Positions 1-64,000 of a DNA stretch of 64,000 nucleotides are shown piece after piece. The stretch is taken from positions 1-64,000 of the forward strand of contig MEDY01000116.1 of assembly GCA_001724265.1 (NCBI GenBank), given 5' to 3'. The translations under genes and the position numbers were made by a program. The notes under the pieces are model-generated. The model saw only the letters and a program-made list of their open reading frames with translations. It ran no database searches and was not told the origin of the DNA. This stretch comes from Rhizaria sp. SCN 62-66 (taxonomy: Eukaryota). How positions within the stretch are numbered: position 1 is the first letter of the stretch; every line of letters starts with the position of its first letter.

Positions 1-1717
1 ATGACGTCACTGAGTTTTATTCGTGTGAGTTGTGATGACTTAAGCGATAGCTCATTTTTTTGTTCGTGTGAGTTATAGTCCGCTCCCCCCCATACTACTA
101 TAATGATGGTGATGTGTGTTGGCCGAGTTGTTTGCTCTGGTGTAGCTGAGTTGAATGGAGAGTGTAACTCTCGCCTGGTAGGTTAACGACGCAGGATATG
201 AAGAGATGATATGTCTTTCGTGCTTTTAGTAAGCAGAAGGCGGTTTGTCTATTTTGTGTTCGTTTACGTTCGACTGGGGAGACAATTATCGTTCTCCACT
301 TGCTTTTCTCACGAGAATGAACAACGAAGTTTCATTTAAGTTGCATTGTTCAGTTTAAGTTTAGGTCAGATTTATTTGTTGGTTCGTTTTTTGTGTGTGT
401 CCTGTCTTTGGTATGTGTTTCTTAGTATCCTGTGTCTTGTCAAAGTCTATGCTCATGCCATGATTGTACTACTTTGCAAGAGAAAAACAAAAATGTTACG
501 TTGTATTTTATTTTGTGTCAGTGTGGTTAGCCTAGTCAGGTGTGGCGTCGCCGTTGTAGTTTTTCATCAAATCCCGTGTAATCTCAGTTGGTGAATCAGT
601 CAGTATTTCAATTTGCATCTGCGCAAGTGTTGTGGATGTATCTGTGTTATTTACGTCACTCGATTTTGACGTCATCTGTGTGTTCCGCTTACGCGAGCTT
701 CGGTGTTGTTTCCTCCACTGTTTATGGTGTGTATCTTTCGTTTGTTTCACTATTTTCAACAATCAAGTCAAGCACCACTTGCAGTGAAGGTAAATCAACA
801 CTTTCCTCCTTGTCTCATTCACTGTGTCCCACTTGTTCTTCTCTCAGTCGGTCTCATTTCTCGCCTGTGATTGAGATTGTTATCACACACTCCACACTTC
901 TAGCTGCAAACAGTGCATAAAGGCGTAATCTAGAATGTAATGTGACACGGCACGTGTGAGCGCGATTCCTGCGCTCCCTATTCACGCCGTTTTCACCCCT
1001 ATATTCGACGACAGGCTTTTTTAACGATGTTAATGCTAGGATTAGTGTGGTAACTCTGTGTCACCTCACCTTGGGCACACTCTGATGTTGCGAAAACTAC
1101 CGTTCTCACAACACAGTGCGCCGTCTCACCCTATCTTGAAAACATGCTTTCAATAACTATCAATACAACGATTTCAATTCTCTTTCTTTCGCATTTGCCA
1201 TGTCAGCTAGTCTTCTCAAAGGAACGAAACATATTTTTAAACAACACTGCACCTTATAAAGCAGTTATAAAGAATCCCACACGGGCCTAAAGCTTTACGA
1301 AACGAACATTTTTAAGAATTATTGTTTTTGTATTATAAGCGCAAAATGCATTCATTTCGCGTTATATGTTTGTAACACAATAGAATATAAAATAAAGTAA
1401 ACCCTTCCAACCAAATATTAGTTATAATAGTTGATTTTTGTTTTGTTTTCGTTCTCATTTCGAACTTTTTTCTTGTTGCTAAACTTTGCATTCCAACAAA
1501 CCAACACCCTTCCCGAACCATATAACCTAACTTAACCGAAACACCCATATCTCCATCCTGGTCGCTAAAGAAGAGACACTCGACTGCTTTGACTGCCATT
1601 GCTACCTCGTTTCAATAAATATTTCAAACAACAATCAAAACAAAGCGTCTCACCTCCCTCTTGCCGAAGACCAACACAACAAAACATCGTATACGAATTT
1701 AAGTGACGTTCTTTTGC

Positions 1718-4700
1718 TTACGCGTTGGCGGTCTTGCTGGCGAGCTTACTGGCGAGCACCTGCGCAATGGCGAGGTTCGCCTGCTGGCCCTTGGTGGCCT
1801 CAGCGATGATGCCCTCGGTGCGGGACTTGATGCGCGCCTGCAGCGCCTCATGGTCGATCCCCATGCGGACTGCGACATCGGGGGCGATCTTATACTCGCC
1901 GGACAGCACCTCATCGCGCGAGATGAAGCGGAGGCCGGACATGAGCACCTTAACGCGCTCATCACGGCTCTCCTGCTTGCGCGCGGCGTAGTAGCCAGCG
2001 GGCACGGCGGGGACTGAGACGTTGTAGCTGTCCATGTCGACGTACTCGCGGGGGTCCTTGCTTACCACGATGTTGGAGCCGGCAGCGTTCATGGGGTCGT
2101 GCGCGGCGAGCGGGGCGGCGTGCAGGAACATGTCCCGGCTGAAAACCTCAGGGCGGAACTCGTCCGTGATGCCCAGGTAAAGATTGAACGCGCGGTAGTT
2201 GACCTCGGCGTCGTTCTCAATCGCCGCGATGGGGGAGCCGGCGTGCGGCACGTCAGGGGACATGACCGTGTCGTCCTCGGCGGACCACCGCGTGAGGTCA
2301 GGGGTCGCGGTCTCACCGACAGCCTGCATACGGACAGCGACGCGGTCAACGAGCTGGGAGTCAAACGCAGTCGAGTAGTCGACGGGCTGGTTCTTGTCGA
2401 CAAAGAGTGACCGCACAGTGTCCTGGCCGAACTCCTGCTCCACGAGGCGCAGCGGGGCGGGCGTGTTGGGGAACGGGTGGCTGTTGACATGCTCTACCGT
2501 CGCAGCGGCGTCGGCCTCAGCCACGGTCATGCCGAGCTTCACACTGGGGCCCGTCACAGCCACCGCCTTGCCGTCGGCGTCCTTGAGCGCCACGGTGACC
2601 GTGGACGTGTACGTCGCGGCGGAGACCTCGGCGCGGGACATGACGCGCGCGTACTGCAGCGCCTGGCGCGCGTACGCGAGCTCCTGCAGCCCCATGGTGG
2701 CGAACACAGCGTCCTCGGGCAGGAAACGCGCGGCGGCGTCACTGGCAGCCGTGGCGGCGACGTTGGCCTTGGCGGAGGCGACCGAGGCCGAGATCTCCTC
2801 GGCGATGAGCGCGGACAGCTCAGCGCGCGGCGCCGGAGCCGTGGGGACGGCGGCGCCGCTCTGCTTCGACAGCGCGCGGCGACGCAGGTTGGCGAGGCGC
2901 TCGGCGATGGCAACCACGCGCTCGGCGGCCTGCACAGCGTCCGCGGTCTGGAGCTCGGGCGCGGCGGCCTCGGAGAGGAAGGCGACCTGGGCGGAGCGGA
3001 CCGCCAGGTCGAGCCGCTTGGCCTCGAACAGCGCGGCCTCGGAGGGCGCCAGGGCGGCACGGGCGAGAGGCAGCGCGGCGGCCGGGGACGCGGCCGTGGT
3101 GACTGAGTAGAGAATCGCGTCCAGGTCGGCGTCGCCCGTCGCTGCGGGGGTCTTAGCGGCGGCGGCGGCCGCAGTGGCAACCTCAACAGCCGGCGTCACA
3201 GCGGCAGCCGCGGCGGCGGCAGTTGCGGCGTCAGCGTCGAGAGCCTTGAGGACGAAGCGGTTCATCGCGACGCGGGCAGCGAGAGTGCGGACCGACGCGG
3301 CGTCCGGGGCGGGCGCTGGCAAGCGCAGGTCGAGCAGCGCAGTGAGGTTGGCCAGAGGGTCCGCGGAGCCCGCGGGGGGCTGCGCGGCGGCGAGGAGACT
3401 CGCCTCGGGCGCCTCGGCGGCGGCGGCGTCGGCCGCGGCAGCGGCCCGCGCGGCGGCGTCAACGGCCTCGAGCTTGGTCATGATCTCTCCGGGCACGGCC
3501 GAGTCGTCCTTGAACGCGCCCGCCGCGGCGGCGAGGCGGGCGTCGGCCATGAACCCCTCCATGTTGAAGTGCGTGACGTTGGGGTCCGTGTCGGGGGCAT
3601 GGAACCACTCCTTGGTGGACGCGGCCGCGGCAGAGCTCAGAATGACCTGCTTGAGCCCGGCGGGCGCGTGGGGCAGCGCGGCAATCAGAGTCAGCTCCGT
3701 CGCCGTCATCGGCTCATTGTTGCGGAAGCGAGTCAGCAGGGCCTGGACACCGGGGTTGGAGTCCACCGCGGCGGCCTCCTCGGCGGTGTAGCCGAAGGCG
3801 ATCCAGTCGACGACCTCCTTGTACACAGGGCTTGCACTCGCCACGGCACGGCGGAACGACTCGACGTCGGCGCCGGCGGCGATGGACTTGGTGATAACGG
3901 CGGGCAGCGTGGTGACGAGCTCGGCGATGGCCGCGTCCTCCGGGTTGACGCCCAGCGAGGCGGCGATGGCGCGCGCGGCCTCGAGCGGCGCCGTCGTGGG
4001 GATCTTGGTCGACAACGCCGGGGCCTCGAGGAACGCCGCCAAATCCGGGTTCGTGGCATTGAGGTACGCGTCCATGACCTTGCTCTCGTGGGCGGCCAAC
4101 AGCGTGCGGTCGATCATCGGCACGCCGAGGGCGTGGGTCGCGGTCACCGCGGGCACGGAGGCCGCGAGCTTGGCGATGAGCGCGGCGGGGGACAGCGCAC
4201 CCGCGGCCGTGGCGGCGGCGGACGCGGCGGCGGCGGCGGCATCGGACGCGTCGAGGCCGAGCGCGTCGACCTCGTCATTGCCGAGCTCGAGACGGGCCAG
4301 CTCCACGGCCATCGCTTCGGGCAGCCCGGCGACGCGCGCGAAGTGGCGGTAGAAGTGACGGAGCTGCAGACGGAGGTACTCGACACGGCGCGGGTTGAAG
4401 CCGCAGAACCGGACCACGCGGGCGGCGTGCGTGGTGAGCTTGGCCTGGTGGAGCTGCGCGGTGAGATTCGGGATAAAACGGCCCTCGAGCGCGGCGGCGT
4501 CCATGAGGTCGACGCGGCGCAGCTGGCAGTAGCTGAGGAAACGCGTGACCAGACCGAGGTCGAGCAGAGGGTCCTGAGCCAGCGCGTCAGCGGACGCGAC
4601 GTCGGCGGCGCTGGTGGCCTTAGACATGAGCGCCTGGAGCTGCGACAGCGTCTCCTTGCTGCTCACATCGAGCGGGACGCCGCGGAGCATGACGACGTTG

Positions 4701-7367
4701 TTGTCGGCAACAGCCTCGCGGCCGTCAGGCAGCACGCGGAAGCGGCCCTCGACCTCGCCGAGCGCCTCGGCAACGGCCAGGTCGTTGGACGGAGGGCCGT
4801 TGGTGGTGGACAACGCGGCCAGCGCGGCGGGGAGGTTCTCGGCGGCGATGCGGGCGTCGCGAGTGAGGCCGGCCATGTGCGCGGCCTCGACCTGGAGCCC
4901 GAACCGCTTGAGGGTGTCGTAGGCAGCGGCCTCGGTGATGAGGTCGCCCGAGGACTGGGTGAGCAGGTAGAGCCGCTTCTGGTTGGGGCCGAGCGAGTCG
5001 GAGATGCGGCCCAGCAGCTCGCGCGTCGACAGCGCCATCTCGGCCCAGAGCTTCTCCACGGGGATGTAGGGCGCGGCGACGTCGAGGGCCTCCTCACCGG
5101 GTGCGACGTCTTCGTCAACGAAGGAATCATACGAGGGCACTTCCGTCACACTCGCGTTAGAGCGGAACGCGTCGGCGATGCTGTCCGCGCCCAACGGCGT
5201 TGCGAGCTCGCATTCGCCGAGCAGCTTGCCGTCGATCTGCTCCTGCTGGTACATTGTCTCGGAGAGACGGTCCATCTGCTTCTGCAGACGCGCCACCGTC
5301 TGGGGCTGGAACGGCTCGACGCCCTCGGCCGAGGGGAAAAGCACGTACCCCCAGTACTTCTCGAAGAAGGCCATGTTGTTCACAGCGGCGCGCCACGTCG
5401 CGCGGTCGCCAGTGACGTTCTTGAACTCCTCGAGGGGCTCGTACAGCGGGTAGGGGTGCGCGCCGACCGGCGGGGTGACCGTGAGCGGGACTACGGGCCG
5501 GGAGATGAGCTCGGCGTGGGCGCGCCCACGGGCGGGGACGACGTCCGAGAGGTCGAGGTCCTTGGCGCCCGCGGGGAGGTCGAAGAAGCGCGCCACAGCG
5601 GCCTCGGGCACGTCCTTGACGGACTTGTGCGCCCACTGGGGCTTCCCGTCCTTGGTGATGAGCAGGGAGGTGACGCCTGCGGTGAAGTCGGGGTTGGTCA
5701 TCATGTTCTGCGCGAGACGGAACTCCTGGGTGAGGCACTCGGCGAGGTCGAGCTTGGAGCCGCGCTGGAGCTGCTCGAAGGTGATCTTGAGCGACAGAGG
5801 GGACATCTTGCCCAGGGTGCGGATCGTCTCCTAAAGCAATGCGAGTGAATTTAAGATATAGGGAAACAATTAATGAGATTAATTATGAAAATATGATACC
5901 GGTAATAGAAAATAAATTTCGATACAAATGAAGTTCATTATAGGGCTACGAGAAGAACATGGGAGGGTTTCTCAGACTTCCTCTCAGCAGCAGCACGTTA
6001 GCTTAGAGATTGTAGTTTCTGACGTACCTGAGCGAAGGCGGCGTCGCGGCCCGTCTCGGCGTTAAGCGCCTCGATGATCTGCTCGACGGAGCCCTTGGTG
6101 AAGCAACGCGCGATGCAGTCCATGTGCTTCTCCAGAGTAAAGGCCGGGAGCAGCTCCTGGGGCTGGGAGACAGAGCCCAGAGCACGGTAGACGTAGTCGG
6201 CCGTCTCGTGGCCGTCGTTGAGCTTGTTGTAGAGGTTGTCGAACTCGTGGTTGTACGCAAAGTGCGTGGCGACACCGGCGTGAACCAGGTCCGCGCCCTT
6301 GAGGCGGGCGGAGGTGAGCGCGAGATACATGCCCAGACCGGGGTCGAGACGGGGCAGGAAGTGAGAACCACCAACATCGGGGAAGAAGCCGATCGTGGTC
6401 TCGGGCATGGCGAAGAGGGACTGCTCGGTGGCCACGCGGACGCGGTTGTGGACAGAGATGCCGACGCCGCCGCCCATGACAATGCCGTTGTACCACGGGA
6501 TGTAGGGCTTGGAGAGCTTCGACGTCATGTAGTCGAGGCGGTACTCGTCGCGGAAGAAACCGACGAAACGCTGGTAGGCGTCACCGTCGCCCTTCTGGGC
6601 GCGCGCGGCGTCCTTAGCGATGGAGACGATGTCGCCACCGGCGCAGAAGGCCTTGGCGCCGGCGCCGCGGACGAGGATGGACTGGCAGACCTGGTTCTCC
6701 TCGTCGGACTGATCGCGTTTTAGCAGAGCGATTGTAGAGGGGCAAGAAAATGGGATAATAGGGAAATACAAGTAGAAAAAGGTAGATTAGTGGGTTAGGT
6801 GATGTGAAAGTGTAGAAACATGACGAGTCAGGCACATGAAGGGCGTTGGTATGCGTCCGAAATGAAAGCAGCTGGGGCGCGAGCGAAGTAGTGGACATAC
6901 CTGAAGGCGGGGAAGCATCCACTTGACCATGTTGTGGTTCAGCGCGTTAAGCTGCTTGGGGCGGTTGAGCGTGATGGTGCGGGTGGTGGCATAGAAGGTC
7001 TGGTAGCACTCACCCTGTGGCGTGGGAAGGGGCAGAGCGAACGAAGGACAGAGGCAGGTGGTGGGTTGACGGGAGCAGTTGGAAGAGAAGAATGGGAAAG
7101 GAAATATGAGGACGATGCTCGTGCAGGGAAAAATCAGGAGGCTAGAAATAGAGACCTACATCGATAAGAAATCTTGTGGAAAGAGGGTGTCGCTATTCAA
7201 AGAAGGGTTGGGGTGGAACGTACATCGTCACTGAGCATCTCATGCTCAAGGTTCTCGCACTGCGGCGTCCGGTTATTGTTGATCGCCCGGAGCGGTGCAG
7301 ACGCAACAGGGGCCACAGGAATGATACGCCTGGGCACCCGCGCCAATGACGAACGTGCACTGAACAT
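1718..7367 (-). CDS. HIBCH: 3-hydroxyisobutyryl-CoA hydrolase (crotonase family; HIBCH/Ehd3/mS47-like) with mitochondrial-type presequence and ~1,280-aa C-terminal extension; 4 exons (7367-7224, 7014-6901, 6708-6028, 5830-1718), ~1,683 aa
   Basis: Motifs TITLNRPKQLNALN, KAFCAGGD, FFRDEY, GIVMGGGVGIS, FAMPETTIGFFPDVGGSHFLPRL and SPLSLKIT...EFRLA...PDF..GV..LLI.KD..P.W. Three GT-AG introns join the exons in frame. N-terminus MFSARSSLARVPRR is Arg/Ser-rich. Confidence 0.9.
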
Positions 7368-7722
7368 TACAGTCCTGAACACAGATTTCGCGGTCGTCAA
7401 AATCGTCTCGACGCCTGGCTCATTATCACTCTCTCTGTGGGGCCTCGCTGCCCGCCGCACCGCCAAGCATTTTCTGGGTCGACTTTTTACGAACCGCGAG
7501 CTCAGTTGCACACGGTCATCTAGCTCGACTCCAACGGCTAGAAAGCAGCGGCCATATTCATTTCGAGTCGCTACTGCCGTGTGTTCGCATCACGTTAAAA
7601 TATAATTAACAGATAAGGAATATAGTGTACTTTTAGCTGATGAATTGCTTTTAAAATTTCTGTTCACGGAACTTTGTCTCCAGGAGTCGCACCTTTCTGG
7701 TTTGCGAAACAGTGTCGACCGC

Positions 7723-10700
7723 ATGGAGGCCAAACTCACCTCCCTCATCGGCGAGATCACCGCTTTCTCCCACTGGTGCAACCTCCCGCGCGCCGACGAC
7801 CCCGCGCCACCTCCCGCGCGGCCGCAGCCGCCCGAGTCACAGTTAGTGGCTGTTGAACGAGATCTCGACGCTTCTCTGGCGTCCCTCTCCCTGACTCACT
7901 CGGCAGCCTTCCACAGGCTCATTGCCGACCGGCAGCTCAAGGCGCGCGCAGCGGTGCAGCACTACGCCGTCGCGCTCCCTCCCGTAGAGGCAGCGCCGGT
8001 GACGGCGGCACACGGCCCGGCGGTTGCGTATGGTCCCGCACAGTCCCGGTATCCCACTGCGGCTACTGCACCGAGTAGTGTCGCAGCCTCGACCTATGCT
8101 TCTGCGAACAGTCATAGCTACAACTCTCAAGCGAGTGACCACTCTGCGAACACGAGTGCCGCGCATGCGGACGTGATACGCACACTCGAAGCGTCGTTGA
8201 CACAGGCGGTCAACAATGCTCTCCATAGCTCACTTCTCAACACCTCCACAACGACAGCGGCTGCGGCGACTGTACCTGCCTTTGCCGCTCCTACGGCGAC
8301 TGTAACCCCAGCTCCTATGGCGTCATCTAATATCCACGTGTCTAATGTGGCGCCGCTGACTGCGCCGCGTCCCGTTACCAGCTACGGCTTAACATCCGCC
8401 TACGACGGCTTACACTCCGAACCGGTACACGTGCTGCAACAGCAGCTCACAGTCACTCCACTCGCAGCTGCCACTGCTGCTGCCCCTGCCTCTGCTCACG
8501 GCAATGGTGGCTACACTGTGCGAGCGACAGAGCCGCCGTTGCCACGTACTTTGAGACAGCGGTGGGCTCTACCAGAGTCGCAGTCTGCTACAACGACTAA
8601 TAACACTCATGTGGCCATAACTAGCACTAAAACTGGCGCAAACTACGTTCATACGAGCAATAACGGTGTCAGCATGACCGCGCATGCTGCGTCTGTGTTA
8701 ACCCCCGCATCTATGCCTGGCTTTGGCCCTGTTCCTATCAGCGTTTCTCCCTCTGTCGCTGCTCCTCGCGGTCCCAACGCCGCCGCCACCGCTGCGTACA
8801 GCGGTGCTCCTGACGCGATGAAAGACACCGGTGTGTTGCCACTGCTGACAATGACCGAGTTCAAGCAAGGTTTCAACGCTGTTTTACGTCCCCACCCCTC
8901 CAGCTCGCAGTCATTGCAGCCCTCCGGCTGCTCACAGTCAGTGTTCTCTGACCCACAGTCGTCGGTGTCGATTGCCGGTCTCAATGCACACACGCCCGCA
9001 TTCGCCACTGCTGTCACTCTGCCGTCTCATAACGGCAGCACACAGTCGCAGTTGCATTATGATGGGTTTGTACACTCGACGTTTTCGTCCCACCCACGCT
9101 CGCAGTCGCAGTCTGCCGTCACTGTGAACAGTTGTTGCTTGCATGCGGCAGCGCAAGCGCAGTTCCAGCAAGCCGACGCGTCTCAGAGCAGTCTACGCAA
9201 CTCGACGAGGGTCAACGATCCTGCAACTACAGGTAGCGGTCGTGGTGATGATGCTGCTGCTGCTGCTGCGCCGTCGTCGATGACTGTGGAGCTATCGGCA
9301 AAGGCGGCGCGGGCAATTGCAGCGGCCGCAGAGGTGTGGCGTCGGTCAGCTCCTGCAGTCGCCGCTCACGGTCACTCTGCAGGTGCTCACGGCCACGGTG
9401 ATGACTCTGAGACTAACGCTGCTCACAGTCACTTTCGCGTGAATGTGAATGCGCAGTCTCAGCAGACAGTCAACGATCACTCTAGTCAGACTCTTAGCAG
9501 GAACATTGTCGTGGGCAATATCAGTAACTCGTCGCTTGATGCTGACACTGCTGCTGTTGTTCCAGCTAGTACTTTAGCTGTTGCCGAGACTGCTGAAGAC
9601 GCTGAGAGCAAAGAGCGTCTGATGCGCTGCGCTCACGCCGCGGCGATCTATTTCCTGCGGACAGTTCTGAAGGAGGGCACTGCAATCAACAACAATAGCA
9701 TTGATACCACTAAAAACAGCAACAACAACACCAACAATAACGACAACACCAACAACACGAACGGCACTGATCACGCTGCGACTGGTGCTACAAACAAGGA
9801 CAACTCAGTCGCCTTGAGCGCGGCGAAGCCTGGGGCAGCCACTCATGATGTTCGTGCTATTGAGACTGTTGCAGTGAGCTCTGCTGCGGCAGAGAATGTC
9901 ACGCGGCACACTGCGAGTAAGCACGTGTGCCCGGTGCATGGTGCTAGTGATAGCACTGCTCACGGTCACTTTGCTGCTCACGGTCACAACTCAAGTCACG
10001 TTCTGGGGAGTGGTAGCAGTCATGGCTGCAGTAACCGCACTCGCTGTCGCGGTATTGATTCACACAGTAACAGCGCCAACAACAACAACAACAATAGCTG
10101 CCATAACTGTGACCGTCCTCGTGACCGTATTCAAGAGCAAAATAGCTCAGACTGCGACGCTGGTGGCACGAGTGCAACCGAGACGTCTCACAGTAGTGAC
10201 GACAAGAGTTACCCTGAGAGTGATAACATGAGCCGCAGCCACAGCCACCTCCGCCGCCGCCGTCACCGTCGCAGCGGCCGCGCCCACAAGCATGGCCGTG
10301 GCCGTGACGGTGGGCAGCATCGCTGCAGTGATCGTGGACAGCAGCAGCAGCAGCAGTGGGGTGACCCTGAGCAGAATGAACGTGAACAGCAGCAACGACA
10401 TGAACATACGCGTATTGAGATTTCGCGTGATGGCAACGTCACAGCAACCACGTCAACTGCTGCGCCCAATGCCCACGGACACGGTCGCTGTCACGACTAC
10501 GGACACGGCCACAGTCGTAACACCAGTCTTCACGACAATAGCAGTCGCTCCGCAGTCATTGTTAGTCAAACAAAGTCTGCTGACGTCAAATCCAACGCCA
10601 GCATCTGTTCGAGCGCTAACAAGCCGCCGATTGCATCTGCCACTGTGGCTGAGCCTCAACACAACGATAATTTTGACTCTGACACTGACACTAACTTGCA

Positions 10701-13700
10701 CATTGACTCCACCTCTAACGCCGAGCAAGCACCGCCAGTCGACACTGCTGCCTGCACCACCTCTGCCTCTGTAGTTGCGACCGCAACCCCAGAGACTGAA
10801 GCTCCCGGTCTAGCCTCGGTCGCGGCGGCCGCAGCCCTGACGACGCCTCTGCGCCGCTATGCCAACGGCCGGACACCGCCATCATCCTCCTGTATCCCTT
10901 ACACCACCGCCACTCAGCCGCATTCACATACGAGTGTTGGCGGAGCACAGCCACAGCAAAACGCACGGTCACGGACGGCCTTTGGCGGTGCTATGGCGTC
11001 TGCGTTGCTACAGTCGCCGCCGTTACACACGCCCGCGCGGCCCCGTACCTCTGGCGGCAATGTAAGTACCCCATTAGACCGCCGGCCTGACTGGCGAAGT
11101 ATCCTTGATGAGTCGCCCCCCGTCTCTGACCGCCGTGACGTTGGCACTATCAATGACAACAATACTAACAACAATGATAATAACGATGGCAGCCGTGGTA
11201 AGACCGCTAACGCGGTCGGATACTCCAATACTGGTGTTGTTATCGACAAGAATTGTGAGTATATTCTCCCCAATGCCTGGAGTAACCACAAGCACGCTCA
11301 CAACGCGTCGCAGGCATTCACTGCTGAGAGCGCACAGTCACTCTCCGCGGCAGCCCCCGTCGCCCGCAACCGAGCCGCTGCTACCGCGGACTCAGCCGCC
11401 AACACAGGGCCTTTCACCCGCGCGTTCACCGCAAAGCAAGCCTCTCACGGCGATGATCATAGCAAGGCTACTGCTAACGGTGTCCACAACCGCAGCGACA
11501 GTGCGCAACGCAATGCTGATAGCGTCAATGCTGTCTCTCGCGCTGCGGATAGATCGATTGTCGCTGCCATGGGTGCAGCACAAAACAGCAGCAACAACAA
11601 CAACAACAACGACAACAACAGGAGTCGCAGTCGTAGCCGTAATGGTCGCATCGCACTTGCGAACAGGCCTCCGTTCGCTGTGGCCTCTGCCGCCGCCCCT
11701 TTGCCCGCCGCTGCGCCCTCCCTGCCTTCCCGGTCAAAATCTCGCCCCCGCACCACCGTTGACAGTAACCACGCGTCGCGGTTGCTGAAGCCCACTGCCT
11801 GCCAGCTGAGCCGCGCCACCGCTGTCCGCGACTCGGTGCTCTCCGCCCGGGCCGCCGCCGCCGCCGAGGCCGAGGCCGCTGCCGCCGCCGCTGACCGGGC
11901 AGCGGCTGCGCGGGCGCTGCCTGGGATGCGGCGCCAGCGGCCTCATAACACGGCTGACACCACAACGACTGCGCATTCGTACTCTTTGTCCCAGTCGCAC
12001 TTGCCTGCTCAGACACAGTCTCACTCTCAGTATCAGACCCGTGCGTCAAGTGCCACGACCGGTTGGACCGGAGCCGGTCTGACTCACGGCTTGGCTGGTG
12101 CCAGTAGGAGTGGCGGTGTAATGGGATCAACAACAGCAGGATTTGACGTGACCGACGCGAGGAGCAGTGGCGGAGTGTCGGGGGGTTCTGTGGCCGACAC
12201 GCGGGGAGTGACCGTGATCAGGGGTGAGATTCACCGGGGCCGCCGCGAGGCTGCTGTTTCCGTGAACGCTAGCGCTGTCACCGCAAATACCGCCGCTCTC
12301 TCTCATGTTGCTGTGGCGAATACGGCTGCTGCGACGTCGACGGCATTGCCTCACGGCCCCAGTCATCCGGTGGCCAACACTCGCAGTGTGAAGAACGCCG
12401 TGAATCATACCACATTTGCTGATGATAGTAATAGTACTGTCTCTCAAGCTCCTGTCTCTGCCTCAGTGGCCGCTCCAGTGCATACCTCAGTTCCTCCCTC
12501 AAAAACCGCAAGTGCCTCTGCTGTCCCTCTGGCCACCCCAGTGACTGCCGCCGCTCTGAGCGCCGTCAGTGACACCGCCGCGACCTTAAGAGCAGCTGAG
12601 CGGTTGACCGCCCGCGCCGCGCGCCGCCAACTCCACAGCAGTGAGTTCGGCTCCTTCCTACGCAGTGCGAAACTGGCGGGTGCGCAGAGGGCTCGTGCTG
12701 TGGCCGCAGTTGTCCAACAAGCCTCAGCAGCCTCTGCAGCAGCGTCAACAGGAGCATCAACTGCGATGGCAACAGGGGCGTATTTAGGCGGCGGCGTGGG
12801 AGGGTACTTAGAGCTTGACAGTGAGCAAGCCTACTTAGCCGCAACTGCCAATGATAATGCAGCTGTAAGTGTCCCGCCTCACCACGCGTTTGCACAGCTG
12901 CGTCTGTCGCAGCAGCAGCAGCGCCAACAGCTCACAGAGCTTGAGCAGCAGCGCGAGCTTGAGCAGCAGCGGCGACTGCAAGCGCGTTTGGAAGATGAGC
13001 AGACGCGGCGCATGGTCGGCCCTGGTGCCGCTGCGCTGCTGAACGCGCGGCACCGGCGCAACAACAGCGGCCACGGCCAGGGCTACAGTGCGGGTAGCAG
13101 CAGAGAGAATGATGATATGCTTGACTACGGCGGCGAGTATAACACTGGTAGCTATGATAGTGCGAGTGATACTTCTTCGCCGGTTGTGAGTGCCAAAGCC
13201 GGTGTACTGGCGAGTGAGGGCGAAAGCAAAGAAGCCACTCCTCCTCATTACTCCCAGTCACTCTACCCGTCATCGCAACCGGAGTTACAACAACAGCAGC
13301 ACTTGCAGCAACTGCAAATGAACCCAGCTTTTACTGTCAGTAGCAACGTGCAGCCCTCCATTCACATGTACACTCGACAACAGCCGTTGCTTGCGAGAGG
13401 CAATACACTCCCCGGTGTAAGTACCTCTCTTTGGTCCGGTCTAACTACCCCCTTAGAGTCTGGCGTGGCACTGAGAAACGAGCAAGAGCAGCGGTGGCAG
13501 CTGCAGCAGCAAGAATGGGAAGGGCAGTGGCAACAACAGCAACAACAACAGCAGCCGGAGCAGCAGCAGCATCAGCAACTGTATGCATCTGCCATTAGGC
13601 AAGCTCCTGTGACCACGAATCTGCCTCATGCGTATGTCTCAACGCTTGTGCCTCTGCCTGCGACAGTACCAGTGCCCGCCTCTGCATACAGTCACGCATA

Positions 13701-13827
13701 CGGTCCAACAGTAGCTCGGGCTCCTGCCTATTCGCATAACAATGGTCATACTGCGACTGCCGCTGCTGGTTCAGGTGGTGTATATGTTGAACGTGTCGAA
13801 TACCCTTTACCCATGGCCAGGATCTAA
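7723..13827 (+). CDS. Hypothetical ~2,000-aa low-complexity/disordered protein (Ala/Ser/Thr/Asn/Gln/His-rich) with short coiled-coil segments; start uncertain
   Basis: More than 6 kb without a stop, ending in TAA. First ATG is at 7723. An acceptor-like polypyrimidine+CAG ends at 7683, so an upstream exon is possible. No recognisable domain. Confidence 0.65.
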   Translation: MEAKLTSLIGEITAFSHWCNLPRADDPAPPPARPQPPESQLVAVERDLDASLASLSLTHSAAFHRLIADRQLKARAAVQHYAVALPPVEAAPVTAAHGPAVAYGPAQSRYPTAATAPSSVAASTYASANSHSYNSQASDHSANTSAAHADVIRTLEASLTQAVNNALHSSLLNTSTTTAAAATVPAFAAPTATVTPAPMASSNIHVSNVAPLTAPRPVTSYGLTSAYDGLHSEPVHVLQQQLTVTPLAAATAAAPASAHGNGGYTVRATEPPLPRTLRQRWALPESQSATTTNNTHVAITSTKTGANYVHTSNNGVSMTAHAASVLTPASMPGFGPVPISVSPSVAAPRGPNAAATAAYSGAPDAMKDTGVLPLLTMTEFKQGFNAVLRPHPSSSQSLQPSGCSQSVFSDPQSSVSIAGLNAHTPAFATAVTLPSHNGSTQSQLHYDGFVHSTFSSHPRSQSQSAVTVNSCCLHAAAQAQFQQADASQSSLRNSTRVNDPATTGSGRGDDAAAAAAPSSMTVELSAKAARAIAAAAEVWRRSAPAVAAHGHSAGAHGHGDDSETNAAHSHFRVNVNAQSQQTVNDHSSQTLSRNIVVGNISNSSLDADTAAVVPASTLAVAETAEDAESKERLMRCAHAAAIYFLRTVLKEGTAINNNSIDTTKNSNNNTNNNDNTNNTNGTDHAATGATNKDNSVALSAAKPGAATHDVRAIETVAVSSAAAENVTRHTASKHVCPVHGASDSTAHGHFAAHGHNSSHVLGSGSSHGCSNRTRCRGIDSHSNSANNNNNNSCHNCDRPRDRIQEQNSSDCDAGGTSATETSHSSDDKSYPESDNMSRSHSHLRRRRHRRSGRAHKHGRGRDGGQHRCSDRGQQQQQQWGDPEQNEREQQQRHEHTRIEISRDGNVTATTSTAAPNAHGHGRCHDYGHGHSRNTSLHDNSSRSAVIVSQTKSADVKSNASICSSANKPPIASATVAEPQHNDNFDSDTDTNLHIDSTSNAEQAPPVDTAACTTSASVVATATPETEAPGLASVAAAAALTTPLRRYANGRTPPSSSCIPYTTATQPHSHTSVGGAQPQQNARSRTAFGGAMASALLQSPPLHTPARPRTSGGNVSTPLDRRPDWRSILDESPPVSDRRDVGTINDNNTNNNDNNDGSRGKTANAVGYSNTGVVIDKNCEYILPNAWSNHKHAHNASQAFTAESAQSLSAAAPVARNRAAATADSAANTGPFTRAFTAKQASHGDDHSKATANGVHNRSDSAQRNADSVNAVSRAADRSIVAAMGAAQNSSNNNNNNDNNRSRSRSRNGRIALANRPPFAVASAAAPLPAAAPSLPSRSKSRPRTTVDSNHASRLLKPTACQLSRATAVRDSVLSARAAAAAEAEAAAAAADRAAAARALPGMRRQRPHNTADTTTTAHSYSLSQSHLPAQTQSHSQYQTRASSATTGWTGAGLTHGLAGASRSGGVMGSTTAGFDVTDARSSGGVSGGSVADTRGVTVIRGEIHRGRREAAVSVNASAVTANTAALSHVAVANTAAATSTALPHGPSHPVANTRSVKNAVNHTTFADDSNSTVSQAPVSASVAAPVHTSVPPSKTASASAVPLATPVTAAALSAVSDTAATLRAAERLTARAARRQLHSSEFGSFLRSAKLAGAQRARAVAAVVQQASAASAAASTGASTAMATGAYLGGGVGGYLELDSEQAYLAATANDNAAVSVPPHHAFAQLRLSQQQQRQQLTELEQQRELEQQRRLQARLEDEQTRRMVGPGAAALLNARHRRNNSGHGQGYSAGSSRENDDMLDYGGEYNTGSYDSASDTSSPVVSAKAGVLASEGESKEATPPHYSQSLYPSSQPELQQQQHLQQLQMNPAFTVSSNVQPSIHMYTRQQPLLARGNTLPGVSTSLWSGLTTPLESGVALRNEQEQRWQLQQQEWEGQWQQQQQQQQPEQQQHQQLYASAIRQAPVTTNLPHAYVSTLVPLPATVPVPASAYSHAYGPTVARAPAYSHNNGHTATAAAGSGGVYVERVEYPLPMARI

Positions 13828-14022
13828 TGAAGTATGACACTAAAAGCGAGATCTCAAACGTTACATGAACTTGAACAAATTATTTCTCTAGCCAATGATT
13901 TATCGAGTAGTAAATCGAACATATACAACACACGAAATCGTTATTTTTCAATGTTCTGGGAATAATCTGGTCATACGTGTCACAAGTGTGACCCTGCCTG
14001 GTGCCCGTGGTGAGTCTCGCGC

Positions 14023-14176
14023 GTGCGCACGTTGAGGCGCGCCTCCACAACCTACGGGTACATGGCATGGGAGATGACGGACTCACTGATGTCTGTGATG
14101 CACAGTGCTATCGAGAACACTCCCGCTGACGTGGGCGAACCGGTGGCCGTGGTGCGAATGATGCTCGACGCGGGTA
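14023..14176 (+). pseudogene. Possible ankyrin-repeat gene fragment
   Basis: SVMHSAIENTPADVGEPVAVVRMMLDAG resembles WSVLHFAAKSSSRQATEAVRILLEAG of the neighbouring ankyrin gene and is followed by a GTACGT donor-like site. No complete gene is visible. Confidence 0.3.
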
Positions 14177-15578
14177 CGTACAATGCACTACATGTTACTA
14201 GTTGTAAGAAGCCACATAAGTTAGAAGTCACATAAAGTTGTGGTATTTTGTATTTGTTAAAAAAACAACTATTTTTACTAACAATAGCTCAAACTGATCA
14301 AGACACAGACAAAGGAGCTACGAAGAGAGTGGCCTATCCTAACCCAAACCTCCACACACAACACACATACACACCAGATACCGCACTATAACGCGCGACA
14401 CGTGTGTACGGACGTATATTCACTGAATTAACACGCAATTATGTAAATAAAGTGTAAAATGGACTCATTTGGGCTCTTGCAACAGCGTTCACACAATAGA
14501 CTTATACGAAAAACCTCAATCAATAATACAACATTCCAGTCACACACACCGACACCACGCAGCCTCTTACATGTACACGAGTACTTACGTCGGCAAGACA
14601 ATTACACTGGGGTTGAGACTGTGGCACCCGGGGTATCACTCTGCAAGGCTGACAAGCACAGCAGCAGCTGACGACGGCGGCGGCAGCACAGACAAAAACG
14701 CACCAGTGATTTAGCAGAGAAGAGTTAAGTTGTGACGAACGGCAAGCGACGGAAGGTGAAAAATACGTGTTGCGATTGTGTTGTGACAGACGGAATATGC
14801 TGGGAAATGCGGGGCGTGGGGAGATTGATTGAGATAGACGTGATATAAGTGATCTAATCGTGAATGCAGTGAAAATAATAGACGAAAGAGAGAAAAAAAG
14901 AAAGAAAGAGAAAATAGGAGGAATCTCTTGAGTAGCACAACAAAACACAGAAACAAAGTCACTGACAACAAGCAAGAAAGAAAACGTGAAATAAAAAGAA
15001 GAGAAGGGAAAAAACGAAACCTAAACTTAACAAAAGAAAAAGACTAGAGGGTTAAATTGATAAAGTGGAAGTGTACACAAGTTGACCCATAAGCACGCAT
15101 CGTGTGTTTGATGACACCCAACAAGACCAAATAACGCCAAACAGAGACACATAGAACAATGTCGAATTAGACATCATGCAAGACGTTGAGTTGATCCACA
15201 GTGCAATGTAATCCACAAGCAAAATGTGCTGCCATCTGGCTGACCGGTAATGGTGAGTGAAGGTGAGTTGAGTGTAGTAAAATGCAAATGCGTGCTGATA
15301 TCGTGAGAAATCCAGAAAGAGAGAGGAGGAGAAACAACAACGCAAAGTCGTCGATACAAACACATGAAAGTGAAGAGAAAGAACAAACAAACAACGCAAA
15401 AGAAACAACACACACACACACACACGCACGCAGACCGCAACAAATGCAAGTTAAGCCGAAAGATGAAACACAACGGCATTACACCTGCATTGGTGACGTT
15501 AACGTGTAAGTAGCTCGCTTACGCCGGAATGTACGCGGCCTACTTTTGCGTGTAAGAGGTAAGAAATGGCCAGCCCAT

Positions 15579-16655
15579 TTACGCGGCCGCGAGCAGAGGC
15601 GCGGTCGACGTGGAGCTGAAAGAGCGCCGGCCAGGAGTCAAAACGCGAAGAATCTCCTCATCCTTGGTCAGATCAGCCGGGGACTTGCCGTCCTTGGTGG
15701 TGATAGCGACATTGGCACCGTTGTTGAGCAGCTCCTGGACCATGCCACGGTTCTTGGCCTCGACGGCAAAGTGCAGGGCAGTCTTGCCGTCCTGGTCCTG
15801 TGTCGTGGATGACCACAAACAAGCAAACAAATGTGCGAAAAGAGAACCAAGATATATTTAGGGAGAATTGGAGCACAATATGTGAGCATGCTAGATATAT
15901 AATGCATAAATAACCCACATCTAATGGAAATATCTCATAATTGGATCGTTGATTGCATGCTTTAGGGTTGTAATGCGTACCTGGACGTCGATGATCGAGT
16001 CAGCGCCGGCCTCAAGCAGAATCCGGACGGCCTCAGTTGCCTGGCGAGAGGATGACTTGGCCGCAAAATGCAGCACAGACCAGCCACGGGCCTCGAGAAC
16101 GAAGAGGTTTGCCTTTGCGTCAAGCAGCACCTGGATCTTGCCGGCGTTGCACGACAGAGCAGCATACAGCAACGGGGTGAAGCCAGTGGACTCTTGAAGA
16201 TTGAGGCATTCGCGCACGTTGGGACGCTCGAGGAAGTGCTTGAGCTCACGGACGTCCTTGGAGTCGTCCTCGGCAATCTCGCACAGCTGCTGCAGCGTCT
16301 CGGAGTCCTGTTGTCGCGGAACATAGCGCGGCAGAGCGCAACAGATTGGAGATAAGGTTGAGAGGGCAGGGGAAGAGAATGCAAATGGAGGGTGAGTGTT
16401 TGAGCCAGATACAAGCGGTAAATACAACACGCAAGAGTGTAGAGTATCTGATATAATATGTGATACGTATAAATAAATCTTCGAGTCATGCATTGCAAGT
16501 ATTTCATAGAAATAATAAGGCTGTCGGAAAAGAATAAAGAGTCAGAAGCAGAGACGTACGGAAGGGGAGGGAGCGACATAGGAATCCTTGTCAAAGGGGA
16601 TGAGCTTCGAAGACATCTCTCCGCGCTCGCGCTCGCCGCAGCATGCGTTGCCCAT
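15579..16655 (-). CDS. Small ankyrin-repeat protein with N-terminal MGNACC (myristoylation/palmitoylation-type motif); 3 exons (16655-16560, 16307-15981, 15797-15579), ~213 aa
   Basis: Ankyrin repeats GFTPLLYAA, GWSVLHFAA, DGKTALHFAV and DGKSPADL. Two phase-0 GT-AG introns with GTACG donors. Confidence 0.85.
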
Positions 16656-17640
16656 GGTTGTCGGGGGGAAGCTGTGTGTAGTACAGCAGAAAAGCAATGC
16701 ACGAAAGCGACAGGGAGGAAAGATTGCCCGGGAAAGTGACGACAAGAGGGGGTAGCAAATAGAGACGGATAGTGGTGAGAAACGGTTAGCTATAGAGCAC
16801 AAACAAGGCATATGAGGTACTAATTACAGGGATACACCGCTTTAGCTGTGTAATAGCGGCGCCTGCAACGGTGGAACAAGTGCAGCGCAGGACAATGTAT
16901 CCCCGCCCGGTGCTCCTTTGGAGAGGGAGGGAATCGGAGGCGGAGCTCGCGGCATCGGTGTCAAAACAACCCTCAAGGACGCGCACAGCTGGAGTGTAAA
17001 AGGAATAATAGATCATTTACATCGCAAACGATGCGGCACATGCAATCCTACCGTCCTTGACAGACGTTCACCCGCCCTCGCGCGCTTCCTAAGAAGTGCC
17101 TTGTTTCGTGGTCCTTTCGCTTTCTCAAGTCTCTCGCGCCTCACTCGCTGGACTGGTTGGTTCGCGAAAATGTGGTGTGGTGGTGTGGGACGAGAAGTCC
17201 GATTGTGCTTGGACAAGAATGTGTCTTTCAAGTCCACACTGTTCGTCGGCAAAATCACAAGCGTTGGTTCTTGTTTTGTTTAGCAAGGTTCTTTATTGTT
17301 TTGAAATCTCTGCATCGTGCTTGCTTATCTTTGTCATCTCATAGCGCATGTTTTGGTGTCGGCCTCGCTAAGCATCTTCGTCCCTTCCTCGGTCCCTTTC
17401 GACACGCCTCAGAGCCCTTTTCTGTCCTTATAACATCTTCGGCACACTACTGCTATTGGTCCCCGCTTATTATATTTCCTTTTATCCTTGTGGCTTTTCT
17501 TACACGTGCACTTTTCGCTGAAGAACCCACTTCTGCCCCCTCCCGACCCAAAGATTCCTTACACTGTCCTTTGACAAGGTAGCTTTCGTCGTCGTGACTG
17601 TAAAACAAGACACGTTAGCTGTGTCGCCTCTCCGCGACTA

Positions 17641-17861
17641 ATGTATCTCCGTCGGCCTCTTACGGCCGCAGCCGCAGCCGCCTCCGCCTCTGCACGCACT
17701 GCAACTGCCACTGCGACTGCTGCTGCTTCGACGGTGACGACGCCTGCTGGCCTGAGCTCCCCGTTGCCAGTCTTTGGTCCCCATCGAACTCTCAGCTCGG
17801 CAACCACGACCCCTGTGGCGGCGTTGACTCACCACCGCCCGCACGTGTCTGCTGTGACGAC

Positions 17862-17910
<49 letters not shown>

Positions 17911-20900
17911 GCTGATATCGCTGGTGGCACACTGCATCGCTCGCTTCGTGTACCCGCGACCCGCTTTTGTTCTAGCTCCAGCTCTTGCTTCACAACACCT
18001 CGCTCTCGCTCTAGCCTTAGCTCTAGCTCTGCTGCTCTTGCCAAGTCTCACGGTCGTTTCGCTTTCAGTCCGAGCCTCAGCTCTGCAGCTCTCACAGTCG
18101 GTTGTCACCGTGCCTTCGTCTCCGTTTCGAGCCCTTCTGACCCTCCGAAGCCCCCGCTACTGTCACAACAACAACAGCAACAACAGCAACAGGGCTTTGC
18201 TTCCAACAACAGCAACAACAATAACAACAGCTCTAATGCCGACGTTGACACGGCGACGTCTGCTGCTGCCGCAACTCTTGTGCCGTCTCCGGCCGGTGGA
18301 TTTATCTTCCAAGATCCCTACCTCCAGCAGCAGCAGCAGCAGCTTCACGACCAACAGCAGCTTCAACTGCAGCAACAGCAACAACTGCAGTTTTACCAAA
18401 ACCAACAACAATTCCTTGCGAATCAACAGCACCAACACCAGTACACGCACCAGCAGCAGCAGCAAGCGTTTACGTCAAGCCGCATCGGTAGCGGTGGCAG
18501 CGGCGCTCCCCCGCCCCCTCCCCCTCCTCCCCATAGTAATTCCCCGCCCCAGGTCTCCGCCCCGCGCGCGCGCCTGCGGGTCTCCCACGCCGCCATCGAC
18601 CGCGACCTTCCTGTCTTCCGCTTCGCTGCCAACGGTGAATATGTCCACGCCCTCTTCAACCTCGCTTCCCTGAGGTCAGTCCACCCCCGTGACTTAATGG
18701 CGGTCTACGACTCTGAGATCCGCCGATCAGGTCCGCTCATCCTGCCCTGCCACGAGTGCATCATCGTCGCTGTCTCCCACATCAAAGCAGTCATTTTCGC
18801 AGACCAAGTCGTGCTCTTGGATGTCCACAGGCCGCTGGTGAAGATTTTCGCTGAGTTTTTGCGAAGCCACCTTCGCGCCGGCGCGCCCCGGGCAGGCACG
18901 CCCGCAGCCGCAGCCGCAGCCGCCGCTGCCGCCGCCGCCGCGTCTTCTGGCACTGGCGCCGCTGCTATGGGCAGTTTCCAGCAGCAGCAGCAACAACAGC
19001 AGAGCAGCAGTGGCGGCGGTGCAAGTGGTGGCGTTTTTGCGACTCTACAGTCACTACAGTCTGCAATGGGCACGTTTATGCACGGCCAGGGTCACAACGC
19101 GCAGTCTCAGTCACAGGTTCCGTCACAGGTACCGGGTGCATATGGGTTGCCCAGTTATGATAACAACTACAACTACAACGCGAGTTCTGGCGCTCTGTAC
19201 GACAACTCACTGCAGCAACAACAACAACCAGGTGTGGCTGCGTTCAATGCAGCTACTACCGCCGCCGCCGCCGCCGCTGCTGCCGCTGCCTCTGCGTCCG
19301 CGGCCTCCGCAGCCGGCAATAACAGCATCGGTTATGGCAGTGACAGTAGTGGGAGTCTATCGCTCTCGCAACGCCGCAACTCCAACGGCAACAACAACTC
19401 GGGCAGTAATACTAGCTATACGAGCAGTCGTCTGTCGTCAGTGAATGCGAGTTTGCGGAAGCTGGGTCTCGGCCTTGGCTTCACCGGCCCTAATAGCAAT
19501 AAGACTAATACCGTCGCTTCTTCTAACACCAGCATTGGTAGCATTGGTAGCAGTAACAACAGCTGGGGTGACGACTTGAAGCCTGCCCACGGCCACTCGG
19601 TCTCTACGGCACAGCAACAGTCGCAGAGTTATAATAGCAACAACATGAGTAGCAGTAACGGCGGCGGAACCTCTGCTGCCCACGGTCACGTCTCTGCCCA
19701 CGGTCACTCGGTCATCGCCCACGGCCACTTGACGCCCCTGGGCCCCCTGGGGCCAGAGGACGACGACGCGGAGGAGAGCGACGACGCCACGTTGCGGTTG
19801 TTACAGTCACAGGCTGCGCAAAGCGAGGCGCAATATCAGCGTCAGCAGGAACTTCAGCAGAGCCAGTTGCAGCAGTATCAACACCAGCAGCATATGCAGC
19901 TGCGGCATCAACATAACCACCATCAGCACAACAGCCATCAGCAGCAGCCGCATCATCACACCAGGAACAGTCTTACTGGCAGCAATCATATCAATAACAG
20001 TAGTTATGCGCAATATGATGATGGAGTCGCTGCTGACAGTCTGAATGCTGATTTCAATAGTGCCGCCGCCACCGCTGCTCACAGTCACTTTGCGGGCCCT
20101 ATCAGCGCCGGCCCGAGCCACGCGACTCACAGCCACACGCTGCTCAACGGCCACAGCCGTCACGGCCACGGCCACGTTAACGGCAGCCACAGTCCCAGTC
20201 TCAGCGGCTACAGCCACGGCTACGGCCACAACGCGTACGGGGCCCCCGTCGCCCCCACTCCAATGCACTCTCACTCGTCTCACTCCGCGCACGCGCACTC
20301 GCAGATCCAACCCCAATCACAGGCTGCGGCGGCCTCGGCGGCGGCGGCAGCAGCGGCCTCCGCAGCAGCAGCCGCCGCCGCCGCCGCGGCCGCCGCCGCC
20401 TCTAGTATCCCAGAGCTTCCCCTCACGTTCTCCCCTTCCTCCGGCGCTGGCGGCAACGGCAACGGCAACGGGAATAGTAGTGGCAGTGAAAGTGCCGGTG
20501 GCCTCCTCATGAGTGCTGACGTTACTCCGTACAATAACTCTATGTCTCGCAATACCATGAGTACCTCTAATAACGCGATCATAAGTTCCCGCTCACGCTC
20601 TGTCACAGTCAACACTAACGAACAGTTAACGCAGCAGCAGCAACAGAGTGGCGGTCTAATTCGCAGCAATACTGCTGAGGGTAACGAGGATGACGATGAG
20701 GAAGTTGACGAAGTCGACGCAGATGCCCTGTTGCTCGGTGCCGGGGGCGACGACGATTTTCTCGGTACTTCTGCCTTTGAGTTTCGTGTCCTCGAAGGTA
20801 TCTTACGCGCTGTAAGTGATAAGTACGACCGTCGCTTGCATTGTTACGACCCCGTCATCACGAATGTACTCGGTGACTTGGCCGTGGTTCAGTGGCAGTC

Positions 20901-21726
20901 AAACGCGATCTTACGCCTCCTCCCGCTCAAAAACGCTCTTGTGTCGTTCGAGCGTGCCTCCGATGAAGTGCTTTCCGTGCTGACATCGCTGTTGACGTCC
21001 AACGAAGACATGCTTGAGCTGTTTTTGACTGAGAAACGGCGCCGCCACGGCCAGTTGCCCCCGCTTGAGGCCCACCAAGACTGTGAGCTGCTGTTGGAGA
21101 CCTTCCACCGTGAATTTTCCCAGATCAAGTTCGAGGCCCAGCAGCTGCGGCGTAAGATCCTCGCGACCGAGGACATGGTGCGGATCTCAATGGACGCGCA
21201 CCGGAACCGGCTGATCCAGATGCAGGCGCACATGGCCATGTGTTCCGTCGGGCTCGGCTCCGCGGCGCTCATGACGGGTGTTTTTGGCATGAACCTCCGG
21301 TCAGGGCTGGAGAACACGCAAGGCGCGTTCGCCACGGCCGCGGTCGCCAGCGTCGCGCTGGTCGGCGCTGTGTACGGCTCCATCAACCGGGGTTTCTTGC
21401 GCAAGCCGGTCACTGCAAGGCATTTCGTGCCAGTGACAACCCCGAAAACGCTTGAAGATATGGCTAAGTTAAAAGAAGCGCTTGATGGGACGTATGACTT
21501 CCAGGACGTGATCCTGCAACTTGAGCGGCACGGGAATCTTGTCAGTCGGCAGGAACTGGCAAGGACGTTCGAAGAGGCCCGTGGCAAGTTCTGTCCTGAA
21601 GAGATCATTGACCTCATTTTTGCACTGTACGCTGGTGACGCGAAGGCCAAATGGGTGACGATGGAGCAGCTGAGGCTGTTCCTCTGCGATTTCCCATCGG
21701 TGCGCTGGACTGGCCGCACGTACTAA
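17641..21726 (+). CDS. MRS2: MRS2/CorA-family magnesium transporter, probably mitochondrial, with a large low-complexity insert; 1,361 aa
   Basis: VHPRDL...IKAVIFADQVVLLD, FEFRVLEGIL, LLPLKNAL, EDMLELFLT, ELLLETF and MDAHRNRLI, then two TM helices with the GMN signature (GVFGMNLRSGLE). Confidence 0.9.
17863..17907 (+). repeat. (AGC)15 microsatellite encoding poly-Ser in the MRS2 N-terminus
   Basis: Perfect AGC tandem run read directly. Confidence 0.9.
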
Positions 21727-22071
21727 GCGTGCATGCATTTATCCGCTTGAGCAGTGAGGCATAGTGACATTCTGAATGTTACGTGTCACATGCTAGTTTC
21801 AACCTAATTTATTATATGTAGTTCAATAACAACAACGATTGTGAAATAATACATCTCGTTCTTATTCATATCTGTGTGTCATGTTATTGTTCTCCATCGT
21901 GGCGTATATATACTACATAAGCCTACCGTGTGATTCAGCTATTTTTCCTTGATTGTGGTTGTCTCGTCTCGGTGGCGGAGTCATGGGGAGATTTGCTTCT
22001 GGCTTGAAAAGTTTGTCCTACGCAGAGAGCCCGTCAGCGAGTGTGTGGACATATCCCCCGGATAAAACACA

Positions 22072-23082
22072 ATGTTGCGGACTAATTCTCGTATTTATGC
22101 TATCGCATCAAAGTCTCTAGCGTCTCTGCTGCGCATCTCCACGCCGGTCACCAAGACCGCTGTCTTCGCATCCTCGCCCCGCGGCTTCGCCAGTCTGGCC
22201 GAGATCAAAGAGAAGCTCGCCGGCATGGGCAACATCAAGGCCAAGATGAACGACTTTTTCCTCACCCACGTGCGCGACAACAATACCGACATCGTCTCTG
22301 CCATGCTCAACGAAGGCATGGACGTCAACACCACCGTCAAGGGCGTCACAGCTCTCCACGTGACCGCGCAAGTCGGATATGAGGACATGACCAAGCTTCT
22401 CCTCGCCCACAAGCCCACCCTCGAGGCACGCGACGACGAAGGCTACACCCCGCTGCTCTGGGCCGCCGCGCGCAACCACGCCCCCGTCGTGGCAGAGCTA
22501 CTCACGGCTGGGGCCGATGTCACCGCAAGCACCCCGCGAGACGGCTTCTCTCCACTGCACCATGCCTGCGCGGCCGGCAACGTGCCCGTGGCGACGCTGC
22601 TGCTCGACGCGCGCGCCAACCCCGACGCGCGCGCCGCTGACGGGTCAACCTGCGTTCACTCCGCTGTCTTCGCGAACAAAACGCGCGTCCTGGAGCTTCT
22701 CCTCTCCCGCGGCGCCGTGCCGACCTTGGAGCACACGCCCGGGCTCACGCCGCTGTTTATCGCGGCCTACCAGGGTCAGGCCGACGCCGTGCGCGCGCTG
22801 CTTGCCGCCGGCGCTACGGCGGACCAGGCCTCGACGACTCTGGGCGTGACTGCGCTCGCGGGAGCGGCGGCTCAGGGGCACGAAGTCTGCGCACAGTTGC
22901 TGTTAGATCAGGGAGCGAGCGTTGAACACGTAGATGGTGACGGGTTGACGCCGTTGCAGTGGGCGAGGAAGAATAAACACACCGCGGTCGAGCAGCTATT
23001 GCTCAAGGCGCAGAAGCAGCAGAAGAAAGCGGCTGCGGCGGCCGCAGGGATCACCAGTGGCAGTGAAAGCTCCTCGATGTAA
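22072..23082 (+). CDS. Ankyrin-repeat protein (about 7 repeats) with mitochondrial-type presequence; 336 aa
   Basis: GVTALHVTA, GYTPLLWAA, GFSPLHHAC, GSTCVHSAV, GLTPLFIAA, GVTALAGAA and GLTPLQWA. N-terminus MLRTNSRIYAIASKSLASLLR...RGFAS. Confidence 0.9.
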   Translation: MLRTNSRIYAIASKSLASLLRISTPVTKTAVFASSPRGFASLAEIKEKLAGMGNIKAKMNDFFLTHVRDNNTDIVSAMLNEGMDVNTTVKGVTALHVTAQVGYEDMTKLLLAHKPTLEARDDEGYTPLLWAAARNHAPVVAELLTAGADVTASTPRDGFSPLHHACAAGNVPVATLLLDARANPDARAADGSTCVHSAVFANKTRVLELLLSRGAVPTLEHTPGLTPLFIAAYQGQADAVRALLAAGATADQASTTLGVTALAGAAAQGHEVCAQLLLDQGASVEHVDGDGLTPLQWARKNKHTAVEQLLLKAQKQQKKAAAAAAGITSGSESSSM

Positions 23083-23310
23083 GCACATTCGTCGAGAAGC
23101 TTGTTTAATGATACTTAGACATATCGCAAAGAACTTAAATTATTCAACAACAATAGAATACAATACAACACTAGCATTTCATCTCTATCAAAAGTACGTC
23201 GTATAACATGAATTGTCTATTCAATCTCGTTCTTCTTATAGATCACAAAATATAAAGTAGTTTAAGGTAACCGTATTTTCTTATCTCTCGCGCAATTAGT
23301 GTAGTTTTGT

Positions 23311-26300
23311 TTAGAGCCGGGGCTGCTCCTTAGCGCGGGGCCCGCCGCTAGGCAGCATCGTGGACCGTTTGCGCATCGTCACAGCGCCCGCCCGGCCTTC
23401 CTCGGTCTGCATCAACGCAGCGCCAACGGCACGACGCAAAGCACGTGCCTCTGCCTCTGCATTAGCGTTAACAGCATCACCAGCAGCAGCAGCGGCAGCA
23501 GCAGCAGTAGTAGTAGTGGAGTCGGCGTTAGCATCAATGGCAGTAGTCGTCGAGTCAGTAAGAGTGGACGCGAAAGTGAAGTAATCACCACCAAAGTCAT
23601 CCCCACCAAACTCCTCACTCAAACTGCTGACATCCGCCTTAGCGTCAGTGCCGGTATGGCCGCAGGTGAGCAGTGCGAGACGTGACACCAACCCTGACGC
23701 GGCAGCCGCGGCAACAACAGGCGCCTCCCACCAGTGGTAAAACGCAGTCGCCCCATTCCGGCCACCATTGGCATCTGCGCTCCCATCATCATCCTCGTCA
23801 TCGTCGCCCTCGCCAGCGTCACCAGCGGCACCAGCCGCAGCGTCACTGGTGTTCTTGGTGGTTTTGGTAGACTTATCCTTCTCAGCGGCGGCGGCCATAG
23901 CGGCAAGCTCCTTCTTCGACTTCGGGTACGAACTGGCGGCGACTCGTGCCGCCTCCGCCGCCCGCTCTGCGTCCCTGGCCTGAAGTTTAGCAGCCAGCTC
24001 CGCCTCGCTCAGCCGCGCCGTCGCCGGCCAGTTGAAGTAGTTCGCAATCTGTTCTTTCTGCCACGGCGACGCCTCCTCCAAGCTCGGCATCGGCCGCGCC
24101 TCTTCCTCCGCAGCCGCCGTCTCCAGCGTCGCCAACGCCGCCGCCACCGCACGCGCGCGGGCGTAATCGCCGCACACACGCAGCGCCGCGATCAGCCGCT
24201 CCGCGCGGGCCTGCAGCGAGCCAGACGGCGCGGCGGCCTGCACCTGGAGCACTAAGTCGGCCTCTTCGCGGGGGTCACCCTCACGGATCTTGCGCTTCGA
24301 CTTGCGCTGAATGGCCGACCGGAGCCCCTTGCGCATGCGACGCTCCTCGGTGGTCAACGGGCGGTCGGCGCCGGCGACCGTAAGCACCGACGACGCGCCC
24401 GAGGCCGCCGACGCCGACGAGAACGCCGAGTACAGTGAGTTGGCCAGCGCGCCCGACGCCGCCGAGCCCATGCTCGCGATCGACGCAGCGACGGACGGTG
24501 CAAGAGAGGCCAGTGACGCGCCGGTCGCGGTGGAGTAGCCGGCGATGGACCCGGCCCCCGAACCGTCGGCCCCCAGCCCCGTATGGAGCCCGCGCCAGAC
24601 GCCGGTGATGACGAACTCGAGCACATCGTCCCCAGGCACGCGCGAGAGCAGCATCGGGTGCTGCATTTGCTCGCGGTACTTGGGGTCCGCGCGAGCCATC
24701 TCAGCTAGACCGCGCCGCCAGCGAGCAAGACAGCCGGGCATGCCGGCCTGCGCGCCGAGCACAATGAGCTTCACGCGCCGCACCAGCCGCAGCCGCGCCA
24801 CGGCGGCGCGGTAGCCCGCCACGCGAACCGCGGTGTCCTTGGCGAACGCCTCGCCAGCGGCCGCGATCGCGGGGAAGACGACGGTGCGGGAGAGGAGCGC
24901 CCCAGCGGCCCCGCCGGCGCCGGCGCACAGGAGCGCTTCGTCCCAGAGCCCGGCGGTGATGAGCACGGACACAGCGCTGGCGCGGTCACCCAGCCAGTCG
25001 GCGAGGACCTGGGCGGCCTCGAGGGGCCGGCGGCGGGCTTTGAGTTCGGCTGCGGCGGACCGAGCCAGCAATTGCAGAGTGTGCGCGCTAAAGCCTGTCA
25101 CACGCACCGTCACGCCGCTCGCCTTAGCCAGCGACCGTGGCTGCGGCTGTGACTCAGCAGAGACTGCTACTGCCGTTGAAGTAGAGGAGTCATCACCTGT
25201 TGCTGCAGCGGCATCCGCAACATTAGAATCATCATTGTCGGCGTCGTTCTTGATGCTAGAGTCGTCGCTACTATCGTAGGTGGTGGCGGCGGCTGCGAGG
25301 CCCAGTGCTCGGCGCCAATCCCCCGCCTTGACCCACTGCGCACACGCCGACGCGATGTCTCCGGCGGCCACAAACGCCTCCGCAGCGTCAGCGTGGCGCG
25401 AAGTAGCATCCTGATTCTGGTGACCGGGAGTAGTCACCGCGCCAGCGCCAGCCGCATGAGTCGCAGCCGGAGGCGCGGTGGTAGAGAGCCATTGTGCGTA
25501 CGCGAGGACAACAGACCGGGCGAAGGCGTCACGGGCGTTCAGCACGACAACACGGCCAACACCGGCATTATCACCATGATCACCGCTGCTCTTGTTGGCG
25601 GTATTCTCGTCGTGTGCGAGTGTCGGACGCGGGGGCAGAGGGGACGCGTACAAATGCGTGGCCAGCTCGAGCAAATCATGCTTCCGAGCCGTGTCCAACG
25701 CACTGCGACGCGCCGCCGCGGCCAAGAGTGCCGCACGGACACGCAACGCGCGCGCCGCCTCAGCAGAACCCACGGTACATGTGCCTGTACTCGTGCCGGT
25801 ACTCGTGATGACGCGCAAAGCAGAGAGCGCGCGTGCCCAATGCGCCAGCGCCCGGTGCGGCCGTGCTTCATGGGCGTCAATAGCGGCCCGTTGCAAGGCA
25901 GTGGCGGCGGCAGCGGCGGCGCGCGCCACAGCCGCGTTAGCAGAGCCGAATGCGGCAGAAACAGCGGTTGCGTTGAGTGACGCTGCGGCGACGGCCGAGG
26001 CGGAGACGGCAGTCAACGCATCCCTATCCTCAGCCTCAGCCTCAGCCTCGCTCTGACTGTGACTGGAGCTCTGTGTCACACTGCGAGTCCTAGCGGTGGC
26101 GGCGGCGGCGGCGGCGGCGTCGGTCGCGGCGTCGGCAGCGGCGGCCGCGAGCGCGATCGGCGTCAGCTGCAGCGGCGACACCGCCGGGCCCTCCGCGCCA
26201 AGCCGCCGCCAACCGGCCAGCAGAGGCAAATACTCCCTTGGGTCGCGTCCGGCGCTGCGCGCCGTCGCCGCCGCGAGGGGCAGGTCATACAGCGCCAAGG

Positions 26301-29300
26301 CTGCGCGCCACAGCTCGTTGGAGTCCGCAACCACGAGCGCGAACCGCAGCGCAGCCTCGGCGGTGACGCGGGCGTGTCGGTCGGCTGCTGGGTCCGCGGG
26401 ACCGAGGCCGGAGACCCCGACGCGCGGCGGACGCGGGCCGAGGGTCGTGGTGCGCGGAGGGGGCAGGCCGGCGGTCGCGTTACCGTATGCATCATGCGCA
26501 CTCGCCGCGGGCGCACTCATGGAGGTACCCGTGACTGTGTTAGCAGGATTAGCGTTAGCGGAAGAGGCGGCAGCGGAGGCTTCTGCGGCGGCGAGGGCGG
26601 CGACGCGGCGCATGGCACCGGTGAAATCGGGCGGACACTGGCGCAAGTGGGCCGTCAACGCAGCCGTTACGAGCCGGCGGCCAGAAGGATCGGCACGATC
26701 GATCGCGGCCAAGTAGGTCCGGCAGGCTGTGTTGACCTTGTTGGCGCCCGTGGCGGCGGCGCGGCGGCGGGCCAGCGCGACCGCATCGTCTCCACTCGCA
26801 GCGACCGTCTCAGTCACATTCGCATTCACGCCCGCGCTCGTAGCAGTCGCCGCGGTTGGAGGAGTTGCAGAGGTGGAATTAGTCGTGGGCGCGGTTGTCA
26901 TAGTAGAGAGGCGGGGGACGGTCGGGTTGGCGGTCCACGCAGCGGCAGCGTCGGCCTCTTCCATTTGCGCAACGAGGTACACATGCCGTAAATCAGAGTT
27001 CTCAGTGTAAAACTCAACCACCCGTGACGCTGCCTTGACGATAGAAACACCGGTACCGTCACGGGTGAGTTCTGCGTTGGCTTCTGCGCCCAGCGCCAAA
27101 CCCATATCAGGGTGATGATGAGCCGCATTCGCGGTATTAGCCGCCGTCTCAGCCGCAGCTCCAGTCGCAGTGCCGGTCGCCGTGGTCGCGCTGCTTTGAC
27201 CGAGACGGCGCGCTAGCAGCGCCATATCCGCCATCTCATCGTTCGCACCAGCACCGCGCTTTTTAGCATTCGAAACGCCGTTCGTTGCGCCGATGCTGCC
27301 CATAGGTCCAGTCGATGACACAGCATCACCATAATCGCCATCATGAACATTCTCAGCAGCAGCAGCAGCACTGTCGTTGCGCTGTCCACCCGTAGAGTGG
27401 CCGTGAGCGTGGGGCGTGGAAGTTAAGCCGGCCACCGCCGCGTCACGAGCCCTCGCCCGGTCGAACCGCGCCTTGCGCTGTGCCTCAGCACCGGCAGCGA
27501 GGGGAGACAAGAAGCCGTGTGCAAAAGCACCATCCCGACTACCGTCATCGTGTCCGTCGTAGCAGTCGCTGGTGTTGAGGTTATCATCACTGTCATTGCC
27601 ACCGCCGTTGCTCTCGCGCATGCGAAGACGGAGACGGGTACGACGCACAGGTGACCCAAACTCATCATGATCATCACATTCGCTGTCGTCATCGTCACTA
27701 CCAGTGGAAACAGAGTCAGATTCAGAGCCAGAGCCAGCAGCGGCAACACTCGCGGCCGACACCGCCGCCGCCTTGCTTTGCAGCCTCGCCAGCGCTGCCT
27801 CCAGCGGCGCACGGTCCCCAGCCGAGGCAAACATCGCATGATACCGCGGAAACTGCGTCTGCGTGCAGTCCTCCGGCGCCAGAGCCGACAACAGCAACGC
27901 CAGGTTCGCCGCCGAGCCTAGCTGTGCGACGACGGCGTCCGCGGCCTCAGCGGTCGCCGCGGCGGCGGGGTCATGGTCCCAGAGCAGGTTGAGATCGATG
28001 CGGCTCGCGCGCGCGGCCAGGAACGCGTCCAACCAGCGGCCACGCGACAGGGCAGAGTGCACCGCCGCCAAACCAAGCGTACGCGGGTACACGAGCTCCA
28101 GATTCCCGCGCGGCATCTGCAGCACGATACGCGCCCGCAGCGCGTCCGGCACGGCGGCCACAATCGCGGACCCTTGCTCCGCGTAGCGGACCAAGTGAGG
28201 ATCAGTGCGGACAGGACCCAGCGGGGCGAGGTTGGCCGCCAGAGACCGCCGTAGGTCCAGCGTGAAGAGCGCGTGGGTTGCCCCAGCCACAGTCACGAGG
28301 AGGAAGGCGGGGCGCAGAGCCGCGGCAGAAACGGCGTTTGCATTAGACTGCGCCTCGGTAGTGTTATTAACGGGTGGCAAGGGTGGGAAGGCGGTCTGCG
28401 CGAACGAAATGCACTGTGGCGCAACCAAAACACGGTCGACAAAGAGCCTGGCTTGCGGGTCTTTGCCGAGACAGACGTGGACACCGGCCATGTCAGCAAC
28501 TTGGAACCAGAGAGTGTCGACCGGTAAACGCCAGCCGAGGTTCTGCGCCCACGGTGATGGCCGGCCTCCAGTCGAAACACCATGAGCAGCTGCACCAGCA
28601 GCAGAAGCAGTAGCGTCAGTCGCAAAGTGACGGTTGTTAACAGCGCGGGCGCGGGCGAGAGCCAACGCATGGTGAATCTCCGCACTAGAGCTACTATTGA
28701 CAGCATTACCATTGTTGTAGTTCGAGTTGTGCTGCTGTTGCTGTTGTTGGAGCCAGCGGCGTGGGGACTGCGCCTTGAGTACCCGTGACCTGGGGGGCCT
28801 CACGCGTACCTTGATCACGGCACCCGTGACCAGCGCCACCGCCAACCACGGGTCCGCTGCCTCGGCCTTCGCATGCCGCCTCGCCCAGTCCTCCACGGCC
28901 GCTGCGGCCGCCGCAGCAGACGTGGCCCCTGTAGCGGCGGCGGCGGTTGTTGTGGGCTCAGCAGTGAGCTGCTGTGGCGGCGCTGGATACGGACGGCCGG
29001 GGGACACGAGCCACACGCGAGCGACCGACAACGCGGTGGCGGCCGTGGCGGCGAGAGACGGCGGGAGCGTACTATGGAGCGGGGCGGGGGAGCCCACGGT
29101 CACTTCAGAGTCCGCGGCGTCGCCCGGCAGGCCGGTATGCGTGTACAGAGCGCTCTTCGACGGGGGCGCAAGAGCGGTTGGCAACAGCTCAATGGCATCG
29201 ACAACCAAGGACTGAAGGCAGATCTGCAGTGCGTAATCCGCCGCAGTCAAAACAGAGGGGGTATTGCTTGGACTCGAAACGGCATCATTTACGCTGCTGC

Positions 29301-32300
29301 TACGGGGACGCAGGACGAATTGGACTGCGAACTCGATGCGGAGCACGCGGTCCGGTAAGTTAGGCCGCGTCTGCACCAGCAGCAGCACATTGGCCTGCGC
29401 CGGGGAGCCGTAGCGGCCTAACTTCTTGCGCGCCGCCGCCGCGACGGGCGGGAACGCGTGGCCAGCGGAGAATGCGGCGGGGTTGGCGGCGGCCAGGGCA
29501 GAGCGCCATTGAGTGGCCTGGGCCCAAACCAAGTGACGGCAGGAGAAACCATACGGCACATCAGCAGCAGCAGCAGCAGAGTCAAACAACTCCGTGTCAG
29601 TCTCTGTCTCAGTCTTTGCATTCGCGCCCACATCCGCAGTCGCATTCGAGTCGTTATCAAACTCCTGCACAACAGCGTTACCATTGCTATTGTTCGAGCT
29701 CGCGTGGTAGTTGTGGTGCAGAGCAAAGGAGATGGCGGCAGCGGAGAGGCACGCGAATGCCCCAGGCACCGCGCCCGCGGCCGCGGCCGCCGACGACGCA
29801 GCCCCCGCCCCGGGCCCCGAGGCTAGCCCCATCGCCCGCTCCGGCTGCGACGCGGGGGCGTGGGTCGAGACTGGGGCGGCGGCGGCGGTGGGCGGGGTGA
29901 GCGAGCGGGCGGGCAGCGCGTCAGTCCAGAGGAGGATGTCGCCGTTGGACTGCAAGGTGGCGAGGGGGGAAACGACGTCGCTGCGGGCGTTACTAGCGCC
30001 GGGGGAAGACCGAGGGTGCCAACCGCTACTGCCACTTTCAGTCTCATTCTCGGTCTTAGTGTCGGCAGTTGAGCCTGAGTCAGATCCAGTGCCAGAGCCA
30101 GAACTAGAAGTAGCAACAGTAGTCGAACTAGAGTTAGAGCCAGTCGAGTTAAGATGTGCGTTGGTGGAGCCAAAGTCGCCTGATGAGCCAGTGGAGCAAA
30201 ACGCAGCCTCGGCGACTGGCGAGGGCGCCAACAACGCGCGGGCAGCTAAAGGAGGCGGAATCGCGGCCTTGGCCAAGTACGTCAGCTTGACTACAGAGCC
30301 GTCAACAACGGCAACCGAGCCTAAAGCGGTCGCTGGCGCGGCGGCGATGTCCCAGCACAAGTCGACCGCATGCACAGTCGAGTCGCACTGGATAATCAAC
30401 CGGTGCGGACGCTCAGGCTGCCAGAGGGCGGCGAGGGAGCCCATAGTACCGAGGCAGGGGGGCGGGAAGTCAAGCCGCCGCTTGAGGTACCAGTGGTAGT
30501 TGCTCCGGTGCCACAGCTGCACTTGCCTCGCTCCGTGGGACGGCGACTGCGAGCACTGACCGTGAGCAAGTGACTGTGAGCAGGGTGACTGTGAGCTAGG
30601 TGATTGTGGGTCGGAGTTGTTGAGTGCGATGCCCCAGATAGCAAGGACTTCAGAGTCCGCTGACCAGGCAGCACCGGTCACAACCATGCCCATGCCCATC
30701 CCAACACTCACCGACGCCGACGCCGATGATGATGACGAGGCAGCAGCAACAGCTGTGTCCGCAGTGGCCGTGGCCGCGGGCGGCATGATAAAGGGCTGCG
30801 GGGGCGGAATCAGCGAGAATTCACCATGCCTCAGTCCATTCCTCTCCAGCAACACCGTTGCCAAGCGCGGCACAGTGCGTCCCCCGGCACCGGCGGCCAG
30901 GCGAGAGCGTTCAAAGGCCGCGATGAGAGCGCCAGAGGGCCGCCACGCGAGCAGCGACTGCATGCCACCGTGCACCGCAAACGCCCACTGCTCGTCACAG
31001 TCACTCGTCGTCCGACTCCCAGTCGCGTGTTCCTCACGGGTACTCGTGGCGGGCGCGGGCATAGTAAGGAGGCGGGCGCTGGGCGGGCACGCGTGGGGGT
31101 CACAGGTCACCGGCGCCGGCTCAGACTCGGACTGTAACGCGCAGAGCCGGTCCCAGACGCGGACGACACGGCACCGTGCACCGGCGGGCACGGTCACCGT
31201 CGCGGCGGCCGACGGCACTGCCTGGCCCTGAGCGTTGAGCACGGGGGTCGTGATCGGGACAGAAGCGCGCTCTAAGGTGGAGACGGCGAAGAACTGGCCG
31301 TCGCCACGCCAGGAAATGCATGCCTCGGGCACGGCCACCGCCATCAACGCCTCGTCCTCATCATCCTCGTGGTTACCATCACCAGAAGGGGCAGCCGCAG
31401 TCGCATCGGTGTTGTCAACACCATGCGCCGTGGTCCCGGCAGAATCTGCTTCATTGGTGCCGCCGTGGGTGTTAGAATCGAGAGTTGCAGTTTTCGCCGT
31501 GGTGCCCAGAGCACGTGCGGCCACGCGTTCCGCATTCTGCCGCGTCCCCGCTAAATGCGCATAGGGGTTCGCGTCACTGACGGCCTCGCGTGCGTCCTGG
31601 GTACCCACGGCGGGGACCTCGGCCACAGGTTCCCACTGCGCAGTCATGAGTAACAGTGAGCCGCCGCAGGTGACGAGGGCGAGGAGCTCACAGTCAGGCG
31701 ACCAGGCCGCTGCCGCGAGGCCGCCGTCGATGTGTCCGACGACTTCGATGTCCTCAATCGCTGCGGCTGAGTCGGAGAAATCCGCGCAGTCTCCGGTGTT
31801 AGGATCGACGTCGCCAGGCACGGCAGCGGGGTCAGAGCTCTTGTTGTTGTTGCTGTTGCTGCAGTTGCTGTTGCTTGCTTTGTTGCTGCTACAAGAGCCG
31901 GCGCCGGCGAAAGCGGGGTCGTTACGGACGGCTTCGGGGATGTCAAAGTCGCAGCCAAACGCAGCGCCGTCGTCCTCGTCGTTATAGTCACCGTCAGCGG
32001 CATCAACGTTGTCAGCATCAGCGGTGTTGTGCGAGTTAAGTGACTTATTGTTGTTGCAGTTAGCGGGGACATGCGAGGCACGTGTGGTGTCGACCTTGAC
32101 AAGGGTTCCGTGGCGAGTCGCGACGATGACTGCGGCAAGCTCCGGCAGATAGGCCAGACCGACGACGCGGTCCCGCGGGGACAGAAGCTGCTCCTCGGCC
32201 TCGGCAGGCATCACGAGAGGGCATTTGAGTACGGGCGCAGAGTGGGTCAGGGAGTATCCGTGCAGCGTCAAATCGGCGTCGAGGTAATACACAATCTGCC

Positions 32301-32493
32301 GGGCGGTGTCGAGGGCAAGGTGGAAGTCGCGCAGGTGCTCCAGACTGAAACCACAGCTCTCAGCACTCGCACGCGCACGCGCACGCGCAGCCGCAGCAGT
32401 TGCAGTAGACAAGGCCTTTGTGGTTGCAGCTGCCTTTGCGCTGTTGTGTGCGAGTGCGAAAGCGCGGTGGCTGGCGATGATGAGGTTCTTCAT
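23311..32493 (-). CDS. ELP1: Elongator complex protein 1 (IKI3/IKAP), greatly expanded, apparently intronless; 3,060 aa
   Basis: IKI3 motifs AAAWSPDCELLALVT, ISWRGDGQFFAVS, LAWRPSGALIA, ERNGLRHGEF, WHRSNYHWYLKR, LQMPRGNLELVYPR, RIDLNLLWDHDP, DPREYLPLL and IREGDPREE. Confidence 0.92.
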   Translation of the reverse strand: MKNLIIASHRAFALAHNSAKAAATTKALSTATAAAARARARASAESCGFSLEHLRDFHLALDTARQIVYYLDADLTLHGYSLTHSAPVLKCPLVMPAEAEEQLLSPRDRVVGLAYLPELAAVIVATRHGTLVKVDTTRASHVPANCNNNKSLNSHNTADADNVDAADGDYNDEDDGAAFGCDFDIPEAVRNDPAFAGAGSCSSNKASNSNCSNSNNNKSSDPAAVPGDVDPNTGDCADFSDSAAAIEDIEVVGHIDGGLAAAAWSPDCELLALVTCGGSLLLMTAQWEPVAEVPAVGTQDAREAVSDANPYAHLAGTRQNAERVAARALGTTAKTATLDSNTHGGTNEADSAGTTAHGVDNTDATAAAPSGDGNHEDDEDEALMAVAVPEACISWRGDGQFFAVSTLERASVPITTPVLNAQGQAVPSAAATVTVPAGARCRVVRVWDRLCALQSESEPAPVTCDPHACPPSARLLTMPAPATSTREEHATGSRTTSDCDEQWAFAVHGGMQSLLAWRPSGALIAAFERSRLAAGAGGRTVPRLATVLLERNGLRHGEFSLIPPPQPFIMPPAATATADTAVAAASSSSSASASVSVGMGMGMVVTGAAWSADSEVLAIWGIALNNSDPQSPSSQSPCSQSLAHGQCSQSPSHGARQVQLWHRSNYHWYLKRRLDFPPPCLGTMGSLAALWQPERPHRLIIQCDSTVHAVDLCWDIAAAPATALGSVAVVDGSVVKLTYLAKAAIPPPLAARALLAPSPVAEAAFCSTGSSGDFGSTNAHLNSTGSNSSSTTVATSSSGSGTGSDSGSTADTKTENETESGSSGWHPRSSPGASNARSDVVSPLATLQSNGDILLWTDALPARSLTPPTAAAAPVSTHAPASQPERAMGLASGPGAGAASSAAAAAGAVPGAFACLSAAAISFALHHNYHASSNNSNGNAVVQEFDNDSNATADVGANAKTETETDTELFDSAAAAADVPYGFSCRHLVWAQATQWRSALAAANPAAFSAGHAFPPVAAAARKKLGRYGSPAQANVLLLVQTRPNLPDRVLRIEFAVQFVLRPRSSSVNDAVSSPSNTPSVLTAADYALQICLQSLVVDAIELLPTALAPPSKSALYTHTGLPGDAADSEVTVGSPAPLHSTLPPSLAATAATALSVARVWLVSPGRPYPAPPQQLTAEPTTTAAAATGATSAAAAAAAVEDWARRHAKAEAADPWLAVALVTGAVIKVRVRPPRSRVLKAQSPRRWLQQQQQQHNSNYNNGNAVNSSSSAEIHHALALARARAVNNRHFATDATASAAGAAAHGVSTGGRPSPWAQNLGWRLPVDTLWFQVADMAGVHVCLGKDPQARLFVDRVLVAPQCISFAQTAFPPLPPVNNTTEAQSNANAVSAAALRPAFLLVTVAGATHALFTLDLRRSLAANLAPLGPVRTDPHLVRYAEQGSAIVAAVPDALRARIVLQMPRGNLELVYPRTLGLAAVHSALSRGRWLDAFLAARASRIDLNLLWDHDPAAAATAEAADAVVAQLGSAANLALLLSALAPEDCTQTQFPRYHAMFASAGDRAPLEAALARLQSKAAAVSAASVAAAGSGSESDSVSTGSDDDDSECDDHDEFGSPVRRTRLRLRMRESNGGGNDSDDNLNTSDCYDGHDDGSRDGAFAHGFLSPLAAGAEAQRKARFDRARARDAAVAGLTSTPHAHGHSTGGQRNDSAAAAAENVHDGDYGDAVSSTGPMGSIGATNGVSNAKKRGAGANDEMADMALLARRLGQSSATTATGTATGAAAETAANTANAAHHHPDMGLALGAEANAELTRDGTGVSIVKAASRVVEFYTENSDLRHVYLVAQMEEADAAAAWTANPTVPRLSTMTTAPTTNSTSATPPTAATATSAGVNANVTETVAASGDDAVALARRRAAATGANKVNTACRTYLAAIDRADPSGRRLVTAALTAHLRQCPPDFTGAMRRVAALAAAEASAAASSANANPANTVTGTSMSAPAASAHDAYGNATAGLPPPRTTTLGPRPPRVGVSGLGPADPAADRHARVTAEAALRFALVVADSNELWRAALALYDLPLAAATARSAGRDPREYLPLLAGWRRLGAEGPAVSPLQLTPIALAAAAADAATDAAAAAAATARTRSVTQSSSHSQSEAEAEAEDRDALTAVSASAVAAASLNATAVSAAFGSANAAVARAAAAAATALQRAAIDAHEARPHRALAHWARALSALRVITSTGTSTGTCTVGSAEAARALRVRAALLAAAARRSALDTARKHDLLELATHLYASPLPPRPTLAHDENTANKSSGDHGDNAGVGRVVVLNARDAFARSVVLAYAQWLSTTAPPAATHAAGAGAVTTPGHQNQDATSRHADAAEAFVAAGDIASACAQWVKAGDWRRALGLAAAATTYDSSDDSSIKNDADNDDSNVADAAAATGDDSSTSTAVAVSAESQPQPRSLAKASGVTVRVTGFSAHTLQLLARSAAAELKARRRPLEAAQVLADWLGDRASAVSVLITAGLWDEALLCAGAGGAAGALLSRTVVFPAIAAAGEAFAKDTAVRVAGYRAAVARLRLVRRVKLIVLGAQAGMPGCLARWRRGLAEMARADPKYREQMQHPMLLSRVPGDDVLEFVITGVWRGLHTGLGADGSGAGSIAGYSTATGASLASLAPSVAASIASMGSAASGALANSLYSAFSSASAASGASSVLTVAGADRPLTTEERRMRKGLRSAIQRKSKRKIREGDPREEADLVLQVQAAAPSGSLQARAERLIAALRVCGDYARARAVAAALATLETAAAEEEARPMPSLEEASPWQKEQIANYFNWPATARLSEAELAAKLQARDAERAAEAARVAASSYPKSKKELAAMAAAAEKDKSTKTTKNTSDAAAGAAGDAGEGDDDEDDDGSADANGGRNGATAFYHWWEAPVVAAAAASGLVSRLALLTCGHTGTDAKADVSSLSEEFGGDDFGGDYFTFASTLTDSTTTAIDANADSTTTTAAAAAAAAGDAVNANAEAEARALRRAVGAALMQTEEGRAGAVTMRKRSTMLPSGGPRAKEQPRL

Positions 32494-32929
32494 CGTGCGA
32501 CAAGGGTGTCACAGAGGACGGCGCAAAAAGAGAGAGAAAAACCTGTTGTTTGTGGTTGGAACGCGGCAAGCGCGAGGAAGCGAAGAGAGTGGGAGCTGAG
32601 AGAGGCTGGAGTAAAAGCGGGGTGCGGGGAGAAAAAAGAACGCCGAGTGAGACAATTTTATAACAAAATCAAAATAGAAATGTGCAGTTAAAATCTATTT
32701 GGTGAGTTGATATCGTTGTTGACGGACACCTTGAAGTGCTAGAGCACGGCAAAGATGAACTGCGGGCGGATCAATAGTGGCCGCTTTTTTGCGAACCGTG
32801 TGGCGGCTGGCAGGTTTTTGCTCTTTGGCTTTGGGCTTGCGGGTGCGAAGCGAGAGGTGACCTAAGACGAGATAGAGCACGGTGAAGATTCCGTGGTACA
32901 CGCAGTGTATAGACGTAATTGAATAGAAC

Positions 32930-33567
32930 ATGAGTGCTGCTAACTCACTTCTGAAGTACACCGTTCGTGGCGTCGCCAAGACCCTGGATATGGCCCTTCT
33001 TAAGCCCACTCGCCTCCCCACTGGGCGTTGGTCCGGTACGTCCTACATTCTTCCCTCCCGAGCGCTCCTAATACTTCCTTTCTGCAGAGACTGATTTGCA
33101 GAGCATTTTCGCAATGTGTCTCACCTTTTTATCCTGGATTCCTCTTTGTAACCTGTTCTATTGTACCGAAAATGTAGCCCCCAAGCTCTCGGCCATGAAG
33201 CTGGCCACGATCCGCAAGAGCGTGCTCAAGTCCGGCAGTGAGTGGCCCCTGGACAAGCCCCCCGTCGTCCGCGAGGTCAAGTACAAGGGCCAAAAGCACC
33301 TCATCGATCAGAAGAAGCGGTACGCACTCTTTCAAACGCATATCTATCCCTCCGATTTGCCCTTAAAAGTATTTTCATCTCACCCATCTGTTCACTCTTT
33401 TTGCTTTGCGTGTTGTTTCCCACTTGCGTAGCTTCGAGCAGATCAACGAGAAGATGAAGGAGATGCCTAAGAAGATTGAGGACTACTACGCTGCCATCCG
33501 TGCCCGCCGTATCCACATCGACGACCCCCGCTACGTTATGAACAACGGATACGGCCGCATGAAGTGA
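32930..33567 (+). CDS. Mitochondrial ribosomal protein mL59 (yeast MrpL25-like); 3 exons (32930-33035, 33178-33319, 33432-33567), 127 aa
   Basis: Spliced product contains LKPTRLPTGRWSAPKLSAMKLATIRK...KYKGQKHLIDQKKRFEQINEKMKEMPKKIEDY, matching the mL59 pattern (G.W..PK.S...KG.K...R...I...M..MP..I). Intron phases (1 and 2) are consistent. Confidence 0.75.
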
Positions 33568-34105
33568 GCAATTGAACCGTTCACTTCAACGAAGCAAACA
33601 ACAAGTGCGAAACGCGACAAAACAATTGCACACCGCTTTATTTTAGAGTGGTGTGTATTTGCGGGTTGGTTTTGAGCTTGTTGCTTTGCGTGTAACTGTC
33701 GAAAACCTATATCTAATATGACTCATCTACAGTCTCTCTGAACAAGACCTCAATTTAAAGACGCTCAATGCGAGCTCTATGATCAAAGAGACTGCTAATG
33801 GTGCGCACATGGCCAGGCCATGCGTCTCTCTTGCTCTCTCTCAGTGAGTAGCCACACAAAACCCGCTTGTTACTATTCTACGAGTTGTCTATTCATTGTT
33901 GCTTGTGACGCGTAACAATCTCTATTACATACAGCACAATAACGTTATCTAACGCCTCTATATTTCCTCAAAACAAACGACACGCGCATGAAAGTACTAT
34001 TAATTTTATTATACTCATCCGAAAAAATAATATCTTTTTAATCACCAGCTCATTGCACTTGGCAAGTGAGTTGTTTAGCTTTGTTTTTTTCCTAACTTGT
34101 TCACT

Positions 34106-35374
34106 TTACTTGCCGTCATAGAGCCAAACGGGCCCCAGATAGTGTCGCACCACAAACCCAGCCGCGCATGTCACCGCCTGCAGCGCCAGCAGCGCCAGAG
34201 TCAGCTTCTCCTCCGTCACCGGCCCCATAAGCCTCAAAACGAGGTTGATAATAGTGAAGTTATCGTATTCTTTCCCGCTCGCTGTCTTGAACCGGGACGG
34301 CGTGCGAAGTCCAGTCTTGGGGTCAACGGCCGGCAGGCGGTGGCGAGGGCAGGGGACGACCTTAAACAACTGCGGACACGAGTAGAGGAAGTTGGCAATC
34401 TGCGGTAAAAGATATAAAAGCAAAGTCTTAGAGAAGTGGCCTAAAATACCGACAACAGCGAACGTCATGCCAGCGAAATAGCAATACGTGTCACCAGCAA
34501 ACACCTTCGCCGGGAACCAATTGTACTTAAGCAGCGCCAAAGAGACCGCGATAAAGCACAACATGATCATGGCTGAGAACATGTGAGGGTGGGTAACCGG
34601 GGTAGCATCGGCAGGGGCGCCAGAGAGTTCGTATAAATTGGTGGCGAGGATGGCGACGGCAACGACAACGGACTGACCAACCTCTAATCCGTTGATTCCG
34701 GCGTAGATGTTGATTGCATTGGTGCAAAACACCGCCAAAAGGCACATATACAGGTAATAAAAGATGCCGATGTCAACGATTGACCCCTGAGAGAATTTGT
34801 CAACGGTGAACACCATGTTCAGAAGCTTACCAAGCACCGTCGGCGCGTTCGTCGCAGCGTCGTAAAGCAAGGGGCGTGCAAAAACAGGCATGACAAGGGT
34901 GGTGACGCCGGTGTAAGAGCAGAGCAGAGGCAGAGAGGCAGCGGTAGGGAGAACAAGCTTGTAACGCCACGGCAAATCAACAACGTCGTCAACAAAGCCC
35001 AGAAAGATCATGAAGCAGATGCAGAGAATTGCCGCGTTAAACAGCGCCAAGTCAGCGGCGGTTTTCGCGTAAAAGACCTGGAGTCCGATAAGAGCGATGA
35101 CGCAGACGACGCCAGTGACGACTCCCAAAGCGCTCGGGATCTCTTCGTCGGCGTCGGGGCGGCCGGTGCGGCCGAGATCCTTGCCGCGGAGGCCACGGCG
35201 GTGCAGAAAGGGCTGGAAGTGCGGGATGAGGTGCAGGGTAACAAAGAAGGCGGCCATAGCGGCGACGAGAGCCCAGAAGAGGTTTGTTAGGATGGACGTA
35301 TTGCCGACACGAGAACCCAAGATAGCCAGCGGCAACAGACACGCCGAGGCCAGGAGCGCGCGCGAGTCAAGCAT
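34106..35374 (-). CDS. ALG7: UDP-GlcNAc:dolichyl-phosphate GlcNAc-1-phosphate transferase; 422 aa
   Basis: FLGFVDDVVDLPWRYKL, FCTNAINIYAGINGLEVGQ, PAKVFAGDTYCYFAG, GHFSKTLLL, PCPRHRLP and NFTIINL. Confidence 0.96.
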   Translation of the reverse strand: MLDSRALLASACLLPLAILGSRVGNTSILTNLFWALVAAMAAFFVTLHLIPHFQPFLHRRGLRGKDLGRTGRPDADEEIPSALGVVTGVVCVIALIGLQVFYAKTAADLALFNAAILCICFMIFLGFVDDVVDLPWRYKLVLPTAASLPLLCSYTGVTTLVMPVFARPLLYDAATNAPTVLGKLLNMVFTVDKFSQGSIVDIGIFYYLYMCLLAVFCTNAINIYAGINGLEVGQSVVVAVAILATNLYELSGAPADATPVTHPHMFSAMIMLCFIAVSLALLKYNWFPAKVFAGDTYCYFAGMTFAVVGILGHFSKTLLLYLLPQIANFLYSCPQLFKVVPCPRHRLPAVDPKTGLRTPSRFKTASGKEYDNFTIINLVLRLMGPVTEEKLTLALLALQAVTCAAGFVVRHYLGPVWLYDGK

Positions 35375-36610
35375 GGCTGCTCCAATGAACGCGCGGGGCG
35401 AATGCTATGTAAAGTGTAGTGGATGTGCACGAGCTTGTAGAGGTTGGGAGGCAAACGGGGAGTGGTGTGTGCCAGTATCGGAGGAAAGAGGAGCGAGGAA
35501 GCGGGACTGATTTGACGAAAGATTGGAAGATGAATTAGTGGAGTTAGATGTCAGACTTGTGAAGTGATGCAAATACTACAAAAAAATATGTGCTTGATTT
35601 TACTAGATATAGCTATAAAATCCAGAACAACGGTCTGATGGTGAAGAACGAGACTGCTGATGTGGCTCGAAACCTCGTTCGTCGTGGTCGGTCGGCTGTC
35701 AGGCTTTTTCGGTCCGTCTCAGACCAGATAAAAATCACGTGCCATCGTACTTGAACGATGCATATCTCCGTGAAACAGGAAGATACTCGAACAAAGATGA
35801 ATTATTATTGAGATCGCGTCTGTTTTTATCTCAAAACTGCTTTATTATTTGCATAGACAATAATCTTCATTAGAATATCGTTGTAGATTGATGAAGTAAT
35901 GCTGCTTCGATCACTGCTACGCTGAAAGCTCTCTCTTCGTGATACGCATACAAAAGCATACCAAACCGTTTTGAAAATGTACCTATATTAGTATAGTATG
36001 TCAGAAAGGTGTGCGGTTAGCAACAGCAATTGTTTTAGCAAACTGTCTGTGTTGACGTCAAACGTGCTACATAATGGTCATGACACAGAGATACTTCAAG
36101 TCCATCGAGTGGCATAACAACGTGTTATGCAGGTATACCGATATTATAGTGTTTTTAATATCCTTGTTATGCCTACCTTCCTGTCTCAAGTCTTAGTGTC
36201 TGTGTTTGATAAGGCTTTATGAGTCGGATCCAAGCCAGATCTCACATCGCAGTTTCGTCACAAGCATCGAAATCAGGGAATATATCGCGACTCAGGTCAC
36301 AACTTAGGATTCCCAGCATGCATTGCAAACATTTTTTTAGTTCAAGCTACGATCCAGTCTGAAACTTACATTGAACAAGATCTCATGCCGCTAGATTAAT
36401 CGATATCTTTGATGCTCTCTGCTGAGCTCCGGTCGCAGTCGAGACTCACCACGAATCGAGCCAACTAAGAATAACCCAACGACAGCGACAAATCATCGTC
36501 AAATCCGCACTTAACTTGATATTCCAATATTTAAGTGGGATTTCTATTCGACTGTAAAATAATTTTCCTTTAGCTCACCGTACAACTCCAACACACTGCT
36601 TTCTCCGCAG

Positions 36611-39600
36611 ATGGCTGAGAGCAAGCCTCCCCTGCCCCCCACCGGCGGCGGCGGACACAGCTCCCTTCCCTCAGGCATCTCTGTCCCCAGTATCGTCTCC
36701 GCCAACGTCAAGTCCTTTCTTCGCACAGACCGTGCCGCGGACTCGCAGGGCCGCACGCGCAACTTCTACGACGATATCCACACTCCCGTCCCTGACGACT
36801 CCGGAGCAAACCTCGACTCGACCGCTCTCCCTTTGAACGCTCTCAACGCCCCCGCTGGCGCTAGCACCGCGAGCGCCAAGGCCGCCGCGGCCCGTGCAGA
36901 TAGCCTTGCCTTGCTGCAGTCGATCTGGCGCGGCGTCATCGGCGCCAACGACGCCGTGGAGACCCCCTTTGGCCCCCGCAAGATCACTTACGCCGACTAC
37001 ACTGCATCAGGCCGCGCGCTGTCGTTCATCGAAGACTACATCCGCCAGGAAGTTCTGCCGCTCTACGCCAATACGCACACGCTGTCTGACGCCACGGGGC
37101 TGCAGACGACGCTTTTCCGCCAGGAAGCACGTGATATCATCAAGCGCGCCGTTCGCGGCTCCATCCATGATACAGTGCTGTTCTGTGGCTCTGGCGCGAC
37201 TGCGTGCGTGGACACGGCTGTCCGGCTGCTGCAGCTGCGCGAGATGGCTGACGCAGCAAAGCGGGAACACACGGCGCTACCCGTGGTACTCGTGGGTCCC
37301 TACGAGCACCACTCGAACTTGTTGCCGTGGCGTGAATCAGGCGCCATCGTCATCACGATCCCCGAGACGCCCGCCCCTCACACTGCGCCCAACAACGCCA
37401 CGGCCGCTGCGCTTCACGCGGCGCAGAACAGCACTGATAACAACAGTATGCAGTGTATTGGGGCACTGTGTCGTAGCGCCGCCGGCCTCGTCACGTTTCC
37501 CCCCTCAGATAACACAAACGCAACCTCAGACACTGTTTCTGCGAGTGCGATGGGTGCGTCCACAGTCCAGAGGCAGGGGGCCGGCGGTGGCCTAGACCGC
37601 GCCGCTCTGGAAGCCGCACTCGCCGCCGCCGCGGCCGCCGGCGCTCCTTTGATCGTGGGTTCGTTCTCAGCGGCGTCCAACGTCACCGGCGCGCTGGAAG
37701 ACACCGTCGCCGTGACTGCGATGCTGAAGCGGTACGGCGCGCTGTCATGCTGGGACTACGCCGGCGCGGGGCCCTATGTGCCGATCGACATGAACCCTGA
37801 TAACAACGACGCTTTGCGCAAGGATCTCGTGTTTCTGTCCCCGCATAAGCTCGTGGGTGGTGTGTCCACGCCCGGTGTGCTGGTGGCCGCGAAAGGATTA
37901 CTTGCGCGCCGCGCCGTGCCCGTGCGTCCGGGTGGCGGAACCGTGCTGTGGGTCGGTACACGTGGCCATGAGTACCTCGCCAACCTCGAAGAGAAAGAAG
38001 AAGGCGGTACACCTGAGATCGTGGGTGCGATCCGCGCCGGACTCGTGTTCCAGCTCAAGCAGGCTGTAGGGCCCACGATGCTTGCGCGGCGTGAGAAGGC
38101 GCTTGCTGCATTGGCGCACAGGGCGTGGCGTACGCACCCGCACATCTTACTCTTGGGCAACACCAATACTCCGCTGGTCACAGGTTCCAACGCTCAGTTG
38201 ACGACTGAGGCGCCCGCGAGGCTGCCTATTCTGTCCTTCGCTGTGCGGTATGCACCGGATCCTTCGCTGTTGTTGCACCACAACTTCGTTGCGGCCCTAC
38301 TGAACGACCTCTTCGGCATCCAGGTACGCGTACACGACTTTCACTAAACAAAGCTATAAGCTGCATATGTCAACCAACTAAGAAAATAATGTCATGTTTA
38401 TATTTATATTAGCAATTACGAAATTGAATTAAATTAATTTGTCTCATCCCAAAAGTCTCATATCTATGTCTCCATATCTAACAAATCGTACATTTTCTGT
38501 CTTACTCTTATTAGGCTCGTGCTGGCTGCGCCTGCGCTGGTCCTTACGTCCAGTCTCTGATGGGCATCTCGACCGCTACTGGCGACGCCTTCTTGTCCGC
38601 CATTTTAGAGAAGCAAGAGGTTGTTCGCCCCGGCATGGTCCGCGTTTCACTGTCATACTTCGCCCCGCGCGCTGAGGCGGCTTACATTCTCCGCGCAGTG
38701 CGCTGGGTGGCATCTCGCGGCTGGCTGCTGCTGCCTCTGTACGCTGCCGTCACGGCTTCGGGTGAGTTCCGCCACCGTGCGCGTCTGACCAAGACGCCTG
38801 AGAGGCGGTGGCTGGGGTCGATCTCGTACAAGGGCGGGGCGATGACGTATGAGTCACGCCGGGCGGTACTCGCGGCCACGAGTACCGAGAATGCCACCGC
38901 GGAACACGTGAGTAGCAGCGCGACTGCGGGACTCGCGAGTACCGTGCCGACCGCAGTACCCGTGCCAGTGGGTGCCTCCGTCCCGGCCCCTCTGACCCCC
39001 GCCGCAGCCGCCGCCCTCTTCGCCTCCTACGAAGCCGCCGCCGACGCCCTCGTCGACCGTGTGGTCCGCGGTGACTTGGCCCCCGGGGCGCCGGGTCCGT
39101 CTCTGGGGGCGACACTCACGGCCACGGCCCGGTCGCTCCGGTGGTTTGCCTTCCCCGATGAAGCCGCTGAAGACGTGCGCACTTACATTCGGGCTAACTC
39201 TAACTCTAACAACAACGCCAATGCGAGTGTTAATCGTCAGGCTGCTGCGGAAGTATGGCCGTGGGCCGCGAATGCGGCGCCTCAGCCTGTTGCCGTCGCC
39301 TGCCCTTCTGTCAGCTATAACTATCACATTGCTAGAGCTAGCACCACGAGTTCTGCTTTCGCGACTACTGGCGAGAGCACCAGTGACGCCGACTACGAGT
39401 ACGACTGCGACATTGCCAGTGACTCCACCGCGAGCGACTTCACCGCTGACGCCGCCGCCGCCGTTGCCGCCGTCGCCGCTGCCTCTGAGCTGCCTAGCCG
39501 TTGGTTAGGCCGCGTACAGCTTGCAGTGGCGCCCCAGCGTGCGTACCGCGCCGGTACACAGTGTATCGACGCCGCGGCTCTCCCCGCATGCGTACGCGTA

Positions 39601-41632
39601 CACGCGGTCACGAGTACTAGCAATAACAACACCACGGGTTCGAGCGCGATTAACATTGAGGCTGAGGCCAAGGCAGCTGGCGCTAACTCTCCACGCTCCA
39701 GCTCTAGTAGCTCTAGCTCTATGAGCCCTAGCTCTGGTTCTAGTGTCAATCCCCCTGCTGCAACTGACCTCGCATCGCCTCCGTCCACTGATTCTGCGTC
39801 TGCGACGACGCCCAGTGTAACGGCCGCGAAGGAAACCACTGCGACTGGAACTGCAGTTGCGACGAATTCGACTGCGGCTGCGGCTGCTGTCAATGAGCGT
39901 GCCAAGGGTGTGGCTTACAACAAGGGCCTTGATCTTGAGGCTGAGAGGCACCGCCTACCGATTCAGAAGTACACTGCTCTGTCCGACACCACGTGTCAGA
40001 ACTGCTTCCACGAGCACCGCTCCGTCCCCAACAGCAGCAACACCACCAACGCAGATAATAACAACACCAACAGCAGCAGCAAGCAAGGTGGCAAGAACGC
40101 TGAGAACCCCGATGCCTCGTCATCATCCTCATCGACCCCTGCGAATGCGAGTTTCTCTCGCGAATGCGTCACTTGCGAGTGCGTCTCCTACGTCCCACGC
40201 TCCTCCGCGCTCGCCGCCACCGACGGCCCCACACTGCACCGCGCCACGCTCCGTCTCGCGCGCACGGTGCTCCACGCAGTCCGCGAGTTCGACATGCTCC
40301 GCGAAGGGGACCGCATTCTCGTCGGTGTCTCGGGCGGCAAAGACTCGCTCGCGCTGCTGCACCTGCTGCTCTACACACAACGCCGCAGCAAGGTCCGCTT
40401 CCACATCGGCGCAGCGACGGTTGACCCGCAGACCCCGGAGTACGACCCCTCACTTCTGAAGCGGTATTTCGCGGCACTCGGGGTGCCGTATCATTACTCC
40501 GCCGTCCCCGTGATGTCCATCGCGAAGAAACAGCTTGAACGCAACCCGAAGATCTCGATCTGCGCCTTCTGCTCTCGCATGCGGCGCGGTATCCTCTATT
40601 CTACATGCCGTACGTTCGGCTATAACGTGCTTGCTTTGGGCCAGCATATGGACGATTTGGCCGAGAGCTTCGTGATGAATGCGTTCCACAACGGCGCTGC
40701 ACGGACCATGAAGCCCCACTACTCGTGCCAGGTACGCCGCTCCGACAGAACAAAAACAAATATATACTCTGATAATCAAGCATTAGTGTGAATATATTTC
40801 ACAAGCCAATATTGAAGTTGTATGAAATCGTACACCTTAATTTTACATCTCTAAATGAACATCTTCCCTTCGATATATCGAATTCCTTCTCTTCTTCTTT
40901 TTTTTTGTACGACGTTTGTCGTACTTCTTAGGGTGGTGATTTGCGCATCATCCGTCCCCTGTGCTTCATCCGCGAGTGGCAGCTCCGCGAGTTCGCCAAG
41001 GCCATGGGTCTGCCAGTCATCAGCGAGAACTGCCCTGCCTGCTTCGAGGCCCCCAAGGAGCGTCAGCGCGTGAAGCTGATGCTCGCCGCGCAGGAAGCTG
41101 TGCACCCAGCGTTATTCAACTCGCTACAAATCGCGCTGATGCCGATGCTGCGCGCCACGTCGCTCGGCGTGACGATCAGCGACGAGCAGCTGTTTAAGGA
41201 TATGAAGATTTCGTTTGGCGCGCTCAAGGACGGGGACGGCGACGACGACGGCGGTGACGGCAACGGCAACGACAAAGGCAACGGCAACAACAGCACTAGC
41301 AGTTCGACCGACGCCGCCGCCAACACCGAGACAGCAACCGGCTCTAGCTCTAGCTCTGGCGCTGGCGCTGGGAAGGAGGCTGTGGCTGCGAATGGTGTTG
41401 CTGTGCATACAAACAGCAATGTCGGCCAGGCTCAGGGTCAGCCGAAGGAGCGGAAGCCTAAGGGACCGCGGCCGAACAAGACGCCGAAGCAGAAGCCAGC
41501 CGGCCATAGTACCGAGCCGGGGGCAGCAGGCGAGCAGAAGAGGTTTGTGGCCGAGACGGAGACGTTTGGCGTTGCGCCTGCTGCTATGCTTGCTGCTGCT
41601 GCTGTTGCCAATAGCAATGCTACTGCTACTGC

Positions 41633-41663
<31 letters not shown>

Positions 41664-41735
41664 TCTGCTTCTACTAGCAACGCCACGGTGACTGCTAAGG
41701 AAGACGAGGATGAGACTCAGGTGCTGATTGTGTGA
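36611..41735 (+). CDS. Fusion of a class-V PLP aminotransferase (cysteine-desulfurase-like) domain and a TtcA/TtuA/Ctu1-family tRNA 2-thiolation (PP-loop) domain; 3 exons (36611-38323, 38515-40731, 40932-41735), ~1,577 aa
   Basis: N-terminal half: YADYTASGR, YANTH, GPYEHHSNLLPW, SAASNVTG, WDYA, SPHK (PLP Lys), EEGGTP and NDLFGIQ|ARAGCACAGPY. C-terminal half: ILVGVSGGKDS, CAFCSRMRRGILY, ALGQHMDDLAESF, IIRPL and ENCPAC. Both domains lie in one reading frame through exon 2. Confidence 0.9.
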
Positions 41736-42603
41736 GCGACGAAGCAATGCTAACTTGCCATTGTGCTTATATAATGCTTAGAACAGGATATTGTGTTGGG
41801 TTTAACTTGCTAATGAACAAAAGTATAAGCTCCTCGTGTCGACTTGAAGCGACGGTGGAACGACTAAATATGGAATTTTATCAAGTATAAAGACCATATA
41901 TGAACTGTAGATACATTAACTATTAATAAACACGTATGAAATTATAAATAGTAAGTCAGTATCGCAACTGCTGTTTATTTAGAGGGGTATCGACAGGCAA
42001 ATCACTCTGCGTGAACCATAAATGACTTGCTTTTTTCGGTCCGCGGCGAGTCAGCCGGCCACGAAGTGAGAAGTTCGATGGGGATCTGACGATTGATAGT
42101 CACCTTGTCCCAAGGGTCCACACGGCCGATGTGTCGCGCTGATTTTGAGTGTATGGAGGTTGCGCGCGTGTGGTGCATTTGCTACACGTAGAAGATTTTC
42201 TGGAAACGCGATATGAGGCTGACATCCGTGCTTGTGAAGAGCGCCCTTGAGAGGGGCCGATCGGATGCTTCAGCCACAGCGTCCACTTTGAAAATTTCAC
42301 ATTTTCCCAACACCCCAGCGAGATTTCTTTACTAGCATACCGAAGATGTCTACGTACCACGTTGGACCTACCGCTTTCACCCTGCTCTGACGCTTTTTTG
42401 TCCTCATATCTGTCCCATTTGTTGTTGCCGCCCCTGTGCCTTTGCTTGCCCGCTCCATCCCTCGTCCAGACTCCCCCTTTCTTTCCCCTTCTCCCACCAG
42501 AAGGGATCGTCACTGTCAGCAGCCTTGTCTGCGCACCTTTCGTCTTCTTTCCTCCTGTTTCTCTCTTTTCGCGACGCTCGTTGCGCGATTTCCAGGGACG
42601 GAT

Positions 42604-45600
42604 ATGTCCCTCCACGCGCCCTCACAGGCCCACACTCCAGCTCCAGGCGCCTCCAACGCCTCAGCAGCAGCAGCTTCCTCGTCCTCCCTCCCTGTCTCCG
42701 CCGCCGGCTCCCCCGCCATCGGCGCTGCCACGGCGGCCTCCACGCGCCCCTTGGTCGAGCTGTTCCTGCAGTTTTTGTCCTCTGACGCTGCTGATGCTGC
42801 CCTGTCCACCGCGCTCGCAGCCGCCACGTCCACCGCCGCTTCCTCCACCGTCGCCTCCAGCTCTGGCTCAAGCGCAACGCTCTCGCTCCCGTCCTCGTCC
42901 CGCCCCGACTCAACCGACCCCGAGTACTCGTACTCCTCGGCGAATGGGAGTGGCGGGCTTCTGTTGACTGGGGATGACGACCCCGACAGTGCACGTTCGG
43001 TCGCACTTGCACTGTCCCTCGCTTCAGCCGTCGGCGTCTCGCCCCGGCTCGCGCGCGCTGCGTCGCATGCGGTACTCGCGGTTGCGGGCACTAGCGCCGC
43101 CGCGCTCGCTGCTGAGGCCGCTAACCCGGAAGCCGACTCTGTGTCAGCCCAGTCTGCCTCAAGCTCAGCCTCAGCCTCTGCTTCTACGACTGTGTCCTCG
43201 TCGTCGTCGTCGTCGTCGTTGGCTGGGGATGCTGACGGCGACGCGTTGGCCATGGAGCTCGACCTCAACCTCAACTTAGACTCGAACAACGGCAACAACA
43301 ATGCGGCCCTAGCTCGCGGCTCTGCAGTCAATCCTGAAGCCAGCTCAGATATTCCCGCCAATAACAACGGGGATGAGACCGGCGGCGCTCGCGACGCTGC
43401 CAACCTCACCCTCTCTGTTGCTCACACTGCAACTGCGGCGGCTTATGACGCTCTAAGGGCCGACACCCCCTTACCCGCCCCCGCCACCACAGACACCCTT
43501 CTCCACGGCCACGGTCCTAGCCACATCAGCAGCAGCAGCAGCAGCGCTGCCATCGACTCCCACGAAGCCGACGCTCTCCGCCTCAACACCACCGCGCGCA
43601 CGCATCCTGACGCTGAAGCTGCCTCCGCCGCCGCCGCCGCCGCCGCTGCTGCTGCTGCTGCTGCCGCGGGGACTGCGGCAACTGGGACTGCTGGCGCTGG
43701 AGCGGCGGGGACTGTTCTCCCGCCCGCGCCCGGCGCGGCGCTGGCAGCTTCCGTCGCGCCCCTCAAGCGCTTGGCGCCCTGGCACGTCCGCAAGCTCGCC
43801 GCCGCCACCTTCGGCCCCCCCGCGCCCGCGGGGGCCGGGGGGGCGGCCGCGGCTGCTGCGGCCGCGGCTGCCGCTGCGAACGCTGGCGAGGGCGGGGAGG
43901 CGCATGAGAACAGTCCTGAGGAGGCGGCCGCCGCGGCGGCTGCCAGCGCGAGCGCCACCACCACTGCCCCCGCGGCCGCCGCGGCTGCCGCGAGCGCCGC
44001 CGCCGGTGCGGACGCTACCGCTGCGCTCTCGGCGGCAGCCGCGGCCACGGCCGCGGAAGTGTCTCGGCGCGTCTCGGTCGTTCAGGTTCGTACCGATTAC
44101 CAGTTCCTAAAAACAAAGATTTGAATGCACATATGAACTCCAAACCTACGCGGTTTCTGCAATGTTAGAAATAATGTGTATTTGTATCTCTTATGTATTT
44201 TTGTATTTATGCGCTCACATCTATCCCTGTTTTCGTATTCTTACTTCAACTAGGCCGCGTGGCGTGTGCACCAACGCCGCCAGCAACGACTGCTGCGGCG
44301 ACAGGCCACCCAGGCGCGCCGCGCCGCGCGCGCCGCCCGCCGCCGCGCCCGCGCGGACCGCGCCGCGCGCCACGAAGAGCGCCTGCGCCGCGCCGCCGCG
44401 GGAGAGCCGCACCCGCGTGAAGGGGACGGTGACGCCGGGGCGAGCGAGGCCGAGGACGCGGCGGCGGCGGCAGCCGAGAGCGCTGACGAGGCGGCGGATG
44501 ACGCGGCGTCCGAGGCCGACGCCGCCGCGGCTGCGCTGCGCGGGAGTAACGGCGAGCAGAACAACGGCGGCGACAACGGGGACGGGGGGGACAACGGCGA
44601 CGACGACGATGATGACGACGACGATGATCCGGCCGCCGCTGCCGCCGCTACCGGCGGCGACGGCGACTCCGCTGCCACAGCTTCTGGCGAGGCGGCGGCG
44701 GCGGCGGCAGCCAGCATTCGCGACATCGGTCTCCCCGTAGAAGGATTGCTCCCCATCACGACGGAAGTCTTCTTGCTGCCGCCCTACGTTAACCGCACAC
44801 TCTTCGACAAGCTTCTGCTGTTCCAGGCGCTCTGGGGCACGCATCCGCCGGCCAACAGCACCAACATCGCCACCAATGGCGACGGCGCGGCCGTAACCCT
44901 CGTGTCCCACGCCACGATCACGCGGTACTATCGGCAGACGTGCTCCGAGCTCGACCCTGCAGCGCGTTTATTCTTGCTCCTGCTGCCGACGCCACCGCCG
45001 ACGGACGCGCACCTGCGTCCGATCCCGCGCGCCGTGCTCGACACGCACCTCCTCGCCGGCGGCGCGCCGCAGCCGGCCCCCCCGCTCGGCACGCAGGCGA
45101 CGGCGGCGCGCGCCGCGCAGGCCGAGGCCGAGGCGGCGGCGGGCGCGGCGGCCGTAGACGCCGAGGCTCTCGTCGCGGCGGCCGCGCGCGCTGAGGCGGG
45201 GGCGCATGGGGCCGCGGCGGGCAGCGGGGACGCGGGGCCGCTCGGACCGGGACTGCCGGCTGGGACGGACGAGGCCGCGGCGTTGTTGCAGCCGGTGACC
45301 CTTGCCACGCCGAACCTCAACGCCGGGGCCGCCGGAGACGACGACGCTGAGGCCGCGGCGGATATGGAGGAAGGCGTACCCATGGTCATCGGTGCCGACG
45401 GGGAGCTCGCCCCCGCGCCGCTCGACTCGAAGTACCTGTTGCGGACGTATCTCACGCGTAGCGACCTCCGGCCGCTGCTGCTGGAGATTCTGGCAACGCA
45501 TCCGGGGCTTGACTTCCTCTCTACGTCGCCCGACTTTCAGGTACGACATATCGCTATTATCCTCAAATTTTCTGTTTAATTGTTCCTCTAACTCAATTAA

Positions 45601-47305
45601 TCGTATGTTTTATCTCTAAACGTGTCCATTTATGTCGCCAAACGTCTCGTTACGACTTCCTCTTTGTTTTTGTTTTGTTTCTCTTTGTTTTTATCTCACA
45701 CACGAAACAAACGCAGGAGCGGTATGCGCAAACGGTCGTCGCACGCATCTTCTACGCCGTCAACACCGCCGGCGATGAGCGCCTCACACTGCGTGAACTG
45801 CGCCGGTCCAACCTCATGCAACGCCTTGGTGAACTGGCCCGTGAGGAAGACATCAATCTGATCCACGATTTCTTCTCCTATGAGCACTTCTACGTCGTGT
45901 ACTGCAAGTTCTGGGAGCTGGACTCCGACCACGACATGCTGCTTGGGCCCGATGATCTCGTCAAGTACGACGACTGCGGCTTAACTTCGCGCGTGCTCGA
46001 CCGCGTATTACAGGGCGCGGGCCGGCCGCTGCGGTCAGGGGTTCCTGGACGCATGGGGTATGAAGATTTCGTCACGTTCTTTATCTCCGAGGTGGATAAG
46101 ACGTCGCCCGTGGCGATTGACTACTGGTTCCGCTGTGTTGATCTTGATGGTGATGGCGCCATTACTGCGTTCGAAATGGAGTGGTTCTATGACGAGCAGC
46201 GCATCCGCATCCAGGTACGAACGAGAACGAACACATGTATCTCACTCATCTCACCATCATATGAGAATATTTATTGACGTTATTATTTATTTATTTTTTA
46301 AACTATATAGTGGTGGTGGCGGTCACCGCCTCTAATTTTAGTTTAATTGGTTTACATCTTGGTGTCTATCGTGAACATTTCTCACAAATCGCCTTCGCTC
46401 GCTTTGCTTTATTTTTCACTCGTCTCTCTCTCTCTCTCTCTCTCTCTTTTATCTAGGCCGTGTCTCCCGACGCCGCCGTGTTTGCAGACACGATGTGCCA
46501 GCTTTGCGACATGGTCCACCCTCGCAAAGAGGCCGTTTTCACCCGCCGCGACCTCATTCGCTCACGCATGGCTCCCCTTTTCTTCGACATGCTGTTCAAC
46601 CTGAACAAGTTTGTGCTGGCCGAGTCCCGCGACGTGGCTCGCATCCGGCACATCCACGACACGCCCGAGCAGTCGGACTGGGACCGGTGGGCGGCTCAGT
46701 GCTACTACGTGCTCGCCGGCGCCGAGCAGGCCGAGGAAGACGTTGCGCAGCAGACGCAGGCCGCGCTTGACCTCTCGCAGGGGCTTCAAGTGCTGCAGTC
46801 GATGGATCTCGACCTGGATGGCACGGGCGGGGACCCGCACGGTGGCGGCGGGCTCGGCATGGGGCTCGGCCTCTCCGGTCTCGGCGACTTATCCCTCGAC
46901 TCGATCGGTCTGCTCGACCACCACAACGGGCACGGCGACCTCAACCACGGGCTCCACGGCCATGGTCACGACGGCGGCGGCGGCAACGGCGGCGGCGGCG
47001 ACGGCCACCACGGCGGCGACGGCCTCGGCGGGCTTGGGCTCGGCCACGGTCACGGACACGGACACGGTATGCATAACGGCCTCCACGGCGACGGCGGCGG
47101 CGGCGGTGGCCATCCGCTTTCCCACGGTCACAACGGTCACGGCCACGGCCAGCACCTGAGTGGGCTGGGGCAGACAGCCGCCGCGCCGGTCAATGGCGGC
47201 GGCGGCGGCTACGGCGGGCTTGACTTGGCGCTGTATGGCGGCGACGGCGGCGGGCTCGGTGGCGAGGGGGACATGGGCACTAGTCTCAACGCCAACATGC
47301 AGTAA
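42604..47305 (+). CDS. Protein phosphatase 2A regulatory subunit B'' (PR72/PPP2R3 family, EF-hand) with long low-complexity extensions; 4 exons (42604-44085, 44254-45540, 45717-46214, 46457-47305), ~1,371 aa
   Basis: THPGLDFLSTSPDFQ|ERYAQTVVARIFY, FFSYEHFYVVYCKFWELDSDHD, YWFRCVDLDGDG, CQLCDMVHP, FFDMLFNLNKF and SDWDRWAA. Three phase-0 introns. Start codon less certain. Confidence 0.9.
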
Positions 47306-48155
47306 ACGACTATTATCGCTGTCTATAGCGTAATTCATATGGATATGGTGTACAACTTGCCGTAAACGAGTATTATCATTGCAGCTGTACGACTTAGTCT
47401 CCGCGGTATAGTGTCTCAAGTCTCAAGTCTTCTTATGTAGTCAACGCGTACATGCAGTCGTCAGGCTGTGTGAGTGAAATTGTTTGTTTTTTTCGTGAAA
47501 ATCCGTTTGTTGATCATCCATATTTGTTTCGTTTTTTGTGATTAGTGGCTGCTGCGATAGACTTGATTATGATAATACTGCTGTCGTTTGAGTATAATAC
47601 GTATCACCACTAGTCTACTGATGGCAGTGTTATCGCTGTTTTTGCGCGCAAACAGCGGTGAAAACTAATTTGACTAAATAACTTAAACCTGCTACACGCA
47701 GGAGCGTTCAGAACTGTAAACATATGCGCGCTTCTGATGATTTGAGTAAGTGTAGTGTTTCTTAGATCGTATTATATACTGCGACGCTGAAATATTGTTT
47801 ATCACAGCATGCACACGTATCGCATCGCCCTGTGCGTGTTTATGATGTGATGTGCAGAGTTGCTCTGAGGATTATAGATCAAGAGTGCCCTCTCTCTCTT
47901 TCTCTCTCGAGTCGTAATGTGTTACTCATACTGACTGTATTAAAAGTGTTGCAACCATTATGTTTATCACTTAATGTCACTACCCCGCTTGTGCCACCCT
48001 CTAGTACAGGTGGCGCGCACGGTCACTCTCTCCTAATATCACTACTAGTGCAACTGCTGCAGCAGTGTTCGTCATACCGACACTACTGGCCAGTGGGGAC
48101 TAGGACAGCGAGTGGCTGAGTGCCAGTGTGGCGGCACATCTGTTATCGTTGAGTT

Positions 48156-48197
48156 GCTTATTTGTGTTGCTTATTTGTGTAAGCAACACAAATAAGC
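48156..48197. repeat. Perfect 18-bp inverted repeat with 6-nt loop
   Basis: GCTTATTTGTGTTGCTTA-tttgtg-TAAGCAACACAAATAAGC; overlaps a 13-bp tandem duplication (TTGCTTATTTGTG x2). Confidence 0.85.
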
Positions 48198-49394
48198 TTT
48201 GATCTCCTTTACTTAACCAGCCAAGTCAAGCCGCAGTCTTCTCCGGAATCAATTCTGCCTTCGCTTGTCACTGCTGCGTCGCACTACATTGCACTGTGTG
48301 TCAGTGTGGGAGAACGTAGGCTTTGCTGACCATGTTTAGTAGTTCTTTGTTATTCAGCCAAATTATTGTGTGCGTGCGTGTTTTATTTTTTTCTTGTGTC
48401 TCGAAGCTCTGTTGCTGTTATCGCTGTTGTTTGTAAGCTCCTTTTTTGTATTTGTCGGTCAATAGTTATTGTGTTTAATCTTACACGTACTACTAGTTCA
48501 TGTCATATCTTTTGTTGTTTTGTTTTGCTGTCGCCGCCCCCGCACGGCTGTGACCGGTTGTCCCGGTGCGCCACACGCAGGGGGCGCGGCGGCGCTAATT
48601 TAATATTATTCGGTCACCAAACGCGTGCGCGCGCGCACTCAGGCACGCCATTTCTGTGTCGTGTCGCTCGTTTTTTGACCCTCTCTCTCCTGGTCAGTCA
48701 GTCGCAGTTGTCGCTCGCCAGTGTCTTCGTCATCTTCATATCATCCTCAATCAAACATCAAAAACAAGAAAAACATTATCATCTTTATCAATACATTTGT
48801 TTATCATATTTATATTACTTCGCGCCACATTTTAATGAGCTCTTGACTCATCATATGCGATCAAAGTGCGTGTTATTGATTCACGTACAAGTACTATAAT
48901 GATTGCTTCGCCAAGAAAAATGAGATGTACATGTATGCACTACGTAATGGTTATAATTCTGAAGTTGTTATTGTGATCATACGTAAAAAAAGAAGATAAA
49001 TTGAACCAGAATATAGCTAACATGCGATTGGACTGCAGTGGGTCGTAACTCTCTCAGTACCGTTAACGTGCGTGTACTCACAGCCAATGGCGTGCATGCA
49101 TGAGGGCCCACAGCACCTGTGACGGTGGCCCCGTACACAAGACACCTCACCGCTTACCCATCATTCTTTTCCTCCTCCTCAGCAATCGGCGGCACTGCAC
49201 TCCTCGCCTCCGCAGGTGGTGAAATCTCGTCGCAGTTTCCCCATGTACAGGAACGTACCACTGCGGTAAACAAGACAATGACGCTTAAAGACGTGCTCAT
49301 TCAATCACTGTTGCTACTAACGTTGCTGTTCATGCATGCTTGGATGCTTGTCGCGATCTCAACGGGATCGTTGTGGTCGTGGAAACCGGTCGTC

Positions 49395-51938
49395 TCAGAC
49401 GATTTGCAAGCGGTGAAAAAAAACTTTCCCTTTGACAGCAGAAGCACCACTCTGGCAGTCAGCAGCCGCAAAGAGGGCCAACACTGCTGCGTCAAAAGGC
49501 TCATCAGTGCGATCAAAGCTTACCAGTTCTTCAGACGTCAATTCGTTTGCATCGTCCAAGCACAGCCGCACGCGGCCGACGGGCACGGCGCCGCGCAGCA
49601 GACTCACCGGGCACGGCTTGAAGACGAGGCACCATGGCGTGCCATGGGAGTCTTGGTCAAGGTAATTTAGATAAGAAGTTAGAACCCCCGCGAGAGGAGA
49701 CACCAGAACTGTGCCAACCGGGTATGTCTCTCTCACGGCGTCGGCGTCAGTAGTAAGTGGTGCGGCGTACTCATCGAAGACGATGTCGTTCTCCGGAAAC
49801 AACAAAGGCGCAGTGGCGCATGGTGCAACACTTTCATTGCTCTGAGAGTGGTAAAGCGTGACAAACGACAGTGAGGTTGTGCACTGGCCAGGGGGCACAA
49901 AACACGTGTGAAGAGAGCTGCCAATCGTGTCAGAGTTTGCCGCAATGCGAAAATGTGCCGCATTGCAAGGAAACCTGTCATCGTCAAGTCGGATTATCAC
50001 CGTGTAACTCGTGTCCGTTTGCGGAGACTGAAAACGCATCTTCAACCAAATGTCTGCCGCCCTCGTCCTGGTCGAGAGCGCCGTATTGGCAGCCTGGAAG
50101 ATCCTCTCCCGCGCCTTCATCTGCCAGAAAGGCAACAAAAGAGCCGATGGCGGCGCCTCTTTAGCCCGTACGGGGGCAGGAATTTGTTGGTACCCCTGGG
50201 TAATGTCACTAAACGTGATTCGCGGTGGGTTGCCGCATTCTTTCAGAGCGCATGCAATGTGCGCGTCAAACATCGCTTTCCAACTGTTGTCTTTCGAGTA
50301 CATACCGCGCCGAACCTCTCCAAGATTTTGACGCCGCAACTCTTCTGTGGCGGCTGTATCAGGAGCAATCACGGCCATGTCGCTAAGCAATGTGCGCAGC
50401 TGTGTCAGCTCAGAAAGAACGGAACCGTCACCACCCTCTTGCGCGCAGTCATGATAGCGCAACAGCTCGAGTGCGTGCAGCCCACGGGGTCCGATCAACT
50501 CAGTCACAAAGGTGTTCTGCGGCTTCATATCGCAGTCGCGCATAGGTGAAGTGTTGCTGATGCTGATCATTATGCGAAGAATAAGCAAAATATATACGGG
50601 AGTGTCTTGACCGGGCAGAAGGTCTGAGAGACTGTCAGACAGCGTCGGTCGCGCGGACCTCGAGCTCAGAATCAAAAAGTACGTGAGAAACAATATACAC
50701 GTCTTGACAGCGCCAATCCTCAATAACTCAAACGCCGCACTCGCCTGATCAGATGCAGTCCTGAGAATGTTGCTCAGCACTCGCATTGTGCTATGGAGAA
50801 ACTGGCGATACATCAGCAGGTCTCCGTGTTTCAGAGGAGCGTTAAGGCTGTTTAGCAGCCTGGAAAATGCGGGCGCGTACAGGAGCCGGTGAGCAAAGTC
50901 TGGAGACTTCGCTGTCACTGTAGAAAGCACATCCATCAGCAAACCTGTCTCCTCGATCCTCGTAAAAGGAGTGAATCGCTGGTGGGTGATCATCTCGAGG
51001 ACGATATTGATACGCGGGCTCGTGAACGCGCACGCAAACGTGTCATCGTCAAGCAGATCCAGCAAGCGCCACAGCGCAAGCAAACGGTCCGCAAAAGACA
51101 TCTTTAGCAATAGCTCGAACTCGGGGCTGCCCAGAAACTCCGCAATGTCCCAACGGCGTCTGTCTTCGTCCGCTGTGGCGCCGCCGCGGCATCGGAACAG
51201 ACAGCCGAGCGTTGCGTAGGCGTGATAGCTCAGCGCGCTGGGGTGGCTCCGGTAAGCGATGCCGCGCAGCAACAGGACAAAGGCACACACGGCGGCGTAC
51301 GGAAGCGAGAGCGCGGCGCCCGCTGTGGTGACGGATGTGTTGGAGGCGATGGCGCCGTAGGTGAGAACAGACAGAACGTCCGTGAGGAATAAGTAATACC
51401 CGGAATACCCTAGATTGTCGTCTTTCACGAAGAACGTAGCACTCTCCATCTTCTCAGCAGCGAGCAAATGCAACTTGACACGCGCCAGCGCAGCGTGCCT
51501 GGCCGGTGTCGCGAGGGTCGCTCCGCTCGCAATCTAGCGCAGATGCATGAAGATGCGCGTGGCCTCCTTTGATATCGGGGGAAAATGCTCCAGCAGGGTT
51601 GACAACCTCTCGATGGCGACGCCCGCAGCAAGCAAGACGCTTTTTTTGGCACGAATCTCATTTGCATACGAGGGATTACTAAGAAAGATGTTAAAAAGAC
51701 GTGAGATTACGCCGCGTCGGGTCCGGGCATCACTAGAATCGTCGCCAGTGAGCTCGACTGACTGGAGGAGCAAACACAAGACTCCACTCTACCACAACAC
51801 ATCCAAACGAGAAGGGCACCGCTCCTGGTCGAATTCAAGATCTATCAACTGAATATAGCTGTCCCAACAAGTAGTTGATGTGAGAGACGCGACCATGCTC
51901 AAGTCAACGTGGAGGTCGCGCAGGAGTGGCGGGGTCAT
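49395..51938 (-). pseudogene. Gene or pseudogene for an ARM-repeat-like helical protein with a degenerate cyclophilin-like C-terminal domain; two in-frame TAG codons (51789-51791, 51534-51536); ~847 codons if read through
   Basis: One frame runs from ATG 51938 to TGA 49395, broken only by two TAGs. ARM-like segments include VLW*SGVLCLLL and LLRIGAVK. The C-terminus VIIRLDDDRFPCNAAHFRIAA...GSSLHTC...VPVGRV resembles the cyclophilin pattern. Confidence 0.55.
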
Positions 51939-53324
51939 CGTGCTTGCTCATTGTACAGAGTCCTTGCTTAGTAGCGGTTTAAGATGTACTGCAAAAGAGA
52001 GTCCAAGCCCAAATTTATGATGTTGTGTGATATTGGATCTGATACGAGCCTGCTGCCGTGTGTGTGGCTCTCTACAGCGTAGACGAGATTTGAAAAAGAT
52101 TTTAGGTGAGTCAGATATGAATTATGGGAGGCACAAGTGTACAACAGTGATAATTGCAGTTGCAAGAGTTCTGAAACTATTAATTAATTAGAGTCTTACG
52201 TATATATTATCGTGTACATATATATATGTACATGTTTGAGTAAACAAAACGAAACTGTTGCATCTTATTGACAGTTTCATTGACTGTTCGTGACTTCCGC
52301 TCACTTAGATTGCTTGTCTCCTTGTTTCTTCAGTCTCTCTACCTTGTGGATTTTTGTTCTAACTGAGTGTTTCAACAAAGAGTGTGTGAAAACACAATCA
52401 ATACGAATAAGAATGATACAATACGAGAATGGATGAATGAAGTCGGCAAGAATTAGAATCAGCAGTGAAAGAGCGGCAGTGCGACGAAGGCACAGGGCGC
52501 GCGCGTTCCCAAAGCAGGGTGCAATTGGTGTATTATAATTATGATGTTGCCGTGACATCGGACGGCGGCGGAGAGGTATTGAGGTTGGTGGAACTGTGTG
52601 ACGAACGGCTTTGTGAGCGAAGGTTCGTTCGCTCGCTGTGAAATGCAAGTGTAACAAACAAATCCCGCAAACAAACGAACAAAGAAACGAACAAGCAAGC
52701 AGCACGACACGAAACGAAGAGACAAAGTACACACGTGGAGATGTGTAAATACGATACTTACTAAAATTAACTTATTATGAATGAGCGAAACGTGTGCTTT
52801 TGGTTGAACAGAACGAGAAAAAGAAAGAAACGATCATATAAAGAAAAAAATATGAAGAGGAATAACATAAATGTTCTTTGCAGGCTCCAAGAAAGCCAAT
52901 AAGCTGAGAGCTGAGAAAACGGACTTTTGTTTGAGAGGAAGCCGCAGAAGAAAAAGAAGAAACAAAGACGCAGAGAGCAAGCGAAGATCGAGAGAAAGTG
53001 ATCGATCGAAAAGCGTCAAGCTACGTTTGCGGAAGGAATATAGCGGAAGGAATATAGAAGTAACAACGATCATCACGCAGTGTCGGTGAGTGAGCGGTCC
53101 ATGAGCGATTACGTAAGCAAGCGCGTGTCGCTTTCAGTTTACAATCAATTCACAAACGTGGCAAGCAGCGAGCTCATCATCGCGCCGCATATACCGACAC
53201 GTCCACGCACAAACTACTGAGTCCGTAATCAACCGGTTTGTTGCCACACTCTGTCTTATCACATCCACGATTGTCGTTGTTCGCTCTTGTGCTCTTAATC
53301 ATTGTGCTCTTAATTGTCGTGCTC

Positions 53325-54910
53325 TTAATCGTCGCGCTTGTCGCCGGCAAAGAGCGCCGACACGGACGCCTGCGAGTGGATCCGGCCAATGGCCTCCGCA
53401 AGCAGCTTCGCGATCGAGAGCTGGACGATCTTGTTGCCGTGGTGCTGGCGCTTGTCAAGCGGGATGGTGTTGCACACGACGACCTTCTCCAGCTCGCTCT
53501 GCGCGATGCGCTGGTACGCAGGGCCCGAGAAGACGCCGTGGGTGGCGAACGCGTAGACGCGGTTGGCGCCGCGCTCCTTGAGCTCGGACGCGGCCTGGGT
53601 CAGAGTGCCCGCGGTGTCGATCATATCGTCGACGATGATGACGTCGGAGCCCTCGACGGAGCCGACGAGGTCCATGCGGCCGATGGCGTTGGCGCGGATG
53701 CGCTGCTTGATGATCATCGCGAGACCGGCGTCGACGCCACGCTCCTGGAGACCGTCGCGGAAACGCTTGGCGCGGTACACACCGCCGGCGTCGGGGGAAA
53801 TCACCTTGGTGGTCTCGGAGTTGAGGCCCAGGTTGGCGAAGTAGTCGAGGCCGACGACCTGGCCCTCGAGGTTGTCGCACGGGGTGCGGGGGCCGAAAAA
53901 ACCCTGGATCTGGCCGCAGTGGAGGTCGACGGCGACGACGCGGTCAACGCCCATCGACTCGCAGAGGCGCGCGACGTCGGCGGCCGAGATCGGCACGCGG
54001 GACGCCATCTTGCGGTCCTGGCGCGCGTAGCCGTAGTACGGGATCACGGCGGTGATCTTGTTGGCCGACGCGCGGCGCATGGTAGAGATCATGAGGAGCA
54101 GCTCCACGAGGTGGTCGTTGACGCCGGGGGGGCACGTGGGTTGGATGATGTAGACCTGCTTGCCGCGGACGTTCTCCATGACCTGGATGCCGATCTCACC
54201 GTCAGCGTAGCCCTGGATGGAAACCTTGCCGAGGGGCACTTCGAGAAGGTCGGCAATCTCCTGCGCAAGCTCGATGTTCGCGCGGCCTGAGAAGATCTTC
54301 AGCGAGTTCTTGTTGATCGCGGGGGTCGCCGACGTGGCGGACGCAGCGCCAGTGGTGGCGGCGGTCACGGGCTCGTCGGCGAAGGCAACGGCGGTCGTCG
54401 CGGCGGCCGCGGTCACGGCGGCGGAGCCGAGGCCCACCGCGGTGAGCATCGTGCGACGGCCAGCCTTGGAGCCCGCGGAGAAGGACGCCTTTAGTTGCGA
54501 AAGAAGAGTAAGCGCAGCGAGGGGATGGAAGAGCAAGATCGAATAGAGAGTGGCGCGAGAGAACATGAGTGAAGTAAGCGCTGAAGTAAAGTGGAGATCG
54601 AAACTGCGACGTCGACAGGGGAGGGCACCACGCCTTCGCAGGCACGCCCGCACGCAAAAGAAGTGCATGCGTCGTGCAGCGGGGGCGCTACAAGTTGAAA
54701 TAGGGCGCGAATCGGGACAGTTGACGTGTGCAATGTGGAATCAAATTGATACAGTGCTACTCAGCGCAGCAAAACCGAGTGAGTGCGGTTCGAAAGGCGG
54801 ACAGGGTGAAACTCCACGAGAGCGACTTGACAGCGCGGCAAAACGGGCGGATATCTCCGTTGACGTACCTTGGCAAACTTGCCAGCATTGGAGAACAGAC
54901 GCGAAAACAT
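53325..54910 (-). CDS. PRPS: Ribose-phosphate pyrophosphokinase (PRPP synthase) with organellar targeting N-terminus; 2 exons (54910-54869, 54488-53325), ~401 aa
   Basis: KIFSGRAN, YADGEI, PYYGYARQDRK, VDLHCGQIQGFF, SPDAGGVYRA, IVDDMIDTAGTL and ATHGVFSG. First exon MFSRLFSNAGKFAK joins in frame through a GTACGT...AG intron. Confidence 0.95.
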
Positions 54911-56055
54911 CGGAAACTTTTTAACTCGGCCCTGGAGGGGGAGCATCTTAATCTAACCCGCAAACTATCGTCACAGCGCAGGGCCGGCCCAGCAAAGCAA
55001 AGCTTGCCAGAGACCCGACTGACCGAAAAAGTGTAGCCGCTGCTCACGGTCACCGCCGAGCACTCAGCATCACCTATAATTCCAGCTGTATGGCATCTGT
55101 AGAGTTTTCTGTGTTGTGATTGTGTGTTGATCACGCTCAAATAGTTTGTGTTGGTATTTTATTTTTTCGATGTGTGCTTTTGGGTGCGGTAGAGGGCGTA
55201 GTGCGTAGACTTTGGTCGTTTGAACGGCGACTCCAAACGCGCTTGTGGTTCATACTATTTGGCAAGTGCCTCTTGGCAAGATATAGGTGGAGTTTGCTAA
55301 AATGTGGAGGCTGCATAGAACGCGTAAGCTTGTATTTGGATAACGTGGTCATATCTTGACTGCCCTTAATAAAGTCCATAGTATCCGATGTTAAGTGAAG
55401 TGACCTTTGGATATGTTAGGTATAGTGAGCTATTAAGAAGAATTAAACAAGTTCTAATGAAATAAACTTGTATTAATACTACAGAGCCTGAAGCTGAAAC
55501 TCATTGTTGCACACTATACAATAGATCTTGCGATAGCATGGAACTCACCACAACCCGAGTGGTGGTCGAGAGGGGTGACGGGTGTGGCAGACTCTGAGCC
55601 AGAATTAGAAAGCGATGTGTTTGTCTATGAAGACTCCGACAAATGACACTGTGGACGGGCTATGGTACTGCAACCCTATTCACCTCTGTGTGGATTTAAT
55701 CGTTTCGCTTCCGCTGCCCATGTTTGAGTCTCCACAATCCTCCTAAACCACGCGAGGATCACGTCTATTCCGTCAGTGATCCCAAGTCATGCTTCCGACC
55801 TTCTCCAGCGCCTCTGAAAGCCGTCTTAGTTCTAAACTTGCTTTGGTCATCTCTACCATGGGACGATCTTTATACCTGTTCCCTTCTATCTTTGTCAAAC
55901 CTCTCACATATCCTTCCCTGTCACCCTTTTATTGATCGCCTGGTCGCAGAGTTACACTCGCTCTCTCTCAACACAAACCAAGCTCTTCCCTGCTTTCATC
56001 ACACCACGCACCCTTTCAGCGTCGCCCGTGCTTTCCGTCCCGCCGCAGTCCCCCC

Positions 56056-56847
56056 ATGTCGCAGACGCGTCCCCCGATGACGGCGGACCGTGACCCGTTC
56101 AACCCGGCCCGCCAGCGTCTCCAGGACTCGCTCGCCAAGACTTCGGCCGCCTTCGACCGCTGGAAGTTCGTTTTGGAGAACCAGAACACCGCCGCGTCCG
56201 ACGACTTCTCTTCCCTTACGCGCTCTATTCAGGTTGACCTTAAGGCCGTTAACGTCGACGTCGCCAACCTCAACAAAGTCCTCTCCGCGGTCGAGCAGAA
56301 CCGTCCCATGTTCCCCCACATCGACGACGCCGAGCTCGATTCCCGCCGCAAGGCCGTCAACGAAATCGCCGCTGCCGCGCGCGGTATTGAGGACTTCATG
56401 ACCTCTGCGCGCTCCAAGAAGAAGATTGAGCGGGACCAGCGCAACGACCTCATGGGGCCCCCCGGCGTGACCAGCTCTTCCCTCGCCGGCGGCGCGGGCG
56501 CGGGGGCCGCTGGTGGCCGCGGCGGCGCGGCGGGCGCAGGCATGGTGCAAGCGCGCCGCACGCAGACAGCGCGGCGCGAACAGGAGCACAACGCTGTGCT
56601 GGACGATATGAGCTCTGCGCTCGACCGTCTGCACGGGACGTCGACACAGATCAAGGGCAAGCTCCAGACGCAAGCCGTTCTGCTCGATGAGATGCGCGAC
56701 GACGCGGCTGTGAGCGAAAACTTGATGCAGTCGACGATGCGCAAGATGGATACGCTGCTCGCCAAGAGCAAGAGTGGACGCATCTGCTGTCTCGCCATCC
56801 TCATCGTTATTGCGGTGCTCCTCTTCTTCATCATCATCTACTTCTAA
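56056..56847 (+). CDS. Syntaxin-6/Tlg1/SYP61-like Qc-SNARE; 263 aa
   Basis: N-terminal DPF...NLNKVLSAVEQNRPMFPHIDDAELDSRR (syntaxin-6 N domain), SNARE helix (LDDMSSALDRL...LQTQAVLLDEM) and a C-terminal TM tail anchor. Confidence 0.88.
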   Translation: MSQTRPPMTADRDPFNPARQRLQDSLAKTSAAFDRWKFVLENQNTAASDDFSSLTRSIQVDLKAVNVDVANLNKVLSAVEQNRPMFPHIDDAELDSRRKAVNEIAAAARGIEDFMTSARSKKKIERDQRNDLMGPPGVTSSSLAGGAGAGAAGGRGGAAGAGMVQARRTQTARREQEHNAVLDDMSSALDRLHGTSTQIKGKLQTQAVLLDEMRDDAAVSENLMQSTMRKMDTLLAKSKSGRICCLAILIVIAVLLFFIIIYF

Positions 56848-58030
56848 ACCAGATGTTTGGGATGAAATCACCTTGGTTCAGTCTGCTTTTGTTGGTTATT
56901 TTACATGTAGTCATTGAGAAAAAACGCGTTGTATGTGTTGAAGCGTGAATAAATATTCTAGATATTTTCTTAATTATCATTCTGATTTCGGGTGATCGCT
57001 TTTTGTATCGCTGGAAAGTTTATTACTTTGCAAGGGATAATTTCACAAAACAGAGAGATTAAAGATACAAATGGCGTTTATCTAATCTGAAAATGAGCGG
57101 TGATTCTTAAAAACAAACTTTTATTGTTGAACACTTGTTGTCAATGACCCTACAAAATGTATTTTTGTTATTCTGTAAAGAAACAGAAACAGGGGTGGGT
57201 CAGACACGAACGCACAAAAAAACATAGCAGTGAAAACACATAAGCTAACACACACGTAGAGACACAGAGCTGTACAGAAACAAGAACACACATGACCACA
57301 TATCATCAACAACAACAAAGGACAAATGAAACTACGAAAAGGCGCAAGACGGAGAACAATCTAGCAGACGAGACGAGAGATGAAGATAATGGGGGAACGC
57401 CAAAAGAACATTGAAAAGAATAAAGAACACAGAAACAAAAACAAGAGGCTTGAATATTTCACTCAACACGAAATATATCAAAACCAAAACCACCATCAAT
57501 CGTCATCTTCATCAACATCATATTCAGCCAAGTGCAAGTTAACTGCGAAATTGTAAACATACACTCCGCTGCTCACTCGCTCTCTCTTTCTCTTGTGCTG
57601 GCACTCGTGAGTGGTACTCATGAGTGGTATGCGCGAGCTGCGGGATGCCAATACTGCGCTGTCGCAACTGCTGATGTTTGAGCGCTATGTTGTGCTCTGC
57701 TGTGAGTTCACGCACGCGACTGTGGTATGCAACACAAACCGGCACAAGCCTCAGTCGCACGCATACACAACTCTAACAACACACACAACTCTAACTACAC
57801 AGTATCGAGGTTTCTGCAGCAACCAACCAGAACAGCAATGAGACAAAGAGGCACACAGGAAAGAGCAAGACTAAACTTGACAGATGCTCACAACGAACGA
57901 AAGAACAAACCAATCCAGGAGTAAGCGCTGTTGCAGACAAAGCAACAAAGCGCACACAGCAAAAACAGCAACAACACACACACACACACACAAACAACAA
58001 CAACTACCACCAATACAACAGAGACACAGA

Positions 58031-58032
<2 letters not shown>

Positions 58033-58062
<30 letters not shown>
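58033..58062 (+). repeat. (AC)n microsatellite downstream of the CBS gene (a similar run lies at ~15408-15425)
   Basis: Direct reading. Confidence 0.85.
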
Positions 58063-58066
<4 letters not shown>

Positions 58067-58184
58067 CAACATTGCAAATCCAGAACAAGACAAGAACACT
58101 GAGCAAGCAAGAGCGAGTGCATACCGATAAGCTCATTTTAAACACATCTTTCGCTCACTCGCTCATTCGCCGCCCGCAGTTCTC

Positions 58185-61100
58185 TCATTCCGGCTTGGGC
58201 ATCGCGGCCGGCGCCGCGGCTCCGGTCCTGAAGGAGCGCAGACTGCCGGGCGCGGGCGATGGCGCCCGCGAGTGCAGCGGGGACGTGTTCACCCCCGCCA
58301 CGCCCCCGCCCGCGGCCCCGGTGGCGGTGGTGGCGGCGACCGTAGCCGGGTGCAGCAGCGACGTGTTGGCTCCCGGGAACGCCGCGGCGCCGGCGCCGAT
58401 GCCCACACTGGCGGGGTGCTGCGCGGCGGCGGCGGCGGCGGCGATCGAGGCCATCGCGCTCGGCCCCGTGCCGGCGCCGGTGCCCGGGACACCCGTGGGT
58501 GCCCCGGCGAGCGCGGGCCCCGTGGCGAAGATGGGCACGGCTGCCGCCGAGAGCACCGCCGACATAGCCGACGACGAGAGCGCGCGGTGGTATCCGCGGT
58601 CAACACGGCGCGATGCGGCGCCCTTGTGAAGCAGTTTGACCACATCCTCGACCGAGATGACCGCGACGGGCGCCTGTGTGGTGGGGTCGACGACGAAGAC
58701 GCGGTGCATGCCCGTCGCGGTCAGCTTGGCAATGACCGTGAGCAGCGACGCCGTGGGCTCGACCGATACCGTGGGAGAGACCGTGCGCAGCGATGCCGGC
58801 CCACAGTCGCGGCGGACCTGAGCCACGAACGCGCCGACGGGCTGGTGCAGCAGCGCCGACGACGGCGCTTGGAGGTACAGCTTGAGGTCCGCACCCGAGG
58901 TGTTGCCCACGAAGCGACCCTGCGCGTCCACGAGCGCGATTCCGGAGATCTTGGCCGAGGACATGACGCGCAGAGTCGTGATCATCGCCTGCGACGCAAG
59001 CACCGTCAGAACGGGCGAAGTGCCGACGTTAAGCGCGTCGACAGACCGCAGCAGCTCCTCATCAGCGCCTCCCATCGCGGCGCGCTCCTCGGCAGTGAGG
59101 ACCTTGGTGGGCAGCGCGAAACGCGAGTAGAGCGCGCCGAGGATCTTGACGATGTCCGACTGGGAGATGATATCGACGATCGGGTACGGCGTCCGCACAC
59201 TCTTGGCACTTCCGCCCGAAAACGACGCCGAGGCACCGCTCGAACACGCGGTCGCATTGCTAGCACTGGTGTTGGACAGGGAGGCCGGGAGCGGCGCGGG
59301 GCGCACCGAGCCGTCCTCCTCGATCACCACGGGCGCCATGACGTACGGAGACACCACGAACGGCGCCCCACACGACTGCGGCGACGACGACGACGATGCG
59401 GAAGCACTGGAGGACAGAGACGCAGAGGAGGACGAGTGCGGCAGACTGGCACTGGAGGTCAACGGCAGCGCACCCCCGTTGGCGGCGGGACTGCCCAGCC
59501 CAGGGGGACTGCAGAGCCCGCCGCTGGTGCTGGTTCCAGTGGGACTGCAGAAGCCGGGAGTCACGGGCTGGAGGACCCCGCCCAGAGTCGGCGACGGCTG
59601 CGCCTGCTGCTGCTGCGCGGAGGCGGAGGCGGCGGCAGCGGCAGCGGCAGCGGCGGCGGCCTGCTGCTCTTTCTCTTTCTGCTGCGCCTGCTGCTTTGCG
59701 GCTGCGGCGGCGGCGGTGTGCGCGCCGTGCGAGGCCGGGATCAGCCCCGCGGCCAGCATCTCTGCGGTCGGCAGCGGCATATCCAGCACCAGCACGCGGT
59801 GCACGTCGGGCTGCGTGGCGAGGATCTCGATCACGGCCACGAGCGAGTCGTGCTTCGACACGCCGACGCACTTGGACCGCGCAGAGAGGTATTTGACCGA
59901 GAAATCCTGTGCACGCGCGTGGTCGACGGCGCGCGTATTGACCGATGCGGGGGAAAAGCGCGACAGCACCTGGCCCAGGTACGACGACAGGCCGCTGCTG
60001 CCGCCACTGCCGCCGGGGGAGCCGGTCACCGCCGCGCTCGAGCCGCCGCTGCCGCCGCCGGCGTCGGGCGCGGGGGACACGGAGCCAGACGCGGGGACGC
60101 CAGACGCAGCGGCAGTCGCTGCGGTGGCGGCGGAGACGGGAGAGGGGCCGACCGCGTTGCTGGCGCTGGCTGCGCTCGCGAGTCCCGGGGACGGCGACTG
60201 CGGCGGCTGGCCGAAGCCCCCGTCCGAGGCGACGCTGTGGGAGCCTGCGCCGCCCAGATGCGGCTGCTGCGGCGGCAGGTGCGGGTGCGGCGGCAGCGGC
60301 GCGGGCGAGGGGGTCTTAGCGCGACCGGGCACGGTGCCCGCAACGCCTCCAGCCCCGCCGACGCCGCCCGCGCTAGCATTGGCGAAGGCGGGGGTGGGGC
60401 CGTGCGCGTGCGACAAATGGCCATGGCTGTAGGTGTGCGGATGCATCGGGGGCGCGGCGCCCGCGCTCAGCGGCGACGGCACCGTTGCGATGCCGCCGAT
60501 GCCGATGCCGACGCCGGCGGCGGCGGCGGTGCGCGCCGTGGAGGGGGACTGGGGGCGCGAGCGGCCGAACATCGCGGACTCAGTGCCGCCGCTGCCGCCG
60601 CCGCTGCCGCCGTTGCCGCCGCCGCTGCCGTTGAGGACGGGCGAGGCGGGCGCCGCGGGGGGCTTGGTGCTGCTGCTGAGGCCGAACGACGCGGAGCCGG
60701 AGAAGGAGCCGCGGGTGGGGGTGGTCGCAGCGGCACCCGCGGGACCCGTGACCCCCCCCCTGTGGCGACGGCGTCAGGGAAGGCCGAGAAAGACGCCGCA
60801 GAGGGGCCCGCGCCGGCGCCGGCGCCGGAGGACTGGGCGGGGGCGGAGCGGCGGCCGGGGGACAGCGGCAGCGGCAGCGGGACAGGGGCGTGGAGGCCGA
60901 GGCCCAGCCCCAGGCCGAGGCCGGGGGAGGCCAGGCGCGGGGGCACAGCGTCGGCACCCGACTGCGCACCGGGGGCCGTGGCGGCAGAGGCGGTCGCGCA
61001 CGGCTGCTGGCTGCCCAGTGGCTGCGATTGTGGTACAGGGCTGTTGCCGCCGCTGCGGTCGACGGGCGAGCTCAGCGGCAGCGTGTAGCCGCTGTTCGTG

Positions 61101-61999
61101 CTATTGGGGCCGGGGGGCGAGGCGGGGCCGAGCGGCGAGGTAACCGTGAACAGGCTCCCGCTAGAGGAGGAGCCCGTGGACGCCGCGGAGGCCACGGACG
61201 CCGCGGTGGCCGACAGAGCCAGCGCGACATGCGGCGCCAGCGTCCGCGGCGTCTCAGCGGCGGCCCTCTGCGCCGCGGCCTCCTCCTCCATGTGGACGAC
61301 GAGCGAGACGAGGTCGCGCAGGTCAAGCAGGCCGGCGCAGCGGCCCGTGGCGTGGTCGACAACTGGCGCAGACTGCACGCCGTGCTCGATCAGCTTGCGG
61401 AACGCCTGCATCGGAGTCTCCGTCGAGGAGATCAGCAGAATCGACCGTGGAGGCGCACTGGAGGGGGCGGGGGCAGAAGTGCCGCTTTGCTCGGGGCTAG
61501 CCTCGGCCGTCGAGTCAGTGCCCGCGCTCTGTTGCTGCTGGAGCGGCTTGTCTTCCGCGGCGGCGGAGGCGGCGGTCTCGGTGGTCGCGAGCGCGGCGGA
61601 GACGTACGACGACGTGGTCGCGCCCGAGCGGCCGCCCGCGGGGCCGGCGGAGCTATTCCGGGCTGACCGCAACGAGAGGCCGCCATTGAGGGCGGCGGCG
61701 CCCGCGGCGGTGGAGTCCGCGGCGCGGGGCCGCATGGGGATGAGCTTGCGGGCCTCGGCGCACGTGAGGTGGGCCAGCGCGGCGCGGGTCTTGGTCAGGG
61801 GCGTGTACGTCACCGGGGGAAGCGCCGCGAACGAGGATGAGGCGGGCATTGCCACAGAGCCGGACGAAGCAGAGCCAGAGCCAGACGCGGAGGAGGCGGA
61901 GGTAGAAGAGGGCGTGGCGGGGGCGGCGGGGGGAGTGACGCCCAGGTGCAGGCCCGGCGACGAGGGCGGCTGCTGCTGCTGCTGCGGTTGCTGAGACAT
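58185..61999 (-). CDS. CBS-domain protein (AMPK-gamma/SDS23-like, four CBS repeats) split by low-complexity inserts; single frameshift at the G9 run 60752-60760; ~1,270 aa if repaired
   Basis: CBS motifs AFRKLIEHGVQSAPVVD...GLLDLRD, VHRVLVLD...IISQSDIV, ISGIALVDAQGRFVGNTSGADL and MHRVFVVD...VISVEDVV. The two ORFs (60467-62128 and 58185-60572) join if one G is added to the run. Confidence 0.8.
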
Positions 62000-63143
62000 T
62001 TTGTGTGATGAAGCAACGGCGATGGCGGCGGCGGCGGCGGCGGAGATTAGAGCGGCGTCGGCAGGGGCAAACGCGGGGAGGATAGGGTTTGCTTGCGAGC
62101 GGGCCGCAACCGGGAAGGAGGCAGACAACAGCTGTTGGTGAAAGGGTCACACAAACAAGGGAGTGGAGAGGAGGAGGGGAAGTTTTGTGATTGACTTGAG
62201 CAGCGCCTTACGAGGGCCGGGACAGCGGTCTTCTGAGCGACAAGGAGAACAAAAGGGGGTGAAAAAAGGGTAAAAATAATGGGGTGAGCTGTTAGACGGC
62301 AAGAGAGAGCGAGAAAGTGTTTTAGAAAGCCGAAAGTGATGTGGTCACTGGTAAAAAGACCGAGGCAGTGAGAAGGGGGTCGGCACGCACACGCGCACGG
62401 GGGTTTGTGCGCGTCCGGGCGCTGATGAAAACAGATTTCGTGTGGTGACCGTGTAGAACCACACTCAAACTATGTAGAACAGCGGCTGTGGTACGCAGCA
62501 GGTGCCTGAGTGGCGCGATCGGCGGGGCAAAACAGCGACTGGATCGACACAAGTCTCCACTTTGCTGCGACGCAAGAGAACACAACCTCAGAGCCCCAGC
62601 TCCGACCCGCGCGCAAGAAATCCTCGTGACGTAATAGATTGCCAATACTTTAACTCAAAAAAATAAAATAAATTCGATTACAGGCACATCTTGTCCTGAT
62701 TGAAGACACTGACCTCGTCTCATCGACTCGACTCGCTCGCTGGCTCGCTGGTGGTGGCGGTGGGTATTGGTCGGAAAAAATGAATGCAATTTCGACTCTC
62801 TGACCTGTGAGTCCAACGACCGACTGGACAAAGGCCAGTCTCTCTCTTGTTCTGGGGACTTCGCGGGAGTTGGTCAATGGTGCTTATCTCCGCACGTGGG
62901 TGATTTTGTTGTGATTTATATGGTGTCATTGCTTTGTTTTTGTTTTAGTTATTTTTTCGAATTGCGCAGTGGGGGCTGTTTGGGGCTTGGAACGCGGCCC
63001 AAAATTTCAATTTTCCAGAGCTCACTTTTGTGCCGCACCATTCGCTCATTGTCGTTTTTGCTCCCCCAGGAAAGTAGAACCTCAGTTACTTTCCTTCGCA
63101 GAGTTGGTACTTTAGTAACCTCAACTTTGCTCACAACTCGCAC

Positions 63144-64000
63144 ATGTCTTCCAAGGCGAATGTGCGCGTCAACGGCGTCACCGTTGACGTGACCGAGGAC
63201 GATGACTTCATCAACATCGCCGGCCTCGACTACAACTCGGACGAAGTAGCACCCCTCAAGGAGCTCTGGTCGCAGTACAACGACCGCTACACGCCCGACG
63301 AGGACCGCCCTGCCGTGTTCGAGGCCTTCACCAAGGAGCGCGAGCGTCTGCAACAGGTCGTCACCACGCGGCAAGAGATGAAGCTGCGGCATCTGGCTAA
63401 CATGACATGGTGGGACATCGTCGTGCAGCGCTTCATGTCGCCCATCATCCGCCTTTGTAACATGCACCAGATCCACGAGAGCGACATCGCGCCCCTGCCG
63501 TACCACGAGACGGCTGAGACGGTCACGAACGAGTTCGCCCGCATGTGGCAGAAGGAGATCGACCGCTCCGTCCAGGACAACAAGCGCCCCTGGATGCTCC
63601 GCGCGCTCCTCGAGTCTGCCTGGCGCCCCCTCATGATTATCGGCTTCTTCGAGGTCGGTTTCTACGCCGTTACCTTTGCGTCCCCCTACGTTCTCGATCA
63701 GCTGACCACGTTCCTCCGCGACGCGAGCAACGGCGAGGACACCTACGCCGGCGACGGCATCGGCCTCGCCTTTGCGCTCGCCATCATCGCCTGGGCCGCG
63801 GCGACAATGAACGTCTACAAGGCATTTTACTGCACGCAGCTCGGCCAGCGCACCCGCTCCATGGTGATGCAGTCCGTTTTCAACAAGTCCATCGCCATCG
63901 CCCCCTCCGCCTCGCAAGAGATCACGTCCGGTGAAGTCATGAACCTGATGGCCAACGACGCGCAGAAGCTCGGCGAGGCCGCCCAGTTCGTCCACCTGCC
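63144..64000 (+). CDS. ABC transporter, subfamily C (MRP-like), N-terminal part; truncated by the window end
   Basis: Open frame from ATG 63144 containing FMSPIIR...IHESDIAPLP, FASPYVLDQL, QRTRSMVMQSVFNKS and TSGEVMNLMANDAQKL, typical of ABCC TMD1. Confidence 0.85.
   Translation, partial: MSSKANVRVNGVTVDVTEDDDFINIAGLDYNSDEVAPLKELWSQYNDRYTPDEDRPAVFEAFTKERERLQQVVTTRQEMKLRHLANMTWWDIVVQRFMSPIIRLCNMHQIHESDIAPLPYHETAETVTNEFARMWQKEIDRSVQDNKRPWMLRALLESAWRPLMIIGFFEVGFYAVTFASPYVLDQLTTFLRDASNGEDTYAGDGIGLAFALAIIAWAAATMNVYKAFYCTQLGQRTRSMVMQSVFNKSIAIAPSASQEITSGEVMNLMANDAQKLGEAAQFVHL

Follow-up and report, generated by a model that had tools for sequence, protein, structure and literature searches.

A protist gene predicted to join a SufS-like cysteine desulfurase module to a TtcA-type tRNA thiolase

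The locus at 36611-41735 of a contig from Rhizaria sp. SCN 62-66 (MEDY01000116.1) raises the question of whether one eukaryotic polypeptide combines a cysteine desulfurase with a tRNA thiolase. The window is the whole stretch of DNA that was analyzed, 64,000 nucleotides in length, and all positions refer to it. The exon structure was read as follows.

36611..38323, + strand: exon 1, residues 1-571 (ATG and donor GT read; translation)
38324..38514, + strand: intron 1, 191 nt, AT-rich, GT..AG, phase 0
38515..40731, + strand: exon 2, residues 572-1310, a single open frame of 739 codons
40732..40931, + strand: intron 2, 200 nt, GT..AG, phase 0
40932..41735, + strand: exon 3, residues 1311-1577 and stop (translation; stop checked)

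The frame starts with the ATG at 36611 and ends with the stop codon at 41733-41735, in agreement with the coordinates proposed in a sequence-only reading of this DNA. Exon 1 contains about 96 poorly conserved N-terminal residues followed by most of the PLP module. The exon 2 frame contains the Cys loop and the C-terminal extension of the desulfurase, then the linker and the first two-thirds of the TtcA domain, and exon 3 contains the final third of that domain and a low-complexity tail. Reading through intron 1 led to an in-frame stop at 38347. Both exon junctions were located inside blocks that are continuous in 18 homologues, and the tblastn matches of homologues ended at about 38329 and 40731 and restarted at 38515 and 40935. 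The fusion is independent of the splice model, because the frame 38515-40731 alone runs from the C-terminal end of the PLP module into the region of the thiolase that holds the PP-loop and the CxxC. The motifs that the sequence-only reading had placed in one spliced frame (SPHK, GCACAGPY, SGGKDS, CAFC, GQHMDD, and CPAC) were all verified at their positions, and its claim of one polypeptide with a complete desulfurase-like PLP module and a PP-loop thiolase was borne out by Pfam, NCBIfam, and the exon 2 frame. The analysis of the DNA and its translation thus confirmed 36611-41735 as a genuine three-exon eukaryotic gene, predicted to encode one 1577-aa polypeptide with a SufS-like desulfurase module and a TtcA-type thiolase. 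A further exon may lie 5' of 36611, since a good acceptor-like sequence (...ctccgcag) immediately precedes the ATG. A cytosolic role is the default for the fused protein, as weakly suggested by inspection of the N terminus, where no organelle-targeting sequence was evident.

The N-terminal half of the protein was assigned from profile matches and from alignment with SufS structures.

36899..39177, + strand: PLP module, residues 97-792, split by intron 1 (HMM envelope)
37307..37318, + strand: HHSN (H233/H234), aligned with the HHAN histidines of SufS
37847..37849, + strand: K413, the predicted PLP Schiff-base lysine, within SPHK (37838-37849) and aligned with the lysine of SufS S-G-H-K
38527..38535, + strand: C576-A-C578 within RAGCACAGPY (38518-38547), by profile alignment with SufS

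The module matched Pfam Aminotran_5 (PF00266; E=2.1e-21) and, by profile, SufS structures (E=2.5e-35). Its family has a fold in common with SufS/CsdA (SufS structures from B. subtilis, S. aureus, and E. coli), and the alignment extended to the PLP lysine and the HH pair as well as to the catalytic loop (Arg-Gly-x-x-Cys-Ala-x-Pro) and the C-terminal Arg. All 40 fused proteins of the alignment kept one His of the HHSN motif. The second Cys of GCACAGPY, C578, aligned with the catalytic (persulfide) Cys of SufS (...argGcscaGp... versus ...RAGHHCAQP...). Among 20 bacterial stand-alone proteins, C576 and C578 were each at least 90% conserved, and the structure model of a bacterial family member (pLDDT 87.4) showed a TM score of 0.85 to SufS. 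Together these alignments point to a PLP-dependent cysteine desulfurase of type II (SufS/CsdA-like) in which K413 is the predicted PLP lysine and C578 the putative persulfide Cys. In contrast to SufS/CsdA, to which its identity is about 22-24%, the module in the window has an additional invariant Cys two residues ahead of the catalytic Cys and, at its C terminus, a family-specific extension of about 160 aa, which ends in an LRWFxxP motif. The module scored below the curated cut-offs (sufS, 66.6 bits versus 475.1; CsdA, 28.4 versus 493.6), and judged by sequence forms a family of its own within the SufS/CsdA group. Type II desulfurases normally require an acceptor protein (SufE, SufU, or CsdE); a Pfam scan of the protein found no acceptor domain of this type.

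The C-terminal half was examined against the curated families of PP-loop thiolases.

40249..41156, + strand: TtcA-family PP-loop domain, residues 1150-1385, split by intron 2 (NCBIfam NF007972)
40330..40347, + strand: PP-loop SGGKDS, the ATP pyrophosphatase motif
40561..40572, + strand: CAFC (C1254, C1257), corresponding to E. coli TtcA Cys122/Cys125 (pairwise alignment)
from 40639, + strand: GQHMDD
41031..41042, + strand: CPAC (C1344, C1347), corresponding to E. coli TtcA C-N-L-C (alignment)

In addition to a Pfam PP-loop match (E=3.3e-12), the NCBIfam TtcA model (NF007972) matched exon 2 with E=3e-45 and exon 3 with E=1.1e-8 (154.8 + 34.7 bits), the latter over model positions 182-268. The other PP-loop models scored less (TilS-N, 47.1 bits; TtuA, 34.6; NcsA, 26.6), the values for NcsA and TtuA standing against cut-offs of 450-500 (500 for NcsA), and the TtcA model scored about six times the NcsA model. 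E. coli TtcA, the best-scoring curated family, aligned over the PP-loop and at both the central CxxC and the C-terminal Cys ligand, with 33% identity over 266 aligned positions. As described in PMC4081106, Cys122, Cys125, and Cys222 of E. coli TtcA are the [4Fe-4S] ligands, and Cys122 and Cys125 are essential. Cys222 of that paper corresponds to residue 213 of the RefSeq protein, an offset of 9 that we infer because E. coli TtcA has a sole C-terminal CxxC. The second Cys of its C-N-L-C, i.e., the third cluster ligand, aligned with C1347. Thus, the C-terminal domain is predicted to be a PP-loop ATP pyrophosphatase of the TtcA family in which all three E. coli cluster cysteines (C1254, C1257, and C1347) are retained, and the earlier view of the thiolase as TtcA-like rather than Ctu1/NcsA-like agrees with both the scores and these cysteines. 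The 272-bit equivalog cut-off of NF007972 was missed by the window domain, whose sum of 189.5 bits is spread over two exons, and also by intact fused homologues (199.9-234.1 bits, 4/4 tested). This indicates a sister subfamily of E. coli TtcA rather than an equivalog, and makes C32 the presumed target. Whereas E. coli TtcA is free-standing and obtains sulfur from a separate IscS, the domain in the window is fused to a desulfurase.

The 2-thiouridine synthetases Ctu1/Ncs6, NcsA, and TtuA have the PP-loop superfamily and [4Fe-4S]-dependent chemistry in common with the window domain (PDB matches, E of about 1e-8). These enzymes draw sulfur from ubiquitin-like thiocarboxylates, not from a fused desulfurase, and Ctu1/Ncs6/NcsA carry flanking CxxC...CxxC zinc fingers. 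The regions around the TtcA domain of the window protein were as follows.

39178..40248, + strand: low-complexity linker, about 357 aa, unconserved (conservation map)
39994..40182, + strand: Cys/His motif, CQNCFHEH ... ECVTCEC (alignment of 10 sequences)
41157..41732, + strand: low-complexity C-terminal tail, about 190 aa, unconserved (conservation map)

The sequence-only reading had seen no obvious Ctu1-type terminal zinc fingers. No finger was found at the C terminus; the region just ahead of the TtcA domain contains a clade-specific CxxCxHxH...CxxCxC pattern (C1065, C1068, H1070, H1072, C1122, C1125, and C1127). The pattern differs from Ctu1/NcsA-type fingers, and the motif is a candidate metal site. 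Seven of the 10 aligned sequences kept it (the window protein, P0006, P0061, Polysphondylium P0051, P0005, P0043, and P0053); it was missing from P0072, Choanoeca, and Stentor and from most fused homologues. The region had no confident structure in the full-length model.

The suggestion that similar fusions might exist among automatic annotations of other eukaryotes was answered by a domain-architecture survey, which found them. The PLP module preceded the TtcA domain in all 129 fetched proteins that carry both, and both Pfam domains were present in 31/32 long hits. A PLP-module match was found in 97 of the 150 best cluster representatives, and both domains were complete in 55 proteins. The catalytic K, CxC, SGGKDS, CxxC, and CPxC were invariant in 40/40 fused proteins of the alignment. 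The named carriers include Polysphondylium, Stentor, Besnoitia, Perkinsus, Chromera, oomycetes, Cafeteria, Choanoeca, and many animals. In the PLP-module tree, all 64 long proteins and one 686-aa fragment formed a single clan (support, 1.0), which includes the window protein and is separate from 115 stand-alone proteins. The animal members (Babylonia, Branchiostoma, and insects) fell into one fused clan with the window protein, whose closest named relative was a dictyostelid (Polysphondylium) protein.

The closest free-standing relatives of the two halves were found in bacteria. For the thiolase domain, these were short (about 250 to 270 aa) "TtcA family" proteins of Gamma- and Betaproteobacteria, which lack the PLP module that the window protein has. 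They showed 55-60% identity to the window domain over about 92% of a 170-aa query and include proteins from Thiohalomonas denitrificans, Thiothrix, Sedimenticola, Kaarinaea, and Burkholderiales MAGs. The TtcA-model scores of 3/3 short relatives (216-223 bits) resembled those of the fused homologues. In the TtcA tree, the short proteins formed a clade of 105 sequences (support, 0.989) adjoining or within the fused sequences, and E. coli TtcA lay on a long branch (1.82) apart from both; with the root of this tree uncertain, transfer may have run from bacteria to eukaryotes or the other way. For the whole PLP module, the closest free-standing relatives were bacterial "aminotransferase class V-fold PLP-dependent enzymes" of about 560 to 600 aa (E of about 1e-110; 42-55% identity), with the CxC loop and an LRWFxLP end in common. 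This stand-alone family occurs in Myxococcota, Chloroflexota, Actinomycetota, Gemmatimonadota, Acidobacteriota, and others, and a minimum of 588 prokaryotic loci carry a member. None of 80 loci had a TtcA-like frame within 6 kb of the stand-alone gene, and these genes showed neither a conserved neighbor gene nor a TtcA fusion. The result from the 80 loci indicates that the desulfurase-TtcA partnership is without a bacterial gene-order precedent.

A close comparison to the window gene comes from a preprint of September 2026 (bioRxiv 10.64898/2026.09.27.754811), which describes s2C32 in Aplysia tRNA-Lys(UUU), the first case in a eukaryote, and a fusion of this kind in molluscs, with the fused protein as the sole TtcA homologue reported there. 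The Aplysia californica "IscS-TtcA" protein (LOC101861551, 1177 aa) has the same order as the window protein: a CsdA-type PLP domain, an unconserved linker, and a TtcA-like domain. The two have in common the PLP lysine, the Cys-x-Cys pair, SGGKDS, and the C...Cx[F]C...CPAC pattern. Domain order, the CxC loop, the C...CxxC...CPxC pattern, and position in the fused clan all place the window protein in this fused family. The window copy differs in its uncultured protist source, its greater length (1577 aa), and its Cys/His motif ahead of the TtcA domain. It also differs in that its Cys aligned as a type II (SufS-like) catalytic residue, whereas the preprint, comparing the PLP domain with IscS, did not locate the catalytic Cys.

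Taken together, the gene probably encodes a 1577-aa bifunctional desulfurase-TtcA enzyme that would deliver its own sulfur to s2C32 formation. The PLP module would take the sulfur of L-cysteine as a persulfide on C578, and the invariant neighbor C576 may serve as a relay. The flexible linker would let the PLP module pass the sulfur on to the TtcA domain, where the free iron site of the cluster would receive it. Using ATP, the TtcA domain would adenylate cytidine 32 of certain tRNAs at C2, and the cluster-bound sulfide would then displace AMP to give s2C32. The s2C32 reading of the window thiolase gains indirect support from outside, by analogy with the Aplysia preprint. The earlier description of the enzyme as self-contained was overstated, since, according to PMC4081106, a TtcA-type enzyme still needs an externally made [4Fe-4S] cluster; in E. 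coli TtcA the three cysteines hold this cluster, which has one free iron. Here the cluster would be supplied by the Fe-S assembly machinery of the cell. Weighing against the bifunctional reading are the sub-cut-off scores of both halves, the kinship of the thiolase with the distinct clade of short proteobacterial proteins, the missing gene-order precedent in bacteria, the Pfam scan that found no acceptor domain, and the RNA contigs described below.

Three other readings bear on this assignment. The architecture may be as read but the thiolase target may not be C32, being instead a different base or a different position in tRNA or rRNA, so that the eukaryotic and short proteobacterial subfamily would be a functional sister of TtcA. 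The sub-cut-off scores of the four fused homologues and the three short bacterial relatives favor this, as do the long branch of E. coli TtcA and its low identity. On the other side, the Aplysia s2C was mapped to position 32 and the fused protein reported as the TtcA homologue in the preprint, the TtcA model was far ahead of the other PP-loop thiolase models, and the cluster-ligand pattern is TtcA-like; we consider a different target unlikely. Slightly less probable again is that the PLP module is not the direct sulfur donor, with the fusion serving co-expression rather than channeling. The module could then act on selenocysteine or cysteine sulfinate, provide sulfur to build or repair the Fe-S cluster of the thiolase domain, or be cleaved off after translation, a possibility that the preprint itself raises. 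The linker is long and unconserved, ranging from about 50 to more than 500 aa among complete fused proteins; the full-length model had no confident interdomain arrangement (pTM 0.67; linker pLDDT <50); and SufS/CsdA members are also selenocysteine lyases, as the names of matched PDB entries indicate. Against these points, the fixed domain order across distant eukaryotes, together with the invariant catalytic residues, argues for a selected functional coupling, and the PLP modules of the fused proteins group in one clan.

That the fusion is a gene-model artefact, with two adjacent genes read as one, is highly improbable. Neither intron was bridged by RNA contigs from this locus, and one poly-A library contig extends 126 nt into intron 1, which would fit such an artefact. 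However, the uninterrupted frame of exon 2 holds parts of both domains, stops end every alternative in-frame run into the introns, and complete transcriptome ORFs (Choanoeca, Blabericola, and Chromera; EukProt) show the matching architecture.

Because an animal fusion is already reported in the preprint, the novelty of the bifunctional desulfurase-TtcA gene is lower than the sequence-only reading had supposed. What is new is that the fusion reaches protists and that the fused PLP modules are one clade; that the desulfurase is typed as type II, with its putative catalytic Cys located, and the nearest free-standing relatives of each half are identified; and that one clade carries a Cys/His motif ahead of the TtcA domain. 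The fused gene is an old eukaryotic family with a wide but patchy distribution, in which the window copy is nearest to a dictyostelid protein.

The desulfurase-like and thiolase domains were encoded by one gene, whose three open segments were joined at GT..AG phase-0 junctions. The two introns were AT-rich, and the product comprised 1577 aa. The features of the region were as follows.

23314-32508, minus strand, ELP1 (Elongator subunit 1) gene, 3065 codons in a single open frame, containing ELP1 domains
34109-35404, minus strand, Glycos_transf_4 gene (ALG7/DPAGT1-like, 432 aa, E=3.6e-29), between ELP1 and the fused gene
36611-38323, plus strand, fused gene, exon 1
38515-40731, plus strand, fused gene, exon 2
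39994-40182, plus strand, Cys/His motif CQNCFHEH ... ECVTCEC (CxxCxHxH...CxxCxC), directly before the thiolase domain
40932-41735, plus strand, fused gene, exon 3
42391-47302, plus strand, downstream gene with long Ala/Ser-rich frames, whose only match was a weak EF-hand_13 (E=1.7e-8, 44254-45576)

The sequence-only reading had placed both domains in a single gene, and the frame of exon 2 and the continuity of homologues showed this observation to be right. Exon 2 is one 739-codon frame that contains the Cys loop and C-terminal extension of the desulfurase, the linker, and the PP-loop and CxxC of the thiolase. Because this exon alone carries parts of both domains in one frame, the fusion is independent of splicing. 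In addition, continuous blocks of 18 homologues spanned both exon junctions, and the tblastn matches of eleven homologues were interrupted at the proposed exon ends. The motifs quoted earlier (SPHK, RAGCACAGPY, SGGKDS, CAFC, GQHMDD, and CPAC) were all recovered in their places when the coordinates were re-checked, and the minus strand at the gene contained low-complexity shadow frames only.

None of the RNA contigs from four runs bridged 38323/38515 or 40731/40932. A 258-nt contig from the poly-A metatranscriptome run X1 (38192-38449, plus strand) was collinear with the genome from exon 1 to 126 nt into intron 1, and it could represent intron retention, pre-mRNA or other unspliced RNA, or DNA carry-over. 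The RNA-contig joints at the locus were taken as noise because all were located in low-complexity repeats, had sides of <30 nt, and lacked GT..AG ends. All four runs showed depth spikes (up to 672) with many short false joints at 39344-39527 and 41184-41551, which are simple repeats coding for Ala, Ser, and Gly where unrelated contigs pile up.

An extra exon 5' of the gene is conceivable because an acceptor-like ...ctccgcag stands before the ATG. The homologues need no such exon: their own PLP domain starts 40-70 residues from the N terminus. A lost 5' exon coding for a C2H2 finger of the alveolate type was rejected, because the PLP domain in the window is complete without the finger, which is an insertion within the alveolate PLP domain. 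This finger occupies residues about 146-206 in the homologous proteins P0048, P0040, P0007, P0042, P0046, and P0009, and its carriers include the Besnoitia, Chromera, Perkinsus, Choanoeca, and Blabericola proteins. The UniProt name "C2H2-type domain-containing protein" results from this insertion. The window protein lacks the finger and has a low-complexity insert at the same site (residues about 250-325).

Elongator is responsible for the mcm5 side chain of tRNA U34. ELP1 and the fused gene, two genes assigned to tRNA anticodon-loop modification (by prediction for the latter), are about 4 kb apart and divergent, with the glycosyltransferase gene between them. This proximity is probably a coincidence. 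No tRNA genes were found in the 64-kb window.

Pfam assigned the N-terminal half to Aminotran_5. Its true relatives were a large unnamed family of stand-alone bacterial proteins of 560-600 aa (E of about 1e-110 and 42-55% identity to the window module among the best 120 of 8000 candidates), encoded at at least 588 prokaryotic loci. The entire PLP module is common to this family, down to the G-C-x-C-A-G-P-Y loop and the LRWFxLP motif at its end. SufS structures matched a profile of 20 family members (E=2.5e-35), and the PLP lysine, the HH pair, and the second Cys of the loop fell on their SufS counterparts in the profile alignment. The AlphaFold model of one stand-alone member (pLDDT, 87.4) gave a target-normalised TM of 0.85 to SufS. 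Because of the profile alignment and this confident SufS-like model, the PLP module is predicted to be a type II desulfurase-like enzyme, with K413 and C578 as the putative catalytic residues. The module scored below the cut-offs for SufS (66.6 versus 475 bits) and CsdA (28.4 versus 494 bits), and it is neither SufS nor CsdA proper.

The genomic surroundings of the stand-alone bacterial genes were also searched. A TtcA-like frame was present within 6 kb of the PLP gene at none of 80 loci, and no conserved neighbour or functional clue from gene order was found at these loci. The commonest "neighbour" cluster consisted of antisense shadow frames, and the listed representative of the next (20 of 80 loci) was on the opposite strand inside the span of the PLP gene. 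The commonest clusters inspected were ABC ATPases, FGGY kinases, and histidine kinases, each at 16 loci or fewer.

The C-terminal half was matched by the NCBIfam TtcA model, with 154.8 bits for exon 2 (model positions 17-177) and 34.7 bits for exon 3 (positions 182-268). Rival PP-loop models were far weaker (TilS-N, 47.1 bits; TtuA, 34.6 bits; NcsA, 26.6 bits), which agrees with the earlier view that this half is closer to TtcA than to Ctu1. E. coli TtcA (K-12 record) showed 33% identity to the domain over 266 positions. Its Cys122 and Cys125 aligned with C1254 and C1257, and C1347 aligned with the second Cys of the only C-terminal CxxC in the E. coli protein. A position of the domain within Ctu1 is contradicted because the TtcA model scored highest and the ligand cysteines of E. 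coli TtcA align. According to PMC4081106, exactly these three cysteines are essential in E. coli TtcA and, by the proposal made there, ligate a [4Fe-4S] cluster in which a site remains free for sulfide. Cys122 and Cys125 are numbered identically there and in RefSeq, and the C-terminal cysteines 200, 219, and 222 correspond to RefSeq residues 191, 210, and 213 (an offset of 9); the paper's Cys46 is residue 45. We infer that Cys222 of that paper and RefSeq residue 213 are one residue. Four intact fused homologues scored 199.9-234.1 bits on the TtcA model against a cut-off of 272. Because these scores are below the cut-off, the thiolase domain belongs to the TtcA family without being an equivalog of E. 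coli TtcA.

The nearest free-standing relatives of the thiolase domain were "TtcA family" proteins of 250-270 aa from Gamma- and Betaproteobacteria, with 55-60% identity to it, about the similarity between distant eukaryotic members. They scored 216-223 bits, likewise under the 272 cut-off, and comprised P0356, P0358, P0376, P0380, and about 100 others in a tight clade. In a FastTree phylogeny of 251 thiolase domains, rooted on E. coli TtcA through a long outgroup branch (1.82), they formed one clade of 105 (support, 0.989) next to or within the eukaryotic sequences, with weak deep supports. The short-type thiolase may have been transferred between bacteria and eukaryotes, in either direction. 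Among taxa other than the short-type carriers, samples of 201 and 182 genomes gave canonical-type TtcA matches only (30-43% identity), and a sample of 301 genomes gave no TtcA-type match. E. coli K-12 has the canonical ttcA gene only, with 39% identity to P0356. A bacterial genome with a stand-alone PLP-family gene (G002) carried two canonical TtcA genes (L082 and L085; 391 and 366 bits), both above the cut-off.

The sequence-only reading had suspected that similar fusions exist elsewhere as automatic annotations, and the family was indeed already present in annotated databases. Among matches longer than 1294 aa, 31 of 32 contained both Pfam domains. The best 150 of 1.84 billion cluster representatives included 78 of at least 800 aa and 97 with a PLP-module match, and most of the remainder were short fragments. 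All 129 fetched proteins that combine the two domains have the PLP module first; both domains were complete in 55 proteins, with linkers of about 50 to >500 aa. Compact examples are the Stentor protein, at 947 aa, and P0043, at 987 aa. Named members were Polysphondylium violaceum, Stentor coeruleus, Besnoitia besnoiti, the gregarine Blabericola, Chromera velia, Perkinsus olseni, Phytophthora, Lagenidium, Cafeteria, and Choanoeca. Animal members were Branchiostoma, a gastropod, springtails, and many insects. The K, CxC, SGGKDS, CxxC, and CPxC positions did not vary among the aligned fused proteins (40 of 40). Both catalytic sets are intact and strongly conserved.

When 180 PLP modules were placed in a tree, every one of the 64 proteins with a length of 800 aa or more, including that of the window, fell together with one 686-aa fragment into a single clan (support, 1.0; branch, 0.39). 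The 115 stand-alone proteins, sampled as the set closest to the window rather than as a balanced one, lay outside this clan. The homologues P0004 and P0140, whose domain matches overlapped or were out of order, were omitted. Because the fused modules form one clan, a single origin fits these data. In the thiolase tree, the window grouped with the metagenomic protein P0006 (0.907) and then with the homologues P0061 and P0038 and the Polysphondylium protein (0.904). On this one domain tree, the DNA probably comes from a protist of amoebozoan-like affinity. The Cys/His motif before the thiolase domain, interrupted in the window by an Asn/Ser-rich insert, was kept in 7 of 10 aligned relatives (the window and six others, Polysphondylium included) and was absent from Choanoeca, Stentor, and the homologue P0072. 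The motif is a candidate zinc or second-cluster site, positioned like the N-terminal zinc finger of TtuA. With these relatives, the candidate enzyme is a conserved eukaryotic protein of amoebae, ciliates, apicomplexan parasites, oomycete plant pathogens, and many animals rather than a mollusc oddity.

Before a preprint of September 2026, to our knowledge, 2-thiocytidine was considered a modification of bacteria and archaea. In PMC6356711, s2C is treated as bacteria-only and recommended as a marker for detecting bacterial contamination of eukaryotic RNA, and it was not quantifiable in the eukaryotic samples of that study, Dictyostelium among them. The preprint (bioRxiv 10.64898/2026.09.27.754811) reports s2C32 in Aplysia tRNA-Lys, describes a CsdA-TtcA fusion of 1177 aa in 28 mollusc species, and refers to fusion matches in birds and insects that are not shown; it contains no enzymology, and the available part does not mention protists. 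It compares the PLP domain with IscS and states that the catalytic Cys could not be found, a gap that the type II assignment and the predicted catalytic Cys fill. Among the papers listed, our literature search found no further publication on a desulfurase-TtcA fusion and none reporting s2C from Plasmodium or Dictyostelium. The window protein is a new member, from a protist, of a family that was already present in automatic annotation and whose description the preprint has begun.

The s2C32-type function proposed in the sequence-only reading is a reasonable interpretation. In the proposed mechanism, cysteine would give a persulfide on C578 of the PLP module, the C578 sulfur would be handed on to the cluster of the TtcA domain at its free iron, and the transferred sulfur would attack the ATP-adenylated C32. 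The complex prediction for the PLP module and TtcA domain of the homologous protein P0043 returned a score of 0.00 and no docking answer, and it was given no weight for or against docking. In the full-length AlphaFold model of P0043 (pTM, 0.67), both domains were confident and the linker, including the Cys/His motif, had a pLDDT of <50; with the linker disordered, the inter-domain geometry was not readable from this model.

Among known tRNA thiolases, the fused protein would stand alone in having a built-in cysteine desulfurase and, for that reason, would offer a compact system for studies of persulfide-to-cluster sulfur transfer. The predictions are that s2C32 occurs in dictyostelids, Stentor, Phytophthora, and coccidia and that it depends on C578 and K413. 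We tentatively consider, at somewhat less than even chances, that this fusion represents an ancestral sulfur-mobilising system of the eukaryotic cytosol that operates apart from Nfs1-Uba4-Urm1, with the CxC loop as acceptor and with widespread s2C32. The enzyme would then date to around the last eukaryotic common ancestor, with a current range of Amoebozoa, ciliates, apicomplexans, chromerids, perkinsids, oomycetes, bicosoecids, choanoflagellates, and many animals. Yeast, human cells, and plants, which serve as the standard models, may be without the fused gene. The CxC loop would stand in for SufE/SufU by passing persulfide sulfur directly to the TtcA cluster, and s2C32 would be a widespread native modification of eukaryotic tRNA that has been overlooked.
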